This document shows, one piece after another, positions 1 to 64,000 of a DNA stretch of 64,000 bases. The notes beneath the pieces were generated by a model. That model worked only from the letters and a program-made list of their open reading frames with translations. It was not told the DNA's origin and ran no database searches. Positions within the stretch are counted from its first letter, which is position 1. Each line of letters begins with the position of its first letter. The position numbers and the translations under genes were made by a program. Source of the DNA: Blasia pusilla (Eukaryota); the NCBI GenBank assembly GCA_050084515.1, contig CM114271.1, positions 29,078,001 through 29,142,000 of the forward strand, written 5' to 3'.

Positions 1-254
1 GAAGTTTGATCGCAGAGGGTTGAGCAGAGAATGAGTTCTGAGCGGAATTACGAGCCACATGGACGAGCGCAGACGGAGTGATGGAGGAGGGTGAGAGGGA
101 GGAACCAGGAGAGAGAAACACAGAGGAAGAGGAGGAGGAAGAAGAGGAAGAAGAAGGAGAACTAGGAGTACAGGGACAGGGGAACGATTTTAAGGAATCA
201 GGAGAGAACGAGTATTGTGAAGGACGCTAGATAGCTGGATATCACTCAGGGACA

Positions 255-473
255 ATGGCGGAGGGAGTGGGATACACTCCGGGGCAACAGACAGTTGAGT
301 TTTCTGTGTTAGTGAAGAAGGCTGCGGAAGACTCTTATTCAACTCTGAAGGAGCTGTGCGGAATAGCCCCAGAGCAGTCAGATTCTGAAAGAAAACTAAG
401 CCTTCTGAAATACATTCTACGGACTCGCCAACGAATGCTTCGCTTGCTGGTTCTCTCGAAATGGTGTCGACAG
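255..473 (+). CDS. MED14: MED14 exon 1
   Basis: ATG at 255; ends KWCRQ then GT at 474, phase 0. Confidence 0.92.
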
Positions 474-475
474 GT

Positions 476-517
<42 letters not shown>

Positions 518-3500
518 GGTCGCAAGGCTACGACAGGCACTACCTAATGAGTACAGTCTCTCTCTCGCTCTCTTCTGAGAGTCGCAAGTCATGACGTAAT
601 CAGTAGACTCTATGGCAAACAGCACCGTCCGTCTAGGGCTCGGGTTCCATGGACGCAAGGCTTGGACCGACATCACTAAATGATACAATCTCTCTGGGAA
701 TGTTTTTAAATCGTAAATTGGGTCCTCGTGGACGATAGATAACTTATGCTTGACGTAAAGTCAAACCTTCGTCTGCTGACTGTATGCTGAACCAACAGGC
801 CCGAAGGGTATTTGCGTAGGATTCCTTCTTTTTGAACACCTGGGTTGGCTCCCTGCGCCCAAGACGTGCTCTTTTAATTCAAACTTTCTGTGTCCTAATT
901 GCAAGAGAACTTACTGAAGAATGGCAAAGTTTGTAATTGCATTGGTTGTCGTCCACACTCAACGATCTACATACTTTTAATCCGTACCTTTCACTTATGC
1001 TACTTCGCATCTGCTGCTACACTCTACCAGAGTCTTCTCTCCTTTGTGAGACAGACTCCAACCAGTGACCAGCCAGGTTTAAGAATTGGGTGAATAGGTG
1101 AATGCAACTCCATGTACTGATCTTCTCTTCATTTTTCTCATTTTTGCCTCTTGCCATACAAATATTTTTCCCTTTTGTCATGATGTGTTCCGCCAAGGTT
1201 GTCACTTTGCCACCTACCTTAGGTGCCCGTTTCCACATCTATCCACTGTACTTACTTTGTGCCAGCCAACAACCAACTCGAGTTTTCTAATTGCCTCTAG
1301 AGCAGTGGGATAAGCCTAAAGTACCAATAGCCTTTGCAATTCCCTATACCCAATGGTTGGGACTAGACGAAGTCACTGTCATGTCCTGGTAATCAGACAT
1401 AGCCAGCTTGGTTGTTGGTTACAGTCTCTGGAAAAGGTGCAAGTCAGTGTGTTGACCATGCAGCATGTACTGTCAGACTTTTCAAATTTCTTCATGGCAC
1501 ATGTGTGATCTCCTTACCCTTGTCAATTCGTTCTAGCCAGGGGATCGGGATATCTGGTACATGCCACACAGGTTATCTAATCCAACCAACCATCTTGTAT
1601 GTTTTGTTATCATTATGGATATCTGTTGCTGCTTGTGTACAGAGTAATACTGCCCGCCCACTTCTTTCAATCTGTGAAACAGTCTTGTGTAGATTTTGTA
1701 AGATGAGCAGACCTCTCATATTCTTCTAAAACTTGACAGTAGGAGGTCAGTTGGTGGCATAGTCTTGTAATTCGTATCTAGTTTCTTCCATAGGGACACG
1801 TTGACCTTACTGGGAAGTCTTGTGTCTTTTTGTGTGCAGATTCCTTTGGTTGAGCGATGCCAACAGTTGGCAGGGACAGTATCCAACCATGACACAAGTT
1901 TTACTCAGGCAGCTGATTTCCTCTTTTTCCTACATGAGGGTTTGCAACAAGCCCGGGCTCCTATCTATGATATCCCTACTGCAGCAGAGGTGCTTCTTAC
2001 AGGTGAGTACTGCAGGCTGCCAAAATGTATAGAAGACCTGGGAATGCAGCCAATGCTAAGAGGAGAGGAGCGAGAAGAAACTTTACTCAGACTTGATACA
2101 ATGCTTCGGTCTCGACTCCTTGATATCTCTCTACCCAAAGAGCTTTCAGATATCACTGTATCAGATGGAAGGATTATTTTGCAGGTCGATGGGGAATTCA
2201 AAGTGCAACTCACACTAGGATACCGTGGTAACCTGTCGCTATGGAGAATACTCCATCTAGAGCTGTTGGTTGGTGAGAGCACAGGTTCTACTAAGCTCAC
2301 AGACCATCAGCGGTTGGGTCTTGGGGATGACCTGGAGCGCCGAATGGCTGCTTCAGATGACCCATTCAGGATCCTATACTCAATTTTACATGACTTTTGT
2401 ACCACTTTGGTCATGGATACACTCTTCAGGCAAACTGGAATGCTACGCCAAGGTAGGTGGAAGGATGCAATTCGATTTGAAAAAATCTCGGATGTCCCAA
2501 ATGCTAGTCAAGGAATGGGTATTGGGCAGGTTGCAGGCCCAGTATCTGGACCTCCAGGAGAAAACGATTTGGACGTGAAGCCTGGTTCCAAGTTACGAGG
2601 TTCACCAGGGCTCAGGATGTGGTACTGGTTGGACTGTCCAAAGGGAATTTCAGGTGTAGATCCGAATGCTCCTCCACACCTCAGAATTGAACCAGGTCCA
2701 GACCAGCACATTGTGTGTTCACACCAGCCTTCTGTTATTGATCCAACCACGGATAATGAGGCTGAGTTTGCTATCGATAAAAGCTGTATTGATGTGGAGA
2801 GACTGCTACTAAGGGCCATAGCATGTAATATACATTCCCGGCTTTTGGAAGTTCAAAGAGGCTTGAAAGGCAGCAGTCAGTTGTGGAGAGTTGACTCTGA
2901 TGTTGTTTTGAGGTCTTCGTTCCCGGAAGATGGAGATGAAAGGGCAGTTCAGGAGCTGACAAGGTTAGAGCCTAACGTTTTTTCTGTTGTTGCCTTGTCT
3001 CTTCCATGGCTTTACCAAAGAGAATTGCTTAAGCTTTTAGATGTAATTGTAACAACTGCATTTGTAAGTCATTAGCTAGAGTCCGTACGAGTGTGTGACT
3101 GAGTTTGTTTCAGCTGAACAGACTTTGGTCGGTTGTTTGATGCTTGGTAATGGTATAGTTAAAGCATGCAAGCAAATTTTAGGATTTGTTTCTTGATGGC
3201 TGCTCACGTATGCAGAGTTCACTCAAAATGAAGTTGAAGAGACAGTGGTATAGTTTTTGAGTTTGCTGCTAGGTAGTATAGGTCGATAATCCATATACTC
3301 CTTAATTCATAGGGTGCCCTGGTGACGTTTTTACTATCAGTGCTTTCTGGTACTGCTGGCCTCCAGGCAGAAGCAAATAAATCTCTGTGAAAGAGTTTGT
3401 TTGGAGATTGACAACTTTACTGGTTTGTCTGCAGGTCAATAATTCTGGGCCTGCAGGGGAAGCAGGAGAGGAAGTTCTGTGTGTCCGGGCATATGGGGCC

Positions 3501-6500
3501 TCGTTTATGGCACTTGGCATTAGCATAAGGTCTGTGTGTGTGTGTGTGTGCAATTTCTTACTTTAGCTGGTTTGATGCAAGGCTTTTATATGACATTCTG
3601 GGTTTTGCTAGATTAGCAACCATGAATGATGTGTAGCACCTAATCACGGTGAACTCAAGGAATTGTATGTTTGCCATGTCTTTGAGCAGAAATGGGCGTT
3701 TTCTCCTTCGATCACCGAGCACATTGCTTGCCAACTCGGTGCTTGCAGAAATGGAAGATGCTTTGAATCAAGGATCTATTGTTCCAGTCGATGTATTTCT
3801 CAACCTGAGGAGTAGGAGCCTACTTCATGTATTTGCATCACTGGGAACCTCTTTCAACTTGAAGGTAATTCAAAATAGATCTCCACAAGCATGGTTGTGT
3901 CTTTGTATTCTTTCCAAATTCTCATAAACGTATCAGTGCTTGATCGAGCCATTTATTAGATCAAGTTTACATATTTCTGCATTAATCTGACTCTTTGTGT
4001 AGTAGTTATTGAGGAGGAGTGCTTCTGGTGTTCTGAAATGGTCAGGTTTGAGCCAAACAAAAGAGTTCTGATGGTGTACCTTCAAAACTTTCAAAATATT
4101 GGATCCAATCTGTATAGCACTGTTGATGTTGCAAATTCATCTGAAGATCTAATGGCCGCATAAATCTGCCTAGCAGAGCAGTTGCAAGTTTGAAATTCAT
4201 TTGTCTAAAATAATTCTTAACCAAATTTCTCATGATGTAGTTCTTGCGTTCCTCTTGTGTGATGTATCAGATTTATGGAAAAGGTGCCTTAGCACTAAAA
4301 TTTCCTGCTGATGGGCCAAAGCTTGGTGCTGACATGTTAGTCATGGGGTTTCCCAACTGTGGTGAGGTGTACTTTCTTTCTCTACACCTCGATTCAAACT
4401 TCATGCCTTACTTTATGTTGTTGGAAGCTCAACCTCGACGGCTTTCTGGGCGCTCTACTCTTCTATCTGGTCCAATCAACATAATTCGGTGCATGAAGAT
4501 CAACATTGACACAATGCTCGTGACAGAGGATGATGCTAGCTTCAGTCTTTTGGACGAAGGTCGTCTGGAGGTAGAGCGGCAATTTATTGCAGGATTGAAT
4601 GCTCCCAAGAGACTCATAGGAAAGGAATTGCTAGAACATGTCAGCAAAAAGGGAGAAGGTTCTATTCAAGATTCCCGAGGTTTTGGAAGAAGTGTTGCAG
4701 GTGCACCTGGACTGGAAGTCTCACAGGCGGATCTGAGTGCTGGGGCTGAAAAATTTTACCGAGGTTCTCCTGCTGCACACTTATCTCGAACAAATAATCC
4801 TTTGTCTCCTTCTTTTTCTCCAGTCCCGTCTCCATCAGGCCTTCAGAGCATGACATTAACAGGTCCACAATATGGAGGATCCAATCCAGGTAATCAAGGT
4901 CCAAATGGTGGATTTTCCCCAGGCAACTCTGCGCTAATTAATAACTCTCTCCTTCAGTCCAATCACAGAGTAGGTCGGATTGGAAACGGTGTCATGGCTA
5001 GCCCTGCAAGGAGTCCACTCCACAGGGGGGTGGCTGGCTTAAAATCTCCATATCAGGGAGATCAAGATATGTTGCAGTCTAAGTCTCCTTTACATGCAGG
5101 GGAGACTGCTTCGTCACCTATTGATTTGGATGATGATGGTATATCGAAACTCATCGACGCAATATCCTCAAAGACCCCTGGTGTGCACTGTGGAGGGTCC
5201 CAAACAGGTGATTCAGGAGCTCTCATTTCCCGACAACCTCGAGTTGGTTTGACCCGTTCTGTTCCTTTGGTTAAGAGTCCAGCAATGAATTCAAGGACAC
5301 CTCAGACTAAACCCTCATCCCTCCAAACGTTTACATCAGGGAGAGTTACTGGGCAATCAGCCACTTCACTAGCCCGAATGGGTTCGCCGCGAAAACACCT
5401 TGGCTCTCAGACAGGTTCAGAATTAACCACAGAATGGATGGAACTTGATGCATCTTCTCAAGCTCTACAGTCTCCTTCCATGGCATTAACCTCACCATCG
5501 ATCCGGCCATTTAGTGGAAGTGCACAAGAGCAAGGCTATACTGCTCGTGGTACATTTCCCTCTGACAGATGGGGTGCAGATTCCCTAAAGCGCAAGAGGT
5601 ATGGCCCAGAACTTCTCTTTTCGCTGCCTTCAATTCAAGGAGTGGCCGCAAGTCCAGAGAAGTTGAAGAGAAGGAAAATAGAGCATGAGAGCACCCACTT
5701 TCATGCTGGTCCATCTGTCACTGAAGTTGAGTCTGTCAGAACCTTGCCTGTACTGGACTCCTTTGTTGGTCAGCCTTATTCCAGTATTGTTGGAGCAGCA
5801 AATCAAGGGAAGGCACCAATGGGTTCTTATACAGCTGTCCTTCTACAAGTCGTAAGAAGATGTTGGTTATGTATTAAGCATGCCCGGCTTACACGTCAGA
5901 TGGATGCACTTGGTATACCTTATGTTGAGGAAGTTGGTCTGCGGAAGCCCTCATCTAACCTGCGTTTTCGATTGCCCTCGAGAGAAGCCAATAGGGATTC
6001 AAAGAAGTATAATTCTGCTGGCTGGCAGCAGATCTGCTTGTGCCTGGGGAAACCTGGTAGTGATGGCTGGGAAGTTGAAGTCCAAGACACTCATTTCAAA
6101 GGATTGTGGGAGCTTCAAAAGCAAAAGTCTATAACGAGTTGGGGCCCCAATGTACAATTTGCATCACTACCAGAGGAAGACTCTCATATAAGTTGTACAC
6201 AGAAAGGCTTAGTCCTAAGCTTTTCTACTGTAGAGGATGATAGTGTGAAGAATCTAGTGGCAGACTTGGAGCGTTTATGGAGTACTCGGATGTTTTCTGT
6301 TGGCATCAGGAAACTTTTGGAGGAGAGAGTTGATGAGAAGTTGGAAGTGGTAGCAGACAGGGGAGAGGTTGAGCTAGAGCGAGGACTGAAAAGTCAAGTG
6401 AGAGGTAGATTTTTTATCAGTGAAAGGAGTGAAGGAGGGGAGAAAAAGTGGGAGGTTATGAGACGGGCATTCAGGGTTGAAGCAGTCGGCCTTACCAGTA

Positions 6501-9500
6501 CATGGTTTACATATGTGGGACCTTTACAAGGTGTCATGGCACGGTTTGTGGTAGAGTGGGAATCTGGCCAGAAGGGTTGTACAATACATGTTTCTCCTGA
6601 TCAGCTTTGGCCTCACACTAAGGTTTGTAAAGGCCCCCTATGTTTGCTTGTACATCTATGGGATCTTGTATATTTGTGAGAACTGATAAGACAGTGGTTT
6701 TTTGTAAGTGGTAACTGTTTTGGTGGCTTTTATATGTTCTTGTATCTACGCAATTCCATTTCTTAAGAGACATAAGCTAATGGGGTTCTTTTAAGTATGG
6801 GAATATTGTTAGACTTTCTTGTTAGCAATGATTGGGAAAATTTATTTTGTGATTTTCCGCCTAAAAAAAAAGTCTGTTTTGGATGCCAATTGTGATTGGA
6901 GGCTGAGATTGGATATGCATGAATTTGGCAGAATTTAAGGAAAATGAGAGAGTATGCTGGTTGGGATAAAACTTAATGATAAGGCATAAGGATATGAGAC
7001 CATCATACCGAAAAATCAGTCCTCTGATTACATCTTGCAGCTGCATATGCCTTGCCCTTCTCTTACTAAAGGCGATCCTGTTCAGGCCTTTTCTGAACTA
7101 CTCCTCTGAATAATGAGAATGTGATGCTGTGCAGTACCTTGAAGATTATATCAATGGAGGAGAGATGGAGCTTCTATTAGATTCAATACGAGTCACAGTT
7201 GGACCTTTGCAGGCACTTGCAGCCGCAATCAGGCCAGCACGGATTTTGGTGGGTGCAAATAATGTTACAGCTAATGTTCCTTCGCAAGGTTCAATGCCTG
7301 TGGGTCTTGCCTCAAAGCCTGCTGCTGTTGGCCTTCTACTTAACCAGGTGTCATCTCCAATGAGTAGTTCAAATTCAGCTTCAGCCACTGTTCAGGGTAG
7401 ACTATCCAATGGGTCGACATCAGTTCTTGGTGTGGGGAGTCCGGGGTCTACAGTTCCTACTGGTCAAGCTGGTGGCTTTTCCCTTAATTCTGGAAGAGCA
7501 GTGTCAACGGGAATGGTACCAGCCTCACTTCTTCCGACAGATGTCTCAGTTCTACTTAGGACACCCTACTGGATTCGCATTGTTTATCGTAGACAATTTG
7601 CCATGGACATGCGGTGCTTTGCCGGGGATCAGGTGTGGTTGCAGCCAGCTCCACCTCCTCGAAGTGGGAGTCCTGGATCAGGAGGTTCACTGCCATGTCC
7701 TCAATTTCGCCCTCTTATTATGGAGCATGTGTCATTGGGTCTTTCAAGTGCTGAATCTGTAGCTGGAGGAGTTCCTCCTGGGTTGGTATCTGGAAGTGGA
7801 TCCAGTCAGGGTGGATTTGGTGCAGGCATAGGAAATTGGGGTACTGGAATTAGTTCTACTGCAGCCACAATTCGTGGGAATACTGGGGCCTTGGCTGGTA
7901 CTCGCATGGGCAACAACACCATGGTTATGGCCAATCGAGCTGGTAATATTGCTGGAGGACCTCAAAGCAGTGCAGTCATGGCAGTGAATTCTGGACAGAG
8001 CTCGAGTACTGGAGCCAACATTGGTAGTAGAGGTGAATATACGGCAATATTGGGTCTAGGAGACGATGGTGGGTTTGGAGGTGCTTGGGTTCCCCTTGCA
8101 GCTCTTAAGAAGGTTCTACGTGGTACGCTTCGCTATCTGGGAGTTTTATGGTTGTTTGCACAGTTCCCAAGTATACTAAGGGAAGTTCTGGGCTCGATAT
8201 TGAAAGAAAATGAGGGAGCTCTGCTTAGCCATGATCCCGAACAGCCTGCTCTTCGATTTTATATAGGGTATGTACTCATTCTTTCGTGTTTTGGTCTTTT
8301 CATGTTTGTTGAAGTCGCCTATCTGCTTTAATTTCTGTTTTGCAGCATTTAGTCCCAACTGGTTGTACTTGGTATAATGCGCTTTCCTTAATCTTCAATC
8401 CTTGGAGTTCAATGTGGAGTCTCTTTCTATCGGATTTGGGCAGATGTCGAATCACTTGGTTACCAGATGCAGAACTTTGTTAATAATTTCATGCTTGAGG
8501 TGGCCTCTCAATTTGTCTCTGTATGTGGTTTCAGTCTGCTTCAGGGAATGTTAATTAAATTGTGGGTGTGAATACTTACCAGTAGGAGACAGTGTATTTG
8601 GACATGATTTCAATGCCTTTACCCACAAGGAACTTGTTTAGGCTAAATAGCCTTCTGTGAGACTATATGGCTAGTGAGGAGACCGAGCTTTGACTTCTTA
8701 GCCACCATACAACTTGTCATGCTATCTTTAGCAAGTCCTAGTGCTGAAGAAAGAAAATATTGTTGAAGCCTTTTACTGCTCTCTGAGGGTGTCATCTAAT
8801 CTAGTTGCAATTGTTGTAAGGCTTTGACTGATTTTGACAACGTTCAAGCCAAAGGGCATAATTCAACTGGTTGGGGTCCCTAGTTCGCAAGTTTTAGGGG
8901 CCTGTCAAAAGTTCTCGGGTCATGACTGCTGAGGTGCAATTCACCTTGCATCCTGTGAGTTTGGATGGTCATCTTGAGGTCATTTCTCGTTGTTTTCCAA
9001 AGAGGGTGGTTGTTAAGATCTAGATGTTGCAAGTTTCAATGATTGAAGTCTGCACTACGGACGTGATGGTTCTTTGGTCCTTTTTAGTTCTGTTTTTGAC
9101 TGGGCTCCTTAGTTCCATGCTTTATGAGGATCTAATGTTGAAAATATCATGGACTGATACTTCCTTCACTCAAAATTTTCAGGGCTGATTGGATCATGCA
9201 TTTGTCTTTTGTAACCTAGTTGCTCAGGGTCCATTGGATTTCTTTGGTCTTTTCTTAACTTTATTCCGAAGTCTAAAGTATGTGTTCCTGATTCGTATAT
9301 TTATATGATGTGAGTTTCGAGTACATGTGTTTTGTCTGGGTCAGAAACTCCTTTAGAGTAGCCATGAAAATCCACATCGGCGTTTTGGTTTGCTGAAAGT
9401 GTGGAGGATGCTCAGAAACTGCAGGATATTGTGGAAACAGAGCTTAAGTAGTGACCCTTAAGTAGTGAGAGAAACCCAGAAGGTTAGGAGTGGTTCAATA

Positions 9501-10957
9501 CTTTGTGGGGATCAAAGGAGAAAACTGATGGAATGGGTGGGTATAGTATTGCATATTTGTGGATGTGCATGGTCCATTAGGTGGCTTCCTGTCATTTGTA
9601 TGTGTGGTTGCTGCACTGTCACTGAGAAGTTGGTTGCAAGCTGTATACTAATAATGATGCGATTTTGCTTCGTACTTTGAGGTTTGCGGTTTCTGTGAAG
9701 GCATGATTTTTACAGTTGTGTAATTCAGCAATGCTGCTGTCTCTGCTACAAGATGGTGATCTTGCCCAGAAGTCATTCCGGAATCCATTACAAGGAAGTC
9801 TTAAAGACAGTCTTCATGGCTTTAGGCTCTCTTGCTGTAGAAATATGTGCATGTACATTTTCGATGTGTCGTATGTGGCCTCTTATAAACAATCTGGAGA
9901 TTGCAGACTTGCTCATGACCTGGAAATAAATGTCAGCCCTATGTTATCCTTCCATTTTGTCTTGAAGACAACAGCTTTTTGTTATGGTCTCCTATGGTAG
10001 TATGTGTAAATGATCCTGATTAATTATCACAAGATACCAACCCATTGCCATTGGATTTGCAGGAACTGTGTGTTTGCTGTGACCATGCATCGGCAGCAAC
10101 TCCTTTTGCAGGCCATCAATGTCAAGAAGTTACAACAGCAGCACTTGCAGCAAGGGCAGGCCCATGGGCCTGACTCGGAGCTTAGCAGTGCTGAGATGCC
10201 TGGAATCAGCGACTTTTTTGGACGAAGGGTGGCATCGGAACCATATGATGCTTCTCGATTGGCGTCATTTGTCACAATGTTGACCCTTCCAGTACCAGTT
10301 CTTCGTGAATTTCTGAAACTTATTGCATGGGAGAAGGAGCTACAGAAAGCAGGTCCAATTCAAGTTCAAGGTGGAGATGGTACCCAGACACCTCGCCCAA
10401 AGATTGAACTTTGTCTTGAGAATAGAGTAGGGTCAGGAATCTGTACAGGTGGGCAAGAAGATCCAGGAATTCAAAGTGGAGGAGTAGCCAAGAGTAGCAT
10501 TCGACACTTCCGCCCTCAAAACATAGTTGAGTTCACTCTTACCTTGTATCTAGAACCTGTCCACTTACCCCCTATAAATGTTGCTGGAGGCGCCGGGTGG
10601 TTGCCTCAATGTGTTGCGGTTAGATTGAGGTATCAGTACAGTGAACCCTCGAGAGTGTCAGTTCTGACTGTGGAGGGTAGTCATGGTGGCCGAGCTTGCT
10701 GGGTGAGGGAGGAAGAATGGGAGCGCAGCAAAGCATCTATTATTAATGCAGTAGATCACATTGGCTTGAGTGGTGGGAGTGATCAAGGAGGCGGCAGACT
10801 ACAACCAATTGCTGATCTAGTGCAGAGGACTGTGCAGCAGGCCGTGCACAATCTTCGGAAAGGTGTTATTAATGCTGCTTCTCCTTTGACTGGTTCAATA
10901 CCTGGTGCATTTCCATCTCATGACCAGTGCATTTCCATGCCAGCCTTAATTGACTAA
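255..10957 (+). CDS. MED14: Mediator of RNA polymerase II transcription subunit 14 (STRUWWELPETER-like), 7 coding exons
   Basis: N-terminal Med14 domain (GQQTVEFSVLV...ERKLSLLKYILRTRQRMLRLLVLSKWCRQ/IPLV...LHEGLQQARAPIYDIPTAAEVLLTG) and plant MED14 C-terminal motifs (CWLCIKHARLTRQMDALGIPYVEEVG, QLWPHTK/YLEDYINGGE, YWIRIVYRRQFAMDMRCFAGDQVWLQP, EPYDASRLASFVTMLTLP, GSHGGRACW). Inferred GT-AG exons: 255-473, 1840-~3063 (donor uncertain), 3435-3529, 3690-3864, 4271-6622, 7135-8267, 10063-10957. Confidence 0.96.
480..515. repeat. (CT)n microsatellite at start of MED14 intron 1
   Basis: Pure CT run directly visible. Confidence 0.95.
1840..3063 (+). CDS. MED14: MED14 exon 2 (3' boundary uncertain, 2963 or 3063)
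   Basis: Acceptor TGCAG ending 1839, reads IPLVERCQQL; phase-0 GTAAGT at 3064 fits the next exon, AG/GTTAGA at 2964 is phase 2. Confidence 0.8.
3435..3529 (+). CDS. MED14: MED14 exon 3
   Basis: Encodes EEVLCVRAYGASFMALGISIR, matching plant MED14 EVLxVRAYGxSF; AG/GT bounded. Confidence 0.85.
3690..3864 (+). CDS. MED14: MED14 exon 4
   Basis: RNGRFLL...EMEDALNQGS...FNLK then GTAATT; phase consistent with exon 3. Confidence 0.9.
4271..6622 (+). CDS. MED14: MED14 exon 5
   Basis: Long open frame from IYGKGAL to LWPHTK, CAG acceptor and GT donor. Confidence 0.92.
7135..8267 (+). CDS. MED14: MED14 exon 6
   Basis: YLEDYINGGE...QPALRFYIG then GTATGT. Confidence 0.92.
10063..10957 (+). CDS. MED14: MED14 exon 7 (terminal)
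   Basis: TGCAG acceptor, GNCVFAVTMHRQQLLLQ, stop TAA ending 10957. Confidence 0.92.
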
Positions 10958-12399
10958 CTTTGTATTGTAAAGAGTCGCGCGAGAAGGAAACATCTTTCTT
11001 GACCAGGAACAGACCTTTTTGCCCATCTCTATCTTTTAGAGTTTCCAAACGAGGTAGATTTTACAGGGGCTACTAAATTGGCAACCAGGACTGTGGTCCT
11101 CAAGTGAGTCCCCTGGAGGGGAATCTGGGAGTTACTATCTCGCCAGGTTTACCTCACAAATTCAATCAATTTTGCTGGCGTATACTGCTGAAACCGCAGT
11201 AGCCTCTCTGTGAGCTTAGGTATGCATTGAAGACATAGAAGCCTTATCATTGATTTGTATCCTTTTCTTAGAAAATGGCGTAGACCACATCATCTGTGTA
11301 GGGCTGTTGTATCAAAAGCTCTTTGTCAATAGGGCCGAAGTAGATTTTCTTTCTTAGAGTTGTATAGGAAGAAATTGCCCTGAAAGCAATATATATTTTT
11401 TAATCCTACTGAAATCGACTCAGCTCCGGAGGATGAACTGGAACACTCGGGTGTGGACCTCTGGACTATTCTTTCATGGTACTATGTATGATCCGGTATC
11501 ATCATTCACTGTGGGATGTGTCGAAGGTTTCTTCAAGAAGGATTATGGTTTTGGTTAGTTGGTGATGTATTTGAAGAAATGGTACCAGAAAACTCTTACA
11601 TGGAATGCCGCTCATATAAGGCACGTTTCCCAACTTTCTGTTGGTCTCCACACCACTCCTCTCCTGCCCTGAATTTACTCGTATGATACTAAGTTGCATT
11701 GCGATTTTCATTTCCAATTTCTAACCGTTGGATTAGGTGTTTGGTTGCCTTAGAAGAGGGTAGCCATATCAACGTCTACGAGTACTCAGAACACAACACA
11801 GAGTGTAACGTATGACAGAGAAAACGCCGTACAAAAAAAAGTTTTCAACGGGTAACGGATAACTATCCGGCATTTCGATACAATATCCAAATGATAAAGG
11901 CTTTGGGACACTAAACTGTTTCTGCTCCCAAAGGTTTTTGGTGCAGAAATTTCCCTGACCCATAGGGTTACAGTGACGTGCATGGAATGGAATTGGTGCA
12001 GAAATAATCCTGAACCCGTAGAGTCATCGTGGCCTGCTTGGAGTTGGCCCCTTCTTCATTGTCTGTTTCCCTTGAAGACCCGACTAGTTTAATGACTTTG
12101 GGGGTTGGTAGGGGGGGCAAAATCTTTCTTGGATATGGAGGATTTTTGTATATTTTTCGTTCCTACGGTAATTCTGACTGGTCGTCTTCAAGAGATCACA
12201 ACTTGGAAGGTCTTCCAAAATTTCAGAGCCTGTGAATTTTTTTAACTGGCTCTTGAAACAGAATAGTAATCTTTCAAGTATAGAAACAGAATTTCAGAAA
12301 ATAGCTTACAGAAGTATTTTTCTCGATCTAATTGAAATGATGCTAAACCCACATTTGAAAGTTTGTGTTGGGTAAAGATCTTTTAGACATTGGATTCTT

Positions 12400-13288
12400 C
12401 TTCTCACCGAGTGAGTGTTTTTGCCGTGTTATATTTGCTTCACTCGGAATACAAGTCCCATGGAGAGATAGTAGCTATTGCGTAACCTCTAACCATTCCA
12501 CACCCAAATTCGTTAGAAAGCACTATGATTTTTAGCAGCTATGGTGCTCAACTACCCTATATTTGTCACATGTAGATTGTTTTTGTTTGGTGTCCTCGAA
12601 GTATGGATCGGATGTTGCTAACATAACTCAACAGTTCAAAGGATGCTAGATGAGACACGCCTCCAAGAACAAGGGTCCACAAGTGGAATGATTTTCTCCT
12701 TACCCTCCCAAAATTGGGGTTGGTAAAGGAGGTGCTATCGAAAAAGAAAGCGGGACGAATGAATTCCTAGCTAATTTTGGCTTGAAAATGTTTTTTGCTA
12801 AACTTGTGTAACAAAAAGGTTATCAGGTAAACCTTATGCACAAAAACCAAAATTTGGCATCTTCTCCCTTCATAGTTGAAATCATAGTTTCCCTTGAATT
12901 TTGCTTAAATGCCCCTCCTCTTGCTTGAGTAGTTACCACAAGACCATCACCAAGTAGTTTTTATCAACGAAAGCCTTGGATTTCCGTGGTTTTGCGTTAA
13001 AGACCATGTCGTGCCGTGTGTGTACACATCGCTACACAACATACAACGTTGTCACTGAATGCACATACAAACACACACGACCCCACGCTAACTCATGGAA
13101 TTCACATAACGAGACAAAAAATACCAAAATATCTCCAATGAGTCTGAGAGCTCATTCTCTCTTTGTAAATCAAGTGGAACTCACTCACAACAAGGTCTCA
13201 CAAATATGCACACTCCATATCTCTCTCTCTCTCTTTCTTTCTCTTTTCTCTTTCTTTCTTTCTCTTTTCTCTTTTCTCTTTCTTTCTT

Positions 13289-13324
<36 letters not shown>

Positions 13325-16300
13325 CAAACCAAATCCATTCTCCTAATGAGAGGCTTGGGCTACACACATAAGGCAAGGAGGACTATAGCTCCGCCGCCAT
13401 GTCAAGAGGTTCAACAAAAAGAGAATGAACTCTCAAGGTCTCTCTCTTGGAGGTATACTTTCTTCCCTCCCCCAAACTCTCTCCACGGTAATGTATGCTT
13501 GTAGGTCACCTCCTTGGCTCTTGACCTTCTGTAGCGGGTCAAAGGTCACTTGCAAAAGTGGAAAGTCAACTATACCAAAAAATGCAACTTACTCGAAATA
13601 GCAAATTCCTCAATATGGCTCCAAATTAGTCGAAACGAAGGGAAAACCTCCTCTCTCAGGTTATCCGTGGCCTTAGCAGATCTTCCTCGACCTCTTCAAG
13701 CTGTTCTCTAGTATCTCTGAAGGCGTTCTACTAGATCTCGTCGATCTATCATAATAGACGTGACAACCACGTAGGATAGGTACTTAGAGCTAGGAGGTTT
13801 GGTTGGGTCAAAGGACGGAAGACGTTTAGGGTGGATATTGGGAGAAGTTAATGGCATCGGATATCGAAAGCGTTTAGGGTTGGATGGAATATCTTGAGGA
13901 CGGTCGAACAAGGACGACAAGTTGATGGAAGGGAACGGACGAACGAAGCCGGCTTTTGAGGAGGACAAACGGATTTAGAAAAGGAAGGATGGACGGAGAT
14001 GTATTTCAGGAGGACGAATGGATTTTCAGGAGGACAGACGTTCACACCGCGTCCTTGCTCGTGCGTAGAGGGGGGACTTTCTCGCTTGGACGCGAAGTGC
14101 TGTCTCTCTTTGCGCAAGATCCCTCTCCCGCCCCTCTCTCTCCTTCGCGTTTTGTTGCATGCGCCGAACTCCTCACGCTTTGTTACGGTTTTCCGCTCAT
14201 CGCTATCGCGCCCCTCTCCCTTTGTTTACCACTGTGCTTCGTGTTGATTGCAAATCGTTTGTTGCAGGTTCTTCCAGGTTTGTCTCTTTGCGGTTGGTCC
14301 TTTGGCGCTTTCGAGGCCCTGTCTCTTCTCTCAGACGCGCGTGAAGAGTTCAGATTTGTTGTGTTCCTTAGTATTTCTGCCTATGTGGCTCTCTTGTTGC
14401 ATGCTTACTTCTTGCCATTTCTCCTCTTCGTCCCTGATTGCGCTTCCTAAATCGTGGTGCTACCAGAGCGCATTTGAGGCTATTTTATTGCGATTTTCGT
14501 TGCATTCAAGGGTATTTTGGTAGGAAAGGAAGAGTTTGTGTTTGCGTGGTCTCTCACCTCTCCGCTTGTTCCTTAGTGTTTATGGCTTTGAGGCTCTCTT
14601 CTCGTAGTAGGCTCATATCCTCGCCATTTTCGCCTCTTTGGTGAATGACTCTGTATCTTCCGTCTCTACTTGCGATTCTTGAATCGCAAGATTGAACAAG
14701 TGCTTTCAATTTTGACTCTCATGTTATTCGTACTTTTTCTCGCTCGTCTCCTCTTGCTCTGAGGCATCTCCTGCCTTGTGTGCTTTGTTTATTTGCATCT
14801 GTCTGGTTCGTACTTTCACATTTGTGTGCGTCTTGTGGATTTGGGTCACTGCAGTGAGAAATACCGAGAGCGGCTCTACGTTTAGTATAGCGCAATTTTT
14901 CAGTTTCGGATTGTCTTTAGGTTTCATCCACACACTGCAGAATATCAGGTGCATAATCATTTCTCCCAACACGATGACGCTAAGTGTATTGTCTTATTCT
15001 ACTTCACAATACTTATTGTCTTATCGCATGACACAAGAATTTGTGCTATCTTCTTAATGTGCTCTTCATGAATTGACTTTCTTGTAGGTTGGCATTGTGA
15101 GTGTCTTGCTCCCATGAAATCTGCTATTGAGGTTCAACTACATCTTGATTATGAGTTTGCCTTGCGATAACACTTTGCTTTAGCAGCTCCAGGGGATATT
15201 CTTGGTGAGGGTTAGGGTTTATGTATCTGTGTTATCTCCATGTTCCTATCGTCTCTGCTTGCAGTTCCTATTCAGAATCCGTAATGCCATTCCTCATCAT
15301 GTCCAACATTGCCAAATTTGTGACGCTAGCTATGTGCAGACATTAGTACAAGCCTCTTGTTTTCCTTTCGTGCTATTTGTTATTGTGGTATATTAGAATG
15401 ACTTGGTGAATCCTCTCGTCCATTGCCTTACTGCTCTCCTCGCCCATGTGTATGTATTGTGTAGGATATTCGGCCTTTGACAAGAGAATTAGAGCTTTCA
15501 AAGTTTCTCTTGCCGGTTGAGTACTAGGTGCTTGGAGTTCTTTTGCAATCTCTCCCTTTTTTTGGTTTTAGGGGGGGTTAGGTAGGGTCTGGCAGATTAC
15601 GGTAGGTATCGCAGCAAAATGTCCAGTGAGCCTAAGTTCTTAGATGCAAGCGGATTGCGCTCACTTATGAATTCTATAAAAAATCTTGAGAACATCATGG
15701 GTTGTCTAACAGGAAATCAAGGGTCACTACAAACATGGGTGAATACCATGTTTCACTCAAAAACTTCACAAGAATTTTTCCTAGCTAATATAGTTTGCAA
15801 GCATTCTCACCTTTCTTCCAAAAATTATTTGGAAGATTGGATCATCCTAGGGTTTCCTTTCAAAACCTACATGTGTTTAGAGGAGGAAATAAGGATGGCC
15901 GATTTTAACGGGGCATTTTCACCTAGATCTCGTAAGGCTGGAAATTATGTTTGGTTAGATTGCTCTTTCCAGAAGAAGGGCTTTATGGAATTTCTTGTTG
16001 GGGGAAGGATGGGCGGGAACATGGAGGTAACACAAATTTGGGACATCAAGAGTATAGGTATATTAGGATATTCTTGAATTAGGATACTATTCCATATACT
16101 CTTGAACTTGCTCTTGCGTAAGTACCAAGGGCTCTTCTACAAGTTGACCACAATCTTTAGGGGCGGTTAGCCTATGGACTTGTCGAGGAATATACATGCC
16201 TTGTGCACGCTCTTTGGCGGATGGAAGAGCTATTGCAACACTGCAGTAGTCCCCTACAGAGAGATACTGTCTTCAAGTTGTTCATATTGAGAGTTGAGTT

Positions 16301-19300
16301 GTTGTGTTTGATACGTTGCTGTACCATCTGCGACTATGAGAGGTAAATCTCTTACTTTGTTCCATGTTTATGTTGTTATTGTATGGGGTTAGGTAAAAGG
16401 AAAGGTGGAGAAAGAGCATAACTCCCACTAGTCTAAGTCACCACGTTTGCTTCATTTGTGGGCAAGAGCCCATCCCCTATTGAGAAACTTTTCTAGCTTC
16501 CAAACCTCCCTTTGGCGAGATCGGATGGAGTGGGTCTACTACTGCTACTATGAAGAGCACAAAAAATACGTGTGTTTGTGCTCCAAGTGTCTTAGTGTAT
16601 AGAGTTTTTTTGATTTCCCGAAACCTTCAACTCCCATATTGCTACACATTGGTTGAGGCCTATGTTGGGAACACCTTGGCCCTCGGGGAAGAAGAAGGCT
16701 GAAGTAGATAATGAAGGATATGGAGAGGAGGAGGACGAAGACGAGGGTAACCAAGGTTACTCTCCCCTTGTAGCCATCCAATTTTTTAGCATAGAGGCTG
16801 CATTGTAATAGGGTGTGTAGGTTTGGGGTTTATCGAAAGTGTCTCTGTGCTCATACTCTCTTGGATGCAGGTACACATGCTAAGCCAAGTGCTACAAATA
16901 TTTGGGTTAGAGGCACCTTGTTACAACCCTGGGCCAACCACAAGAAATAGAAGAAGGCGGTTATTTTTCAACAAGGTGAAGGAGCATGCAAAGAGGGCAT
17001 GCCCTTATGTACCCATGCCTCCTATGACAAATATTTTGATTGCTTTTGAGGCCTATAGAACTGACCAGTTTGAGCAGAATTCTTGGGCATGTTTAGCTAG
17101 TGTAGATGGGTTAGAGAAGGCAAGAGAGGAACTTGAGGGTGCTATAGTGCTCCCTAGTACCACATTGAAGGGATGGATTGATTCCGGGAAGAGGCTTCTC
17201 CCTTCCACCATCCCTCTTGATAGAGGTCATCGACAAACCTATTGGAGATGCTTGGCAACATTCCATCACTTGAGTGCAGCTTGGGTGATGGATAAAAATG
17301 AACGTTTTTGTTGGGATGCCAAGGTAGATACTAGGAAACAGAAAATAGAGCATGGTCTAGTGGTTTTAGATCTCATGCATCGATCATGGAGGCATGCTTA
17401 TTAATGTAGTGAGGAGTATTACCTCCCATGGGTCACACATAATTACAAAATATGGAAAGAAAAATAAAGTCCCATAATACTTGACCAGATGAGAAAGAAA
17501 GTTTCTCGCATGTATGTGGATGGTGTCAGCTGCCGCAGGGCGGATGCTGTGGTGCGGGTATAGTGTTTCTTTTGCATTGCTAATGACCATTGCATTCTAT
17601 GTAATAGTACATCTTGTGTTTGGGTGATGGATCCTTACATAAGCTAGGTAGAGTGTTGGTAAATCCAAGTTAGGCATTTGAAAGGTTTTCTATGTATAGG
17701 GGGTTTAGATGTTCAGATTATTAACAAAAGTGTTTCTAATGGAGATGAAGTCCCACACCAAGAACCAATGTCCACTCAGGATAGAGATGGGGATGGTAGC
17801 AGACTAGCAAGGTCTTAGGAGCCAAGCAAGGTTCACGAAGATAGAGAGTTTAGGGAGGTTCAGGAAGACATAGAGCCAACTAGGGTTCAGGATGGGCTTG
17901 AGCCCACTAGGGCTCAAGCTGATGAGCACGTGGTACCACCCACTCGGCGATCTACTGATAAACACATGAGACTTTGTGCATTATAGCAGGAACGGAGGAA
18001 AGGACTAGAGACAAAATTGACTCACTCCTCGATCACAAGAATATCTCCAGTGTTTTCAAAGATAAAACACCTTTATACACACAATGTATATACCCACTAG
18101 AGGTCACTGGGGGCTTGGCCCACACCCAATTGCTATAAGAATCAACTACGGAATTCACTCTTTCTGGTCAACAATCATCGAGCTGAGACAAATTCCAATG
18201 AATAGAATGACCCATAACTCAACTTGCCTTCTACGCTAAAGGTGCAATTCCATGTGTTTGGGACACTCGAGATGAGGTGTCCAGGAAATGAACAGTGGAA
18301 CGGATAAGTTCATCCAACAAAAACTTTGGTAGCTAGTATAAGAGGGTATGTTGGGTACTTAAGCATGTTAAAGCGATGGTTCCTATTTCCCTTCGCTTTA
18401 TATGTGGCGATTAGCAACAAATGTAGTTACAACTAACTTAGAGGTCATAGGTTTGGGACGCTAAAACTTTATGAAGAGGCAAAAAACTTTGGGGTAGGAT
18501 ATGGAGGGTGTCTAAAGCGTTTGTTTTAGTTTTGGCTATTTCGCTTAGTTACGACTATTTTGGAGAAACCTTTATATAGTGCGGAAGACACAAGAGTTAT
18601 TTTTAGTAGCATTGTATTATTGTCCCCTTAATGCGGTCATGTCTTGTGGAACGTGACATGGTTATGGTGTTAGACGGAGTAACATAGTTACATTGTAATG
18701 ACAGACTGAAGCACGTCACCTAGCCACACGACATACCTGTTGACAAAATGCATAGTTTCTTTACATCGTATTACACTGAACACCTCTTTTCATATGTTCA
18801 AGTGACACCCCTCTTGAACACAAGATTACATATGTTATGGAATTTTTTTTTACTAAGACATAACTTAGATATAAACAATAATCAATAAAACAACATCCAT
18901 GTAAGTTTGCAAGGAGAAAATGTTGGCTTTTTTCGGATTGATGTGTGGCCATTATGTTGAGTTTCTTTCTAAGAGTCTAAGATTATAGGATCCGGGATCT
19001 GGATTGTTGCATGAACTTGGCAATTCCGAATCTCTATTGCAAGTTGGATCTATGAGCCTATCTAACATTTCATCTACTTTGGTCCTCTTTGTAATTTTGG
19101 CACTCCTATAACTACTATGGGGTGTGTCATTTACCAAAGGCCACTAGGAATCGCTGAAGGAGTGTTGGATTTTTTCATCTTGAACTTTGCTCACAAGAGC
19201 ATCCAAGTCCAAATGAGTACATGCCTCTGCTTCCATTTCTGCCTCCATATTTAGAAACTTTATTTTCTTCACTCTATGGAAAGACTCAACCTGGTGGTCT

Positions 19301-19359
19301 TGAAAAGAAGGCTAATTTCTGACCTGATTATGAGACCTGCGTTGTTCATGCATGCTCTT
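12400..19359. mobile_element. Highly degenerate, probably LTR-retroelement-derived sequence (family unassigned)
   Basis: Fragmented ORFs with no recognisable host domain (15619-16077, 16823-17404); CA-TGGT PBS-like junction on the minus strand near 13000-13010; continues after the Mutator insertion at 32972. Confidence 0.3.
13220..13321. repeat. CT/CTTT polypyrimidine low-complexity tract
   Basis: About 100 nt of only C and T. Confidence 0.9.
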
Positions 19360-19789
19360 GTACCAATCGAGGTGCGGTAAGAGGAGAGGAAGAGAGGAAG
19401 AGAGGAGAGAGGAGAGAGGAAACTACCTTCAACCGAAATAGATACTTTTTTTGAAGAGAGTTTCCTATGATTTGAAGAGAGTTTCCGTTGGGTTGAAGAG
19501 AGGAAACTTTTTGTGTGAATTTTTTTGCACTTTTTTGCTCAGTTATTAGCAGTCCCACAGTTTTTTTTTCTCTTCCATATTTTGGCAACCCATCTGAGTC
19601 CGACTGGTTGCAAATTGCACAAAATTTACAAAACTGAAAAATCTGTGGAATCATAAGTGTGGAACCAATCACTTTTTCCATCCAAGGTCTGGAAACAATC
19701 TACCATTTGCCCTGGGCTGAATAGAGTTCAAGCTCAAAGTGAAGGTTCTTGAAAAATGAAAGTACAATCTAAAACCTCATTTTGCATCC

Positions 19790-22700
19790 TCAAAGTGGTT
19801 TGTTTAAAATACTTTGCACTTCTTTGAGGGACAGAATTGGTTGGTGGATTCCTACTCCTACCTCGGACTCTCTTAAAACTACCAGCAACACATAGTACAT
19901 GTGCTTACAAGGGAAATACCTTGTGCCACTTGTCTCTCTTTGGACAAAGTCATCACATGAACATGTGGGAAAGCAACAGATGTGCACCACAAACACCCCT
20001 GTGACACTGGAATTTACAGTGTTGTTCAAAAACCCAATACATCCTTCCTATTCTATTGCCACGCATGACATCTTTCGTGGCGATGATCTCCATTTTTTCC
20101 TCCCGAGCTGATGCAATTCGCTTTGCTCTCTCCACCGTTGGCCTACTCATTCTGTTTCTCTTCACCCCATTTCTAGGCTCAAACAGAAATAGTGGATTGA
20201 GATCATCCACCTTCTCCGGGTACATGTTGACATCAATCTTGGGTTGAATACGAAATACGAAGGTCTCTGTAATGCGAACATGCTCCGAACTTCCCCCGTC
20301 TACGAGTCTGAAACCGGAACTTGTAAGATTGTCCACTTCGTCTTGAGTGCAGTTCGTACCTGCGGCGATGGGCCAAATTGTGGGGGTATTCCCTAGAGCT
20401 CCAATGGCAGCCGGATAAGACTTCCGGAAAGCGCAAGATTCATTTGGGCAGAAGAAGTACTTCAATTGATCCCCGGTCCTTGTGAAACGATCAAAGGTCT
20501 TGAGTCCCCAAAACCCAGGCAGTGGTCGTCTAGTCCTTGTACAGTTCTTATTTAGGAAAGTGCCGCATGCTCTCCTAATGCCATCAGATCCTGCCCTGCA
20601 GGTGGATCCACGTCCTGGGTTGCTCCGAGATATATGCCACAGTTTTAGGTTGCAATCCACCTCCATTACCGGAATCCCATATTGTTGAACCACCCTAGTG
20701 ACCGGATGTTGCGAACTTCCAGCAACGGAGGGCTTTCGAAATAAGACATTCACTCATTTTGGAGAAGGGTCTCCATCACGGATTTGGGAGCGGTCCGGGG
20801 TCCCCGAATACATGGGCGGTGTAATTTCCTCATCCAAATCAATCATCGGATTTGTTCCTCGATGCTGCCTCTTCACCTGCGTGAAGTCAAGATACTTATC
20901 TGGTCTCCACGAGTCTCGCTCGGACTGCTCTACCACCATCTGTATGGGACGTCTTGAAACCCGCCCACGAATATCCCCACCAATGTGTACGTCTTGCTCG
21001 AGGGGAGTTCCAGCTACGCACCGGTTGAAGGCTTCTACATACAGTTTTTCATCACCAGATCTCACAGCCGCCCTGACATAGAGCTCGTAGATTGACGACC
21101 CCCTTCCTTTTGTTATGCCTTTTGTGAGGAAGATATGGGATGCTACCGACTATAGCATTGCTCTTTCCTGGTCTTATTGGCATGGCTCCACAAGTGAAAT
21201 TTGTTGGCATGCTTATGACGACCTCCAGGAGGAATGAACACTTTCTGCTCCACTTGTGTTGGGGCAGAGGGCATTTTCATGAATGTTCAATCCCTGCAAC
21301 GACAACAATGTTAGAAGGGAACGAAAATAGCTCAGGAGTCAAAGAAATAAGCTACATGTCGAAACCAGACGGGTTGCAAGGCCGAGGCATCCCATGAACG
21401 ACTCTGCGATCCGTCGGGTCCCGACGTGTTGCAACCCTAAATCCACCTACTACAACCCGTCGGATTCAGACGGGTTGCAAGAACCTTTGGCCACTCTGGA
21501 AGATCCAAGTGCAAGTCATCCGAAACCCATCCAGGTCGAACTATTTGCAGGCCTTGTATACATGCAACTTGCATACTTGTATACGGGTTGCACCAAAATT
21601 CTGGATGCAACCCGTCGGTTTCTGACGGGTTGCACACTCGGGCAACCCGTCGCATCCGACAGCTTCCTTGGTTTCTTCGGTTTGAAATCCCTATAGTTCC
21701 CACGCTTCTCAACTTGAGCTGCAACTTTACAAACAATTCTCAGCGTGAGCTTGACAAGACAAAATAGTGAACTCACTTGCCGCATGAAGTTTTCCCATTG
21801 TCTCATACGTCATGATCCCACTTAACTCAACCAAGAGCACAACTCTTTGTACTTCCCCTCAATCGCATGCTTCCTCCACCACCCATGAAGTTCTTCTTGG
21901 CATTCCATGGCCTGTTTCAAGGTTTTGCTGTCCTTGCAGCGTTGGAGTAGAGTGACATGCTCTGTCCTCTTATTCTCCTTGATGCAAGATTTGGTGTACC
22001 GGTCACAGACTGTTGCCAATGGAAAGCATCCGACCTTTCCCTCTCCGGTTGAACCTCTCCACCCCAGAACACTTCCCGGATAGCAATCCACCCAAGTTGT
22101 GCATTGTCCGCCATGAACCCATAAATTTCCGGAGGTGGCCTTTTGTTTTCCTTCACCACCTCCAATAAGAGTAACCAACACATCTTCAAACTGCCAACGT
22201 CTTCTGCTTTTACTTTACAGACAAATATAGTTTTGATTCCCTTCTCCACATGGTCATAAACGTGAGCACCCATTGTCAACCATCCGTTCAACACCCTAGA
22301 GCAAATATCAAAGCTTACCCAAGTTGCCGTAAGATCTTCCCCTTCTCTCATTCGATCTATAAGATCGAGGCCACTTGACGGACCTGTGGTTGACATTTTG
22401 AAGACATAGGCCCTGGATCCCTCGCCTCCTTGGCCCATGAACTACCATCTCTGAGTGAATGGAAATCTGGAGTTGGCCTTGATTCTGGCGATGGCATCCA
22501 TTTCGGCCGTCTTTCCATCCAGAACCCGTATTTGACGCAACAAATTCCGGAAGCATTCAGAATCAACGAGAAATGCGAGATTTTCCCAGAGTTGTTTCTC
22601 CTCAGCCGCCGTGATCTCGCCCTGTCCAGGGATTCCAAGAATTTTTTCACAAATTTGTGATGCTGTTGTGAGCTTGATCACTCCGGGCTTTGAACCCAGA

Positions 22701-23889
22701 GAGTTTGTGTAGACCTCGGCAACTTTTTTCGCCACATCCTCCTTGATGTGTCTCTGAATTGCATCGGTCACAGGATGAGTGTGGGAGCCAACATGAACTG
22801 CCAGCCTTGTGTATTCTGACGTGGAGCCCAAGTCGTGGAAAATGAAAAATATGTATGCAGGACATGCTCCAACGCAGAAGGGCGATGCCTGACAATGAGG
22901 ACATCGATGGCCTCCCGGCGGTATGGTGGCACAGACCTCGTATGGAGTTTCTGCATTCTTGGGGGGGAATTGCGACGTATTGACTCGCCCGTTGTGCTCT
23001 ACATACGGGCATGCTGGAATTCTACACTCCAAGGTTCCAACACATTGGCGGTGGGAGACAATCCAAGGACCATCTGGAATTGAAGCACTAGTCCGTTGAA
23101 GCACCATCGATGACAATCAGACTTTCTGTCCATACCCTTCAGGCATCCTCCATCTTTCTTTTGAGCAGGAGCAGCAAGTGGAGGCAACTCAAAAATGAAA
23201 TTACCATCGTATGTGGGCGGCAGCTCGTTGACAAGAATGTGCTTGAACATTTTCAAGGCCAGAGACGAAAGCAAACTATTTCCTGACTCACAAGAGGAAC
23301 GAGTAGGCGGACAGAGGGCACGGTTGGTGTCCGACAGATCCACTATTTTTGATAACATCCGGAATCTCTTCAGGAAGAACAACATTGTTACAAGCGTGTG
23401 AAGTTGGAGTCGCAACCGGATCTACTGAGCTAGGAGTTGCAAACGTAGAGCTCGGTGCACTAGGAAATTCTCGACTGTCTACTTGGGAAACAGACGAATT
23501 CAGGGGCAAGCCGTAAAATCTGTATTGACCATTTTCTAGAGGTAGGAGATTCCATACTTTACGGTCTGCAATCATACAGTACCGTCCACCTTAACATCCT
23601 TGGATACAAAGATGGTTCCAATTTGGAGAAGAAATCGAAAAGAGAGAAAATTTTCATCCACTGCTATGAAAGACTCAAGAGCTTGCGGTCGAACGATTTC
23701 TGATTGAGGAAGGGCCACTAGATGAGTGCCACAAGTGAGCTTCACATAATTATCCATTCCCAGAAGATTCCAACAGGAGGAGAATGAGAATGTTTTATTT
23801 ATAGTGAATAGGAACTCAGATTCTCCTGACAGAATTTGACTGACAAGATGAAGTTTGGTAGGTGAAATTTTCTGACACAATGGATTCAA
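19790..23889 (-). pseudogene. Mutator-family transposase (GCM/WRKY-like Zn domain, DDE core, C-terminal SWIM), disrupted
   Basis: Zn domain CVGTLECRIPACP...CPHC...CPA...HVGSHTHP (within 22442-23116); DDE-like WVSFD, GFMADNA, AFHWQQS, PNTSGAESVHSSW; SWIM CSC...CKH (19790-20029); GT-AG intron 21294-21776; in-frame TAG at 22442 and several frameshifts. Confidence 0.85.
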
Positions 23890-23972
23890 TTCTGTTGCAA
23901 CTTGTCAAATTCAGGTGGGTTACAGGATTTGGGAAGCAGAGATGTGGGTTGCGAAGCACACTTCATTTTGTT

Positions 23973-25962
23973 GGAACCCGTCGGAGTCCGTTGGGTTGGT
24001 ACCCCTTTCCTGCCGACCGAAGATCTTTTGAGGCGATTTTGGTAGCATCAAACACAAGATATCGCTTGTTTTTGCGGGATTATCCAACTCAGGGTACATC
24101 TTGTGACCCGTCGGATTGCAATGGGTTTCCTCGGAACAATACGTTGTCGCATTGTTTCTCGAGGGATAACCTATCGATAACCGACGGGTTGCCTTGGTTA
24201 CTCAACTATTAACCCAAGCTAAGCGAACCTTGCAGCCCGTCGGCTTCAGACGGGTTGCACGCTTTTGCCTAACCTTGTAACGCAAACATGAACGAAGCTG
24301 GCAACCCGTCGCTCTCCGACGAGTTGCGCGGGTACCGCGCTTTCTTGCCCAAAGACGGCGGAGGCGCGCAACCCGTCGGCATCAGACGGGTTGCCCTATT
24401 ATCTCACGGTGTTACACTTACATGAAGGAAGCGTGCAAACCGTCTGTTTCCGAAGAGTTCCGCGGGTGCCGCACCTTCTTGCCCAAAGACGGCGAGCCGT
24501 GCAACCCTTCGCCCTCAGACGGGTTGCGCAAGGGCCTCGCCTTGTTTCGCTTACATGAAGGAAGCGTGCAACCTGTCGACCTCCGACGAGTTGCGCGGGA
24601 AGCCCGCGTTGTTATCCCTTAACGAGGGAAGCGTGCAACCCAACGGTCTCCGACGGGTTGCGCGGGTACCTCCCTGTCGCGACCCTCATAACCAAACAAC
24701 ACCAAATATGCGCCAAGCGAAACATCAGAACTCAAAGGAACTCACGCCGCGAGGTTTGCGCTTTGGAGAGGCGTTTGGAAGAGTCTCTTGGAAAAGTCTA
24801 AGAGACGAAACGCGGAACAGAGTTGTGCGTTTCATGCGTTAGTGGTCGCGACCAGGAAACCTTGACCAAACGCAAGCCGAGACTTGAGATGAGTTGAGTC
24901 TTGGAGGTTGGTTGCCAAAGAGGTGAGAACCAGTTTGGAACACGGCTAGCGTTTGGGAGAATCTGACTGTGTTTAGGACCATAACGTTGAGCTCCGAATT
25001 GCGTTGGGGACAAGTAAGGGCGCGTTGGAAAGCTGATCTTGAGACGCTTCCAACGCACCAAAGATCTTAGCAAACGCATAAGTACAGACTGATATATTGG
25101 CCGAAAACGATTCAGAGAGCAATCGGGTTGAGGGCCAATTGGAGGGGCCCGGGTGTCTTTCCCTAAATGTAGGGGGCCCCCGGAGATCCCCAGAAGTACT
25201 AGAAAGGGGAGTACCTTCTCTGAGATGTCTCGGGAAATGAAACCCCACTTTGGGCGCCAAACGGCGTTTCAGAGGCACGGGATGAAACGGGAGTTTGGCG
25301 CGGAAACCCGAAACCCAAACCTGATCCAAGGGAGTGGACTTTGTACGCCACACTTGGATTCCAACCCGAGATTCACTTCGTGCGAGTCTTGGTGAGGAAC
25401 TCATTGGATGTTCATTGGACAGTTGGAACCGCTAGGCGCGAAACGCCGTTTCAGGTTCCTGAACCGACCAGAAAGTCTGTCCCAAGTTTTTCGAGACTTG
25501 CCCGTGTTGGAAACCGCAAAACTAGGAAGGTTGAGCTTGAAGAGAGAGTCCGAGACGAGAACTCGGAAAGTAATCCCGCTGATTGATCCAAGACCCGACT
25601 AACCGAAGTGCGTGTTTGGATGCAGATCAGCGTTGAGAGCGTGACCTACTGAACGCACGCTTCCGCAACAAACAAGATTAACGTTCAAGGAGAGTAGGCG
25701 CACGACACTCCCGTTCTTGTCCGAACACGGCGGAGGCGCGCAACCTGTCGGTCTCCAACGAGTTGCGCGGGTACCTCGCATTCTTGTCCGAAGACGGCGG
25801 AGGCGCTCGACCTGTCGGTCTCCGACGGGTTTCTCGCGCACCTTGCGTTCTCGTCCCAGGACGACGGAGGCGCGCAACCTGTCGGCCTCCAACGGGTTGC
25901 CACGAGGACGGCTGCCTTGAACCCTCGGGAAGCGTGCAACCCGTCGAAGCCGTCGGGTTGTT
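23973..25962. repeat. Tandem array (~67 bp period) of a 27-bp palindrome in the divergent promoter region, split by a solo LTR
   Basis: GCAACC-type starts at 24232, 24301, 24368, 24435, 24501, 24568, 24635, then 25740, ~25806, ~25874, 25936. Confidence 0.9.
24675..25707. mobile_element. Solo LTR (1033 bp) inserted in the MULE
   Basis: TGTCG...CGACA termini, 5-bp TSD CTCCC (24670-24674 and 25708-25712), homologous along its length to 39535-40537. Confidence 0.92.
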
Positions 25963-26050
25963 GTTTTTCACGTCCAGACTTCTGTAACGGCCGGCACGTC
26001 GCCGTCGGAAGGACGATGCGACCCAATGGTGAGCCCAACGGCTCGAAAAG

Positions 26051-26058
26051 TATAAATA
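26051..26058 (+). promoter_or_regulatory. TATA box of the MULE cargo gene
   Basis: TATAAATA about 310 bp upstream of ATG 26361, just after the palindrome array. Confidence 0.55.
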
Positions 26059-26157
26059 GGGGAGAAATCGCTCATTTCGGTTTTTCATTTTGCGATCTCC
26101 ATTGCTCTCCCGCGTAGCAGCTGACCTGATACCAAGGGGCGCTTTACACGGCGACCC

Positions 26158-26320
26158 ATCGCGAGACGATACAAGCAAACGATCGCGAGACGATTCGAGC
26201 GAACGATCGCGAGACGGTTTGACTGAACGATCGCGAGACGATTCGAGCTACCCATCAAGGAGACTCATCTCGACATCAGCAAGGCGACTCATCTCGACAT
26301 CAGCAAGGCGACTCATCAAG
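26158..26320 (+). repeat. Two short 24-bp tandem arrays in the cargo 5' UTR
   Basis: About 4x GAACGATCGCGAGACGATTCGAGC-like and about 3x AAGGCGACTCATCTCGACATCAGC. Confidence 0.85.
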
Positions 26321-26360
26321 CGATTCATCGTGCACATAGGTGGAGGCATTTCCGGGAAAA

Positions 26361-29300
26361 ATGACGAGGAAAAAATCTCAAGCAAACAAGGCTAGGAGCT
26401 TCACTCCCAAGTCCATGAGGACTCCTGCGTCACCATCTCCAGGGCCTCGTTTGGCCAATGAGATAAGGCAGCAAGAAATCGAGGAGCGGGAAAGGGAAGC
26501 GGAGATGCACAAGCAAGAGCTTCTTGCAAAATGTGTACAGGAGGCGCTCGATAAACAGAACGCAGAGGCTGAGGCGTCGCAGGCCTTGAAGAAAAGGGTC
26601 GCCGATGAAAAGCGAGAAAAGAAGCGTCTGGACGCGTCGGTGAGGAGAGCAGAATTGGCTAAAGCTTGGAGGGAAAAAGCAATAGCCATTGAAGAAAGCC
26701 CTGCCTGTCCAACCGAAAGTGTTGAGATGCGGGAAATGTCCCCGATGAAGTCCGGGGACACAATCAATATAGCGGAAACGGCCGAAGTTCAAGTCATGGA
26801 CGATGAGGTCATGAGGACCGCCAGCGTGGAGATGGTGGACATCGCTGAAGAAGCAGGAGAGCGGTCATCCTCGTCTTTAAGCCCGGCGGAAGAAATCGAC
26901 CTCTATCGGATCGACAAGTTTCCAGTGGACTTGCCAGCTGCTATCTCAGAGTAGTTGGCTGGCCAAGACACCGACCCAATCTTCGAGCGGGTAAGAGAGG
27001 ATCTGTGTTTTTTGAATTATGTGAAGGTCCATGTTGCAATTCATTGGCAATTCAGTGTAGCTTATTGATCTTGTCCCCGTTGTGATAGGTGGTAAAGCCT
27101 ATGGCACTGATGGAGGGCCACAACGCCCCAAGAATTCCACTCTGCCGATTGCGGACAATGGAGTACGTTCGCGAAATTGAGTCTGACGAGGATATTGCGA
27201 AGCTCAAACAATCGGCGGTGACAGCATCCTACGTCGACAGCTTCCCTTCGTTCTATGTTCAGCCTTACGATGACCATGGAACCCAAGCGCTGGTTACGGA
27301 GGAGGACTTGGAATCGCTCGACATATTCTGGAGGATGAGAGATCAGGAATTCAGAAGGCAAGTAGAGGGGACGGAATTCAGCTGGATGAGAAACATGTAT
27401 TTCTTCATCTGGGATGGAAATCACAGGTTCATGGCGTGGACAAAGTTTGCAGAGGAGCGCCCAAACTCCTTGGAGGCACATTTTTGCATGAAGGCAGTGG
27501 TGCTTCATCCAAACCCTCATCACATGGCAACGGTGGAGATGGCCATGCATGCCATGAACACGTAAGTTTCTTCTTGCTGCAAATCGTCGGACTCCGACAA
27601 GTTGTTTGAGTCGCCACTATTTTTGGGATGTTTTTGGCCAAAAGCAACTCGTCGGACTCCGACGAGTTGTTCGACTGACCACAGGTTTAGGATGTTTTTG
27701 GCCCAAAGCAACTCGTCGGAGTCCGACGAGTTGCTCGACTGGCCGCATTCTTTGGATGTATTTTGAAGAAAGCAACTTGTCGGAGTCCAACGAGTTGCTT
27801 GACTCGCCGCATTTTTTGGATGTTTTTTGAAGAAGGCAACTCGTGGGAGTCCGACGGGTTGCTTGACTCGAAGCTGTTTTTGGAGGTTTTTTGATGTTTT
27901 TGGCCGAAAGCAACTCGTCGGAGTCCGACAGGTTGCATTCGGAAGTTGGGAGCTACATTTTTGGCGTCAAATTGCAGCTTTCATTGAAATTGCGCAACCT
28001 GTCGAACTCCGACGGGTTGATATGTTCACTTTTGATACGGACTATCTAACAACCCGTCGGAGTCCGACGGGTTGAAACCAGGCAATCACAAATCTGAATG
28101 CAATCCGTCGGACTCCGATGGGTTGCAAAATTTAGCTTGTTGCTACAATCCGACCTTGAGCTGTAACGACTTGTCGGAGTCCGACGGGTTGCAAGAACCC
28201 ATGTACCTTACAAAATTTCTTATATTGAGTTTGGATGTGCAGGATTGTATCGGAGGGGAATGTCACCCACCACTGGACCCAGTATTGCGATCGGGTGAAG
28301 AAAGTGCTAACAACGCACCCGGCAGAGTACAAGGGGTTCTTGGGCGACTCCCTTGTAAATGAGATGCTGGCAAAGGGTGCATAAATCAAAAAGAAGACTT
28401 GGGCAAATAAATTTATTTCCCAAGATGCAGCCATCACAATCCTTTGCTGGTCGAAGATACAGGCCACCTAGAAGAGCGCTGCATTGGAGCTGGAGCGGAG
28501 GGAGAAAGTGCCTGTGTCTGAGCGTGCAAAATTCATCCAAGCTGCAGTATCTGCAGCTACGAAGTACACGGCAAGCAAGATGCAGCGCTACATCGCCATT
28601 CTCAACCCCAAACTTGGTCCGGATTTCTACAAGGAGCTGAAGGCGATAATCAAGCGCCAGCGGAAAAGGGATGAAGATCCGCAAGGTCGGATTGGGGAGA
28701 AAGTGTCTCTCGATCGCGTGCATCAATTTGCCTTGTCTGGAATAAGCGAATTTAGGAGAATATGACTCATGAAAATTAGTCTCGAGGGCACAGAGGCCCA
28801 AAAGAGGGCGGCACACCATCCTCCGGGTGTCTCTGATCCAGTGATCTCCCACTGGCTTCGGGTATGGTCTATCTGGGACGCGTTGTGGCTTATTGGGAAG
28901 TCCATGCTCGACGGTCTCCAAGCGGAGCTGAAAAGAATAGAGCCACTTCCAGAGGAAGAAAACCTGGAGAGTGCTGTAGATTTCAAACTTTGGCTTGATG
29001 ACATCCGGGACAAGCCCATCAAAAACCCAGGTTTCAGGACGATGTTCAAGGATTGCATCCTCCCTCAGGCAGACCTTGACGAAGAAATCAAGGGGAAAAA
29101 AAAGGATTTCGCAAAGAAGAAGCGAGATCTTCAAGAGCAGGCGGCCGATGTAGTTTGACTAAGAGCTACCCAACGTATGGTATTCAGGTACCTCGTCCAT
29201 TGTAAGAATGCAGGTACGTAGCGAAAAATACCGGCAGCCTGCAAATTGTGGGCTTCTCCGCCTGATGGAGAGACATTCTCCATGTACGACACGAAGATGG

Positions 29301-31090
29301 CTCAGAGCATGTCCGATTGGGAGGTGGAGAATTGCCCGATTTGGATGGACTTCAATGACCCTGAGGACATTACCGAGAAAGATCTACGCCTGCTTTATGA
29401 TGCAGTGGTCGTAGGACGGGACGACATCCCCAATTTTGTGGAGCCTAAAGACTTTTTCGAAGGAGATGCGGAAGAGCAAGCCCTCGAGACAACGGAGTTG
29501 GCTTCTAAGGTCCACACAACCAAAGACAAATCTACAGCGGGTCTCAAAGGCAAGGCGAGGGGATCGAAGAATTCCGAGGCCGAGTCTTCCCAAAGAGAGG
29601 CTGAAGATTCAAGGCCAGAGCTGGAATCGTCCAGGCGAGCGGGGAGAGAGGGTCCGACCAGGTCCTCCGCGAGAAAAACCCCACCAGAGTCTGAGGACAT
29701 AGAGACCCCAACAAGCCGACCGCAGACTCGAGAGAAGCGGAAGCGAGAGGCGCCAGGGTTGTCCCAAGGAGAATACAGTCCATCATCCTTGGGAAGACAT
29801 AGAGAAACAACGACCCGGACAAGCATCATCCTTCACTTCACGAATCTACTGGATGAGTTGAAAAGTTTCAGTTCTCAAGCGTCGACACCCGCCATCGAGA
29901 AATTGACAACGCTGGGACGGAAGCTTCAACGAAACGGGCAGGTCGGGCTCCCTTGACGGTCCATGGGGTGGTCGAAGAGGTGGCGGTGGATCTCTTGATC
30001 GCTGATTTGCCCTCGGGGTTGCGCTTGTGGGACTAGAATCCGTCCGACGGGGTCCCAGACTGGAATGTTCCCCTTTCTTATGACCAGATTGCGCTCCAGT
30101 TTTCCTTCGTAGACGCTTATCTCAGTGACAGGGGCTGCTTCTTAGTTTTAACTGGAGGGAACGAGGACGAGCTTTTCAACCTCCAGTGCGTCAAGAGGTC
30201 GCTGAAGTGGAGGACGGCGCAATCGTGGATCATCAAGAACGAGTACCCACTCCGATCCGCGACGAGTCAAATTCGGATAAGGCTCTATTCCTGTCTCCAG
30301 ATTGTATTTCTCCGACGGATTTTTTTTGTCCGTGAGCAACCCGTTGTTTTCCGACGGGTTGCATCTTTCCCAGAAACACAGGGAAAACGCATTACCACCT
30401 GCAACCCGTCGGGTTTCGACGGGTTGCAGGTGCTTATGCTTTTTCCCTGTGTTTTCCGGAAAGCTGCAACCCGTCGCCTTCCGACGGGTTGGTCATGGAC
30501 AAAAACAACCCGTTGGACTCCGACAGGTTGCTCCAATGTTAGTATTATAAAGAAGTTCTCTAGGGTTAAGCGAAGTTCTTTGGTGACGTGTTGCACATTA
30601 TGTCACCATCCTGAGAGTAGACCAGTGGCCAAGTTGCTGACATTGTTTCCTGCGTGCTTCTTTACAGATGGACCACTCCTATGTTTACTGCTTCGTTCGG
30701 ACCAAGCACAACTTCCAGGTGTTTAAGATCCAGGATCTTGTGGATCCATGCTCCGATGGGTACAACTTAGATAGTTTATACAATTCCCCCCCGGGAATTT
30801 TCATGCAAGAGGATACCCCACTACTTGGAGGAAGGGAAAAGTCGCCAGGCCTGATGCAAACGCTCATCGAGCTCTGCTTAAGGCCGGGTGACTTGGTGTT
30901 CGACTTAGTGGGCCTTTCACGCACGAGTATCAAAGGCGCCTGGCAGAGTGGTAGGAACATTCTCTGCCTCAAGGGAAGGAGGAACTGTTTGACCTTTGCA
31001 AGGAGGCAAAGGCAGATTATGACAGGCTAGTTGGGGCGTACAACTCTCCTCTGAAGCCGAGAGCTCCGGTCCAGACCCACCATTGGTAGT
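26361..31090 (+). pseudogene. MULE cargo gene: charged N-terminus, ParB/Sulfiredoxin-like domain, helical region and beta-class N4C/N6A DNA methyltransferase-like domain; disrupted
   Basis: Phase-consistent exons 26361-26990, 27089-27561, 28243-30276, 30668-~31090. ParB-like IPLCRL...VRE...DIAKLKQS...FFIWDGNHRFMAW. MTase-like VDLLIADLPSG (29986-30018), YLSDRGCFLV, EKSPGLMQTLIELCLRPGDLVFDLVG...GAWQSGRNILCL. In-frame stops at 26952, 28382, 28469, 28763, 29156, 29219, 30034. Confidence 0.75.
27579..28193. repeat. Intronic array (~64 bp period) of the 27-bp palindrome in cargo intron 2
   Basis: Copies at 27644, 27708 (perfect GCAACTCGTCGGAGTCCGACGAGTTGC), 27772, 27836, 27910, ~27994, 28050 (perfect CAACCCGTCGGAGTCCGACGGGTTG), 28100, ~28167. 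Confidence 0.92.
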
Positions 31091-31227
31091 GACACCATCG
31101 TCACTTCCCACGATTCTGAAAATCGGGAGGGCAAGGCCGAAAGTAATTTTGCAAGAGCTCTCGGATGATGACGAGTGAGTTCAAAGAACTCAAGGACCCA
31201 GCTTGACTGCAGCGTTTGGAGTAGGGA

Positions 31228-32326
31228 TTTATTTGATGACGAGGGCAAAAGAATTCATAGAATAGATGAAATGTACAGTTCCGAGCTTCTTTCGGATGTA
31301 ATAAAGGACAAGATTTTTTCGAAGGATCGTGGTGTTTCTAAAAGTTTGCTGAATATCTTTTGTGTCTTTTCGAATGTGATCGTCTATGTACTCCGAGGAC
31401 TTCTATTTTGCAACCTGTCGGATTTCCACTGCACCTTTTTAACCACTACCAAGCAACCTGTCGGATTCCGATAGGTTGGCTGCGTGAGTAATCGGACTCT
31501 TTCCCTGTTGGTCCAACTTAAGAGGCAGTCGGGCGGGCTTCTTCACTTTGGCACCTTCCCCTAGTATCGTCAAACAAGGCGTAGGCTTCTTCTCTTCTCT
31601 CAGACGTGTTGGATTCCTACTACCTGTGGGATTGCCATCATGGTATTTCCAAGGACGGAGCACATATTGATACTGGATGGGTGTCACATTACAGAGCGTA
31701 CAAGATATACCGCCGAGGAAGGCAGTGGGACTCAAATCAGGTTACATGGGACCGTTATGGTGTACCTAGGGGGGGGCCAAGGCTCTCGAATTCGCCAACA
31801 TTTTCGATCCCCGTCTACAATCGGCCAAAGGAGCCACTTGTATCCCAAGACATTCCTTTTGTACAGGAACCTAGGAGAGTTAGGAGTAAATTTGTAGATG
31901 ACGAGGCTGAAGAAATCATAGACTAGATCAAATGTACATTTCCGAGGTTCCTTCGGAGGTAATAAAGGACGAGATTTTTTCAACCGATAATGGTGTTTGT
32001 AAAAGTTTGCTGAAATTTTTTTGTACTTGTGGATTGTGTTCGTCTAGCTACTCAAAATGTTTATTTTGCAACCCGTGTGATTCTGACGGGTAGCAACTTT
32101 TCACTTTTTGACCACTGCAACTTTTCAACCATTTCTAAGCAAGCTGTCGGATTCCGACAGGTTGGCTGCTTGAGTGGTCGGACTCTTTCCCTGGTAGACC
32201 AAATTCTGAGGCATTGTGGCGGGCTTCTTCACTTTTGGCTCGTTCCCCTAGTATCGTCAAACCAGTCTTAGGCTTCTTTTCTTCTCTAAGACGTGCTGGA
32301 TTCCTATAACTTGTCGGATTGCCATT
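31228..32326 (+). repeat. Diverged direct duplication of ~400 bp (31228-31640 and 31890-32326)
   Basis: Shared blocks AATGTACAnTTCCGAG, GTAATAAAGGACnAGATTTTTTC, AAAAGTTTGCTGAA, TCGGACTCTTTCCCTG, GGCGGGCTTCTTCACTTT, CCCCTAGTATCGTCAAAC. Confidence 0.9.
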
Positions 32327-32971
32327 TCGGATTCCCAAACAGTTGAATTTTCGTGGGTGCAGGGTGGAATGGAATCACTTCTCAAAATCTTTCCTTTGTT
32401 ATGGTGAGCTTGCTTGCAAGGGATGCAAGCCATCTGATTCCGACAGGTTGCAAGAGTTGGAACCTGTAAAATTCCGACGGGTTGGGAGGGGTGTAGCATC
32501 TCGGTTTATCAGATTTAGGATCTGAATGAAGGGACATCAGTTTCTCTTTACTCTAGACAACTAAAAATCTTTTGGTTTAATTATCGTCTCCTGTGTTGAG
32601 ATGAGATTGCTACTCTGGTCACATTATTTGCCAATGGTCCTCCAAAAAAAATAGCCCTGGGCACAGCTTACTGTAGATTGAGACAGGAAATGTGAAAAAA
32701 CTTGGGCTCACATGGAGAGTGATGGAAAAATGTTTGTAGTGATCTTATGATGTCTACTTGTTTTTCGCCCCCTAGAAAAAGGAAGTTTCTTAAGGCCCGA
32801 ATGTGGACCACTACCTACTTTCTTCTAAAGATTTCATGAATTTGATAGCAAAGAAAAATTTCAAATATGTCAAAAAGTTTTGAAGAGAGGAGGCGGATTT
32901 GGCCCTTTTTTTTGAAGAGAGACTCTCCTCTCTTCCTCTCTCCTTGCAGAATACCAGCCCCCGTACCAATC

Positions 32972-34300
32972 CATGCGCCTACGAAGGCGGCGGTCTTGTC
33001 CATAATTTCCCACAAACGGCTCTGGAAAATGTGTGGCAGTGACATTACCATTACTTGGCAAATGAGTGTTGGTGTCTACCCTGACCTTCAAGTTTAGAAT
33101 TGAACCCAAGTCCTTGTGCAGGAGTTGAAACAAATGTTCAAGGAGAATATCTAAGAATGGAACACAAAGGGTAGCATGTATGCACTTCTCCATCATATCT
33201 TGAACATCCATGATGGTGATTTGATGTGACATGCCATGTGTTGTAGATTCAGCAAGATCATGGTAAGTAAGGTCTTCCACAATATCTCCATGCTGGCCTT
33301 GAGTATTCCTTTCATCCTCTTCATGCTCATGCACCAAGTTTTGTTACTCGCCAGCTTTGCTTCCAAAGCATGTTCCCAAGAACGAAAACAATTAAACTTC
33401 AATGTGGCCACACAGAAGAACACATTTTGCCTAAGAAGTGTATTAAATAGATAGATAACCTCTATCTTGGCTGCTAGTGTATATCCATCAAATCACTCAA
33501 CCAAAGTAAAGAGTATGTCAAGGGTATTCAAAGTTGTAAGATGACAAACATGGTGGTTACACGTGAATCCTTCATTGGCACGTGCACATGTACAAGATGG
33601 ATCTTTTTGTGTTGTAGTCCACCACATTATGCCAAAGATCTGGGTTGGATATACCCTTGACCTTAGCACATTTCCTCCTATTCAGCAGATCAAAGGTGAC
33701 ATGATTATCAAGTTTCTCACTTGCCCTCATGATTGTGATTAGGATTACTTTTTGTATGGCCTTCTTTCTCACCATGTTTCAAGAACCCCATATACCAGAA
33801 GAAATCTTCTACTTCACTAGTGAGAATTTGCACAAGCCATATAAGTTTCCTGGTTGGCTTTATGGGCATGCTAGATGCCAAGAGCATCTTTAGAGTGTGG
33901 TGCCATCTTTCAATGGCAACACTGGTATCTTGGTTGGACCGAGATTGCCTAAGCTATCCCTTTGCCTAGGTCATAATTTTTGGATGCCAATAGTTTGCAT
34001 AGTACTTGAGAAAGTGTGATTATGTTCCAACCCAGTTGCGCATGAATCAATAAGAAGCCTCAATGGGATCTACAACCAGATAAAAGATATGAACATTTTG
34101 GTTCATCACATGCCTTCATCACATGAGTACATTACACCACCTAAGTCTCTATTTATATCAGTCTTTGGAATTGGACAATGCACCCGTTAACGCAAATTCT
34201 TCAACCAATTCTTTTGAACATGCGATAGACAAAGGTCTATAGGGACACCGGGAAATACTTCTTTGATAGCACATTGCTCCTCTTTGGAATCATCTACAAT
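32972..34300. mobile_element. Degenerate retroelement fragment (target of the MULE insertion) with possible Gypsy integrase Zn-finger remnant near 33900-34100
   Basis: Minus-strand ORF runs across the TSD; plus strand has a decayed FW...C...LQP integrase-like pattern. Confidence 0.3.
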
Positions 34301-35667
34301 GAAGTAAGAGGGATTATTTTTAAATGCTCGTGATATGGCTTTGTAAATAAAAAAAGAAGGGTCATTTAGTCATCTTAGCCCACAATTTGAAATTTTATGT
34401 GAAAATTTCAAATTTTCTTAAGTGACTTGCATGGGATTTTAATATATGGGCTTCTAATGAAAAGGTCAAATTTTATTTTTCATTCCAATGAAGAAGTTGT
34501 TAGTGAGATTAAATTTGGTCTACTTGTTCATGGAGGTTTGTGTAACATCCTTAAAACTTTCAATCTCTACACCCATATATATGATCAAGCATTTGATCTT
34601 TAAAACTCGATGGAGTAAGAGATATTCCATTTGAAGGAATCATGAAAATTTGGGGTATGAACTCAATATCTCTATTCTTTAGACCTTGTGAAAGCTTGCC
34701 CCAAATTTAGGTGGTACTAAATGATATACGCAAAGTAACGGATCTTCAAAATCGATAAGGAATGGGACCAACGGAAAAAAATATTTACAAAAAGTTTGAA
34801 AATGAAAATAATGAATATGTAGGTCAAACTTTATGAATTCATATGAAATATGAATGAATTTGATCATGAAAATCAAATTTAAAATGATAAGAAATCACCT
34901 AATACTTCAAGGACCTTCAAGGCTACAAACCTTTTCCGTTCCCTTTGGATTTGACATTGAATTTAGCTCTAAGAATTTTCCTTAAAGATCGATGTAGAGT
35001 TTTTGAATCTTCTAACTCCGGGCTAATATCATCATCAAATGAAATAATAAGTTTGAAAGAATAGATTGCCCCTTTATCCACTACTTGACAAGGTGTTTAT
35101 TCCCTTGTACGGACTTTTTGAGTAGAACTAGCTTCTATTGGATCAATGATTGTGAAGGGGTTTCTAAAATAAATTTTCTTATAGTATATTGTCCTTCTAA
35201 TCCACTTTCCCTAGCTCAGTTCTTCTCCATCCAATCATGTATTTTGTCTTGGGCATGTTGTTCCTCTTTGGTCAAACTCATGAGATAGTCATCAAGGTTG
35301 CACGGAAATGAACAAGTCTGGACATGTCCTCGGACATGGCCGGCCCGCACGCCATCCCGTCCCAGAGCCCTATGGAAAACTGCTAAACAAGCATAACTAA
35401 TGGAAAAGGACTCTCACACACACACACACACCACCATGGAGAACAAAATTGGTAATGAGAGAATGAATGGAGGCTAGTCCCCTTCTCAATTATATAGGGT
35501 ATGTACAAGGAATCCTAATCCTAACCTTAGTCTCGAGTTAGACTAATTGTGATTAACTAACCCTAGTTAAGATAATCGTGCTTAATTGACTAACCAAGAT
35601 TAAGCTTCCCTACTTCGTGTGAGTACCAAATGTAGCAGTTCAGGTGTCTCATGAGCTTGGTTGTAAC

Positions 35668-38600
35668 TCAATCTTCAATACTCCCCCTCAAGCTCATATC
35701 GATATCTCTAACGCCTAAATTATTTCTACACATCTCAAACTTATCTCTAAACAATACCTTTGTAAAGATGTCAGCAATTTGTTGATCTGTACCTTTATAC
35801 ACAAGATCATTTTCTCCTGCAAGCACTTTCTCTTTGATAAAATGATAGTGCATCTCAACATGCTTTGTACGAGCATGAAATACAAGGTTATTAGCAAGCT
35901 TGATGCTACTAATATTTTATGCATATATTACACTATGTCCTAAGTTACTAACACCAATCTCAACAAATAATCGATAAAGCCACACTGCCTCACATGGTGC
36001 ATTGGTTGCTCCTTTGTACTCAGCCTTTGTTGAAGATAAAGCAACTGTTGGTTGCTTCTTTGAAGCCCAACTTATAGCTACGCTTCCCAAAGTAAATGAA
36101 TAATCAGATGTGGAGTGTCGATCAGACACGCTTCCTGCCCAATCAGCATCTGTGAATCCGTGTAATTGAAAACTCGGAGAAGGTTCAAATTGAAGCCCGA
36201 ATTGAATAAAGAATTTCACATACCGCATAATCCTCCTCACAACATCAAGGTGAGGTTTTCGAGGTGCTTGCATAAATTGGCTCATTAGGCCAACACCATA
36301 ACTTAAATTTAGTCTGGTTATAGTTAGATAGATCAAACTTCCAACCATGCGCCTGTATATATTAGAATCTGCAAGCAACTCTCCTTCATCCACTCTTAGC
36401 TTTACACTCTGGTCCAACGGTGTAGAAATTGGATAACAAGCCGTCATACCATATTTTGAAAGCATATGAAGAGCACATTATCGTTGTAGTAACCACATGC
36501 TCTTTCCAACCTTGATAAACTCTATACCAAGGAAGTACTTGAGTTCTCCCAAGTCCTTCATATCAAATTCTGCTTGTAACTTAAGCTTGACTTGTTGTAC
36601 CATTTCTTCAGTACTCCCTGTAATCAGGAGATCGTCAACATACAACACATTGAGAACCGTATGATCTTGTCCTCTCAAGACATATAACGAGGAGTCAAAA
36701 TCACATGCCCTAAAACCCAACTCTTGTAGGACGTATGTAATCTTGCCATACCAAGCTCTTAGAGCTTGTTTGAGCCCGTATAGAGCTTTCTTCAACCTAC
36801 ATATACGAAATGGAAATTTGGGATGCTCGTATCCAAGTGGTTGAGTCATATATACCTCCTCGTATAGATCTCCATTCAAGAAGGTATTCTTGACGTCCAT
36901 GTGATGTAATCTCCACTTCTTACTTAATGCAACTGCAACCACTATTCTCGTAGTCGCCATCTTTGCAACAGGGCTAAATATTTCCTCATAATCGATACCA
37001 TATTGTTATGCATAGTCCTTAGCCACCAATCTCGCTTTATATCTGTTAATTGTACCATCTTGATTGCGCTTGATTTTATAACCCCATTTGCAACCAATAG
37101 CTTTCTTACCGGAAGGTAAATCAACATGCTCCAATGTTTGTTGATGTCTTAATATAGCAAGCTCTTCCTCCATAGCTTGAATCCATTCGACTTTACTTGC
37201 AGCTTCTTCAAAACAACTCGGCTCTTGTTCTTGAAGGGTAGTCATCATAGATGGATGATGTGTTGCAAGGAAACCTTTATTTATGAATCTATGAACTAGA
37301 TGTGTAACTCTACCTAGTCTACGAAGTTGTTGTTCAGAGGTAGATGCCTCTGACACCTAACTCAAGCTCTGACTAGTGTCAATAGAATGAATACGTACTC
37401 TTCTGGTCCATGGACTCACAGATCTAATTGATGAATTTAGAACCTCTCAAGACAACATCCCTACTCACATAGAATTGCCTAGAGGATGGAATTATAGCAC
37501 TTATACCCCTTAGTTCCATCAAGATAGCCAATGAAAATACATCTCTCTACTTTTGGATCTAATTTCTTTCTCTTTTCATCCGGAATATGAACATAGCAAA
37601 TACATCCAAAATACTTTCAAGAAGGAAAATCAAAATTGGTTTACTTTCCGGTGAGAACTTCGGATGGAGTTTTATCAAACTCATGCTATTGGAGTTTGGT
37701 TGATTAAAATACTTGCACATGCTACTACCTCTGCCCAATATGATTTTGGCATGTTCTTTTCATTTAGCATAGCTCGTGCAATTTCTGCAATATGTCTATT
37801 CTTTCTCTCTGCTACACCATTTTGTTGTGGAGTATAACTACATGTGATTTGTCTCTCGATGCCATTCTCTCTCAAAAACTCATCAAATTCATGAGAGAGA
37901 AATTCTCCTCCTCCATCAGATCTCAATTTAATATGTATTTACCTGATTGCTTTTCTACCATAGTCTTAAAGGTGTGAAACATAGAGAGGACTTCAGACTT
38001 ATGCTTCAAGAAGTATACCCATATCTTCCTTGAGAAATCATCAATAAATGACAAAGTACTCACTCCCACTAAGACTAGGTTGTGATGCAGTCCAAACATT
38101 TGTGTGGATGATTTCCAATATATTGGATGCTCGTGTACCTTGATGAGGAAAAGAAAATCTAGATTTTTTTCCAAATTGACATGCAGGACATACCTCTAAC
38201 GTAGTAGGATTTGTGAAACTTGGGGAGTCATATTACAAATTTAGATGATGAAAGACTGTAATCTTTGAAAGTTCATGTGTCCACATCTCTTATGCCATCA
38301 CATTTAGATGTGTGACTTGTTGGTCGTTTGACCATACATCCAAACATTGTTGTTTCTTTCTGTGGTAAAACAACATCGAGTTTGAACATTCTCCCTTCTC
38401 TACTTCCCTTGGCCACCAACTTCTTATTCGGCTCCATTGTTTCAATGAAACAACCATCTACGTTAAATTTCACTTGATAACCCTGTTCTACTATCTGTCC
38501 TACAGAGATCAGGTTTCTTGGAATGGTAGGAACATAGAGAACATTTCCAAGAGCACAAAGACCATCTATGCTATTGAGACTTTATCAAGATATCGTGATA

Positions 38601-39471
38601 TGATGTAAGGCTCTTGTTCTCATATTTTCCTTCTTCTTGAAGCAAAACTTTGCATAGTGATCCTTTATCCCACAGTAATTACAAGATCCAGGGACCCTCT
38701 GTTGCTGACCTCGACCCCAACGGTTTCCACCATCACCACCTTGTGATTGTGTGGTACTGGTTTGTAGTTGATTGTGTGACGTTATATTTAGTGCCTCTTC
38801 CTCCATATGCTTGATATCCTACATGACCACGGAAGCTTCTGCCACGACCCCTGCCTCTGTTTGATCCATAACCTGCAAATAGCGCACTCTCTTATAGACT
38901 AGACGAGCTATCGCTGCCTACTAGGCGCATCTCTTCACTGATTAACATAGGGACTAACTCTTGAAAGCTTTGGATACTTCTTTCTCATAGAGATAGAGGT
39001 CTTAAAGGACTTGTAATCCTTTGGAAGGCCTTGAAGTGAACAAAATCAGATGATCATCTTCTACTGTCATTCCAATGCTATTCAAGTGATCAACAATATA
39101 TCTGATACTCAAAATATAATCATTGATGCTCTGCGATACTTTTCTCACTTCGTTCAATTGCTGTTTCAATTGAAGCTTTTTGGCCTTTGTAGATGTTTGG
39201 AACAACTTTTCCAATGCATCCTAGGCCTCTTTTGGAATATCAACATATTGAATGTGATCGTTATTGAAATGTGGTGGATTACTTGCCTTGCGCATTTGTT
39301 CCAAGCGTGAACATTCAAGTCTGTTGAGTCATCTTCTGGCATGGTCTCATCACATGTGACAAGCTCCTATAGTTCTTGACCCATGAGAAATTGTTTTATG
39401 GGAAACTTCCAGACATTGTAATTCTGCTTATCTAGCTTCTTGCCTGTGATTGCCGTTGAGGAATACTCCAT
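35668..39471 (-). pseudogene. Copia gag-pol, frameshifted
   Basis: Gag CCHC (CNYCGIKDHYAKFC), integrase ([34 protein letters not shown]), RT (HHMDVKNTFLNG, LYGLKQA, LYVDDLLI), RNaseH (FTDADWAG, QIADIFTK). Confidence 0.95.
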
Positions 39472-39534
39472 GACGAACAATTTCACTCACAAAAATATAA
39501 TTTCAGGCTTTCTACTACTCCAATTGAAGCATAG

Positions 39535-40537
39535 TGTCGCGACCCTCATGACCAAACAAGTGCCAAGCGGAACATCGGAATATTAGCGGGCTCACGCTAA
39601 GATGGTTTGCGCGTTGGAGTTGTCTCAAAGAGGAGACAAGATACGAGACGCGAGCGAGGAGTCGCGTTTCAGGTGTTATGGTCACGACTGAGAAACCTGA
39701 ACCAAACGCGGAATGAGACTTGAAAGAAGTCGAGTCTAGGAAGTGGGTTGCCAAAGGAAAGATCCGGATTTGGAACGCCACTAGCGTTTGAGAGTTTCCG
39801 ACTGTATTTATGACCATAACTTTTAGTGACAAGATGCGTTTGGAGCAAATAAGGGTGCGTTGGAAATATTATGGAGAGTCGGTCCAAACGCACCAAAGAT
39901 CGCTGCAAACGCATAAGCAGCGGCCGAGATACAACCCAAAAACGATTGTAAGTGGAGTCGGGTTGAGGGCCACAATGAAGGGCCCGACCCTCTTTTCCCA
40001 AAGGGGAGGGGTTATTGGAGAACCCCAGAAGTACTAGTAAGGGGGAAGGTCTCCGAGAGTGCTTGGAACCCAAACCCCACTTTGGGCGCCGCGGGGCGGC
40101 TGAAAGGCATGGAACGGAACGCGAGTTTGGGGGTTGGGTTGGAAAACCTGCACCAAGTCCATTGAGGCGATTTTAGACATCCCTCTTGGATTCCACCCCG
40201 CGATTCAATTACTTGGGTCTCGGTTCGGAACTCACCCAAGGAGCGTTGAATAGTTGGGATCGCTAGGCGCGCAAGTGCCGTTTCAGATCCTTGGACTAAC
40301 TAGGAAGTCTGTTCCAAGTCTTGAAGGACTTGCCATGTTTTGGAAGCTAGGAACTAAGGAAGGTTGAGCTTGATGAGACGCCGAGTTGAGGACTCGGTGG
40401 GTTGGAACGCCGGTTGGCCCAAACCCGACTAACGAGAGTGCGTGTTTGGGTGCAGATCGGCGATGAGTTCGTGACCTACTGAACGCAAGCTTCCGCAATA
40501 CTAAAGATTGACGTTCAAGGAGAGTAGGGGCGCGACA
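39535..40537. mobile_element. Solo LTR (1003 bp) nested in the Copia 5' leader, same family as 24675-25707
   Basis: TGTCGCG...CGCGACA termini, 5-bp TSD CATAG (39530-39534 and 40538-40542). Confidence 0.92.
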
Positions 40538-41939
40538 CATAGACCACTCCTACACAGAAATTGACCTGAAATTTTCCAAAATTGATTAATTGTATGAAAG
40601 AACTAGTCAAAATTGGTGTGTAGAGAGCGAACTACACAACTTTTCTTTACTAATTGCACTTTCCTACACTGAAATTACTACTGTCGGAGCTCAGAATGTG
40701 AGAATCGAGCAATTTGGATGCATTGGAAAGCTCTCGACGAGCTCTACAAGACAGCTAGAACAAGGCTTTGGCATTGTTCTAGCCGCTATGGACCCAGATG
40801 GCTAAATCGACCAGGAAAGCCTTAATAAATGCCTCCAAAGTTTTATCACCATCAAAGCTCCATATGAAATGTGCATCCACTGAGCTCTGAAGAAAACTTC
40901 CTTCTCCCAAACTGAAATTGTGCCTTCTCTTGCCTCTCTTCTCTCCTCAAACACCAAGAATTTCAAGTGTTGTTCTCCTATCGCTCTAATACCATGTACA
41001 AAACTGCTCAACAAGCATAGCTGGTGGAAAACCGCTCTCACACATACGTACCACCATGGAGAAAAAAATTTGCAATTAAGAATGAGTGGAGGCTGGTCCC
41101 CTTCTCAATGTAGGGTATTTACAAGCAACCCTAACCCTAACCTTAGTCTCGAGTTAGACTAACTGTGATTAACTAACCCTAGTTAAGATAATCGCGCTTA
41201 ATTGGCTAACAAAGATTAAGCTTCCCTACTTCGTGTGAGTACCAAATGTAGCAATTCAGATGTCTCATGAGCTTGACTGTAACTCAATCTTCAATAAGCC
41301 CGTTCAGAGCCTATTACGTAGACCCAAACTAATAGAGCCCAGATCCATTGCGGGGCCCATGGCAGGCCCACAGGGCGGGCTTAGGCCTACATAGGGACCG
41401 CCATGCATGCCTACCACGGTGCCCGCAACGGTGCAGAATCTGTCAGACCCGGTCTATGCGGCGTGCTCTAGGTGGGCTTGGGTGAGGGCCGTGGGTACCT
41501 GAGCCCGCACGGGCATGTCCGTCCATATGCATAGGATAGACATAAGTCTATGGATATGGATATGTTCCCAAACATGAACTTTGTCCATGTGCAATCCTAC
41601 TAAGCCCGTAGTGGCCCGCGACTTGACTAAAATTATTATTCATCCTCACAAACTTCCTTCCCCAATATGTTATTTTCATCTTGAGACGACCATGCCTTAC
41701 CATTCTTAATGTTAGAATCCAAATTATCACATTCAAAATCTCCAGGTGGAAGAGGCTCGTTATCTTCAAAATCACCATCTTAAATCCGCTATGCCTTTTT
41801 TTTTCAATGATTGTTGTTTCAAGGATATTCTCCTTTAGTGGGTTCATTTGCCCCACTCTCCATTCCTGTTCTAAACTTCCCTTCCCATACTTCTCATCGT
41901 GACGCTTTCGTAACAACTCTTGTTGGCTTCTTGATCTAT

Positions 41940-44130
41940 AATACTTGTGCAAGTATAACATGCATGCATTAAGTGCAAAACTTAGAGGCTTGAATGTTTA
42001 TGCGATCATTGTGATATACATAAGCTAAATCATTTGCAATGGAAGCTTTATGTCAATTTCTATGTTGGTTGAAAATGAATCCATAGAAACTTCAACTGCT
42101 ATCGCAAGCCAATGCAATGACTATCTGCATAAAGAAACATATGAAAATACTTTGTAAACTTGTAGCCGAGTGTCTGTAAGCCAACCACTATTCATGCCCA
42201 TTTTGAGTCAGGTAAAAGAATTCACAATCTATGTTCTAGATTGCAGCTTGTTAAAGCAGATGGTATTATGCTATACGACAATTGACTTTGAAAGATCATA
42301 GAGCATCACCTATTAAATCCAACATATGTATGCTCGGCCCCATAGGTTGAAATAGTCTCTAAAGCTTTGTATGCACTAAGGAACAAAGATGTATCGCTTG
42401 TGCTTGTTTGAGAATAAATCCTTAGGATTGAGCAACATGGCAACATAATGCAAAACATTTTCCCATAATCTCCTCTGAGGTAACATTGCGTGGCAACATT
42501 GCGTCAAGGCACTATGCTGTGTGATTCAAACACTCCTTCATGATAAGATTATAAGTACAATCATGCTCATCTGATGCGATCTCCACCTTATTCTTCAAAC
42601 ACCTAGTTTGATAGTAGATTCCCCCAATGATTCTTTATGACTATCCATTAATGGAATCAAGGTATTGAGTTCCCAAAAATCTTCTAAAGGTTATAAAATT
42701 TGTCCCAAAATCTAGTATCTAATTTTGTTCTCTAGAGACTCTCAATCTCCTTGTTTTTTCTATTTGCACCATCGATGAAATTCTCGAATTCCTTAGTAAT
42801 CATCATATGTTTTCAATATAGTCGGAGCTTAAAAACTTGATCCAAATAGATGTAATTAGTTGCAAATCTTCTCTTCGCAGGTAAAAGCTATGTCAACTAG
42901 TTTGAGAATAAGTGAAAAAACATACAATGGGTAACATACAATGGGTAGCATACAATGATTCTTGAAGAATTTAACCCTACTACAACATTTAGAAAATATG
43001 GTTGAAAAAAATATTATTCTATCCAAATATTTACAAACCAACTTCGATCCATGAGCAACACAACCACCCCATAAAATACAAGGATGAGGTTAAGTAACAA
43101 AAGAACTTGCTAACTTACAAATTGATGCATGGTTTGTGACAAATTGAATAAATTTCTTTGGGTCCATTTTGTTTATATGCCCAATAGTAATTCGTGCAAT
43201 CCATTCTGCACTCTTTATTATGCTTGAGGCATTGATAGCCTCAATGAAAATTTCACCTCCTATGAATGCTAACAAAATATTTGTGAGAGGCCTTTCTTGG
43301 AAATTGGTCCATTTCAATCGTCTCTAAATTTTTTTTACTTATAATTCTTCCGTATCTCCATCATCTTTTTCATATTTGTTTCAACATGGGGTTTGCAACA
43401 AGGAAAATCCTTACAAGGCATCCACTCAGGATTAGGTCTTTGGTATGCATTCCCCAAGCTCGCAACTGTCCTTAAAGCCTCCTAGAAATGGGGATTCAAT
43501 CTTCTCCTAGTTGAATGACCATCTAGATATTATAAAGGCAAGCGCAAAATTTAGATGGATATCCTCATGATGTAAATTTTCCCTAATGAAGCCAATGCAT
43601 CCCTTTCCAAAACCAAATTAGAGTCCACCATCTCGTCCTCTTACATTAAGTTTCTCACCATATTTTGAGAAGAAAATATGAGAGTTGTGAAAATAAAATT
43701 GGTGCATATAGGACTTGCTAGTTGTCTATTAGGAGTTCTACAATCGATGATAAGATTAAGATCTAGTCTCATCGAAGCCTCATGTATGGAATTGGTAGAT
43801 CTATGGATTCATATTATTTCTTCATTCGCTTGCCTTCAAGATCGAGGGATGTTTTTCCTCCAACGATTATTTTCCATCCACGTATAAGCCAAGGTCTTTA
43901 ATTGCAACTATATTGGATAAGGAAAATTCAAGCATGTGTTAATCTTAATGTCTTGATTTTTTTTTTTTTTTTTTTTTTTTTCCAAGTGGACTCTACACAT
44001 AGATGTTAATGTACGTAATGTGATAAGATTACGGGTGGATTGGCTTTGAAACCAATTGCACTTTCCACAACTACTCCCACTAACTCATCTACTATTGTCT
44101 ATTTTTTACCAAATTTCTTGAAGATAGCCA
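41940..44130 (-). pseudogene. hAT-superfamily transposase remnant (DUF659 type)
   Basis: WTNFQERPLTNILL...GEIFIEAINASSIIKSAEWIA...FIQFVTNHASICKLAS matches the WTD...RPLINF...VDAS...VQVVTDNA pattern; many stops. Confidence 0.75.
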
Positions 44131-44799
44131 TTGCAAAATCTTATTTGATGGAATTAGGGTCCTCATTAAAATACCCAAAGTCTTTGACTATTTACTAGCG
44201 ATCAAACCCCTTCACTGATACCCGGTGTCAAAGTTGGTGCCTGACACTTAGTGCCAGACTCTAGGCTAGGGGCCCTCATACGTTTCCCGCATTTAGGGTT
44301 TAGGGGCTGGGTGGGTTTAGGGTGGGGTGTTGATACCCCATTTTCTATGGCCCCAACAAGAGAGGGGAGAAAATGGAAGATTGAGAAAATAAATTTTTTT
44401 GGGATTGTAGTAATATAGGAAAAATTTTCTTCTAAAACCAAGCCCATAAAGGGTCCTATCGCTAGACAAAAAATTCCGGCCCCCAAATATTCAAATTTTT
44501 TTTCCAAAAACCTCTGAAAATTCTTTTTCCAAAAATTCGGGTGTGAGTTTGTGATTGAACCTTGATGAATACGTACTTTTGGCTCCTAGCATATACCCCA
44601 AAAATTTATAATCCATTGATTTTTGATGTATAGGGTCCATTTGTTGATTCAAATTAAAAATTGAAAATCATGCATGCGCATGGAAAGGGTTGTGAATGTG
44701 TGATTACTTAAGTGGAAGGGGGCCGGGCCAAAATTGATCTTCACTTTACGAGCGTGTCTAAAAACTATATCTCAATGCAGTACAGTGTGCAATAATACC

Positions 44800-47700
44800 T
44801 TGCATTCTTGAATAGCTATCTTCTTATGCCAAGCTCATATAGAATGCCTTCTTCTCAAGATCCCAAGCTCCATCAGTGACAATCTTCCAGTCATGTCTAA
44901 TTGTGGCATGGATAAACAACCAAGTTCTTAAATCTCTTCTTCTATTTCTTCGTTAGACTTTGTATAAACTTAACTCACACTTTGGAATATAATGCTAAAA
45001 TTGTATGCGGTTCTCACAAAACTTTTTCTGAAACCTTCTCTTTCAACGATCATACTAGCATTCTTAGTAGCCTCCATCTACTTGTCCCCAAAATGACTGT
45101 AGTCACCATATCTACTCTCATTATTTCCATGTATAGGAAGGTCTTCACCCATCTTGACGCAATGACGTTACCTTTGGGATTCGCGTGCTTTGCAAAAGTA
45201 TCATGTGCTCTAATATATCTCCACCAAAACCTTTACTGCAATTTTAGCCACTAGATGAGCAATATTAGTTGCCAACTATACCATAGTAGCTTCCAAATTT
45301 TCCTTTGTATGTGGGTGGAGGTTGGTGTATCCATAGGCCTACCAACAAATGTATCTGCTTTGCAATTTTGACCATCTTCTTTGCAATGGCTACCGCTAAT
45401 GTAGGCGTAGCTACGTCCCTTTGATACTTGTATACCATGTCTTGGGACATTTGTATGCATTTCATCCAAAAACACCACTTGGGTCATGACATCCTCATGA
45501 ATATACAAGATGTGGAATATTCTCTCCTTGTGTCTTCCCTTGCGATAGTCCATGATGCCTACTAGGGATGTGTACAATGCGATGTTGACCTCATCTAATT
45601 ACAAGAGGAGGCGGTCCACACACCCATGAGGTTATTAATTCATCACTCCTCACTACATGTATATTTTCAGTATAGATATGTCTAATGAACTCATTAGTGC
45701 AAATAGGATCAAAAAGTTTCTCAATCCATCCCAAGCCATAATATATTAATATGCATACAAGATCAACAAGTATCTTGGAACTCTAAGCAAGAATAGCTGG
45801 ATTGTAGATGCAAGCGAACATGAGGTTCTTGCCTATTTGTTGTGGAGGTCTCAAGTGTGTTAGCTTCATCAGAGGAAATCACTTCAAAACCTTTAGAGGT
45901 AGCTTCATTTTATCAATGTCTACGTATGTAGGGCATAATCGATAAGTGATGAGGTGTTTTTCTCTGGATGGTATGCATCTAACTTCCTCTCTTTGTAACT
46001 GTTCATCATATAATTTCACAAACCACATGCAATGGCAAGGGGAGGCCCTTCTTTGATAGGCTTAATAGTAGAATTGATGACATCCACAAGGTTTGAACTA
46101 GCTTCGCCATATAATGACAAAAGAAATGCACACCTTGCAAACTTCTCGGATTGTAGTTCTCGAATGAAGAAAGCCGCATGGGTGAATATCTAGATACAAT
46201 ATCTTTCTAGGCCATTTCTCCACATATCATACGTGGAAGCACGAGAAAGATGACCCATTCATCAAAGAAGTTATGTTCATCTACTCTTGACACCTAACAA
46301 ATAATCACAAGTAAACTATGATTAGGTGCCATACACTATTGCAAGCTGTATAGGATTGTTATTAGTTGTTATCCCACACAAAGAATTTTTGCTAGCCTAA
46401 AGATGATCCATTCATGAGAAAAGTACTATCCACCAACCTCTAACTCCTAAGAAATAAGTGAAACCATATTATGATTAGGCGCCAAACACTAATGCACGCC
46501 CAAAGGATTATGATTAGTCGCCATCCTATTGAAACGATAGTTGCCAAGAGACTAATGAATGAATGGAAAGAAAATATTACTTCTCTCTTTCTATCTTTTT
46601 TTATGCATACCATTCTTTGGATGAAAAATGAAATCCATTGAGTTTCTCTCTATGTATATGGTGCCAAGGAAGATGATGTAATAAAGAGATTCTAGGATGA
46701 TACAAAGTGTTGGAAGCTCCACAATAACATTTTGTCTTGTAAGCACTCAAATTACAAACACGATCACAAAGTATCCCTCTCTTCTCAACCATTACTTTCT
46801 TTGCTTCTACCTCTCATGTGGTGTTTCTTCACCTTTTTGTTCCACTGCAGTTTCTTCAAGAGAGTTCTTAAGTGATACTTTCTTCATAAGAGTTCTCATG
46901 TGCTACTCCCATGAGACATGTAGTTTTTATAGCTTTCTTCTCTATTTAAAGGTCCTTAATATACTTGAGGTTTTCCCCAAATTACCTCCCTTTGGTCCTC
47001 TCAAGTTGAAGTTCTCCTATCTTTCTACATTCCTAGTGCACATGTGGTACATTTGATTATTTATTGTATTATATCAATTGATGAATTGAAGTTGTAGGGA
47101 GAAAGAGAAGAATGAAATTATTGATGTGATGTCTTTTAGAATAGATCGACGAGTTTTGGTAGAGCAAAAATCTACGAGAAAATCTACAAAGGGCTCAAGA
47201 TGATCTCATATATGAAGTGATGAGTAAACTTAGTAACATGCCTTAGTCAAATTGAATTTTGAACCAAAAGTAATGAGCCTTGGGGACCTCGTAAAATAAG
47301 GGGAATGTTTATATGTTGTGTCTTGGATAGAGTGTTTAGTTATCTTATTAGCTTAACTAATATAAGTTTTGAGGAATCCAATCAAGGGTTATCTAAAAAG
47401 GAAAAAGCTAATTATTTCTAGGAGATAGATAAGATAACCTAAGCCTTAAGCCCAAAGAGGAATTATTGGCTAACTACCACAATGCAAGTCGATGTTAAGG
47501 GGTTTGGCTTCTCAAGGAAGATTCGGCATAAAAGGTTTGTGTTGATGAGAGCATCACCCTCTATAAAGGGGGGCTAGTGTCTCAACTCTAAAAAAAAGTA
47601 CATCAAGATGGAATATCATAACTCTAGTGGATTCATATTAGGATGGAAATGCATCGGAGTCTTATATTATGAGCAAGGCATGAGTTATTAAAAGCAAAAC

Positions 47701-48350
47701 ACTAGCATAAATGGGTGTGTTGAAAACCCTTTTGTATACAAGGATGAATTTTTCCTCTCATACCAAATATTTTGGATAAGATGTACCCAATATTGTGGAT
47801 GGTGGGATGTGAAACCATTCCAATAGTTAGTTGCGCTTCATCAATGGTTGCTTAAAAAAAATTTGTGACCCATCTTAGTTTTGGTTGGAGATTGCAACAT
47901 GGGTCATATAAGGGAGATTGCAACAACTTGCAAGACCATTAGGAGGCATTTTCAAGAGGAGAGGGAGAAAATTACTCTAACTTTGGAATTTTTGAGCGTA
48001 CTATTTCCATGCCATGGCTCCTTGGAGGGTATCTGTCCTCATTTTGATCCGCACCATGGCTCATATTGTGAAGTATTTTTTTTGTTTTATAGATTCCTAC
48101 TCTAATTAGGGTTTCTCATGTAGGCATTAGGGTTTTTTATGTTGTAATGTAGCGAACAATCTCCAAGTAACTTCTTTCCATAATTCACTTCCTTCCCTCT
48201 ACGTTCATCTTCCTATGTCATCCTTATTTCTCTCTTATGCTTTATTCATGGTTGTCTCCATTACTTCATCCTTAGGTACATCCTTTTTCCATCCATTTTT
48301 CTATGTATTTACCTCTTCTCTTTCCACATCCTTAGTATCACCATGAAGCC
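44800..48350. mobile_element. Decayed LTR-retroelement-like sequence
   Basis: AT-rich, fragmentary ORFs, TATA-like CTATAAAGGGG at ~47560, PBS-like TAGTATCA at ~48333; family not identifiable. Confidence 0.25.
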
Positions 48351-48599
48351 ACTAGTTATGTTTGGGAGGGGGTTTGGGACTAGAAGTCCTAGATGGTGAT
48401 GGTAGTTGAGAGTTTATTTTAGGGGGAGCATTATCGTGGACAAGAAGAGAGTCAATTACCATGATTGCTAGTTTGAACGGGGGGAGTTTAGGTGGTTTTG
48501 GTGAGCTTTGTCTCTCGAGATGGATGGAGGGAGTGATGGTATCCCATTGGTGAGTTGTATCTATGCCTCAACCCACACCAATGTCCCATGTGGGGACTC

Positions 48600-51500
48600 G
48601 CAGGTCGTCTAGTCAGGATATGAAATTCCCTTGTTGTCTTGAATTCTTCACTCGTTGAGGAATTCAGAACCACTTAGCAACAAAACATCATGACTTTGAT
48701 AGATTTGGATGGGTGGTTCCTATTGTTGATCATGGATACTCTCTGGTGCTTCCCGCATTATCACCCCCTCTTGAGGCATGGGAGTAGTTGAGGATCCACC
48801 TTTGCAGCATCGTAGGTCTCTTCAAGACCCATTTTCCTAGCCCCGGGTTGTTCCAGAGGATCCCCATGCTATTCGAGATGACCTAGCTCCATCATGCTTT
48901 CCTCCTCCCCTTATCTAGGATTGCACTATGGACGAGCTCTCTTGGTATCTGTTACTTCTCCTTCCACAATGGTATCTCCGCTATACACGGGGAGGGAAGG
49001 CCGGCTATTGAGAGGTTGTGGCCCAACTAAGGTGTTTTTGAGGAGGCAATTGGGAGTCTTTGGAGAGCAAGTTTATGGCATATGCAAGAGGTAGCACTTT
49101 AATTAGATTCCCGCTAGATGATCTTGTAGCAACCAGGTTGCTATGATGTAGGACACTTGGACGAGCTTGTGAAAACTCATGGGCTGCTCGTGCCCTTTGT
49201 CTGATGGACATGGCACCTTTGTCAATTGTTACCATCGATGCCCTTTGGAGGCTACATCATTGCCAAATGGTTGACATTCCAACTTTTGTTTGTGACTTCC
49301 ATCTTGACACGACTATATGCCTTGAACCGTCCCTCTGTGCATGGGCACTAAGAAGTTCTCCTAGGATTCGGGCAAGAGGGTTGCCAAGTATAATGTACGA
49401 ACACCTCCGTGATTTCTTACCTCCCAAGGGCTCTGCCAATGGCTTTTCTGAGTTGATTGAGGTTGCCTTTCAACTAGTTGATGGGAGAGTGCCAACCGCA
49501 CTAGCTCAAATATTGGGGGAGGGGCGATTTTTGGCATTGTCAAAGGAGGATGGAGGTATTTGTTCGATTGCCGTAGGTGAGGTGCTTCTGCAGCTGGCAA
49601 GTCATATTATCGCTTTGAAATTTTGTGAGGCTTTCCAATCACACCTCAATCCGCATCAATTTGGATTTGCTATGCTGGCCGGTTGTGCGACGATAGCCTT
49701 AGGTTTGAGGGCTTGTTTTGATGTACATCATAAGAGGGTGGTCCTCCTAGTGGATGTAGAGAATACCGTCAACTCGGTGTCATGGGAAACTATCTTCACA
49801 GAGTTGAGGGACACAAGTAGCCCCATTGCGAGCCTCATTCCCTTCATGCAGGTTTTCTATGGGGCTTGTAGGGCCCTCTCTTTCCACCATGGTTGATTTG
49901 AGGAGAAGGCCAGGGTTTTAGAGTCCGCCCCTGGGACTCATCCGGTGACCCTTTGGGTGGCACATTGTTTGCTTTGGCTCATTACCGGGTTGTTCTTTCT
50001 ATTGAGGAGGATTTTTCGTGTTGCATTTTTCCCTTGTTTCCAGATGATACTCATATTGTGGGCTTTAGAGATCTAATCGTCCATGCATTTCAGCACTTTT
50101 CTGCACGGTTGGCACAGGGTGGCCTTGTGGTGAAGGTGGGGAATTTCAAGGCTTGATCTCCATCAGGCCTACCCGACGATCTTTATTGACCTAATGGATT
50201 CATGACATATGTTGGAGGGCTTTGCGTCTTGGGAGTCCCACTCGGGAGCCATGACTTTATTTTGAGTGCCGTGGCGGCGGCTTTTACCGAGGATCTGCTC
50301 CACGTCAATGATCTCACAAGGATTGGTGACCTTCAAGTTGCCTACAATTGCAATATTCTCTCTTCTTGTTTTGATCGTCGGCCTAGTTATACCAATAGAA
50401 CTGTTTGGATGTTTAATCACCTTTCAACCCACTATAGATTCTTCGATAAGAAGATCCTACTGGTATTTGGGGACCTTTAAGGACCCAATTCCTTTGAGTG
50501 CCCCATGGGGGAGCTAGCTTGTAGATAGAACTTATGGTCGATTTCCTTTGGTGGAAGAGGTCTTATCTACATGGAATTAGTGACGCCCCCAAATTTTTTG
50601 GGAAGTTGGGCCATAGCAACACCCCTTCTGGGCTACCCATTTATGGTTATGGATAGACACTTCCTTCTACAATACATATCCCAGGTTGGGGATGACATGT
50701 TCTCAATACTCAATATATAGAGCATGTAGAGATTCCCTTCTAGGTGAGGCTAGAGCCGTTCTCCCTACTTTCTCCTCCCTAGTTACCTTTGGTCAATCTA
50801 GGCTCCAATCTTCTTTGATCGAAGCCCACTTTGAGGCAGTTTTTAGAATCACTATGTTAGACAGGCATATTTGCATGGAGGTTCGAGCCCATATTCGCTC
50901 TTGCTCCAGAAAAGGGGCAGGCTCATGGATGGGGGCTTGTCCCCTCATCGCGACTTTCTCTATCGCATCACTTATCTACACCATAGCGATGCGATTTTGA
51001 TCGGGCCTCCCCCTACCATTAGTGGTTGGTACGACACACTATGAGTGTCGCCGGAGTCTGGATCCACTTGGTGTGCATTTAACATGCTATCTAGTTGGGG
51101 GTAAGGGGATTGTCAATCACAATGATCTGTAGGATATAATGTTCAGTATTGCTCACGAGAGTGGCTTCCATATGCAAAGAAAGAGAGGCACTACTCCATG
51201 CGGGATTCCCTTATCCATGCTGATCTTTATATGACACAAAAGGCAGAAGTGGTGGTAGTGGTAGCAGACGTTATAGTGACAGATCCTACGCGGGAGACTG
51301 TGTGAGCCCAAGTGGTAGCACAAGGGAGATTGCTACAAGATTGGAAACGACGACGAAGAAGACCCATCTCTTCAATCGACATCACGATGAACATTGATTT
51401 GTCCCCTTAGCCAAAGAGATATATGGGGCTATGGGAGAGAGGTTTGACTTGTTCCTTACAAATTACGCCCATAATCTCCAATCAAGAAATGGGTTGTCAT

Positions 51501-51830
51501 TAGCTATTGCGATTCTCTCTTGTAGGCAATGGGTCCATATCTTTGGAGCGTGCCCAAGCTAGTGGGCTTTTGCGGCGGGCTTAGAATGTGGGAGACTCCA
51601 GCGCTTGAAGCCCACTTATTGGTAGTCACGTGTCTCTAGGTGTTGCTAGTTGATATTGTCTTTGCTGTTGGTGAATTTAGCTGATATGGGGATGCCCCCT
51701 TTTCTTTTCCTGGGCCGGTTGTGGCCTTCACATACTTGACTCTTTGGGTCCCCCCTTTTTTGTATTCCGGATGGGTTTTCCATCACCCGCTTTTTATTGA
51801 GTCCTCTTTTTTCCCTTTTTTTGACAAGTA
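48600..51830 (+). mobile_element. CRE-clade-like non-LTR retrotransposon (RT plus restriction-like endonuclease), degenerate
   Basis: RFLALSKEDGGICSIAVGEVL, PHQFG, VDVENTVNSVS, FPDDTHIVG, VLGVPLGS; decayed C-terminal Zn knuckle ~51045-51125 and ADVIVTDPT ~51265; T-rich 3' end. Confidence 0.85.
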
Positions 51831-54119
51831 ACAATTAGCGGGCTTTCCTCTTAAAAAAGGAGAAAGGATAATTACCGCAAAAGCGGTTGCGGAAGTATGG
51901 GTAGTGCATTAGGACGGGTAAATTAGGACAAGGTTCCATGCCGCCAAGATCGCAAAGATCCCAACCCATTGTCCCACATCTCTTCAATCCAACCAATCTA
52001 ACGAAACAAAAGCACCCAAATGGACTTCGATGGCATAGACAGGGCGCAAGTCCTTCCAATTGCAAATTACAAAAGAATTCAAGAATAAAATGAGGACATA
52101 ATTCAATCTTAGGGGAATCTATACAATTAACAGAGGAGCGGTTTTCAGATGGGGCCACGGGAGAATTCACCACGTGACATGGATAGGGGGAGGAGGTACG
52201 GGGAGGGCTAGGGGGAGGGGGGCATTTAAGTATCAGGACTTTGGGGACCATGGAGTGGACCGTGCTATGCACGGTACCCTCGCGGGTCAAGAGAGAGTCA
52301 AGAGAGAGTTTCGAATCAATTTAAGGTTCAAAGTTGGGTGAGGTAACAAGCTAAGCTGTTTGCTCTTCCTATCACCTCTCCCTAAATGTAAGTATGAGGG
52401 TATTTCCAAACCACATGGAAATGTTTTTCATCCATAGACATGAAAAATTCGTGAAATAAAAGAAAACTAGTGAGAATAACCGTGCGATGCCTGGCATCAA
52501 ATTTTACACTAAGTTGTGGCCAAGTACATCATGGATGGCATCCATGTGTTTACGGTTACATCACATCAGATGGGAATGGGTCCCATGGGACGCCGGGATC
52601 GCTCATGCACTTTCGTTTCCGCGCTCTATTTTTTATTCTGGGAAGGAAGGGTGATTCAGATGGTGAAGTCTATGACGGACGGCGGGTGAATGTTGGACGA
52701 AGAGTAAGCTGATGTCGGTGATAACATGATTCTCTGTGTGTTTACCAGCTTTCATGTAGGTTGAAATTTTTTTCCTCTCCTTCTTTTATTGACTTGGGAT
52801 CCCCGGAGCGCTCATCAATGGTGTGCGAATCCGTCTGGGCGCCCTGGAACAATTCTACGCATTGTTGTTGTGCGCGCGCCTTTCCTTCTTGGAAAGAACA
52901 TGCTCTGTTGTAGCTCCGTGGTGATCATTCTTCCACCAGATCTGGTTCTTGGATCCATGCTTGTAGGAAGATATCGTATTGGGGTCATCATGCAGTGTCC
53001 ATGGTGACGAGTCCGGTGCGTCTCCGTCCACAGTGTCCCCGGCATGGATCCCTCCCACATAGTCGGGATTGATCTGGGTCAAAATTATCGCGATGGTGAC
53101 AGGATCGGGACCCGTCTCTCAAAAGGAGTTGATTGTGGTTGTAGGCTTTAGGTCATCGATCGAGTGCATCAGCAGGAATTGGTACACAGTCAGTGGTAAT
53201 ATCTTCAACATTCGCAGCACCATGCCATGCCCTGAAATTTCCGCGAAAGAAACGGCATCGAGCGAAGGACCGACCAAGATTATTATTGCAATTGGGAAGG
53301 CGGGAGAATGAGCACTGCGACTTAGTGATGCGCTTCTCCGAGTTGTAGGGGCAAGCTTGGGGCTGACACTGTGCCGAACCCGAAGAGACAAAACAAGGCG
53401 GGGAAAAGGCGTATCCATATTCAAATCGGGCCTGGAGGAAAAGACGCACCAAATTCAGGCAATCCCATTTGGAGCAGGACACGGCTTGCATCCACAGTTG
53501 GCAAGAACTTTGACCGATTTTTCCTCCCACATCACTCAGCTACACTTGATGACAAAGACTCTAACTGCGGTACGAGTTGCGTGCTGCACACGTCCATTGC
53601 AGAGGTGCAAATGGTGGATTCTGGAGAAACAAAGCGACTGCACTCAACACCAGCGCTCTCGACTCTCTACCAACACATGTAAACCCGAGTTTGCTTGTCG
53701 TAGTGTCAAAAAAATCAGTTTTAACTGAGATCTGTTGTCGCAAACCTTCGTATGAACGGAACTAAAACCTCGTAAGAGACGTGAAGCGGCTAATTCAGAG
53801 ATCACAATCTACAGCAACCGGTAATTTCTCAAGTTTTCGAATCCGATGATCCCCCACTCAATCTAGAAGCTGTACTTTACAGCTTTCCATGCACCCGTCG
53901 AACATGGAAGCTACGAATGGTCAAATCTCTTGCGAATGAATCACAACAACTGGCCTTTCTAGTAACATTCCCTTTTGTCCCAGGGAACCTGCGCATTTTC
54001 CTAAAGGTGCTAGAAACTGGGAAGGGCGCAGATGGAAGAAGCAGAGACGAAAGTATGGAAGGAGTGAAGAAAACATCATTTGGGAGGAGTGAGAGAGGAT
54101 CTCATGGTGTGAGTGATAT

Positions 54120-54121
<2 letters not shown>

Positions 54122-54159
<38 letters not shown>
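54122..54159. repeat. (GA)n microsatellite
   Basis: Pure GA run directly visible. Confidence 0.95.
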
Positions 54160-54162
<3 letters not shown>

Positions 54163-54930
54163 CACATTGAAAGATCCAATACTCTATTAGAAACCTAGCT
54201 ATCCATACCATAAAACACCCAGCTCCAAACCCTGGTAGAAGCGTGGGAGGATACTCCCTCTCAATCCTGGCCAGACCAGATGATCGTCTTCTCCGCGGTC
54301 TCGTCTCGTAGAGCAAGTTTCAATTCTTAAAATCTGTAAGTTTTCCAAAGGTCGGGCGGACAGTATCCCTCACGCGAAGATCCCAAAGCCATCTCTCACA
54401 GCCATCACCAGACCCCACCCGCCTTCAATCAACGCCATCGCGCCTACTTGAAGCCCCACATTGTAATCCTCCTGTTTCATGTCCAGGATTGAGAGAATGT
54501 GCAACAATTTCCTCGTTATGTCGATTCACTGTACTGCAATCGCAGGAAGCACGCACACGACCAGAACACAACTAGGGTCAAGGATCCAGCGCGCGAGATA
54601 CAGGTGTCCAATCAAATCGACCACAAAAACTCAACCGATGGAACCGGGGCACCGAGTAAGCAAATAAACCACCGCACAAGTCCGAGGTGCTCAAGTTTGT
54701 GTCCCAGCTATTCCCTCTCACATCATAGGTAATATTCACTATATATCTCCAATAGACTACTGATCAACCTGAAAATCCACAACAAACTCACTTGTCATAG
54801 CTACCCGAGTGGAATTACCCTTTACACGTAATACACCTATCACTATTAGGTATCAAAATTCGAGTAGAGTCTCATCTCACAAGTCCGAGATACAGTCCCC
54901 GTAAAAAAGCTAGATTTTAAGAAAGAGAAC

Positions 54931-56958
54931 ATTCAAGTCGATGTGGCTAACGCATTCAATTCAGTTTCTCGTGTGATCATCTTTGAGGAGTTACGTTGTG
55001 CAAGAGGACAACTCGCGAGCCTCATTCCATTTGTTCGCTCCTTTTGTGTCTCGATACACCCATTATCTATTCCCATCATGCTACTTATGGGGAATATAGT
55101 ATTCTACAATCAGCTTGTGGCACATGTTAAGGTGATCCCATGGGTGACCCACTTTTTGCCATTGCCCATTTTCGTGCCCTTCGAGCATCGGCGCAAACAT
55201 TTCCATCTTGTCTTTTCCCTTCTATTGCTGATGACACTCACATTATAGGTCCTCGTTTTGAAGTGGTTCCTGCTTATACCCATTTCGTGGAGCAACTCTC
55301 TTTCTTAAACCTTAAAGTCCAACCTAGTAAATGCGGAGTATGGTCTCCTTCATGCCTTCCGTCAACATTCACCCCACCTACTATTGATTTTCCCATCTAC
55401 ATTGAAGGGGTTAGAGTTCTTGGGGTCCAAATTGGCTTTATCAAATATGTTTCAAAGTTCTTGGATGAGGCCCTTTTGAAAGACGTGGAATGGCTTCATT
55501 TGTTACCTCATCTAGGGGATCCCCAAGTGGCTTATGGGATTCTCTCCCAATTTTTTCTATGACGTCCTTCCTACCTTCTTCGCACTTGTCCTCCCGCTTC
55601 AAGGTTCTTACATCGGTTGGCTTATTTTGACGCTTCTATCTTGGCAACTTTTGGTCAACTTCTTGGCCCGAATACTTTTGAGGGAGAGGATGGTGTCTTT
55701 GCTTCACGACAAGCTATCTTGCCTATTTCTTTTGGAGGGGTGGGACTGTCCTCCACAGTCGCATCTGCTCCCGCAGCCTTTTTGGGGAGTTGGGCGTTGG
55801 TAGCACTGATTATGGCCTCAAGGTTTCTCCAAGGAGATACACCTATCTTGATGGATCATATCGCCCATGTAGAGGAGGGAGACGTGTTATTTCAACAACA
55901 ACTGAGATCTGCACGAGCTCTTCTTCCTCTTGCTACACAAGCAATTCTACCCCCTTTCAGTCAACTGATTACGGAAAGGCTTGATTGACTTCAAGAGCGT
56001 ATCTCCGAGAATCTGTATCAAATCAAATTTTCCAGCATTCTCTCCGAGGCATCCTCTGACGCTAATCGAGCTCGTCCACTTTCATGTGCAGGTACCGAAG
56101 CGGGGGGGTGGCTTATTGCAAATCCTCTTATTCTTCCATTTCGTCTTCCTCGAAGTATATTCTCAAAAGCTTTACGGTTACGTCTTGGAATTCCTCATCC
56201 TTCTCTCTTAGGTATGCCGAATTGTGTATGCGGGGATCCCATTGATGCCAAGGGTATCCATATTCTCTGATGTGCACATGGTGGAGAACGAACGGCCACA
56301 CATCATGTCATTAGAGAGGCGGTAGCATCGATGGCTCGTACTGCAGGATACACCGTTGGGGAAGAGCAACTCCATGTCCTACCTTCAACCATACAAGCAA
56401 CCTCTCGTCGGAGAGTGGATCTTGTTATGTCTCGAGGTGGATTTCGGACACTAGGTGATGTGGTGGTTGCTGATCTAACACGTTTTGACTTGGTGTGTCG
56501 AGCCGCACATACCAAAGGTTTGGCGGCCGAAGTTGCAGCAAGAATCAAGGAGTTAAGTTATGCTGTGAGACATGCGACTGATGGATTTATTCCTTTTGCA
56601 ATGGAAGTATTCGGTCATTTACATGTGTCTTTTGATACTTTCCTGAAAACATGTGCTCACCACTCCCTCGAGAATCATCACCTTGCCGATTCTCGTAGTC
56701 CTTCTCTCTCGGTAGTTACTACTTATCTTCGGCAATGCATCTCAATGGCCTTACAACGTGCACAAGCCTTGGCATTGATACGTCGTGCGGAGGTGGTGGG
56801 GGGTCGCTCGCCTCGTCGTCCATTCACGTATGACCAACCACTCCTGTTCTTGTTAGATTTGTTTCAGGCTATCAATTCTCTAGCTCCGGTGTTTCCGTTG
56901 GCTTGTTGCTATTTTCTTTTTGCATTCTTTTATGCATTTTTTGACTCCTCTTTTGAGT
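54931..56958 (+). mobile_element. 5'-truncated CRE-clade-like non-LTR retrotransposon
   Basis: VDVANAFNSVSR, QGDP, IADDTHIIG, LPISFGGVGL, CVCG...H...C, RRVDLV...GDVVVADLT...K...Y...FIPFAMEVFG (PD-(D/E)xK-type RLE), SMALQRAQA. Confidence 0.9.
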
Positions 56959-56989
56959 TGTTATTACTCAAAAGAGGAGTCAAAAAATG
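56935..56989. repeat. Perfect 24-bp inverted repeat with 7-nt loop
   Basis: CATTTTTTGACTCCTCTTTTGAGT-TGTTATT-ACTCAAAAGAGGAGTCAAAAAATG. Confidence 0.95.
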
Positions 56990-59735
56990 GTTACTATATT
57001 CCCCACATAGTAACCCTTCAACCATTCAACAAGAGTATAGATTTGGGCCTTTTTCTTGAAGAAACATCATAAGGGTGTGGTGGGAGAGAGTAACAGGTCT
57101 CTCATTTTCAATATTCCGTTCCTCTTTTGTCTATCTTTATCCATCCGCGGAGGGTAGGAATGGAGAGTTACTCTATATGATTTCACCCTCGTATCATCCA
57201 CCAGGCAATCATCTTAACACAGTTATGATCGCTGCTACCTGGACTAGCACTCTGACCCAGCAGGTCCATGAGACCAGATCCTTAATGGGCTCTCAATTAC
57301 TGGAACCATAAACTCGGAACGACAATAGTAGTTCTAATCTCAGAATTAGAACTACTACTGTTATGCACGGGAAATAAAAAAGTTTTTGAGTAATCCTTCC
57401 TCCTAGTCGTGAAAGGGGGGACTAGTCGTGAAAGGGGGGACTGGAGATATTTTCTTGTTCCCAGTTGTTTGCAAATCAAACAAGCACTCTCCCATAATAA
57501 TTCTCGTGCGATATTGGGTGCCAGTAAGACATTAAGATTCCGGAAGTGAAAAGGTGGAAGGTCTAATGTGCATAATAGACTAGTTCATTCGAGTTACGAT
57601 GATGCTATTCTTGACTCTAGAGAGTAAGTACTCGGGCCCTTAGCGATTCAGAGGTTCTGAGGATTAAGGAGTACTTTTGCGACGGTCTTTCGCCGCGTCT
57701 GTTCCGTAGAAGATATTCGGAACAGATCTACGCACAGATCTCAGCTTATCGCTCAGCCTCAGCAAGGTGAGGGGAACTACCAGTGTATGTCAAAAGGTTC
57801 CGGAAGTCATGTAACTTCCGGGCCCCGTTTTGTAGCAGACTGAAGATACAAATGTCGAGAGGAGCAAAGCGCACAGATCCCAAGGAATGCGAAGTCTTCC
57901 TTGCAACTGCCGCTGCTAGCGGACGGAAGAGGCTTTAATCGCTCAAGCAGACGGATGCTGGAAATTTGTGACCTCCGAGTGTGTTATGATCTTCTTGACC
58001 ATGGGAGCCATGCTTTCCCGGTGCCGAGGTTTCAGTCCCTTTCGGAAGGAGGTGTGGCTGACTCGGACGTTTCGGAGAGCTAGTTTTTAAGCAGAGAATT
58101 GGAAGAACAAAATTTCGCGGTAATCTATGAGAGAAGCGAGCGGGCCCTTTTGACATCCGGAGTCATCTGTAATCACGAAATTTGAGAGCGTTGTCCGACG
58201 GTGAGCATTGAAATGGGACTTCTCGTATGAAAATTCTAATCTCTCACACGCAGGCTCCATCGATCAGGTCTGACATATGTGTGAGACATGATTCAAGCGC
58301 CTGATCGGACCTTTTGAAAGCTTAATGTCTACAACTATAACCGGGAACACCCCTGAACCCCGCTAGGTCATACAACTGTTGAAATTAACGAGGTGCTTTC
58401 TCTTGGGATTGCAAATGATTTTGGATATCGTTTAATTTTGAGTGTGGCTAAAAGATGTGGACGTCGCTGGGCGGGTTGAGAAGTTGGAGTTATCTTGGTA
58501 GGTGCAGGCTTCAAGAATCGAGCTTGGTATACTAGACAGTGATTGCGTTCAATTTCTGATATTCCTTTTATTAAGGGAAAAAAATTGGGAGGTGCCCCAC
58601 CGTGGTAAACAAGGAAAAGCAAGATAAAAGTAAAACAATGCAAATTGAGTGCTACCGCCGCTGTCTACGTATGTACTTCGCCTAGCGTCAATAATCTGAA
58701 GGTTTGGTTCCATGTAGGTGTAGTGCTTGCTATGGAATGCTGTACATCTAGGAGCGAGGGTTCAGCCGAGGAACTGAACAACCCCTCTGGACATGTGCAA
58801 CAACTAAACAATCCCGGGGCCGTACGTTCTCTTGGTCTTGGAGTCTCAATGTACACGAGCACGAGTCATCTTCACATACGTGTTCCTGTTCTGTACAGAC
58901 GTTATCGTTACAGGCCTTTCAGCCTACAGGATGAGTCAGCTCGTCAAGACCAGCATTCTCAAACTACCCTTTGTCTCTTTGACGAGTCTCCCGGTACGAC
59001 TCGTCATATAAATTCCATTTCCGGCTTCGTGGTGCCGCGTCCGCAAGATCCCAAGGAGCAGGGGGAGTGACCGGTTGAAATTGAGATCATGCTCTGAAAG
59101 TCTCGAACGAATTGTCGCAGGAAAGCAGAAATTTCTCTGTAAACATTTGAATAAACCGACGCGTTTCCCCCGGCTGACTGGCCCCCTTCATTTTCTGCCG
59201 GTAAGTCGACATAGCCTCCCCGGACCACTCGACGCCGCCCTAGTAGTCCCATCGGGCATATACGATCCGTCTCTGGGAGGGCGGCTCCATCTCGCTACTT
59301 GTTGTACAAACATGTAGCACACTCGTCGCGGCGAGACTCGAGGAGCGCACACGACGATTCCATAGTGACATGCCGCGCGTAGGTACCACGGAATTAATTC
59401 CGGAGATGGGCCCGCGATGCCTCGCATGGCTTACAACTATCGGCCCTGGGCCCAGTCAAGGCTCGCTACTGCAGTTCGAAAGCGTTCGACTCTGGGGTAA
59501 TGTCCAGAACGTACAAGAGCGCGTGGGCGGATTCCGTGTCTGGGCTCGGTGGCATATCGAGCCGCGAAAGTTGAGGCGCGCGAGGGAATTTCATGAACGT
59601 ATCCTGGACCTCTCATTCCGGCACTCCCTACGCAGCTAGCTTCGGACATCGGCCGCTGCGATGGAATTCGGACGAGCGTTCGAAGACTGCTTCCACACCG
59701 GATAAGTACAGATCTAAATGCGCGACCTTCAGGAC

Positions 59736-60030
59736 ACCGAAGACGCAAGCAGTCTTCATCCAGATAGTCCAAACTTGTTCCTTGGTAACATTGATGTCCC
59801 CTCCTTTGGTTGTCATGGAAGCAATGCTTGCAGGGTGACTCTTATGTGTTTCTATCCACACCAGCCGTCTGGCCTCATGTGGTTCTCCAACCACCTGGTT
59901 TCACTCGCCGCCTGTGTTCCCATAAAATATCGAGAGATCATCTAACTTCTTTGGCAGCCAAAAGGAGGAGATATTGACGTGACTAACTGACAAGTTTGAG
60001 AATCTGTATAAGCGTGGTCTGGGTTTTGGC
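59736..60030 (+). ncRNA. Candidate pre-miRNA-like fold-back
   Basis: Arms 59761-59821 and 59946-60006 pair over about 60 nt with many G:U wobbles on the + strand; no exact match to a conserved miRNA I recognise. Confidence 0.45.
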
Positions 60031-62325
60031 CGGGGGATTGCAACCAAGGCAGGCTCGAGCTCGTGCGTACAGTCAACGGGTAGTTTCTTCCATCAATTAG
60101 AACGTGCCATGATTGTTCCTAACAGCTAAGGCGGTGGCTCCAGGTGACGAATTTGTAAACCTACTGACTTGACGTTGATGAATACTGCGTTTTGAAGTCA
60201 CAGAGATGGGTCCTCATTGTCGGACCTGAATATCTTTGTACGTTATTCAGATGAGGTTCTCGAACCATTTATTGCGGCGAGTACCTGTAATTCATGGATG
60301 GATCGATCGATGCCGGGGTTATTCTAGGAGCTTCGCGCGCAGCTACCAGTCGCTACACGTTGGGGATCCGGAAGATTCGAATGCCCCCTGTAAGAAGTCT
60401 TCGTAAAAAGCTGCGCCTCTTGCACAGGAGCACATGGTGCTCCATTCTTCTCCATGACGTGCGGCCTTGCCGTTCCTGATGGAGGTTCTGCTCTCACCAT
60501 CACGCGTCTGCCATCGCAAATTGGCTTCAAGCTTGTCCAAGTTTCCTTAAATTCAATCTCATGGTACGCGCACAATCATTGTATCACCAATTACTCATAA
60601 TGTGTCTTGCAAGACCTCAACCTTCTCTCAATTCTCAAACTTGGATAGTTCGAAGACTCGAGATTCAATTTCTACAGCTTTTGGAAAATGCTTAACTGAT
60701 TGCTCTGGAGAATGTGAACATTTTCCGCCAATGGCACCAGGACGTCAGTACTGGCTTTTTCGTTTGATAGTTTTTTGATTACGAGTAATCGCACGGCTTT
60801 TGACAGAAATCTTTGAGCACTCTACTTGCCAACTGTCTGATAGGACTCATTGGATAATTCTTTGGTAAACTTCGAATTTATTTCTACTTCAAATTCCGAT
60901 GGATTCATTGAGCACTCACGATGAGGTAGCATGGCAGTTACAACTTACATTCCGGTAGCCTCTTGAAGGATCGGATTCGTTGCACAAAACTCAGCCAGAT
61001 CTCTGTAGGTGTGAGGGCCGTGCTACGACAGTCTGAATCTTGGAGATTCTCGACATGTTGCTGCGACGAAAGTCGGAAGGACAGATCCACAGAAGGAAAA
61101 TTGCTGGACAAAACGTTGTACTCATCTGGCCGGCATCGTCTGCACACAACGTGGCCGTCAACCTCCCCTCTTCATAAGGAATTTCGAACTTCGGAGGCTT
61201 GCTCCAGTTCGGATCGCCACGAAAGTGCGTTATTTTTGGGACAGTGTCTACCGCTAGAGCTGGACAATTCCCTTGCCACTGGATCGAATCCCCGAGCGTC
61301 GCCCGGGGTCACGATGAACCTTCTCGAACTTCGACTGTAACCGGCAAATTTGGCCAGAGCCTAGTCTACCACATCGAAACGAAGGGGAAGTGCACGAACA
61401 CGATATAAATCAACCCCACAAACTCGCCTTCATGTTAGAGTACCTTTTCATGTGAGAGTTTCATCTTATCGGAGATGGTAGCTTCGATAAGATGACATTC
61501 TTCAAGTATCATAGGGGTTTCTTCTCACATAAAAACATAATTATTTTATTCACTAAAATTTTCAGTCTTAAATGCATTTGTTTGCTCCTTTTATAAATAG
61601 CAAAAATAATTTCATAGCTCACATTACCTTCTATTTGTAAGAAAAATATGAGTTTTCCTCTAAAAGATTTCATTTAGAAGTCTCCCCTTCTCCGATAAGA
61701 GTACGTATGAATAGGTACATTGGGTCGGTACATAGCAATTGGCACGTTAAGAAGGTACATATGAGTGTTAAAATCTCAAAGTGGAGTGTTTAATTACCTT
61801 AGCATATCATCTTATCATAAATTCACTCTAATGTAATAACAAACGTGAAAAAGGGGAAAAAAAGAGGTAATGACATCTCAAATGAGCAAATTTTTATAGG
61901 AAAGTATCAAAAGATACATATAAATGTCCAAATATTTGCATTACAAAGGAATAAATTCATCGGTCATCTATCTCACCACATAACTTAACTTCTTAATTCT
62001 TGTTGATCCTTTGGCCGCCGAACGTTTGGTACATGCTGCCTGACACATTAAGTCAAAACGTGAAAGGCATGAAAATGAGCAATAGCAAAGAGTACGCGTA
62101 CCATCCATGGAATCACCTTGAAGCGTGTCACAAGGGGATTGGAGAATACTTCATTCTCCGAATGAATGTAGCATGGTGAGTATAGATAATGGATGTATCA
62201 TATACACAAAAGGAGCGAAAAAATGGAATAAGAGTGTTGTACTCTTGCATAATATAACTCCTCAAATATGGTCGCACGAGAAACTGAATTGAATACATTC
62301 GCCATATCCACTTGAATTAGAACTC

Positions 62326-62620
62326 AGGTTGCACACGAAAAAAGTCCGTGTCCACGTCCATGAACTTATGTGCATCCCTAGGACAGACATGTCCGTGCAA
62401 GCGCGAGTACGTGCGGCCCGCACGAGAGCCTACCTCGCCCGTAACGTACACACGGACTTGGCCCGCCCGCACCTAGTCTAAGAACCCGTCACCCTTTTTG
62501 TAGCCTGCATTGGCGGGCCCTAAGCCCGCATTAGTCTGTAGGCCCAATCCCGCCCTACATGGGTCCTACGTGGGCTTAGGGCGGGCCGATGTGGGCTACG
62601 TACCGGCTGATTCCTGTCCG
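62326..62620. repeat. GC-rich MITE-like repeat, inverted relative of 41300-41600
   Basis: Starts CAGGTTGCAC; reverse complement of 62350-62420 resembles 41485-41560 (GCACGGnCATGTCnGTCC...CATAAGT...ATGGA). Confidence 0.5.
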
Positions 62621-64000
62621 CCTCCCTTAATCTGATTTATGCTCTCTATGTGGCCTTGACACAAATTGGGTTAGAAAAGAATAATTCCCAGTCAAGGTGA
62701 CTTGTCAGTGAATTTAAACAGAAAGCTAGAGATATGATCATGTTTGTTCATGAATTTACTCTCTAACTACATGCGTTGTTTCACAACCAAATGCATTGTT
62801 TTCTCACCATGTTGGTCATGTAAGGTCCATATTCATCTTTTCCTAACCACATTTGTAGTTTCATAACTACCGTAACATCAAATGCTTCGTGAGCAAGTCT
62901 AGGATTTTGAGACCATGGTCTTGTTGGGAACTTACTATATGTGAAATCAAGTAAAATTTTAAATTAGGTTAGGATGTTTCAGATTTTGCAATTAGAACTA
63001 GCATTTCCCAAATTAGCATTTCCCAAATTTCAATTTTGTTGAATAGAATTAAAGAGATTTCTCACAATGGTCCTACAACCAATTGCATTTATGCATGATA
63101 TCTTTGCTTTTCTTTTTACGTATTTTGTTGAGAATATGACTAATTTGGGCTAAAAATTCTACCATGCCCATTTTTCATAAAAAATTTTGAATTTCAGTCT
63201 TTTCAAAAATAATAAATTTTGCATCATGCTCCAAAACGGAGAAAATCAACTATTTTAGAAGATCAAAGGTTTACAAAGTTTTCGAATGTGTATTCTCTTG
63301 GGGTAATCTTACGTAGAATGTTGAGGAATCTATACAATTTTGCATATCCCGCACTCCATGGAAAATTGGGAAATAAAGATAATTCAAAGAGGGCTAAATA
63401 AGTGGACAAAAAGTTGAAATATTGCATCAAGAAGATGGTCAATCTAAATCTAGGCACGTGTCAAGGAAAAGGGGGGGTGGGGGGTTGCTTATTAAGGCAT
63501 TAGAGGCAAAAGCCAAGGTATCTAGTATTTTGATTAAGACCGTTGGTCCTACAAATATTATGAATGCTTGATATCTTCTTCACCCCATTTTAGGATTTTT
63601 GTGGAGTATATGATAGACATGTACTTATCTCAAACATATATCTGAATATCTATAGTAAAAGAATATTTTTAAAATTCTTATGCATTATTAGTTCAAAATA
63701 TAATGTGTATCATGTCGCGATTCCCAATACTATTATAACCCATAAAGATTTTTCATTCTTTTGGAGATATGATTATCCTATAAGATTGAAAAGAGTCTTG
63801 TGTCCATTAATAATATTAAACAAAGAAAAAACATAAATTTTTTTATCAAAATGAACCTCACATATTGATCAATGGTTTGAATTGGGATAGAATAGGATCA
63901 CTCATTTAATAGATTGGTTTTGCAATATTTGGAGGAACTAAAAATTTTCATCTACACTTTAGTCCACTTTCATATATGGATTCTACAGATATTCCCACGA

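Follow-up and report, generated by a model that had tools for sequence, protein, structure and literature searches.

Palindrome-centred tandem arrays in a decayed two-gene Mutator-like element of Blasia pusilla as possible binding sites of an element-encoded protein

The window, a 64,000-nucleotide stretch of contig CM114271.1 of Blasia pusilla, contains a decayed 13.6-kb candidate element (19369-32962) that resembles a two-gene Mutator-like DNA transposon, its ends being candidates from a single copy. The element and its two divergent genes show the following features:

19360-19368, candidate left target-site duplication of 9 bp, GTACCAATC, with an identical 9-mer at 32963-32971
19369-19412, plus strand, candidate left terminal inverted repeat, imperfect and GA-rich
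19790-23900, minus strand, decayed Mutator-like transposase gene, located by tblastn of homologues
19790-20047, minus strand, C-terminal SWIM-like finger of the transposase, below the Pfam cut-off
26364-31177, plus strand, decayed second (cargo) gene, with HMMER relatives colinear with the window
32921-32962, minus strand, candidate right terminal inverted repeat, with inverted GA-rich similarity to the left end
32963-32971, candidate right target-site duplication, GTACCAATC

Both copies of GTACCAATC directly adjoin the inverted GA-rich terminal similarity. Alignment of the left inner end with the reverse complement of the right inner end starts 18 nt from each end and gives a score of 40, while 500 shuffles gave a mean of 15.9 (sd 2.6) and a maximum of 29. 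By chance, about 1.5 shared 9-mers would be expected in a comparison of the two stretches searched, and therefore the target-site duplication call leans on the adjoining inverted repeat. The combination that defines MULEs, a target-site duplication of 8-11 bp together with terminal inverted repeats, is thus present as a candidate on a single copy. With both genes interrupted by stops and a frameshift, this copy of the element is a dead relic.

In the transposase gene, the homologues P0001 and P0002 cover 23238-21720 with 36-38% identity (tblastn, E 2e-88). The reading frame shows a TAG at 22439-22441 where the homologues have Leu, and a frameshift near 22004-22028 followed by two further stops. 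The C-terminal finger matched Pfam SWIM with an E value of 0.0023 and at 17.9 bits, just short of the cut-off (19.6), and we take the catalytic region to resemble MULE motifs. The Cys/His pattern of the N-terminus is of the WRKY-GCM1 type and contains an insert, CxxC...CxxxC. According to the language-model Atlas, the nearest cluster (score 0.90) has Pfam GCM on 12% of its members, and a FAR1 cluster matches at a score of 0.81; no Pfam GCM, FAR1, WRKY or MULE domain (PF10551) was found in the transposase fragments or in nine homologues (P0001 and P0153-P0160). The AlphaFold model, with a mean pLDDT of 43, is too poor for judging the fold. The GCM-like domain of the preliminary description therefore stands as a lead, by virtue of the Cys/His pattern and the GCM-linked cluster, although Pfam gives no match. 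Little weight falls on the ACCCG that it had noted as common to the palindrome described below and the animal GCM site, which is just a 5-mer.

The family of the cargo protein, for which Pfam has no name, comprises at least 155 representatives (155 relatives among 1.84 billion, according to HMMER). The domain order of the protein is a ParB/sulfiredoxin-fold N-domain with a WDGNHR motif, a helical middle, an acidic region and an N6/N4-methylase-like C-terminus. The fold was measured on a model of the homologue P0011 (33% identity to the exon of the window). This model superimposed on the ParB/Noc/KorB N-domain with Z of 7.4-8.4 and rmsd of 2.5-3.0 Å over 92-99 residues; its best 11 VIA matches were ParB, Noc or KorB chains and the twelfth was the ParB-like PadC (Z 8.4-6.7), and the top Foldseek matches belong to the same ParB/Noc/KorB families. 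The helical part of P0011 overlays the ParB DNA-binding domain loosely (150-158 residues, rmsd 5.4-5.5 Å) with no gain in Z; no helix-turn-helix was found in the cargo homologue, and Pfam gave no match. At the C-terminus, Pfam N6_N4_Mtase matched below threshold, at E 0.046 for the window and E 0.0098 for the homologue P0144, in the same profile region, and methylase motif IV is degenerate (D-L/M/V-P-S/F-G). Five in-frame stops lie in 28244-29956 and further ones at 26952-26954 and 30034-30036. No ParA-like ATPase partner was found among the long ORFs of the 13.6-kb element. The ParB fold makes the second gene a second candidate binder of DNA.

Four introns are predicted in the two genes:

21294-21776, minus strand, transposase intron, holding array A1; GTGAGT donor at 21776, acceptor CTAAC...TTGCAG assigned from the sequence only
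26991-27088, plus strand, cargo intron 1, of 98 bp, predicted from its GTAAGA donor and TAG acceptor, the only predicted intron without palindromes
27562-28242, plus strand, cargo intron 2, holding array A3; GTAAGT...CAG ends
30304-30667, plus strand, cargo intron 3, holding array A4; predicted, with an uncertain donor (30266-30305) and the acceptor TTTACAG ending at 30667

The GTGAGT donor at 21776 coincides with the point where alignable sequence ends in 8 of the 10 homologous proteins. Cargo intron 2 is flanked by colinear positions of the homologues (residue 300 at 27559 and residue 303 at 28250), and at cargo intron 3 the homologue alignment stops at 30249 on the 5' side.

A palindrome of 27 bases with the consensus GCAACCCGTCGGAnTCCGACGGGTTGC has 19 matches with up to three mismatches in the 64-kb window, where 100 dinucleotide-preserving shuffles gave a chance level of 0.00. 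When up to seven mismatches over the 26 specified positions were allowed, 37 copies were found between 19585 and 32485, all of them (37/37) inside the element; the remaining ~50 kb had none. Besides these, there is a variant with a 2-nt loop at 25936 and three lone half-sites in the element, including those at 21642 and 31410; together they agree with the approximately 40 copies counted by eye in the preliminary description, whose list of clusters also coincides with the one obtained here. Half-sites with up to two mismatches number 34 for the left half and 37 for the right, with a single one outside 19585-32485, at 59156. Since lone half-sites are rare, the unit appears to be a dimeric site. 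The copies are distributed as follows:

19585-19611, no strand, leftmost copy (one palindrome), with 3 mismatches and poor folding as DNA (only -4.0 kcal/mol)
21351-21633, array A1, inside the transposase intron, four palindromes (21351, 21406, 21452 and 21607) and the half-site at 21642
23973-25962, array A2, intergenic between the divergent genes, 13 copies and the variant, in 67-bp units with a 133-bp higher-order period
27579-28192, array A3, in cargo intron 2, 10 palindromes, with six regular 64-bp units (TRF period 64)
30336-30531, array A4, in cargo intron 3, four palindromes
31410-32485, array region A5, 3' flank of the cargo gene, five copies (31453-32485) and one half-site

The arrays therefore occupy the intergenic DNA of the two divergent genes, three of the four predicted introns and the 3' flank of the second gene, and recur every 1-2.5 kb along the whole element. 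TRF reported periods of 64 (4.9 copies), 67 (5.7 and 2.8 copies) and 133 (2.7 copies), and the arrays show the head-to-tail copies of a 10-100-bp unit that characterize minisatellites. The arrays have expanded through tandem duplication. A2 and A3 are head-to-tail, while inverted spacers are found only in A4, an inverted repeat with arms of 101 nt, 82% complementary, centred on the copy at 30401. A5 lies within a direct duplication of ~450 bp (31211-31638 and 31876-32325).

The placement given in the preliminary description held for the introns, according to splice signals and homologue colinearity; what it called the promoter is intergenic DNA whose function would be that of a promoter, and "subterminal" applies only roughly, the leftmost copy lying 217 bp from the candidate left end and the right-hand copies 477-1550 bp from the right end. 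The repeats of Muta1-like elements lie inside both terminal inverted repeats in inverted orientation, and here one copy is found at the left, five at the right and 31 of the 37 internally. Any tandem array would be confined to non-coding DNA in a family in which selection once acted on the genes. The preliminary description did not mention the regular 64-67-bp units around the copies, the decay of both genes or the ParB fold of the second one.

Within the 64-67-bp tandem repeats the palindrome forms a core with sharp bounds and the highest conservation. Its positions 1-12 and 15-27 carry 1.0-2.1 bits of information, while the central positions 13-14 and all 28 flanking positions scanned carry at most 0.4 bits. 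Pairwise identity between units was higher in the palindrome than in the spacer in A3 (0.867 against 0.668), A2a (0.793 against 0.677) and A2b (0.852 against 0.667), and a Mann-Whitney test on columns gave p values of 0.0016 for A3 and 0.045 for A2a. This excess stands although G/C positions here mutate more than A/T positions. Thus, set against the possibility, raised beforehand, that the palindrome is no better conserved than the spacer DNA, it is the best-conserved block within the arrays. Spacers of different clusters are unrelated, with a mean z of 0.17 and a largest value of 4.5 in 510 spacer comparisons, so that a common core is found at six sites among unrelated spacers, in agreement with the earlier observation that the DNA between copies differs from cluster to cluster while the palindrome persists. 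As only one decayed copy was compared, the excess conservation could stem from conversion or array history rather than from selection.

As DNA hairpins, perfect copies reach -11 to -14 kcal/mol (z -5.5 to -7.7). The RNA of intron 2 folds to -325 kcal/mol, where shuffles reach -207 ± 6, and its palindromes pair mutually and bridge the intron ends (first with last copy). C>T and G>A prevail among the changes (67 of 134). Compensatory double changes amount to two events at most, at pair 6-22 (only in A3) and at pair 7-21 (confined to both halves of a single duplication), and one-sided changes are far more common, such as 10 T-G at pair 7-21. With so few true compensatory changes, constraint on a hairpin is not supported. 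Five Rfam matches were obtained, all far below gathering scores (24-34 bits against 68-118, the best 34.1 against 118).

We tentatively propose, with less than even confidence, that the palindromes are putative multi-copy binding sites for a protein encoded by the element, most likely through the Cys/His domain of WRKY-GCM1 type in the transposase; WRKY-GCM1 domains are described as the DNA-binding domains of Mutator transposases (PMC1702500). One transposase molecule would occupy each 12-bp half-site, with two molecules head to head. The many sites may gather transposase on the element, by analogy with the subterminal repeats of foldback-type Mutator elements, and those in the shared upstream region of the divergent genes could couple the level of transposase to the transcription of the element itself. 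We further propose that arrays survive in introns because exonic insertions were purged and because self-complementary copies collapse the intron by pairing. Since the copy in the window is dead, the observed arrays would be the decaying imprint of a binding-site system.

The closest precedent is Muta1 of Aedes aegypti, whose transposase is reported to bind a palindromic motif at the termini as well as subterminal tandem repeats of 12 bp, with more repeats leading to more transposase binding and more excision (PMC5499845). Muta1 and the element described here share the Mutator superfamily, a duplication of 8-9 bp (a candidate one here), a palindromic motif and tandem short sites in non-coding DNA; however, according to the same source (PMC5499845), the Muta1 repeats are 12 bp long, lie 3-4 bp apart within terminal inverted repeats of 145 bp, and its palindrome is a single terminal motif of 10 bp, whereas here the 27-bp palindrome, a putative site, is itself repeated 64-67 bp apart, mostly internally and with one copy near the left end. 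Together with this precedent, the specificity for the element in the window, the sharp bounds, the conserved core, its presence at six sites, the dimeric unit and the Mutator-like features argue for transposase binding, a reading that, taken as a whole, we hold just as tentatively. WRKY and GCM domains contact 6-8 bp, less than the 12-bp half-site found here, which counts against it. So does the position of the copies, most of them internal (upstream region and introns) and one near the left end, unlike known arrays, which lie in both inverted termini. The cargo ParB-fold protein, moreover, is an equally natural candidate for binding a palindrome. In En/Spm, a CACTA element, a second protein encoded by the element, TNPA, binds many copies of a 12-bp motif, partly as inverted pairs, at subterminal sites that overlap the promoter and link transposition to autoregulation; this element belongs to another superfamily, and its TNPA motifs are not known to lie in introns or to be embedded in regular 64-67-bp tandem units.

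An unlikely competitor is that the palindromes have no protein-binding role. A hairpin-prone palindrome would have reached a few non-coding positions through template switching, ectopic repair or the insertion of short pieces derived from the element ends, and each copy would then have seeded a minisatellite by slippage, junk that is tolerated and that selection on the genes keeps out of exons. Every cluster is tandem, with array-specific spacers and similar unit lengths (64-67 bp), and perfect copies form stable DNA hairpins, which promote replication slippage; hairpin-forming minisatellites and foldback repeats of transposons likewise have self-complementary cores and spacers specific to each array, and grow by slippage. 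The foldback in A4 with its 101-nt arms, the excess of C>T and G>A, as in neutral decay, and the confinement to non-coding DNA agree with it too. It does not account for a core whose sequence, and not its symmetry alone, is better preserved than the spacer within arrays and recurs unchanged at six sites, which sets the element apart from such minisatellites. A core of 27 bp is a short tract for gene conversion to homogenize, and no target-site duplications or inverted termini surround the arrays, except for the A4 foldback. That the internal arrays are nested, short non-autonomous derivatives of the family (foldback or MITE-like) with palindromes at their ends, whose intronic copies persist because they are spliced out, seems to us very unlikely. 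Mutator elements do insert near gene 5' ends, the palindrome-free intron 1 has ~100 bp while array-bearing introns measure about 364-681 bp, their normal splice signals lying beyond the arrays, and A4 is a foldback; however, no 9-bp duplications were seen by eye around any internal array, where MITE or introner-type insertions would each have a duplication and inverted termini of their own, internal arrays share only the palindrome with the terminal 200 bp of the element, A2 and A3 are head-to-tail rather than foldbacks, and the intron positions, common to homologues of 33-61% identity, predate the element. We give as little credence to a role in RNA, in which copies would pair into 27-bp duplexes in pre-mRNAs and transcripts of either strand and zip long introns for splicing or feed Dicer and silencing small RNAs. 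The fold of intron 2, far below that of shuffles and with its splice sites drawn together, the resemblance of neighbouring-copy pairs to microRNA precursors with weak Rfam matches, and the ~100-bp hairpin that the A4 foldback would yield point in this direction, against which stand Rfam scores far under gathering level, two independent compensatory changes at most with one-sided changes prevailing, and an intergenic location for the largest array.

Binding by the cargo protein, which we consider improbable, would have its ParB-fold N-domain and helical domain load on the palindromes as ParB, SopB, KorB and Noc do on parS-type sites, with the methylase-like domain acting on the element DNA or the complex covering it. 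This agrees with the ParB/Noc/KorB N-domains that lead the VIA and Foldseek matches of the P0011 model, with the arrays found every 1-2.5 kb over the whole element, and with the methylase-like C-terminus hinted at in two family members. Arrays of ParB-type operators are found in RK2, as KorB operators, and such arrays share with the element tandem units with a palindromic core and a ParB-fold protein encoded adjacent to them. The architecture is that reported for sopC, the centromere of the F plasmid, where SopB binds a 16-bp inverted repeat present in every one of 12 units of 43 bp (PMC3177203). However, no helix-turn-helix was found in the cargo homologue, whose helical part gives only a loose overlay, and phage ParB-fold partners of DNA-modifying enzymes are reported to have no DNA-binding domain (PMC13229309). 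The cargo protein has a degenerate methylase motif IV, and no ParA-like partner was found among the long ORFs of the element. ParB-type systems are prokaryotic and have palindromes of 13-16 bp instead of 27, a demonstrated helix-turn-helix and a ParA partner, the last three not being seen here; the element has a eukaryotic host and a ParB-fold protein fused to a methylase-like domain. The still bolder view, that the palindromes are parS-like loading sites and that a eukaryotic transposon carries a prokaryotic or phage-type module for recognizing itself, whose ParB-fold, methylase-like protein would nucleate on the arrays, 1-2.5 kb apart, and then mark, coat or compact the element DNA, we regard as a long shot; marking or coating could then serve escape from host silencing or self-regulation.

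If the palindromes are binding sites, as in the transposase reading that we favour, their layout, with long dimeric sites in regular arrays in a shared upstream region and introns instead of termini, is one for which we found no description for Mutator elements in the literature searched, and it would bear on the self-regulation of large two-gene transposons. The arrays together with the ParB-fold, methylase-like gene represent a testable candidate for a DNA-targeting module of a eukaryotic transposon. If they are only hairpin-driven minisatellites, they would offer a tidy case of palindromes that seed intron repeats, of modest interest.

Array A2 is in addition interrupted by an insertion:

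24675-25708, solo LTR nested in A2, with TG...CA ends and a 5-bp duplication, CTCCC

This LTR is 71% identical to 39535-40538, which itself shows a 5-bp duplication (CATAG). It is outside the palindrome system, and the A2 units that flank it are mutually in phase and share a common spacer type.

A scan of the 64-kb window with the palindrome consensus GCAACCCGTCGGAnTCCGACGGGTTGC gave 19 matches with no more than three mismatches, compared with none in 100 dinucleotide-preserving shuffles. When up to seven mismatches of the 26 specified positions were allowed, 37 copies were found, all of them within 19585-32485; together with a variant that has a 2-nt loop at 25936 and lone half-sites at 21642 and 31410, they amount to about 40, which is the number counted by eye in the preliminary description. 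Half-sites with up to two mismatches were matched 71 times in the window and only one match (59156) is located outside this region. Information content ranges between 1.0 and 2.1 bits at positions 1-12 and 15-27, and is at most 0.4 bits at the central positions 13-14 and at all 28 flanking positions scanned, in a logo that is biased because its copies were chosen by their match to the consensus. The drop at the flanks indicates that the palindrome is sharply bounded.

This region corresponds to a DNA transposon with two genes, a transposase gene on the minus strand and a second, cargo gene on the plus strand. The cargo gene and the four predicted introns are the following:

About 26364-31177, plus strand: second (cargo) gene, member of a protein family that has no Pfam name and counts at least 155 representatives.
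26991-27088, plus strand: fourth predicted intron, of 98 bp and free of palindromes.
27562-28242, plus strand: cargo intron 2, with GTAAGT...CAG ends and homologue residues 300 and 303 on either side.
Plus strand: cargo intron 3, placed by colinearity and a canonical acceptor.
Donor GTGAGT at 21776, minus strand: transposase intron, where alignable sequence stops in eight of ten transposase homologues.

Mutator-type duplications have a length of 9 bp. A 9-bp direct repeat, GTACCAATC, is found at 19360-19368 and 32963-32971, adjoining an imperfect GA-rich inverted repeat (it scores 40, while shuffled sequences average 15.9 and reach 29 at most), and these repeats are candidate ends of an element of 13,594 bp. 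They came from a duplication-anchored search stricter than the lenient alignment, which gave no usable long terminal inverted repeats. The left subterminal region also shows a 21-bp tandem repeat (2.5 copies, 19450-19502), one unit of which includes a right half-site of the palindrome in degenerate form. Judged from its reading frames, the copy in the window is dead. In the transposase, an in-frame TAG occupies a position that is Leu in the homologues, and a frameshift and two more stops are present as well; the second gene is interrupted by five in-frame stops between 28244 and 29956 and by two further stops at 26952-26954 and 30034-30036.

Arrays of the palindrome are located in three of the four predicted introns: the transposase intron, cargo intron 2 (array A3) and cargo intron 3 (array A4). 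The array-bearing introns have about 364-681 bp, compared with about 100 bp, and among the 20 best cargo relatives, ten terminate exactly at the exon boundary of cargo intron 2. The two genes are divergently oriented, and the largest array (A2) occupies the stretch that separates them. The preliminary description assigned these copies to a promoter; their intergenic position between divergent genes stands, and the promoter role is a presumption. A solo LTR (24675-25708), with TG...CA ends and a 5-bp duplication CTCCC, is nested in this array. Another solo LTR of the same family, 71% identical, is found at 39535-40538, with TG...CA ends and its own 5-bp target duplication CATAG. Directly upstream of the second gene start, at 26151-26317, are two 24-bp tandem repeats that differ from each other (4.1 and 2.6 copies) and show no relation to the palindrome. 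In the 3' flank of the second gene, a direct duplication of about 450 bp encloses the right-hand copies. The two halves of this duplication (31211-31638 and 31876-32325) are 77% identical at an offset of 665 bp, and each contains two palindrome copies.

The copies are the cores of tandem repeats, a point absent from the preliminary description. Tandem Repeats Finder reported a period of 67 with a higher-order period of 133 bp at 24232-24666 and 25714-25900, and a period of 64 at 27579-27894; the copies at 30336-30466 are likewise 64-67 bp apart. Array A4 (30311-30517) is an inverted repeat with 101-nt arms and one palindrome at its centre, and is the only array with inverted spacers. The two spacer types of A2 were considered as mutual reverse complements and this was ruled out, their direct alignment being about 57% by eye and the period of 67 having 64% matches. 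Units of an array resemble one another more closely in the palindrome than across the spacer: pairwise identity was 0.867 and 0.668 in A3, 0.793 and 0.677 in A2a, and 0.852 and 0.667 in A2b, respectively, with column-wise Mann-Whitney p values of 0.0016 (A3) and 0.045 (A2a). The palindrome is thus better conserved than its adjacent spacer, and indeed than any other 27-column block of the repeat unit, so that the preliminary description is not refuted on this point. Spacers of different arrays are unrelated, both directly and as reverse complements (z averaged 0.17 and peaked at 4.5 in 510 comparisons), which bears out the earlier observation that the palindrome persists from cluster to cluster while the intervening DNA differs. 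Since the copy is dead, the excess conservation of the core must either predate its death and come from the active lineage or reflect a homogenising process, two origins that one copy does not separate.

The transposase (minus strand) aligns with its homologues P0001 and P0002 over 23238 to 21720, with 36-38% identity (E 2e-88), and one distant relative, 33% identical, is labelled as coming from Calypogeia fissa. Its C-terminus shows a SWIM-like finger slightly below the threshold (Pfam E 0.0023) and its N-terminus a Cys/His pattern with an inserted CxxC...CxxxC. Pfam gave no match in the N-terminal region; in a language-model search, the nearest cluster (score 0.90) has Pfam GCM on 12% of its members, and a FAR1 cluster scored 0.81. 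Mutator transposases bind DNA via WRKY-GCM1 fingers, as outlined in PMC1702500. The AlphaFold model of P0001, made from a 4-row alignment, has a mean pLDDT of 43. For the cargo family, the model of the homologue P0011 (N-domain pLDDT >90) matches the N-terminal domain of ParB/Noc/KorB proteins (Z 7.4-8.4, rmsd 2.5-3.0 Å, 92-99 residues), with sulfiredoxin among the lower-ranked structural matches, and this ParB/sulfiredoxin-fold domain contains a WDGNHR motif. The cargo-family profile found nothing below E 0.95 in PDB sequences. The C-terminus is methylase-like, with a degenerate motif IV: the window sequence (E 0.046) and the homologue P0144 (E 0.0098) both give sub-threshold matches to the N6_N4 methylase profile, and both matches fall on one stretch of it. 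Within the cargo exon coding for the conserved VPDWN motif, a short 5+1+5 palindrome (30040-30056) resembles the centre of the 27-bp motif and may be due to chance.

On these features, the palindrome is best read as a putative repeated binding site for a dimeric protein, since a bounded core is found at six sites with unrelated spacers, is better kept than them and almost never appears as a lone half-site, and since the host transposon encodes candidate sequence-specific DNA-binding proteins. The nearest precedent is Muta1, a foldback-type Mutator element of Aedes aegypti, whose transposase is described as binding a palindromic motif at the terminus as well as subterminal arrays of 12-bp repeats, more repeats leading to more binding and excision (PMC5499845). 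However, elements of the Muta1 class have their sites inside both terminal inverted repeats, whereas here 31 of the 37 copies are internal; because this placement differs, the element is not a member of that class but a variant with another site placement. The main alternative as to the binder is that the ParB-fold protein of the cargo gene would bind the palindromes, for which the likeness to sopC, the F-plasmid centromere, is striking: sopC consists of 12 units of 43 bp, and SopB binds a 16-bp inverted repeat in each of them (PMC3177203). Nevertheless, no helix-turn-helix was found in the cargo protein, the element has no ParA, and the phage ParB-fold partners of DNA-modifying enzymes are without a DNA-binding domain (PMC13229309). 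The literature searched yielded no description of a Mutator-like element that has intronic palindrome arrays or whose second gene encodes a ParB fold.

A serious rival to the binding-site reading is that the arrays are a hairpin-seeded minisatellite without function. Near-perfect copies fold as DNA hairpins (-11 to -14 kcal/mol) and the two terminal copies have lost this folding. Pair-preserving double changes affect two pairs only, each limited to one array or one duplication and therefore at most two events, and one-sided changes far outnumber them; a strand-symmetric mutational hotspot would likewise imitate compensation in a palindrome. For these reasons, covariation gives no real support to a hairpin function. 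C>T or G>A account for 67 of the 134 departures from the consensus; CpG hypermutability was ruled out as the cause of the decay, CpG positions being about 83% and other G/C about 85% conserved. The predicted RNA fold of intron 2 is -325 kcal/mol, against -207 +/- 6 kcal/mol in shuffles; as its copies pair mutually and would draw the splice sites together, such folding may be why arrays are tolerated in introns. Rfam gave microRNA-precursor-like matches, all of them sub-threshold.

The exact palindrome pattern gave no match in public viral contigs, one single match in JGI metagenome contigs (L001) and two single matches in prokaryotic genomes (L002 and L003), none of them in an array or related to the element. 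Protein-guided locus searches in viral contigs, with the cargo exon and with P0001 as guides, confirmed no locus. Proteins translated through an array were sought as a route to other copies, which gave 42 candidates with none at E ≤ 1. Many proteins of the cargo family end at one common exon boundary. Among 160 retrieved homologues, whose ends extend slightly beyond the conserved boundary, palindrome-encoded peptides gave three weak matches against 2.45 in shuffles, the read-through tails being mostly too short to inform.

Elsewhere in the window, a gene for the Mediator subunit MED14 has long open frames at 1771-6679 (plus strand, Pfam E 3e-35), and a reverse transcriptase of Copia type (RVT_2, E 4e-53) at 35917-37005 (minus strand) is interrupted by an in-frame stop. 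The CpG observed/expected ratio is 0.38 in the MED14 region, a strong depletion; the transposon has a ratio of 0.85 and the solo LTRs have one of about 1.0.

Follow-up and report, generated by a model that had tools for sequence, protein, structure and literature searches.

To our knowledge, eukaryotes rarely carry the ParB-CTPase fold apart from sulfiredoxin, a common eukaryotic single-domain enzyme of ~100 aa whose catalytic Cys lies in the motif GGCHR. In the brown alga Ectocarpus, the 21.5-kb transposon Sola1-1_Ec32 encodes, opposite in strand to its transposase, a single protein of ~1,100 aa that combines a ParB-like domain with an N4/N6-type DNA methyltransferase; this source also cites similar proteins for transposons of green and of red algae, and proposes that the accessory protein binds and modifies its own element (PMC12477816). 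In red-algal Plavaka elements, PAG3 carries an N-terminal ParB-like domain, weakly detected (HHpred best 7BNR_B, e-value 0.29), and PAG2 a PF01555 DNA methylase domain, and the PAG genes also occur in Mutator, Zisupton and other elements (10.1101/2025.02.11.637652). Fusions of the ParB-CTPase fold with N6_N4 methyltransferases are likewise described from phages and prophages in a Pfam-based survey (PMC12704722).

The window analysed here is a stretch of 64,000 nucleotides from Blasia pusilla (contig CM114271.1, positions 29,078,001 to 29,142,000). It contains a plus-strand gene (about 26361-31030) that sits in a candidate DNA transposon of ~13.6 kb (19369-32962). We consider it probable that the exon at 27089-27561 encodes the N-terminal ParB-CTPase-fold domain of a transposon accessory protein of ~1,000-1,250 aa, with a conserved middle and a C-terminus related to beta-class N6/N4 amino-methyltransferases (CcrM / M1.HpyAVI type). 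The locus comprises the following features.

19369..19410, no strand: candidate left terminal inverted repeat, GA-rich, with the 9-bp direct repeat GTACCAATC just before it (19360-19368)
19953..23900, minus strand: transposase-like gene remnant with stops (ORFs 22442-23116, 21917-22441, 20754-21149 and 19953-20753)
23970..25961, no strand: central region between the divergent genes, with 67-bp-period palindrome arrays (24 half-sites), broken by a nested repeat at 24800-25708
26361..26951, plus strand: putative first exon, a low-complexity charged N-terminus from the first ATG of ORF 26340-26954
27089..27561, plus strand: exon of the predicted ParB/Srx-fold domain, 157 aa, with IPLCR, V-R28, DGNHR-x2-AW and terminal N157, bordered by AG/GTAAGT and supported by relatives, model and conservation
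27562..28242, plus strand: intron in which the 27-bp palindrome is arrayed at a 64-bp period, with 18 half-sites over 27579-28192
28243..30276, plus strand: long exon, broken, with the conserved middle region and the first half of the methylase-like domain, placed by tblastn colinearity with the relatives P0056 and P0067
30277..30667, plus strand: last intron, approximately bordered, containing a 101-nt inverted repeat (30311-30517) and 9 half-sites of the palindrome
30668..31030, plus strand: last exon, with the methylase-like domain's second half (REKSPGLMQTLIELCLRPGDLVFDLVGLSRTS...GR) and a degraded SAM-binding motif
32920..32962, no strand: candidate right terminal inverted repeat, with GTACCAATC just after it (32963-32971)

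Judged by the descriptions available, this is a land-plant member of the accessory-protein type already described from brown, green and red algal transposons. The algal-type layout is found here, with both domains in one protein (1,244 aa in the relative P0154), a transposase remnant on the opposite strand and palindrome arrays nearby. The likeness to Sola1-1_Ec32, itself a large DNA transposon, is one of description and not of sequence homology: that element belongs to the Sola1 superfamily of a brown alga, whereas the lead in the window is MULE-like and the family also occurs in Riccia sorocarpa, with an atypical motif IV and neither domain recognised by Pfam. PAG3 shares the N-terminal position of the ParB-like domain and the adjoining tandem inverted-repeat arrays, whereas the PAG domains lie in separate proteins (2OG oxygenase with ParB, SET with methylase) and are fused here (10.1101/2025.02.11.637652). 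The phage and prophage fusions show the same pairing, with the ParB fold N-terminal, on mobile elements; those fusions, however, come from prokaryotes, are much shorter, match Pfam PF02195 and PF01555 and have canonical catalytic motifs, whereas the plant family has a ~600-aa insert between the domains, plus introns (PMC12704722). Because neither domain reaches its Pfam cut-off, a survey built on Pfam would miss the window family. The preliminary description had called the fold unexpected in plant nuclear genes apart from sulfiredoxin, an overstatement in view of the ParB-like and DNA-methyltransferase accessory proteins reported from algal transposons (PMC12477816; 10.1101/2025.02.11.637652). 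A literature search for papers that connect ParB to Mutator-like elements, to liverworts or to mosses found none.

The exon reads without a stop over 157 codons plus 2 bases of the plus strand, between AG at 27087-27088 and GTAAGT from 27562, and the stop of its frame, TAA at 27563-27565, falls inside that donor. All peptides quoted in the preliminary description (IPLCRL, VRE, DIAKLKQS and FFIWDGNHRFMAW) are found in its translation. Since stop-to-stop ORFs of 150 aa or more number 27 in the window, the open frame by itself is not unusual; its relatives nevertheless show that the exon sequence is no chance pattern. A four-sequence profile, run against 1.84 billion proteins, retrieved 762 representatives (clusters at 50% identity) at E<=1e-3, with 343 at <=1e-10 and 55 at <=1e-30. 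The family is large, has no Pfam assignment and extends to the land plant Riccia sorocarpa. Within an alignment of 58 sequences, the DGNHR columns are strongly conserved (D109 in 45/58 with E in a further 11, G110 in 54/58, N111 in 58/58, H112 in 55/58 and R113 in 52/58), as is W117 of DGNHR-x2-AW (57/58), and further conserved columns comprise P17 (56/58), L18 (58/58), C19 (57/58), R28 (53/58) and N157 (55/58). Columns 43, 77 and 47 hold F in 54/58, W in 54/58 and G in 49/58 of these sequences; here the window copy differs, with A, L and S.

On either side of the exon, the gene can be followed with differing precision. ORF 26340-26954 matched no Pfam family, and no canonical in-frame donor was identified for joining the putative first exon to 27089; Riccia homologues carry a comparable low-complexity N-terminus ahead of the ParB-like domain. 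Joining 27561 to 28243 preserves the frame (split codon AC/G) and colinearity with homologues, and the colinearity of the window with proteins of Riccia sorocarpa runs from the ParB-like domain to the C-terminus. The long exon carries VDLLIADLPSG ... DRGCFLVLTGG and aligns to Riccia C-termini; its 3' end is approximate, 30277 reading ATAAGG instead of GTAAGG. The last exon aligns to GDIVIDFAGGWGAT of the Riccia proteins, with a related match in the metagenome contigs L003 and L004, which have the identical domain order at about 3 kb distance. Both domains occur in six of the 11 examined relatives of at least 600 aa, with the full N-domain in four of the six (P0067, P0101, P0154 and P0159). Taken at the level of sequence, these alignments indicate that the exon forms the N-terminal domain of a larger protein (~1,000-1,250 aa), whose C-terminus resembles beta-class N6/N4 DNA methylases. 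The preliminary description had recognised neither that the exon is just the start of a gene whose product ends in a methylase-like domain, nor that the copy is a pseudogene.

The resemblance of the C-terminus recurs across several searches. Pfam N6_N4_Mtase matched three of the seven Riccia proteins (E 4.8e-4, 7.8e-4 and 0.048) and the last exon (E 0.046, 14.1 bits, profile positions 165-206 of 221), all sub-threshold, with 20.6 bits for P0158, 19.9 for P0154 and 14.0 for P0159 against the PF01555 cut-off of 26.7; the NCBIfam 'DNA methyltransferase' model scored 14.8-15.7 bits. Against PDB sequences, the best three of eight matches of the methylase-like profile were to M1.HpyAVI/DpnA (E 0.0018 and 0.0022) and CcrM (0.045), aligned over about 160 profile positions. 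The model of this domain is of low confidence (pLDDT 48.5, pTM 0.54); Foldseek nonetheless ranked CcrM first (E 1e-6), followed by M1.HpyAVI, M.BceJIV, rotifer N4CMT, Mod and MboIIA, the best rows spanning E 1e-6 to 3e-4 with a TM of only about 0.35. The motif order is that of the beta class (IV ahead of I), with D-x-P-x-G about 170 residues N-terminal of GDIVIDFAGGWG. In the usual beta class, catalytic motif IV reads (D/S)PP(Y/F/W). Here it takes the form D-[LMV]-P-[STF]-G, with D, P and G conserved at >=90% over 11 aligned rows, and because of this deviation catalysis by the methylase-like domain is doubtful.

It is possible, if rather unlikely, that the C-terminal domain has the fold of a methylase without its catalysis and that the protein serves as the element's DNA-binding factor (anti-silencing, copy-number control or transposition helper), with no DNA methylation; the ParB-like domain would then be a switch worked by NTP, or even have nuclease activity. 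Such a role would suit a motif IV lacking the second proline-aromatic pair (DLPSG, DMPSG, DLPTG; DVPFG in P0101), the N6_N4_Mtase cut-off never being reached, a Riccia SAM motif of FAGGWG rather than FxGSG, and the binding of ATP or GTP besides CTP by the ParB fold in diverse fusions (PMC12704722). Retention of segment order and spacing over about 160 profile positions relative to M1.HpyAVI/DpnA speaks against it, as do the G-x-G still present in the Riccia copies and the annotation of the algal counterparts as N4/N6 methyltransferases (PMC12477816). A link to Marchantia DN4MT1 is a long shot at most: the 4mC enzymes carry TSPPY at motif IV, which the window family lacks (10.1101/2021.02.12.428880).

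For the N-terminal domain, by comparison, a confident AlphaFold model was obtained (pLDDT 89.5, pTM 0.84). The first 24 Foldseek rows listed for it are all ParB, Noc, KorB, sulfiredoxin or PadC (best E 1.3e-2), and ParB/Srx-type proteins make up 29 of 34 rows among the matches listed, at a TM of about 0.4. VIA-align, which is independent of Foldseek, gave Z>=2 in only 14 of 48,161 chains. The best 11, all ParB/Srx-type, are KorB (7.0), PadC (6.9), Arabidopsis Srx (6.4), pNOB8 ParB-N (6.0), human Srx (6.0), a serine kinase (5.3), Atu1540 (5.0), SbnI (4.5), Spo0J (3.5), SspE (3.2) and BrxU (3.1), with 69-118 residues aligned at rmsd 2.4-4.5. A Z of 7 is, by the tool's own warning, a level often reached by unrelated models, so the case for the fold lies in the exclusivity of the match list and not in the Z value. 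An Arg-bearing motif at the strand-to-helix turn is expected of the ParB-CTPase fold (GERRxRA in ParB, GGCHR in Srx, DGQHR in DndB). In the exon model, DGNHR lies where strand 105-109 ends and helix 111-122 begins; by its sequence and this position, the motif is present as DGNHRxxAW. Sulfiredoxin thus shares the fold and the H-R pair of the motif; its Cys position, however, is Asn here (58/58), and the conserved Cys of the family lies in IPLCR.

Sequence profiles gave a different picture. The ParB/Srx match that the preliminary description proposed to look for in Pfam did not appear: no ParB or Srx profile matched the exon at E<=10, where DUF1015 alone was returned (E 0.072), none of the 58 aligned members matched a ParB-domain family at E<=1, and the cut-off of the ParB N-terminal domain PF02195 was reached neither by the exon (E<=10) nor by the 58 members. 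The only recurring Pfam matches among the members were DndB and DUF1015 (3/58 each), all sub-threshold. The exon sequence matched no PDB chain, and the 58-sequence profile retrieved no ParB from the PDB, its sole match being eL24 (E 0.035), considered chance. NCBIfam gave no match for the N-domain, and PADLOC returned no family for the exon and three scattered families among the 58 members. Nor did Pfam detect any family after the domain in 10 long relatives, the part in which a canonical ParB, a protein with a ParA partner, carries its HTH DNA-binding and C-terminal dimerisation domains.

That the likeness reflects only a generic small alpha/beta arrangement, with DGNHR a motif of this family that has nothing to do with the nucleotide pocket of ParB, is very improbable. 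These profile results would fit it, together with a Foldseek E of only 1e-2 and a Z at a commonplace level, whereas the two structural match lists are almost wholly ParB/Srx-type and among the language-model neighbours of the exon are clusters that carry ParB_N (on 11% of members) and DUF6551. DndB and DUF1015, moreover, are handled as ParB-CTPase-fold fusions or relatives, and the methylase is the most frequent phage fusion partner of the fold (PMC12704722). The predicted structure thus supports the preliminary description on this point, indicating that the exon encodes a real ParB/sulfiredoxin-type fold domain; CTP binding, hydrolysis and clamp behaviour, by analogy with ParB, are hypothetical for it.

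The transposon setting proposed in the preliminary description was borne out by the palindromes, the candidate ends and the MULE lead. The 27-bp palindrome, GCAACCCGTCGG-nnn-CCGACGGGTTGC, occurs in the introns, central region and ends of the candidate element. Its half-sites number 71 in the window, against 1.85 expected, and 70 of the 71 lie within 19585-32485, confining the palindrome to the candidate element; the 26 paired palindromes have their arms in common and not their flanks. The transposase-like remnant and the ParB-methylase gene are divergent, facing away from each other, and the remnant includes an intron-like stretch (21366-21653) with 8 half-sites. Language-model look-alikes of its ORF 21920-22441 (score 0.95, 170 shared features) fall in clusters partly annotated PF10551 MULE, present on 12-15% of members in the nearest ones, which makes a MULE-like identity a lead only. 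Against Pfam at E<=5 the remnant matched neither PF10551 nor any other family, and ten large ORFs of the window yielded Med14 only. Mutator-like elements have terminal inverted repeats and a 9-11-bp target duplication. The candidate ends consist of an imperfect GA-rich inverted repeat of about 40 nt with GTACCAATC on either side; since a 9-mer was shared by chance in 1019 of 20000 trials with two random 120-bp segments of the window (about 5%), they are candidates only. A CACTA/En-Spm identity, which we take a CCGAC-type subterminal motif to suggest, was dropped, as it found no support and the transposase lead is MULE. The nested repeat of the central region is present again at 39638-40538 (73% identity).

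The window copy is a dead pseudogene, with in-frame stops in the long exon at 28382, 28469, 28763, 29156, 29219 and 30034, a frame change between 29911 and 29980 and degraded motifs, and is itself a relic without function to study. The contrast drawn in the preliminary description between the stop-free exon and its neighbours holds; since the neighbouring exon has about one stop per 110 codons, however, 157 stop-free codons, with an estimated chance of roughly 1 in 4, are in themselves no evidence of selection. No second copy of the gene was found in the window. Among the raw reads mapped from three RNA runs under the same species label, 349 of 446 were only 90-95% alike and 2 were >=99% alike, with a depth of at most about 1.5 on the exon; no spliced reads were listed at the predicted introns, and the database sequences listed as holding the window stretch include no RNA records. 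Such RNA reads, together with DNA reads that are likewise 90-95% alike, point to additional copies of the gene. That the gene is instead a host or domesticated gene beside transposon debris, outside any mobile element, is very improbable, since against candidate ends, a transposase known as a lead and a single copy in the window stand the palindrome filling the introns of this gene, the intron-like stretch of the other, the region between them and both flanks, the pseudogene state, the further copies indicated by the reads and at least eight Riccia paralogues, several truncated.

Under the accessory-protein reading, we tentatively suggest that in intact copies the domain would bind a nucleoside triphosphate through R28, DGNHR and N157, and that the protein would recognise the palindromes of its own element and deliver the methylase-like domain to element DNA, which it may mark or merely occupy, thereby influencing silencing or transposition. 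The protein and its candidate 27-bp binding site form a testable pairing. A bolder version, which we regard as improbable, is that intact land-plant members are NTP-gated DNA clamps that load on their own 27-bp palindromes and write or block a 6mA/4mC mark across the element. If true, clamp and amino-methyl mark would constitute an epigenetic device with which a plant DNA transposon marks itself, and accessory genes may be one entry route of prokaryote-type amino-methyltransferases, such as the 4mC enzymes of liverwort sperm, into plants.

No single dense array was found in the related metagenome contigs (L001-L004, L011 and L012), which carry 2.5-3.6 short palindromes per kb against 0.77 in the non-element part of the window, a comparison uncontrolled for base composition. 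In the window, RNA read depth is highest over the palindrome intron, where many read ends are loose.

The preliminary description, made from the sequence alone, placed a ParB/sulfiredoxin (Srx)-like domain in one stop-free exon of a plant transposon. The exon spans 27089–27561 (+), with AG directly before and GTAAGT directly after, and contains all four peptides named there (IPLCRL, VRE, DIAKLKQS and FFIWDGNHRFMAW). Its freedom from stops was borne out over 157 codons, the adjoining long exon carrying six in frame. An open frame by itself is no proof, because stop-to-stop ORFs of 150 aa or more number 27 in the window; it is the homologues that supply the proof.

Word-based searches recovered three relatives sharing IPLCR and FFIWDGNH with the exon. 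A profile built from the exon and these three relatives was searched against 1.84 billion representative proteins and matched 762 at E ≤ 1e-3, 343 at ≤ 1e-10 and 55 at ≤ 1e-30, the majority being fragments of exon size. In a 58-row alignment, L18, F88 and N111 are invariant, and P17 (56/58), C19 (57/58), R28 (53/58), G110 (54/58), H112 (55/58), R113 (52/58), W117 (57/58) and N157 (55/58) are conserved. The sole Pfam family retrieved by the exon was DUF1015 (E 0.072); across the 58 members, only DndB and DUF1015 were seen more than twice (three times each, all sub-threshold), and a ParB-domain family appeared in 0/58. PDB chain sequence searches with the exon and the 58-sequence profile gave no relevant match. 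Clusters carrying ParB_N (11% of members) and DUF6551 are among the language-model neighbours, which serve as leads only. On sequence grounds, the exon belongs to a large, real family without annotation.

Structure prediction favoured the proposed fold. The AlphaFold2 model built from the 58-row alignment reached pLDDT 89.5 and pTM 0.84. Foldseek against the PDB returned nothing at E ≤ 1e-3 (best row 6sdk_A, E 1.3e-2, TM 0.43); the top 24 listed rows comprised ParB, Noc, KorB, sulfiredoxin and PadC, and 29 of the 34 listed were ParB/Srx-type, SbnI and BrxU included. VIA-align, a structure search independent of Foldseek, gave Z ≥ 2 in 14 of 48,161 chains, led by KorB (7.0), PadC (6.9), Arabidopsis Srx (6.4), pNOB8 ParB-N (6.0), human Srx (6.0), free serine kinase (5.3), Atu1540 (5.0), SbnI (4.5), Spo0J (3.5), SspE (3.2) and BrxU (3.1); since models without a true match often reach Z values around 7, the fold call rests on the composition of this list, not on its scores. 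In the model, DGNHR lies between strand 105–109 and helix 111–122, and ParB GERRxRA and Srx GGCHR sit at the same kind of strand-to-helix turn. With both match lists dominated by ParB/Srx-type proteins, the ParB/Srx fold call is right.

By tblastn with long relatives, the window is colinear over 27089–27561 and next from 28244 to ~29911 in the same frame, and also over 29980–30249 in a different frame; the reading frame is maintained when 27561 is joined to 28243 across a predicted GT...AG intron. Eight 'hypothetical proteins' from the liverwort Riccia sorocarpa make up the named relatives. Their C-termini align with window 29965–30330 and 30668–31027 as a single domain, in which a D-x-P-x-G segment precedes DRGC(L/F)(I/L)(I/V)L and then GDIVIDFAGGWGAT (window version GDLVFDLVGLSRTS). 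Pfam N6_N4_Mtase was matched below cut-off by the last window exon (E 0.046) and by three of seven Riccia proteins (E 4.8e-4, 7.8e-4 and 0.048), and the best three of eight profile matches among PDB sequences were M1.HpyAVI/DpnA (0.0018, 0.0022) and CcrM (0.045). The domain model is poor (pLDDT 48.5); its top Foldseek matches, at E 1e-6 to 3e-4 and low TM, were CcrM, M1.HpyAVI, M.BceJIV, a rotifer N4 cytosine methyltransferase, type III Mod and MboIIA. Motif IV departs from (D/S)PP(Y/F/W), so methylase activity seems doubtful. Both domains occur together in six of the 11 proteins of at least 600 aa examined (full N-domain in four), as counted with a methylase HMM derived from the same proteins that it scored, and metagenome contigs L003/L004 carry them in the same order, ~3 kb apart. 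This exon forms the front part of a transposon accessory gene that combines a ParB-like with a methylase-like domain. One full-length Riccia relative, P0154, is called 'Trimethylguanosine synthase' in one source, presumably through automatic annotation of the methyltransferase-like end; the present analysis gave no support for the name.

The surroundings of the gene comprise the following features.

1771–3075 (+): first ORF of the MED14 host gene (Pfam, Mediator subunit MED14, E 3.3e-35)
4241–6679, 7117–8331 and 10010–10957 (+): among the further long ORFs that follow it as far as ~17404; no Pfam family; may be later MED14 exons
19369 and 32962: candidate element ends; ~40 nt GA-rich imperfect inverted repeat, GTACCAATC flanking both sides
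35376–41296 (−): Ty1/copia-type LTR retrotransposon (RVT_2, E 3.6e-53; Pol_BBD match)

The candidate ends are weakly backed, with a chance rate of 1019/20000 for the GTACCAATC repeat. The half-site CCGACGGGTTGC (≤2 mismatches) occurs 71 times in the window against 1.85 expected, 70 of them within 19585–32485. The arms of the 26 paired sites (GCAACCCGTCGG-nnn-CCGACGGGTTGC) are conserved at 1.53 bits per position, a value inflated by the selection procedure, against 0.18 bits in the flanks. Arrays with a period of 64–67 bp occupy both introns of the ParB-like gene, an intron-like stretch of its neighbour gene, the spacer separating these two genes and the vicinity of both element ends. The neighbour gene is represented by decayed minus-strand ORFs (19953–23116) with no Pfam family; the language-model neighbours of ORF 21920–22441 (−) are in part annotated as MULE transposase. 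We infer a mechanism in which the N-domain would act as an NTP switch, the accessory protein would bind the palindromes and the element would be self-modified.

Several repeats accompany these features. Two 24-nt tandem families, three copies each, lie at 26151–26324, immediately before the point where the ParB-like gene is presumed to start. A ~0.9-kb unclassified repeat, its ORFs matching no Pfam family, is present at 24800–25708, interrupting the array between the two genes, and at 39638–40538, inside the copia element (73% identity). The copia element has broken ORFs and direct repeats (35376–35680 and 41000–41296) that are 88% identical. The related metagenome contigs L011 and L012 have two short perfect palindromes in common, GGGGTACCTTTGG..CCAAAGGTACCCC (1451–1478 and 5965–5992) and GGGACTCCCA..TGGGAGTCCC (866–891 and 5381–5402), both unlike that of the window.

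Algal counterparts of the same kind have already been proposed, and the window gene is a new land-plant member. In PMC12477816, the Ectocarpus transposon Sola1-1_Ec32 is described as encoding a 1,104-aa protein, and Iyer et al. 2011 is cited for green algae; the red-algal accessory genes PAG3 (ParB-like plus 2OG oxygenase, adjoined by inverted-repeat arrays) and PAG2 (PF01555 plus SET) are reported in 10.1101/2025.02.11.637652; chlorophytes and chytrids have ParB-type HTH fused to Dam-like methylases (PMC4738411); and PMC12704722 states that the ParB fold can bind CTP, ATP or GTP, is often fused with N6_N4 methylases in phages and has Srx as its common eukaryotic form. A literature search of main texts from a limited set of journals found no earlier land-plant report of such an accessory gene.

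The window copy is a dead pseudogene. The reading frame of its long exon is interrupted by stops at 28382, 28469, 28763, 29156, 29219 and 30034 and changes between 29911 and 29980, the expected donor at 30277 reads ATAAGG, and the SAM motif is degraded in alignment with the Riccia C-termini. Three near-invariant residues are changed in the stop-free exon (F43A, W77L, G47S), whose lack of stops is likely luck. In three RNA runs labelled with the same species, 119, 205 and 122 reads matched at ≥90% likeness (two at ≥99%, 95 at 95–99% and 349 at 90–95%), with a depth of at most ~1.5 over the exon and no read joints at predicted introns among the matches listed. These runs give no support for transcription of the window copy itself, and its relatives show low-level transcription at most. 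Reads also pile up over the palindrome-array intron (27629–28171), reaching a depth of 38 in a single run; they show fixed differences and often end loosely, as though derived from related arrays inside other transcripts.
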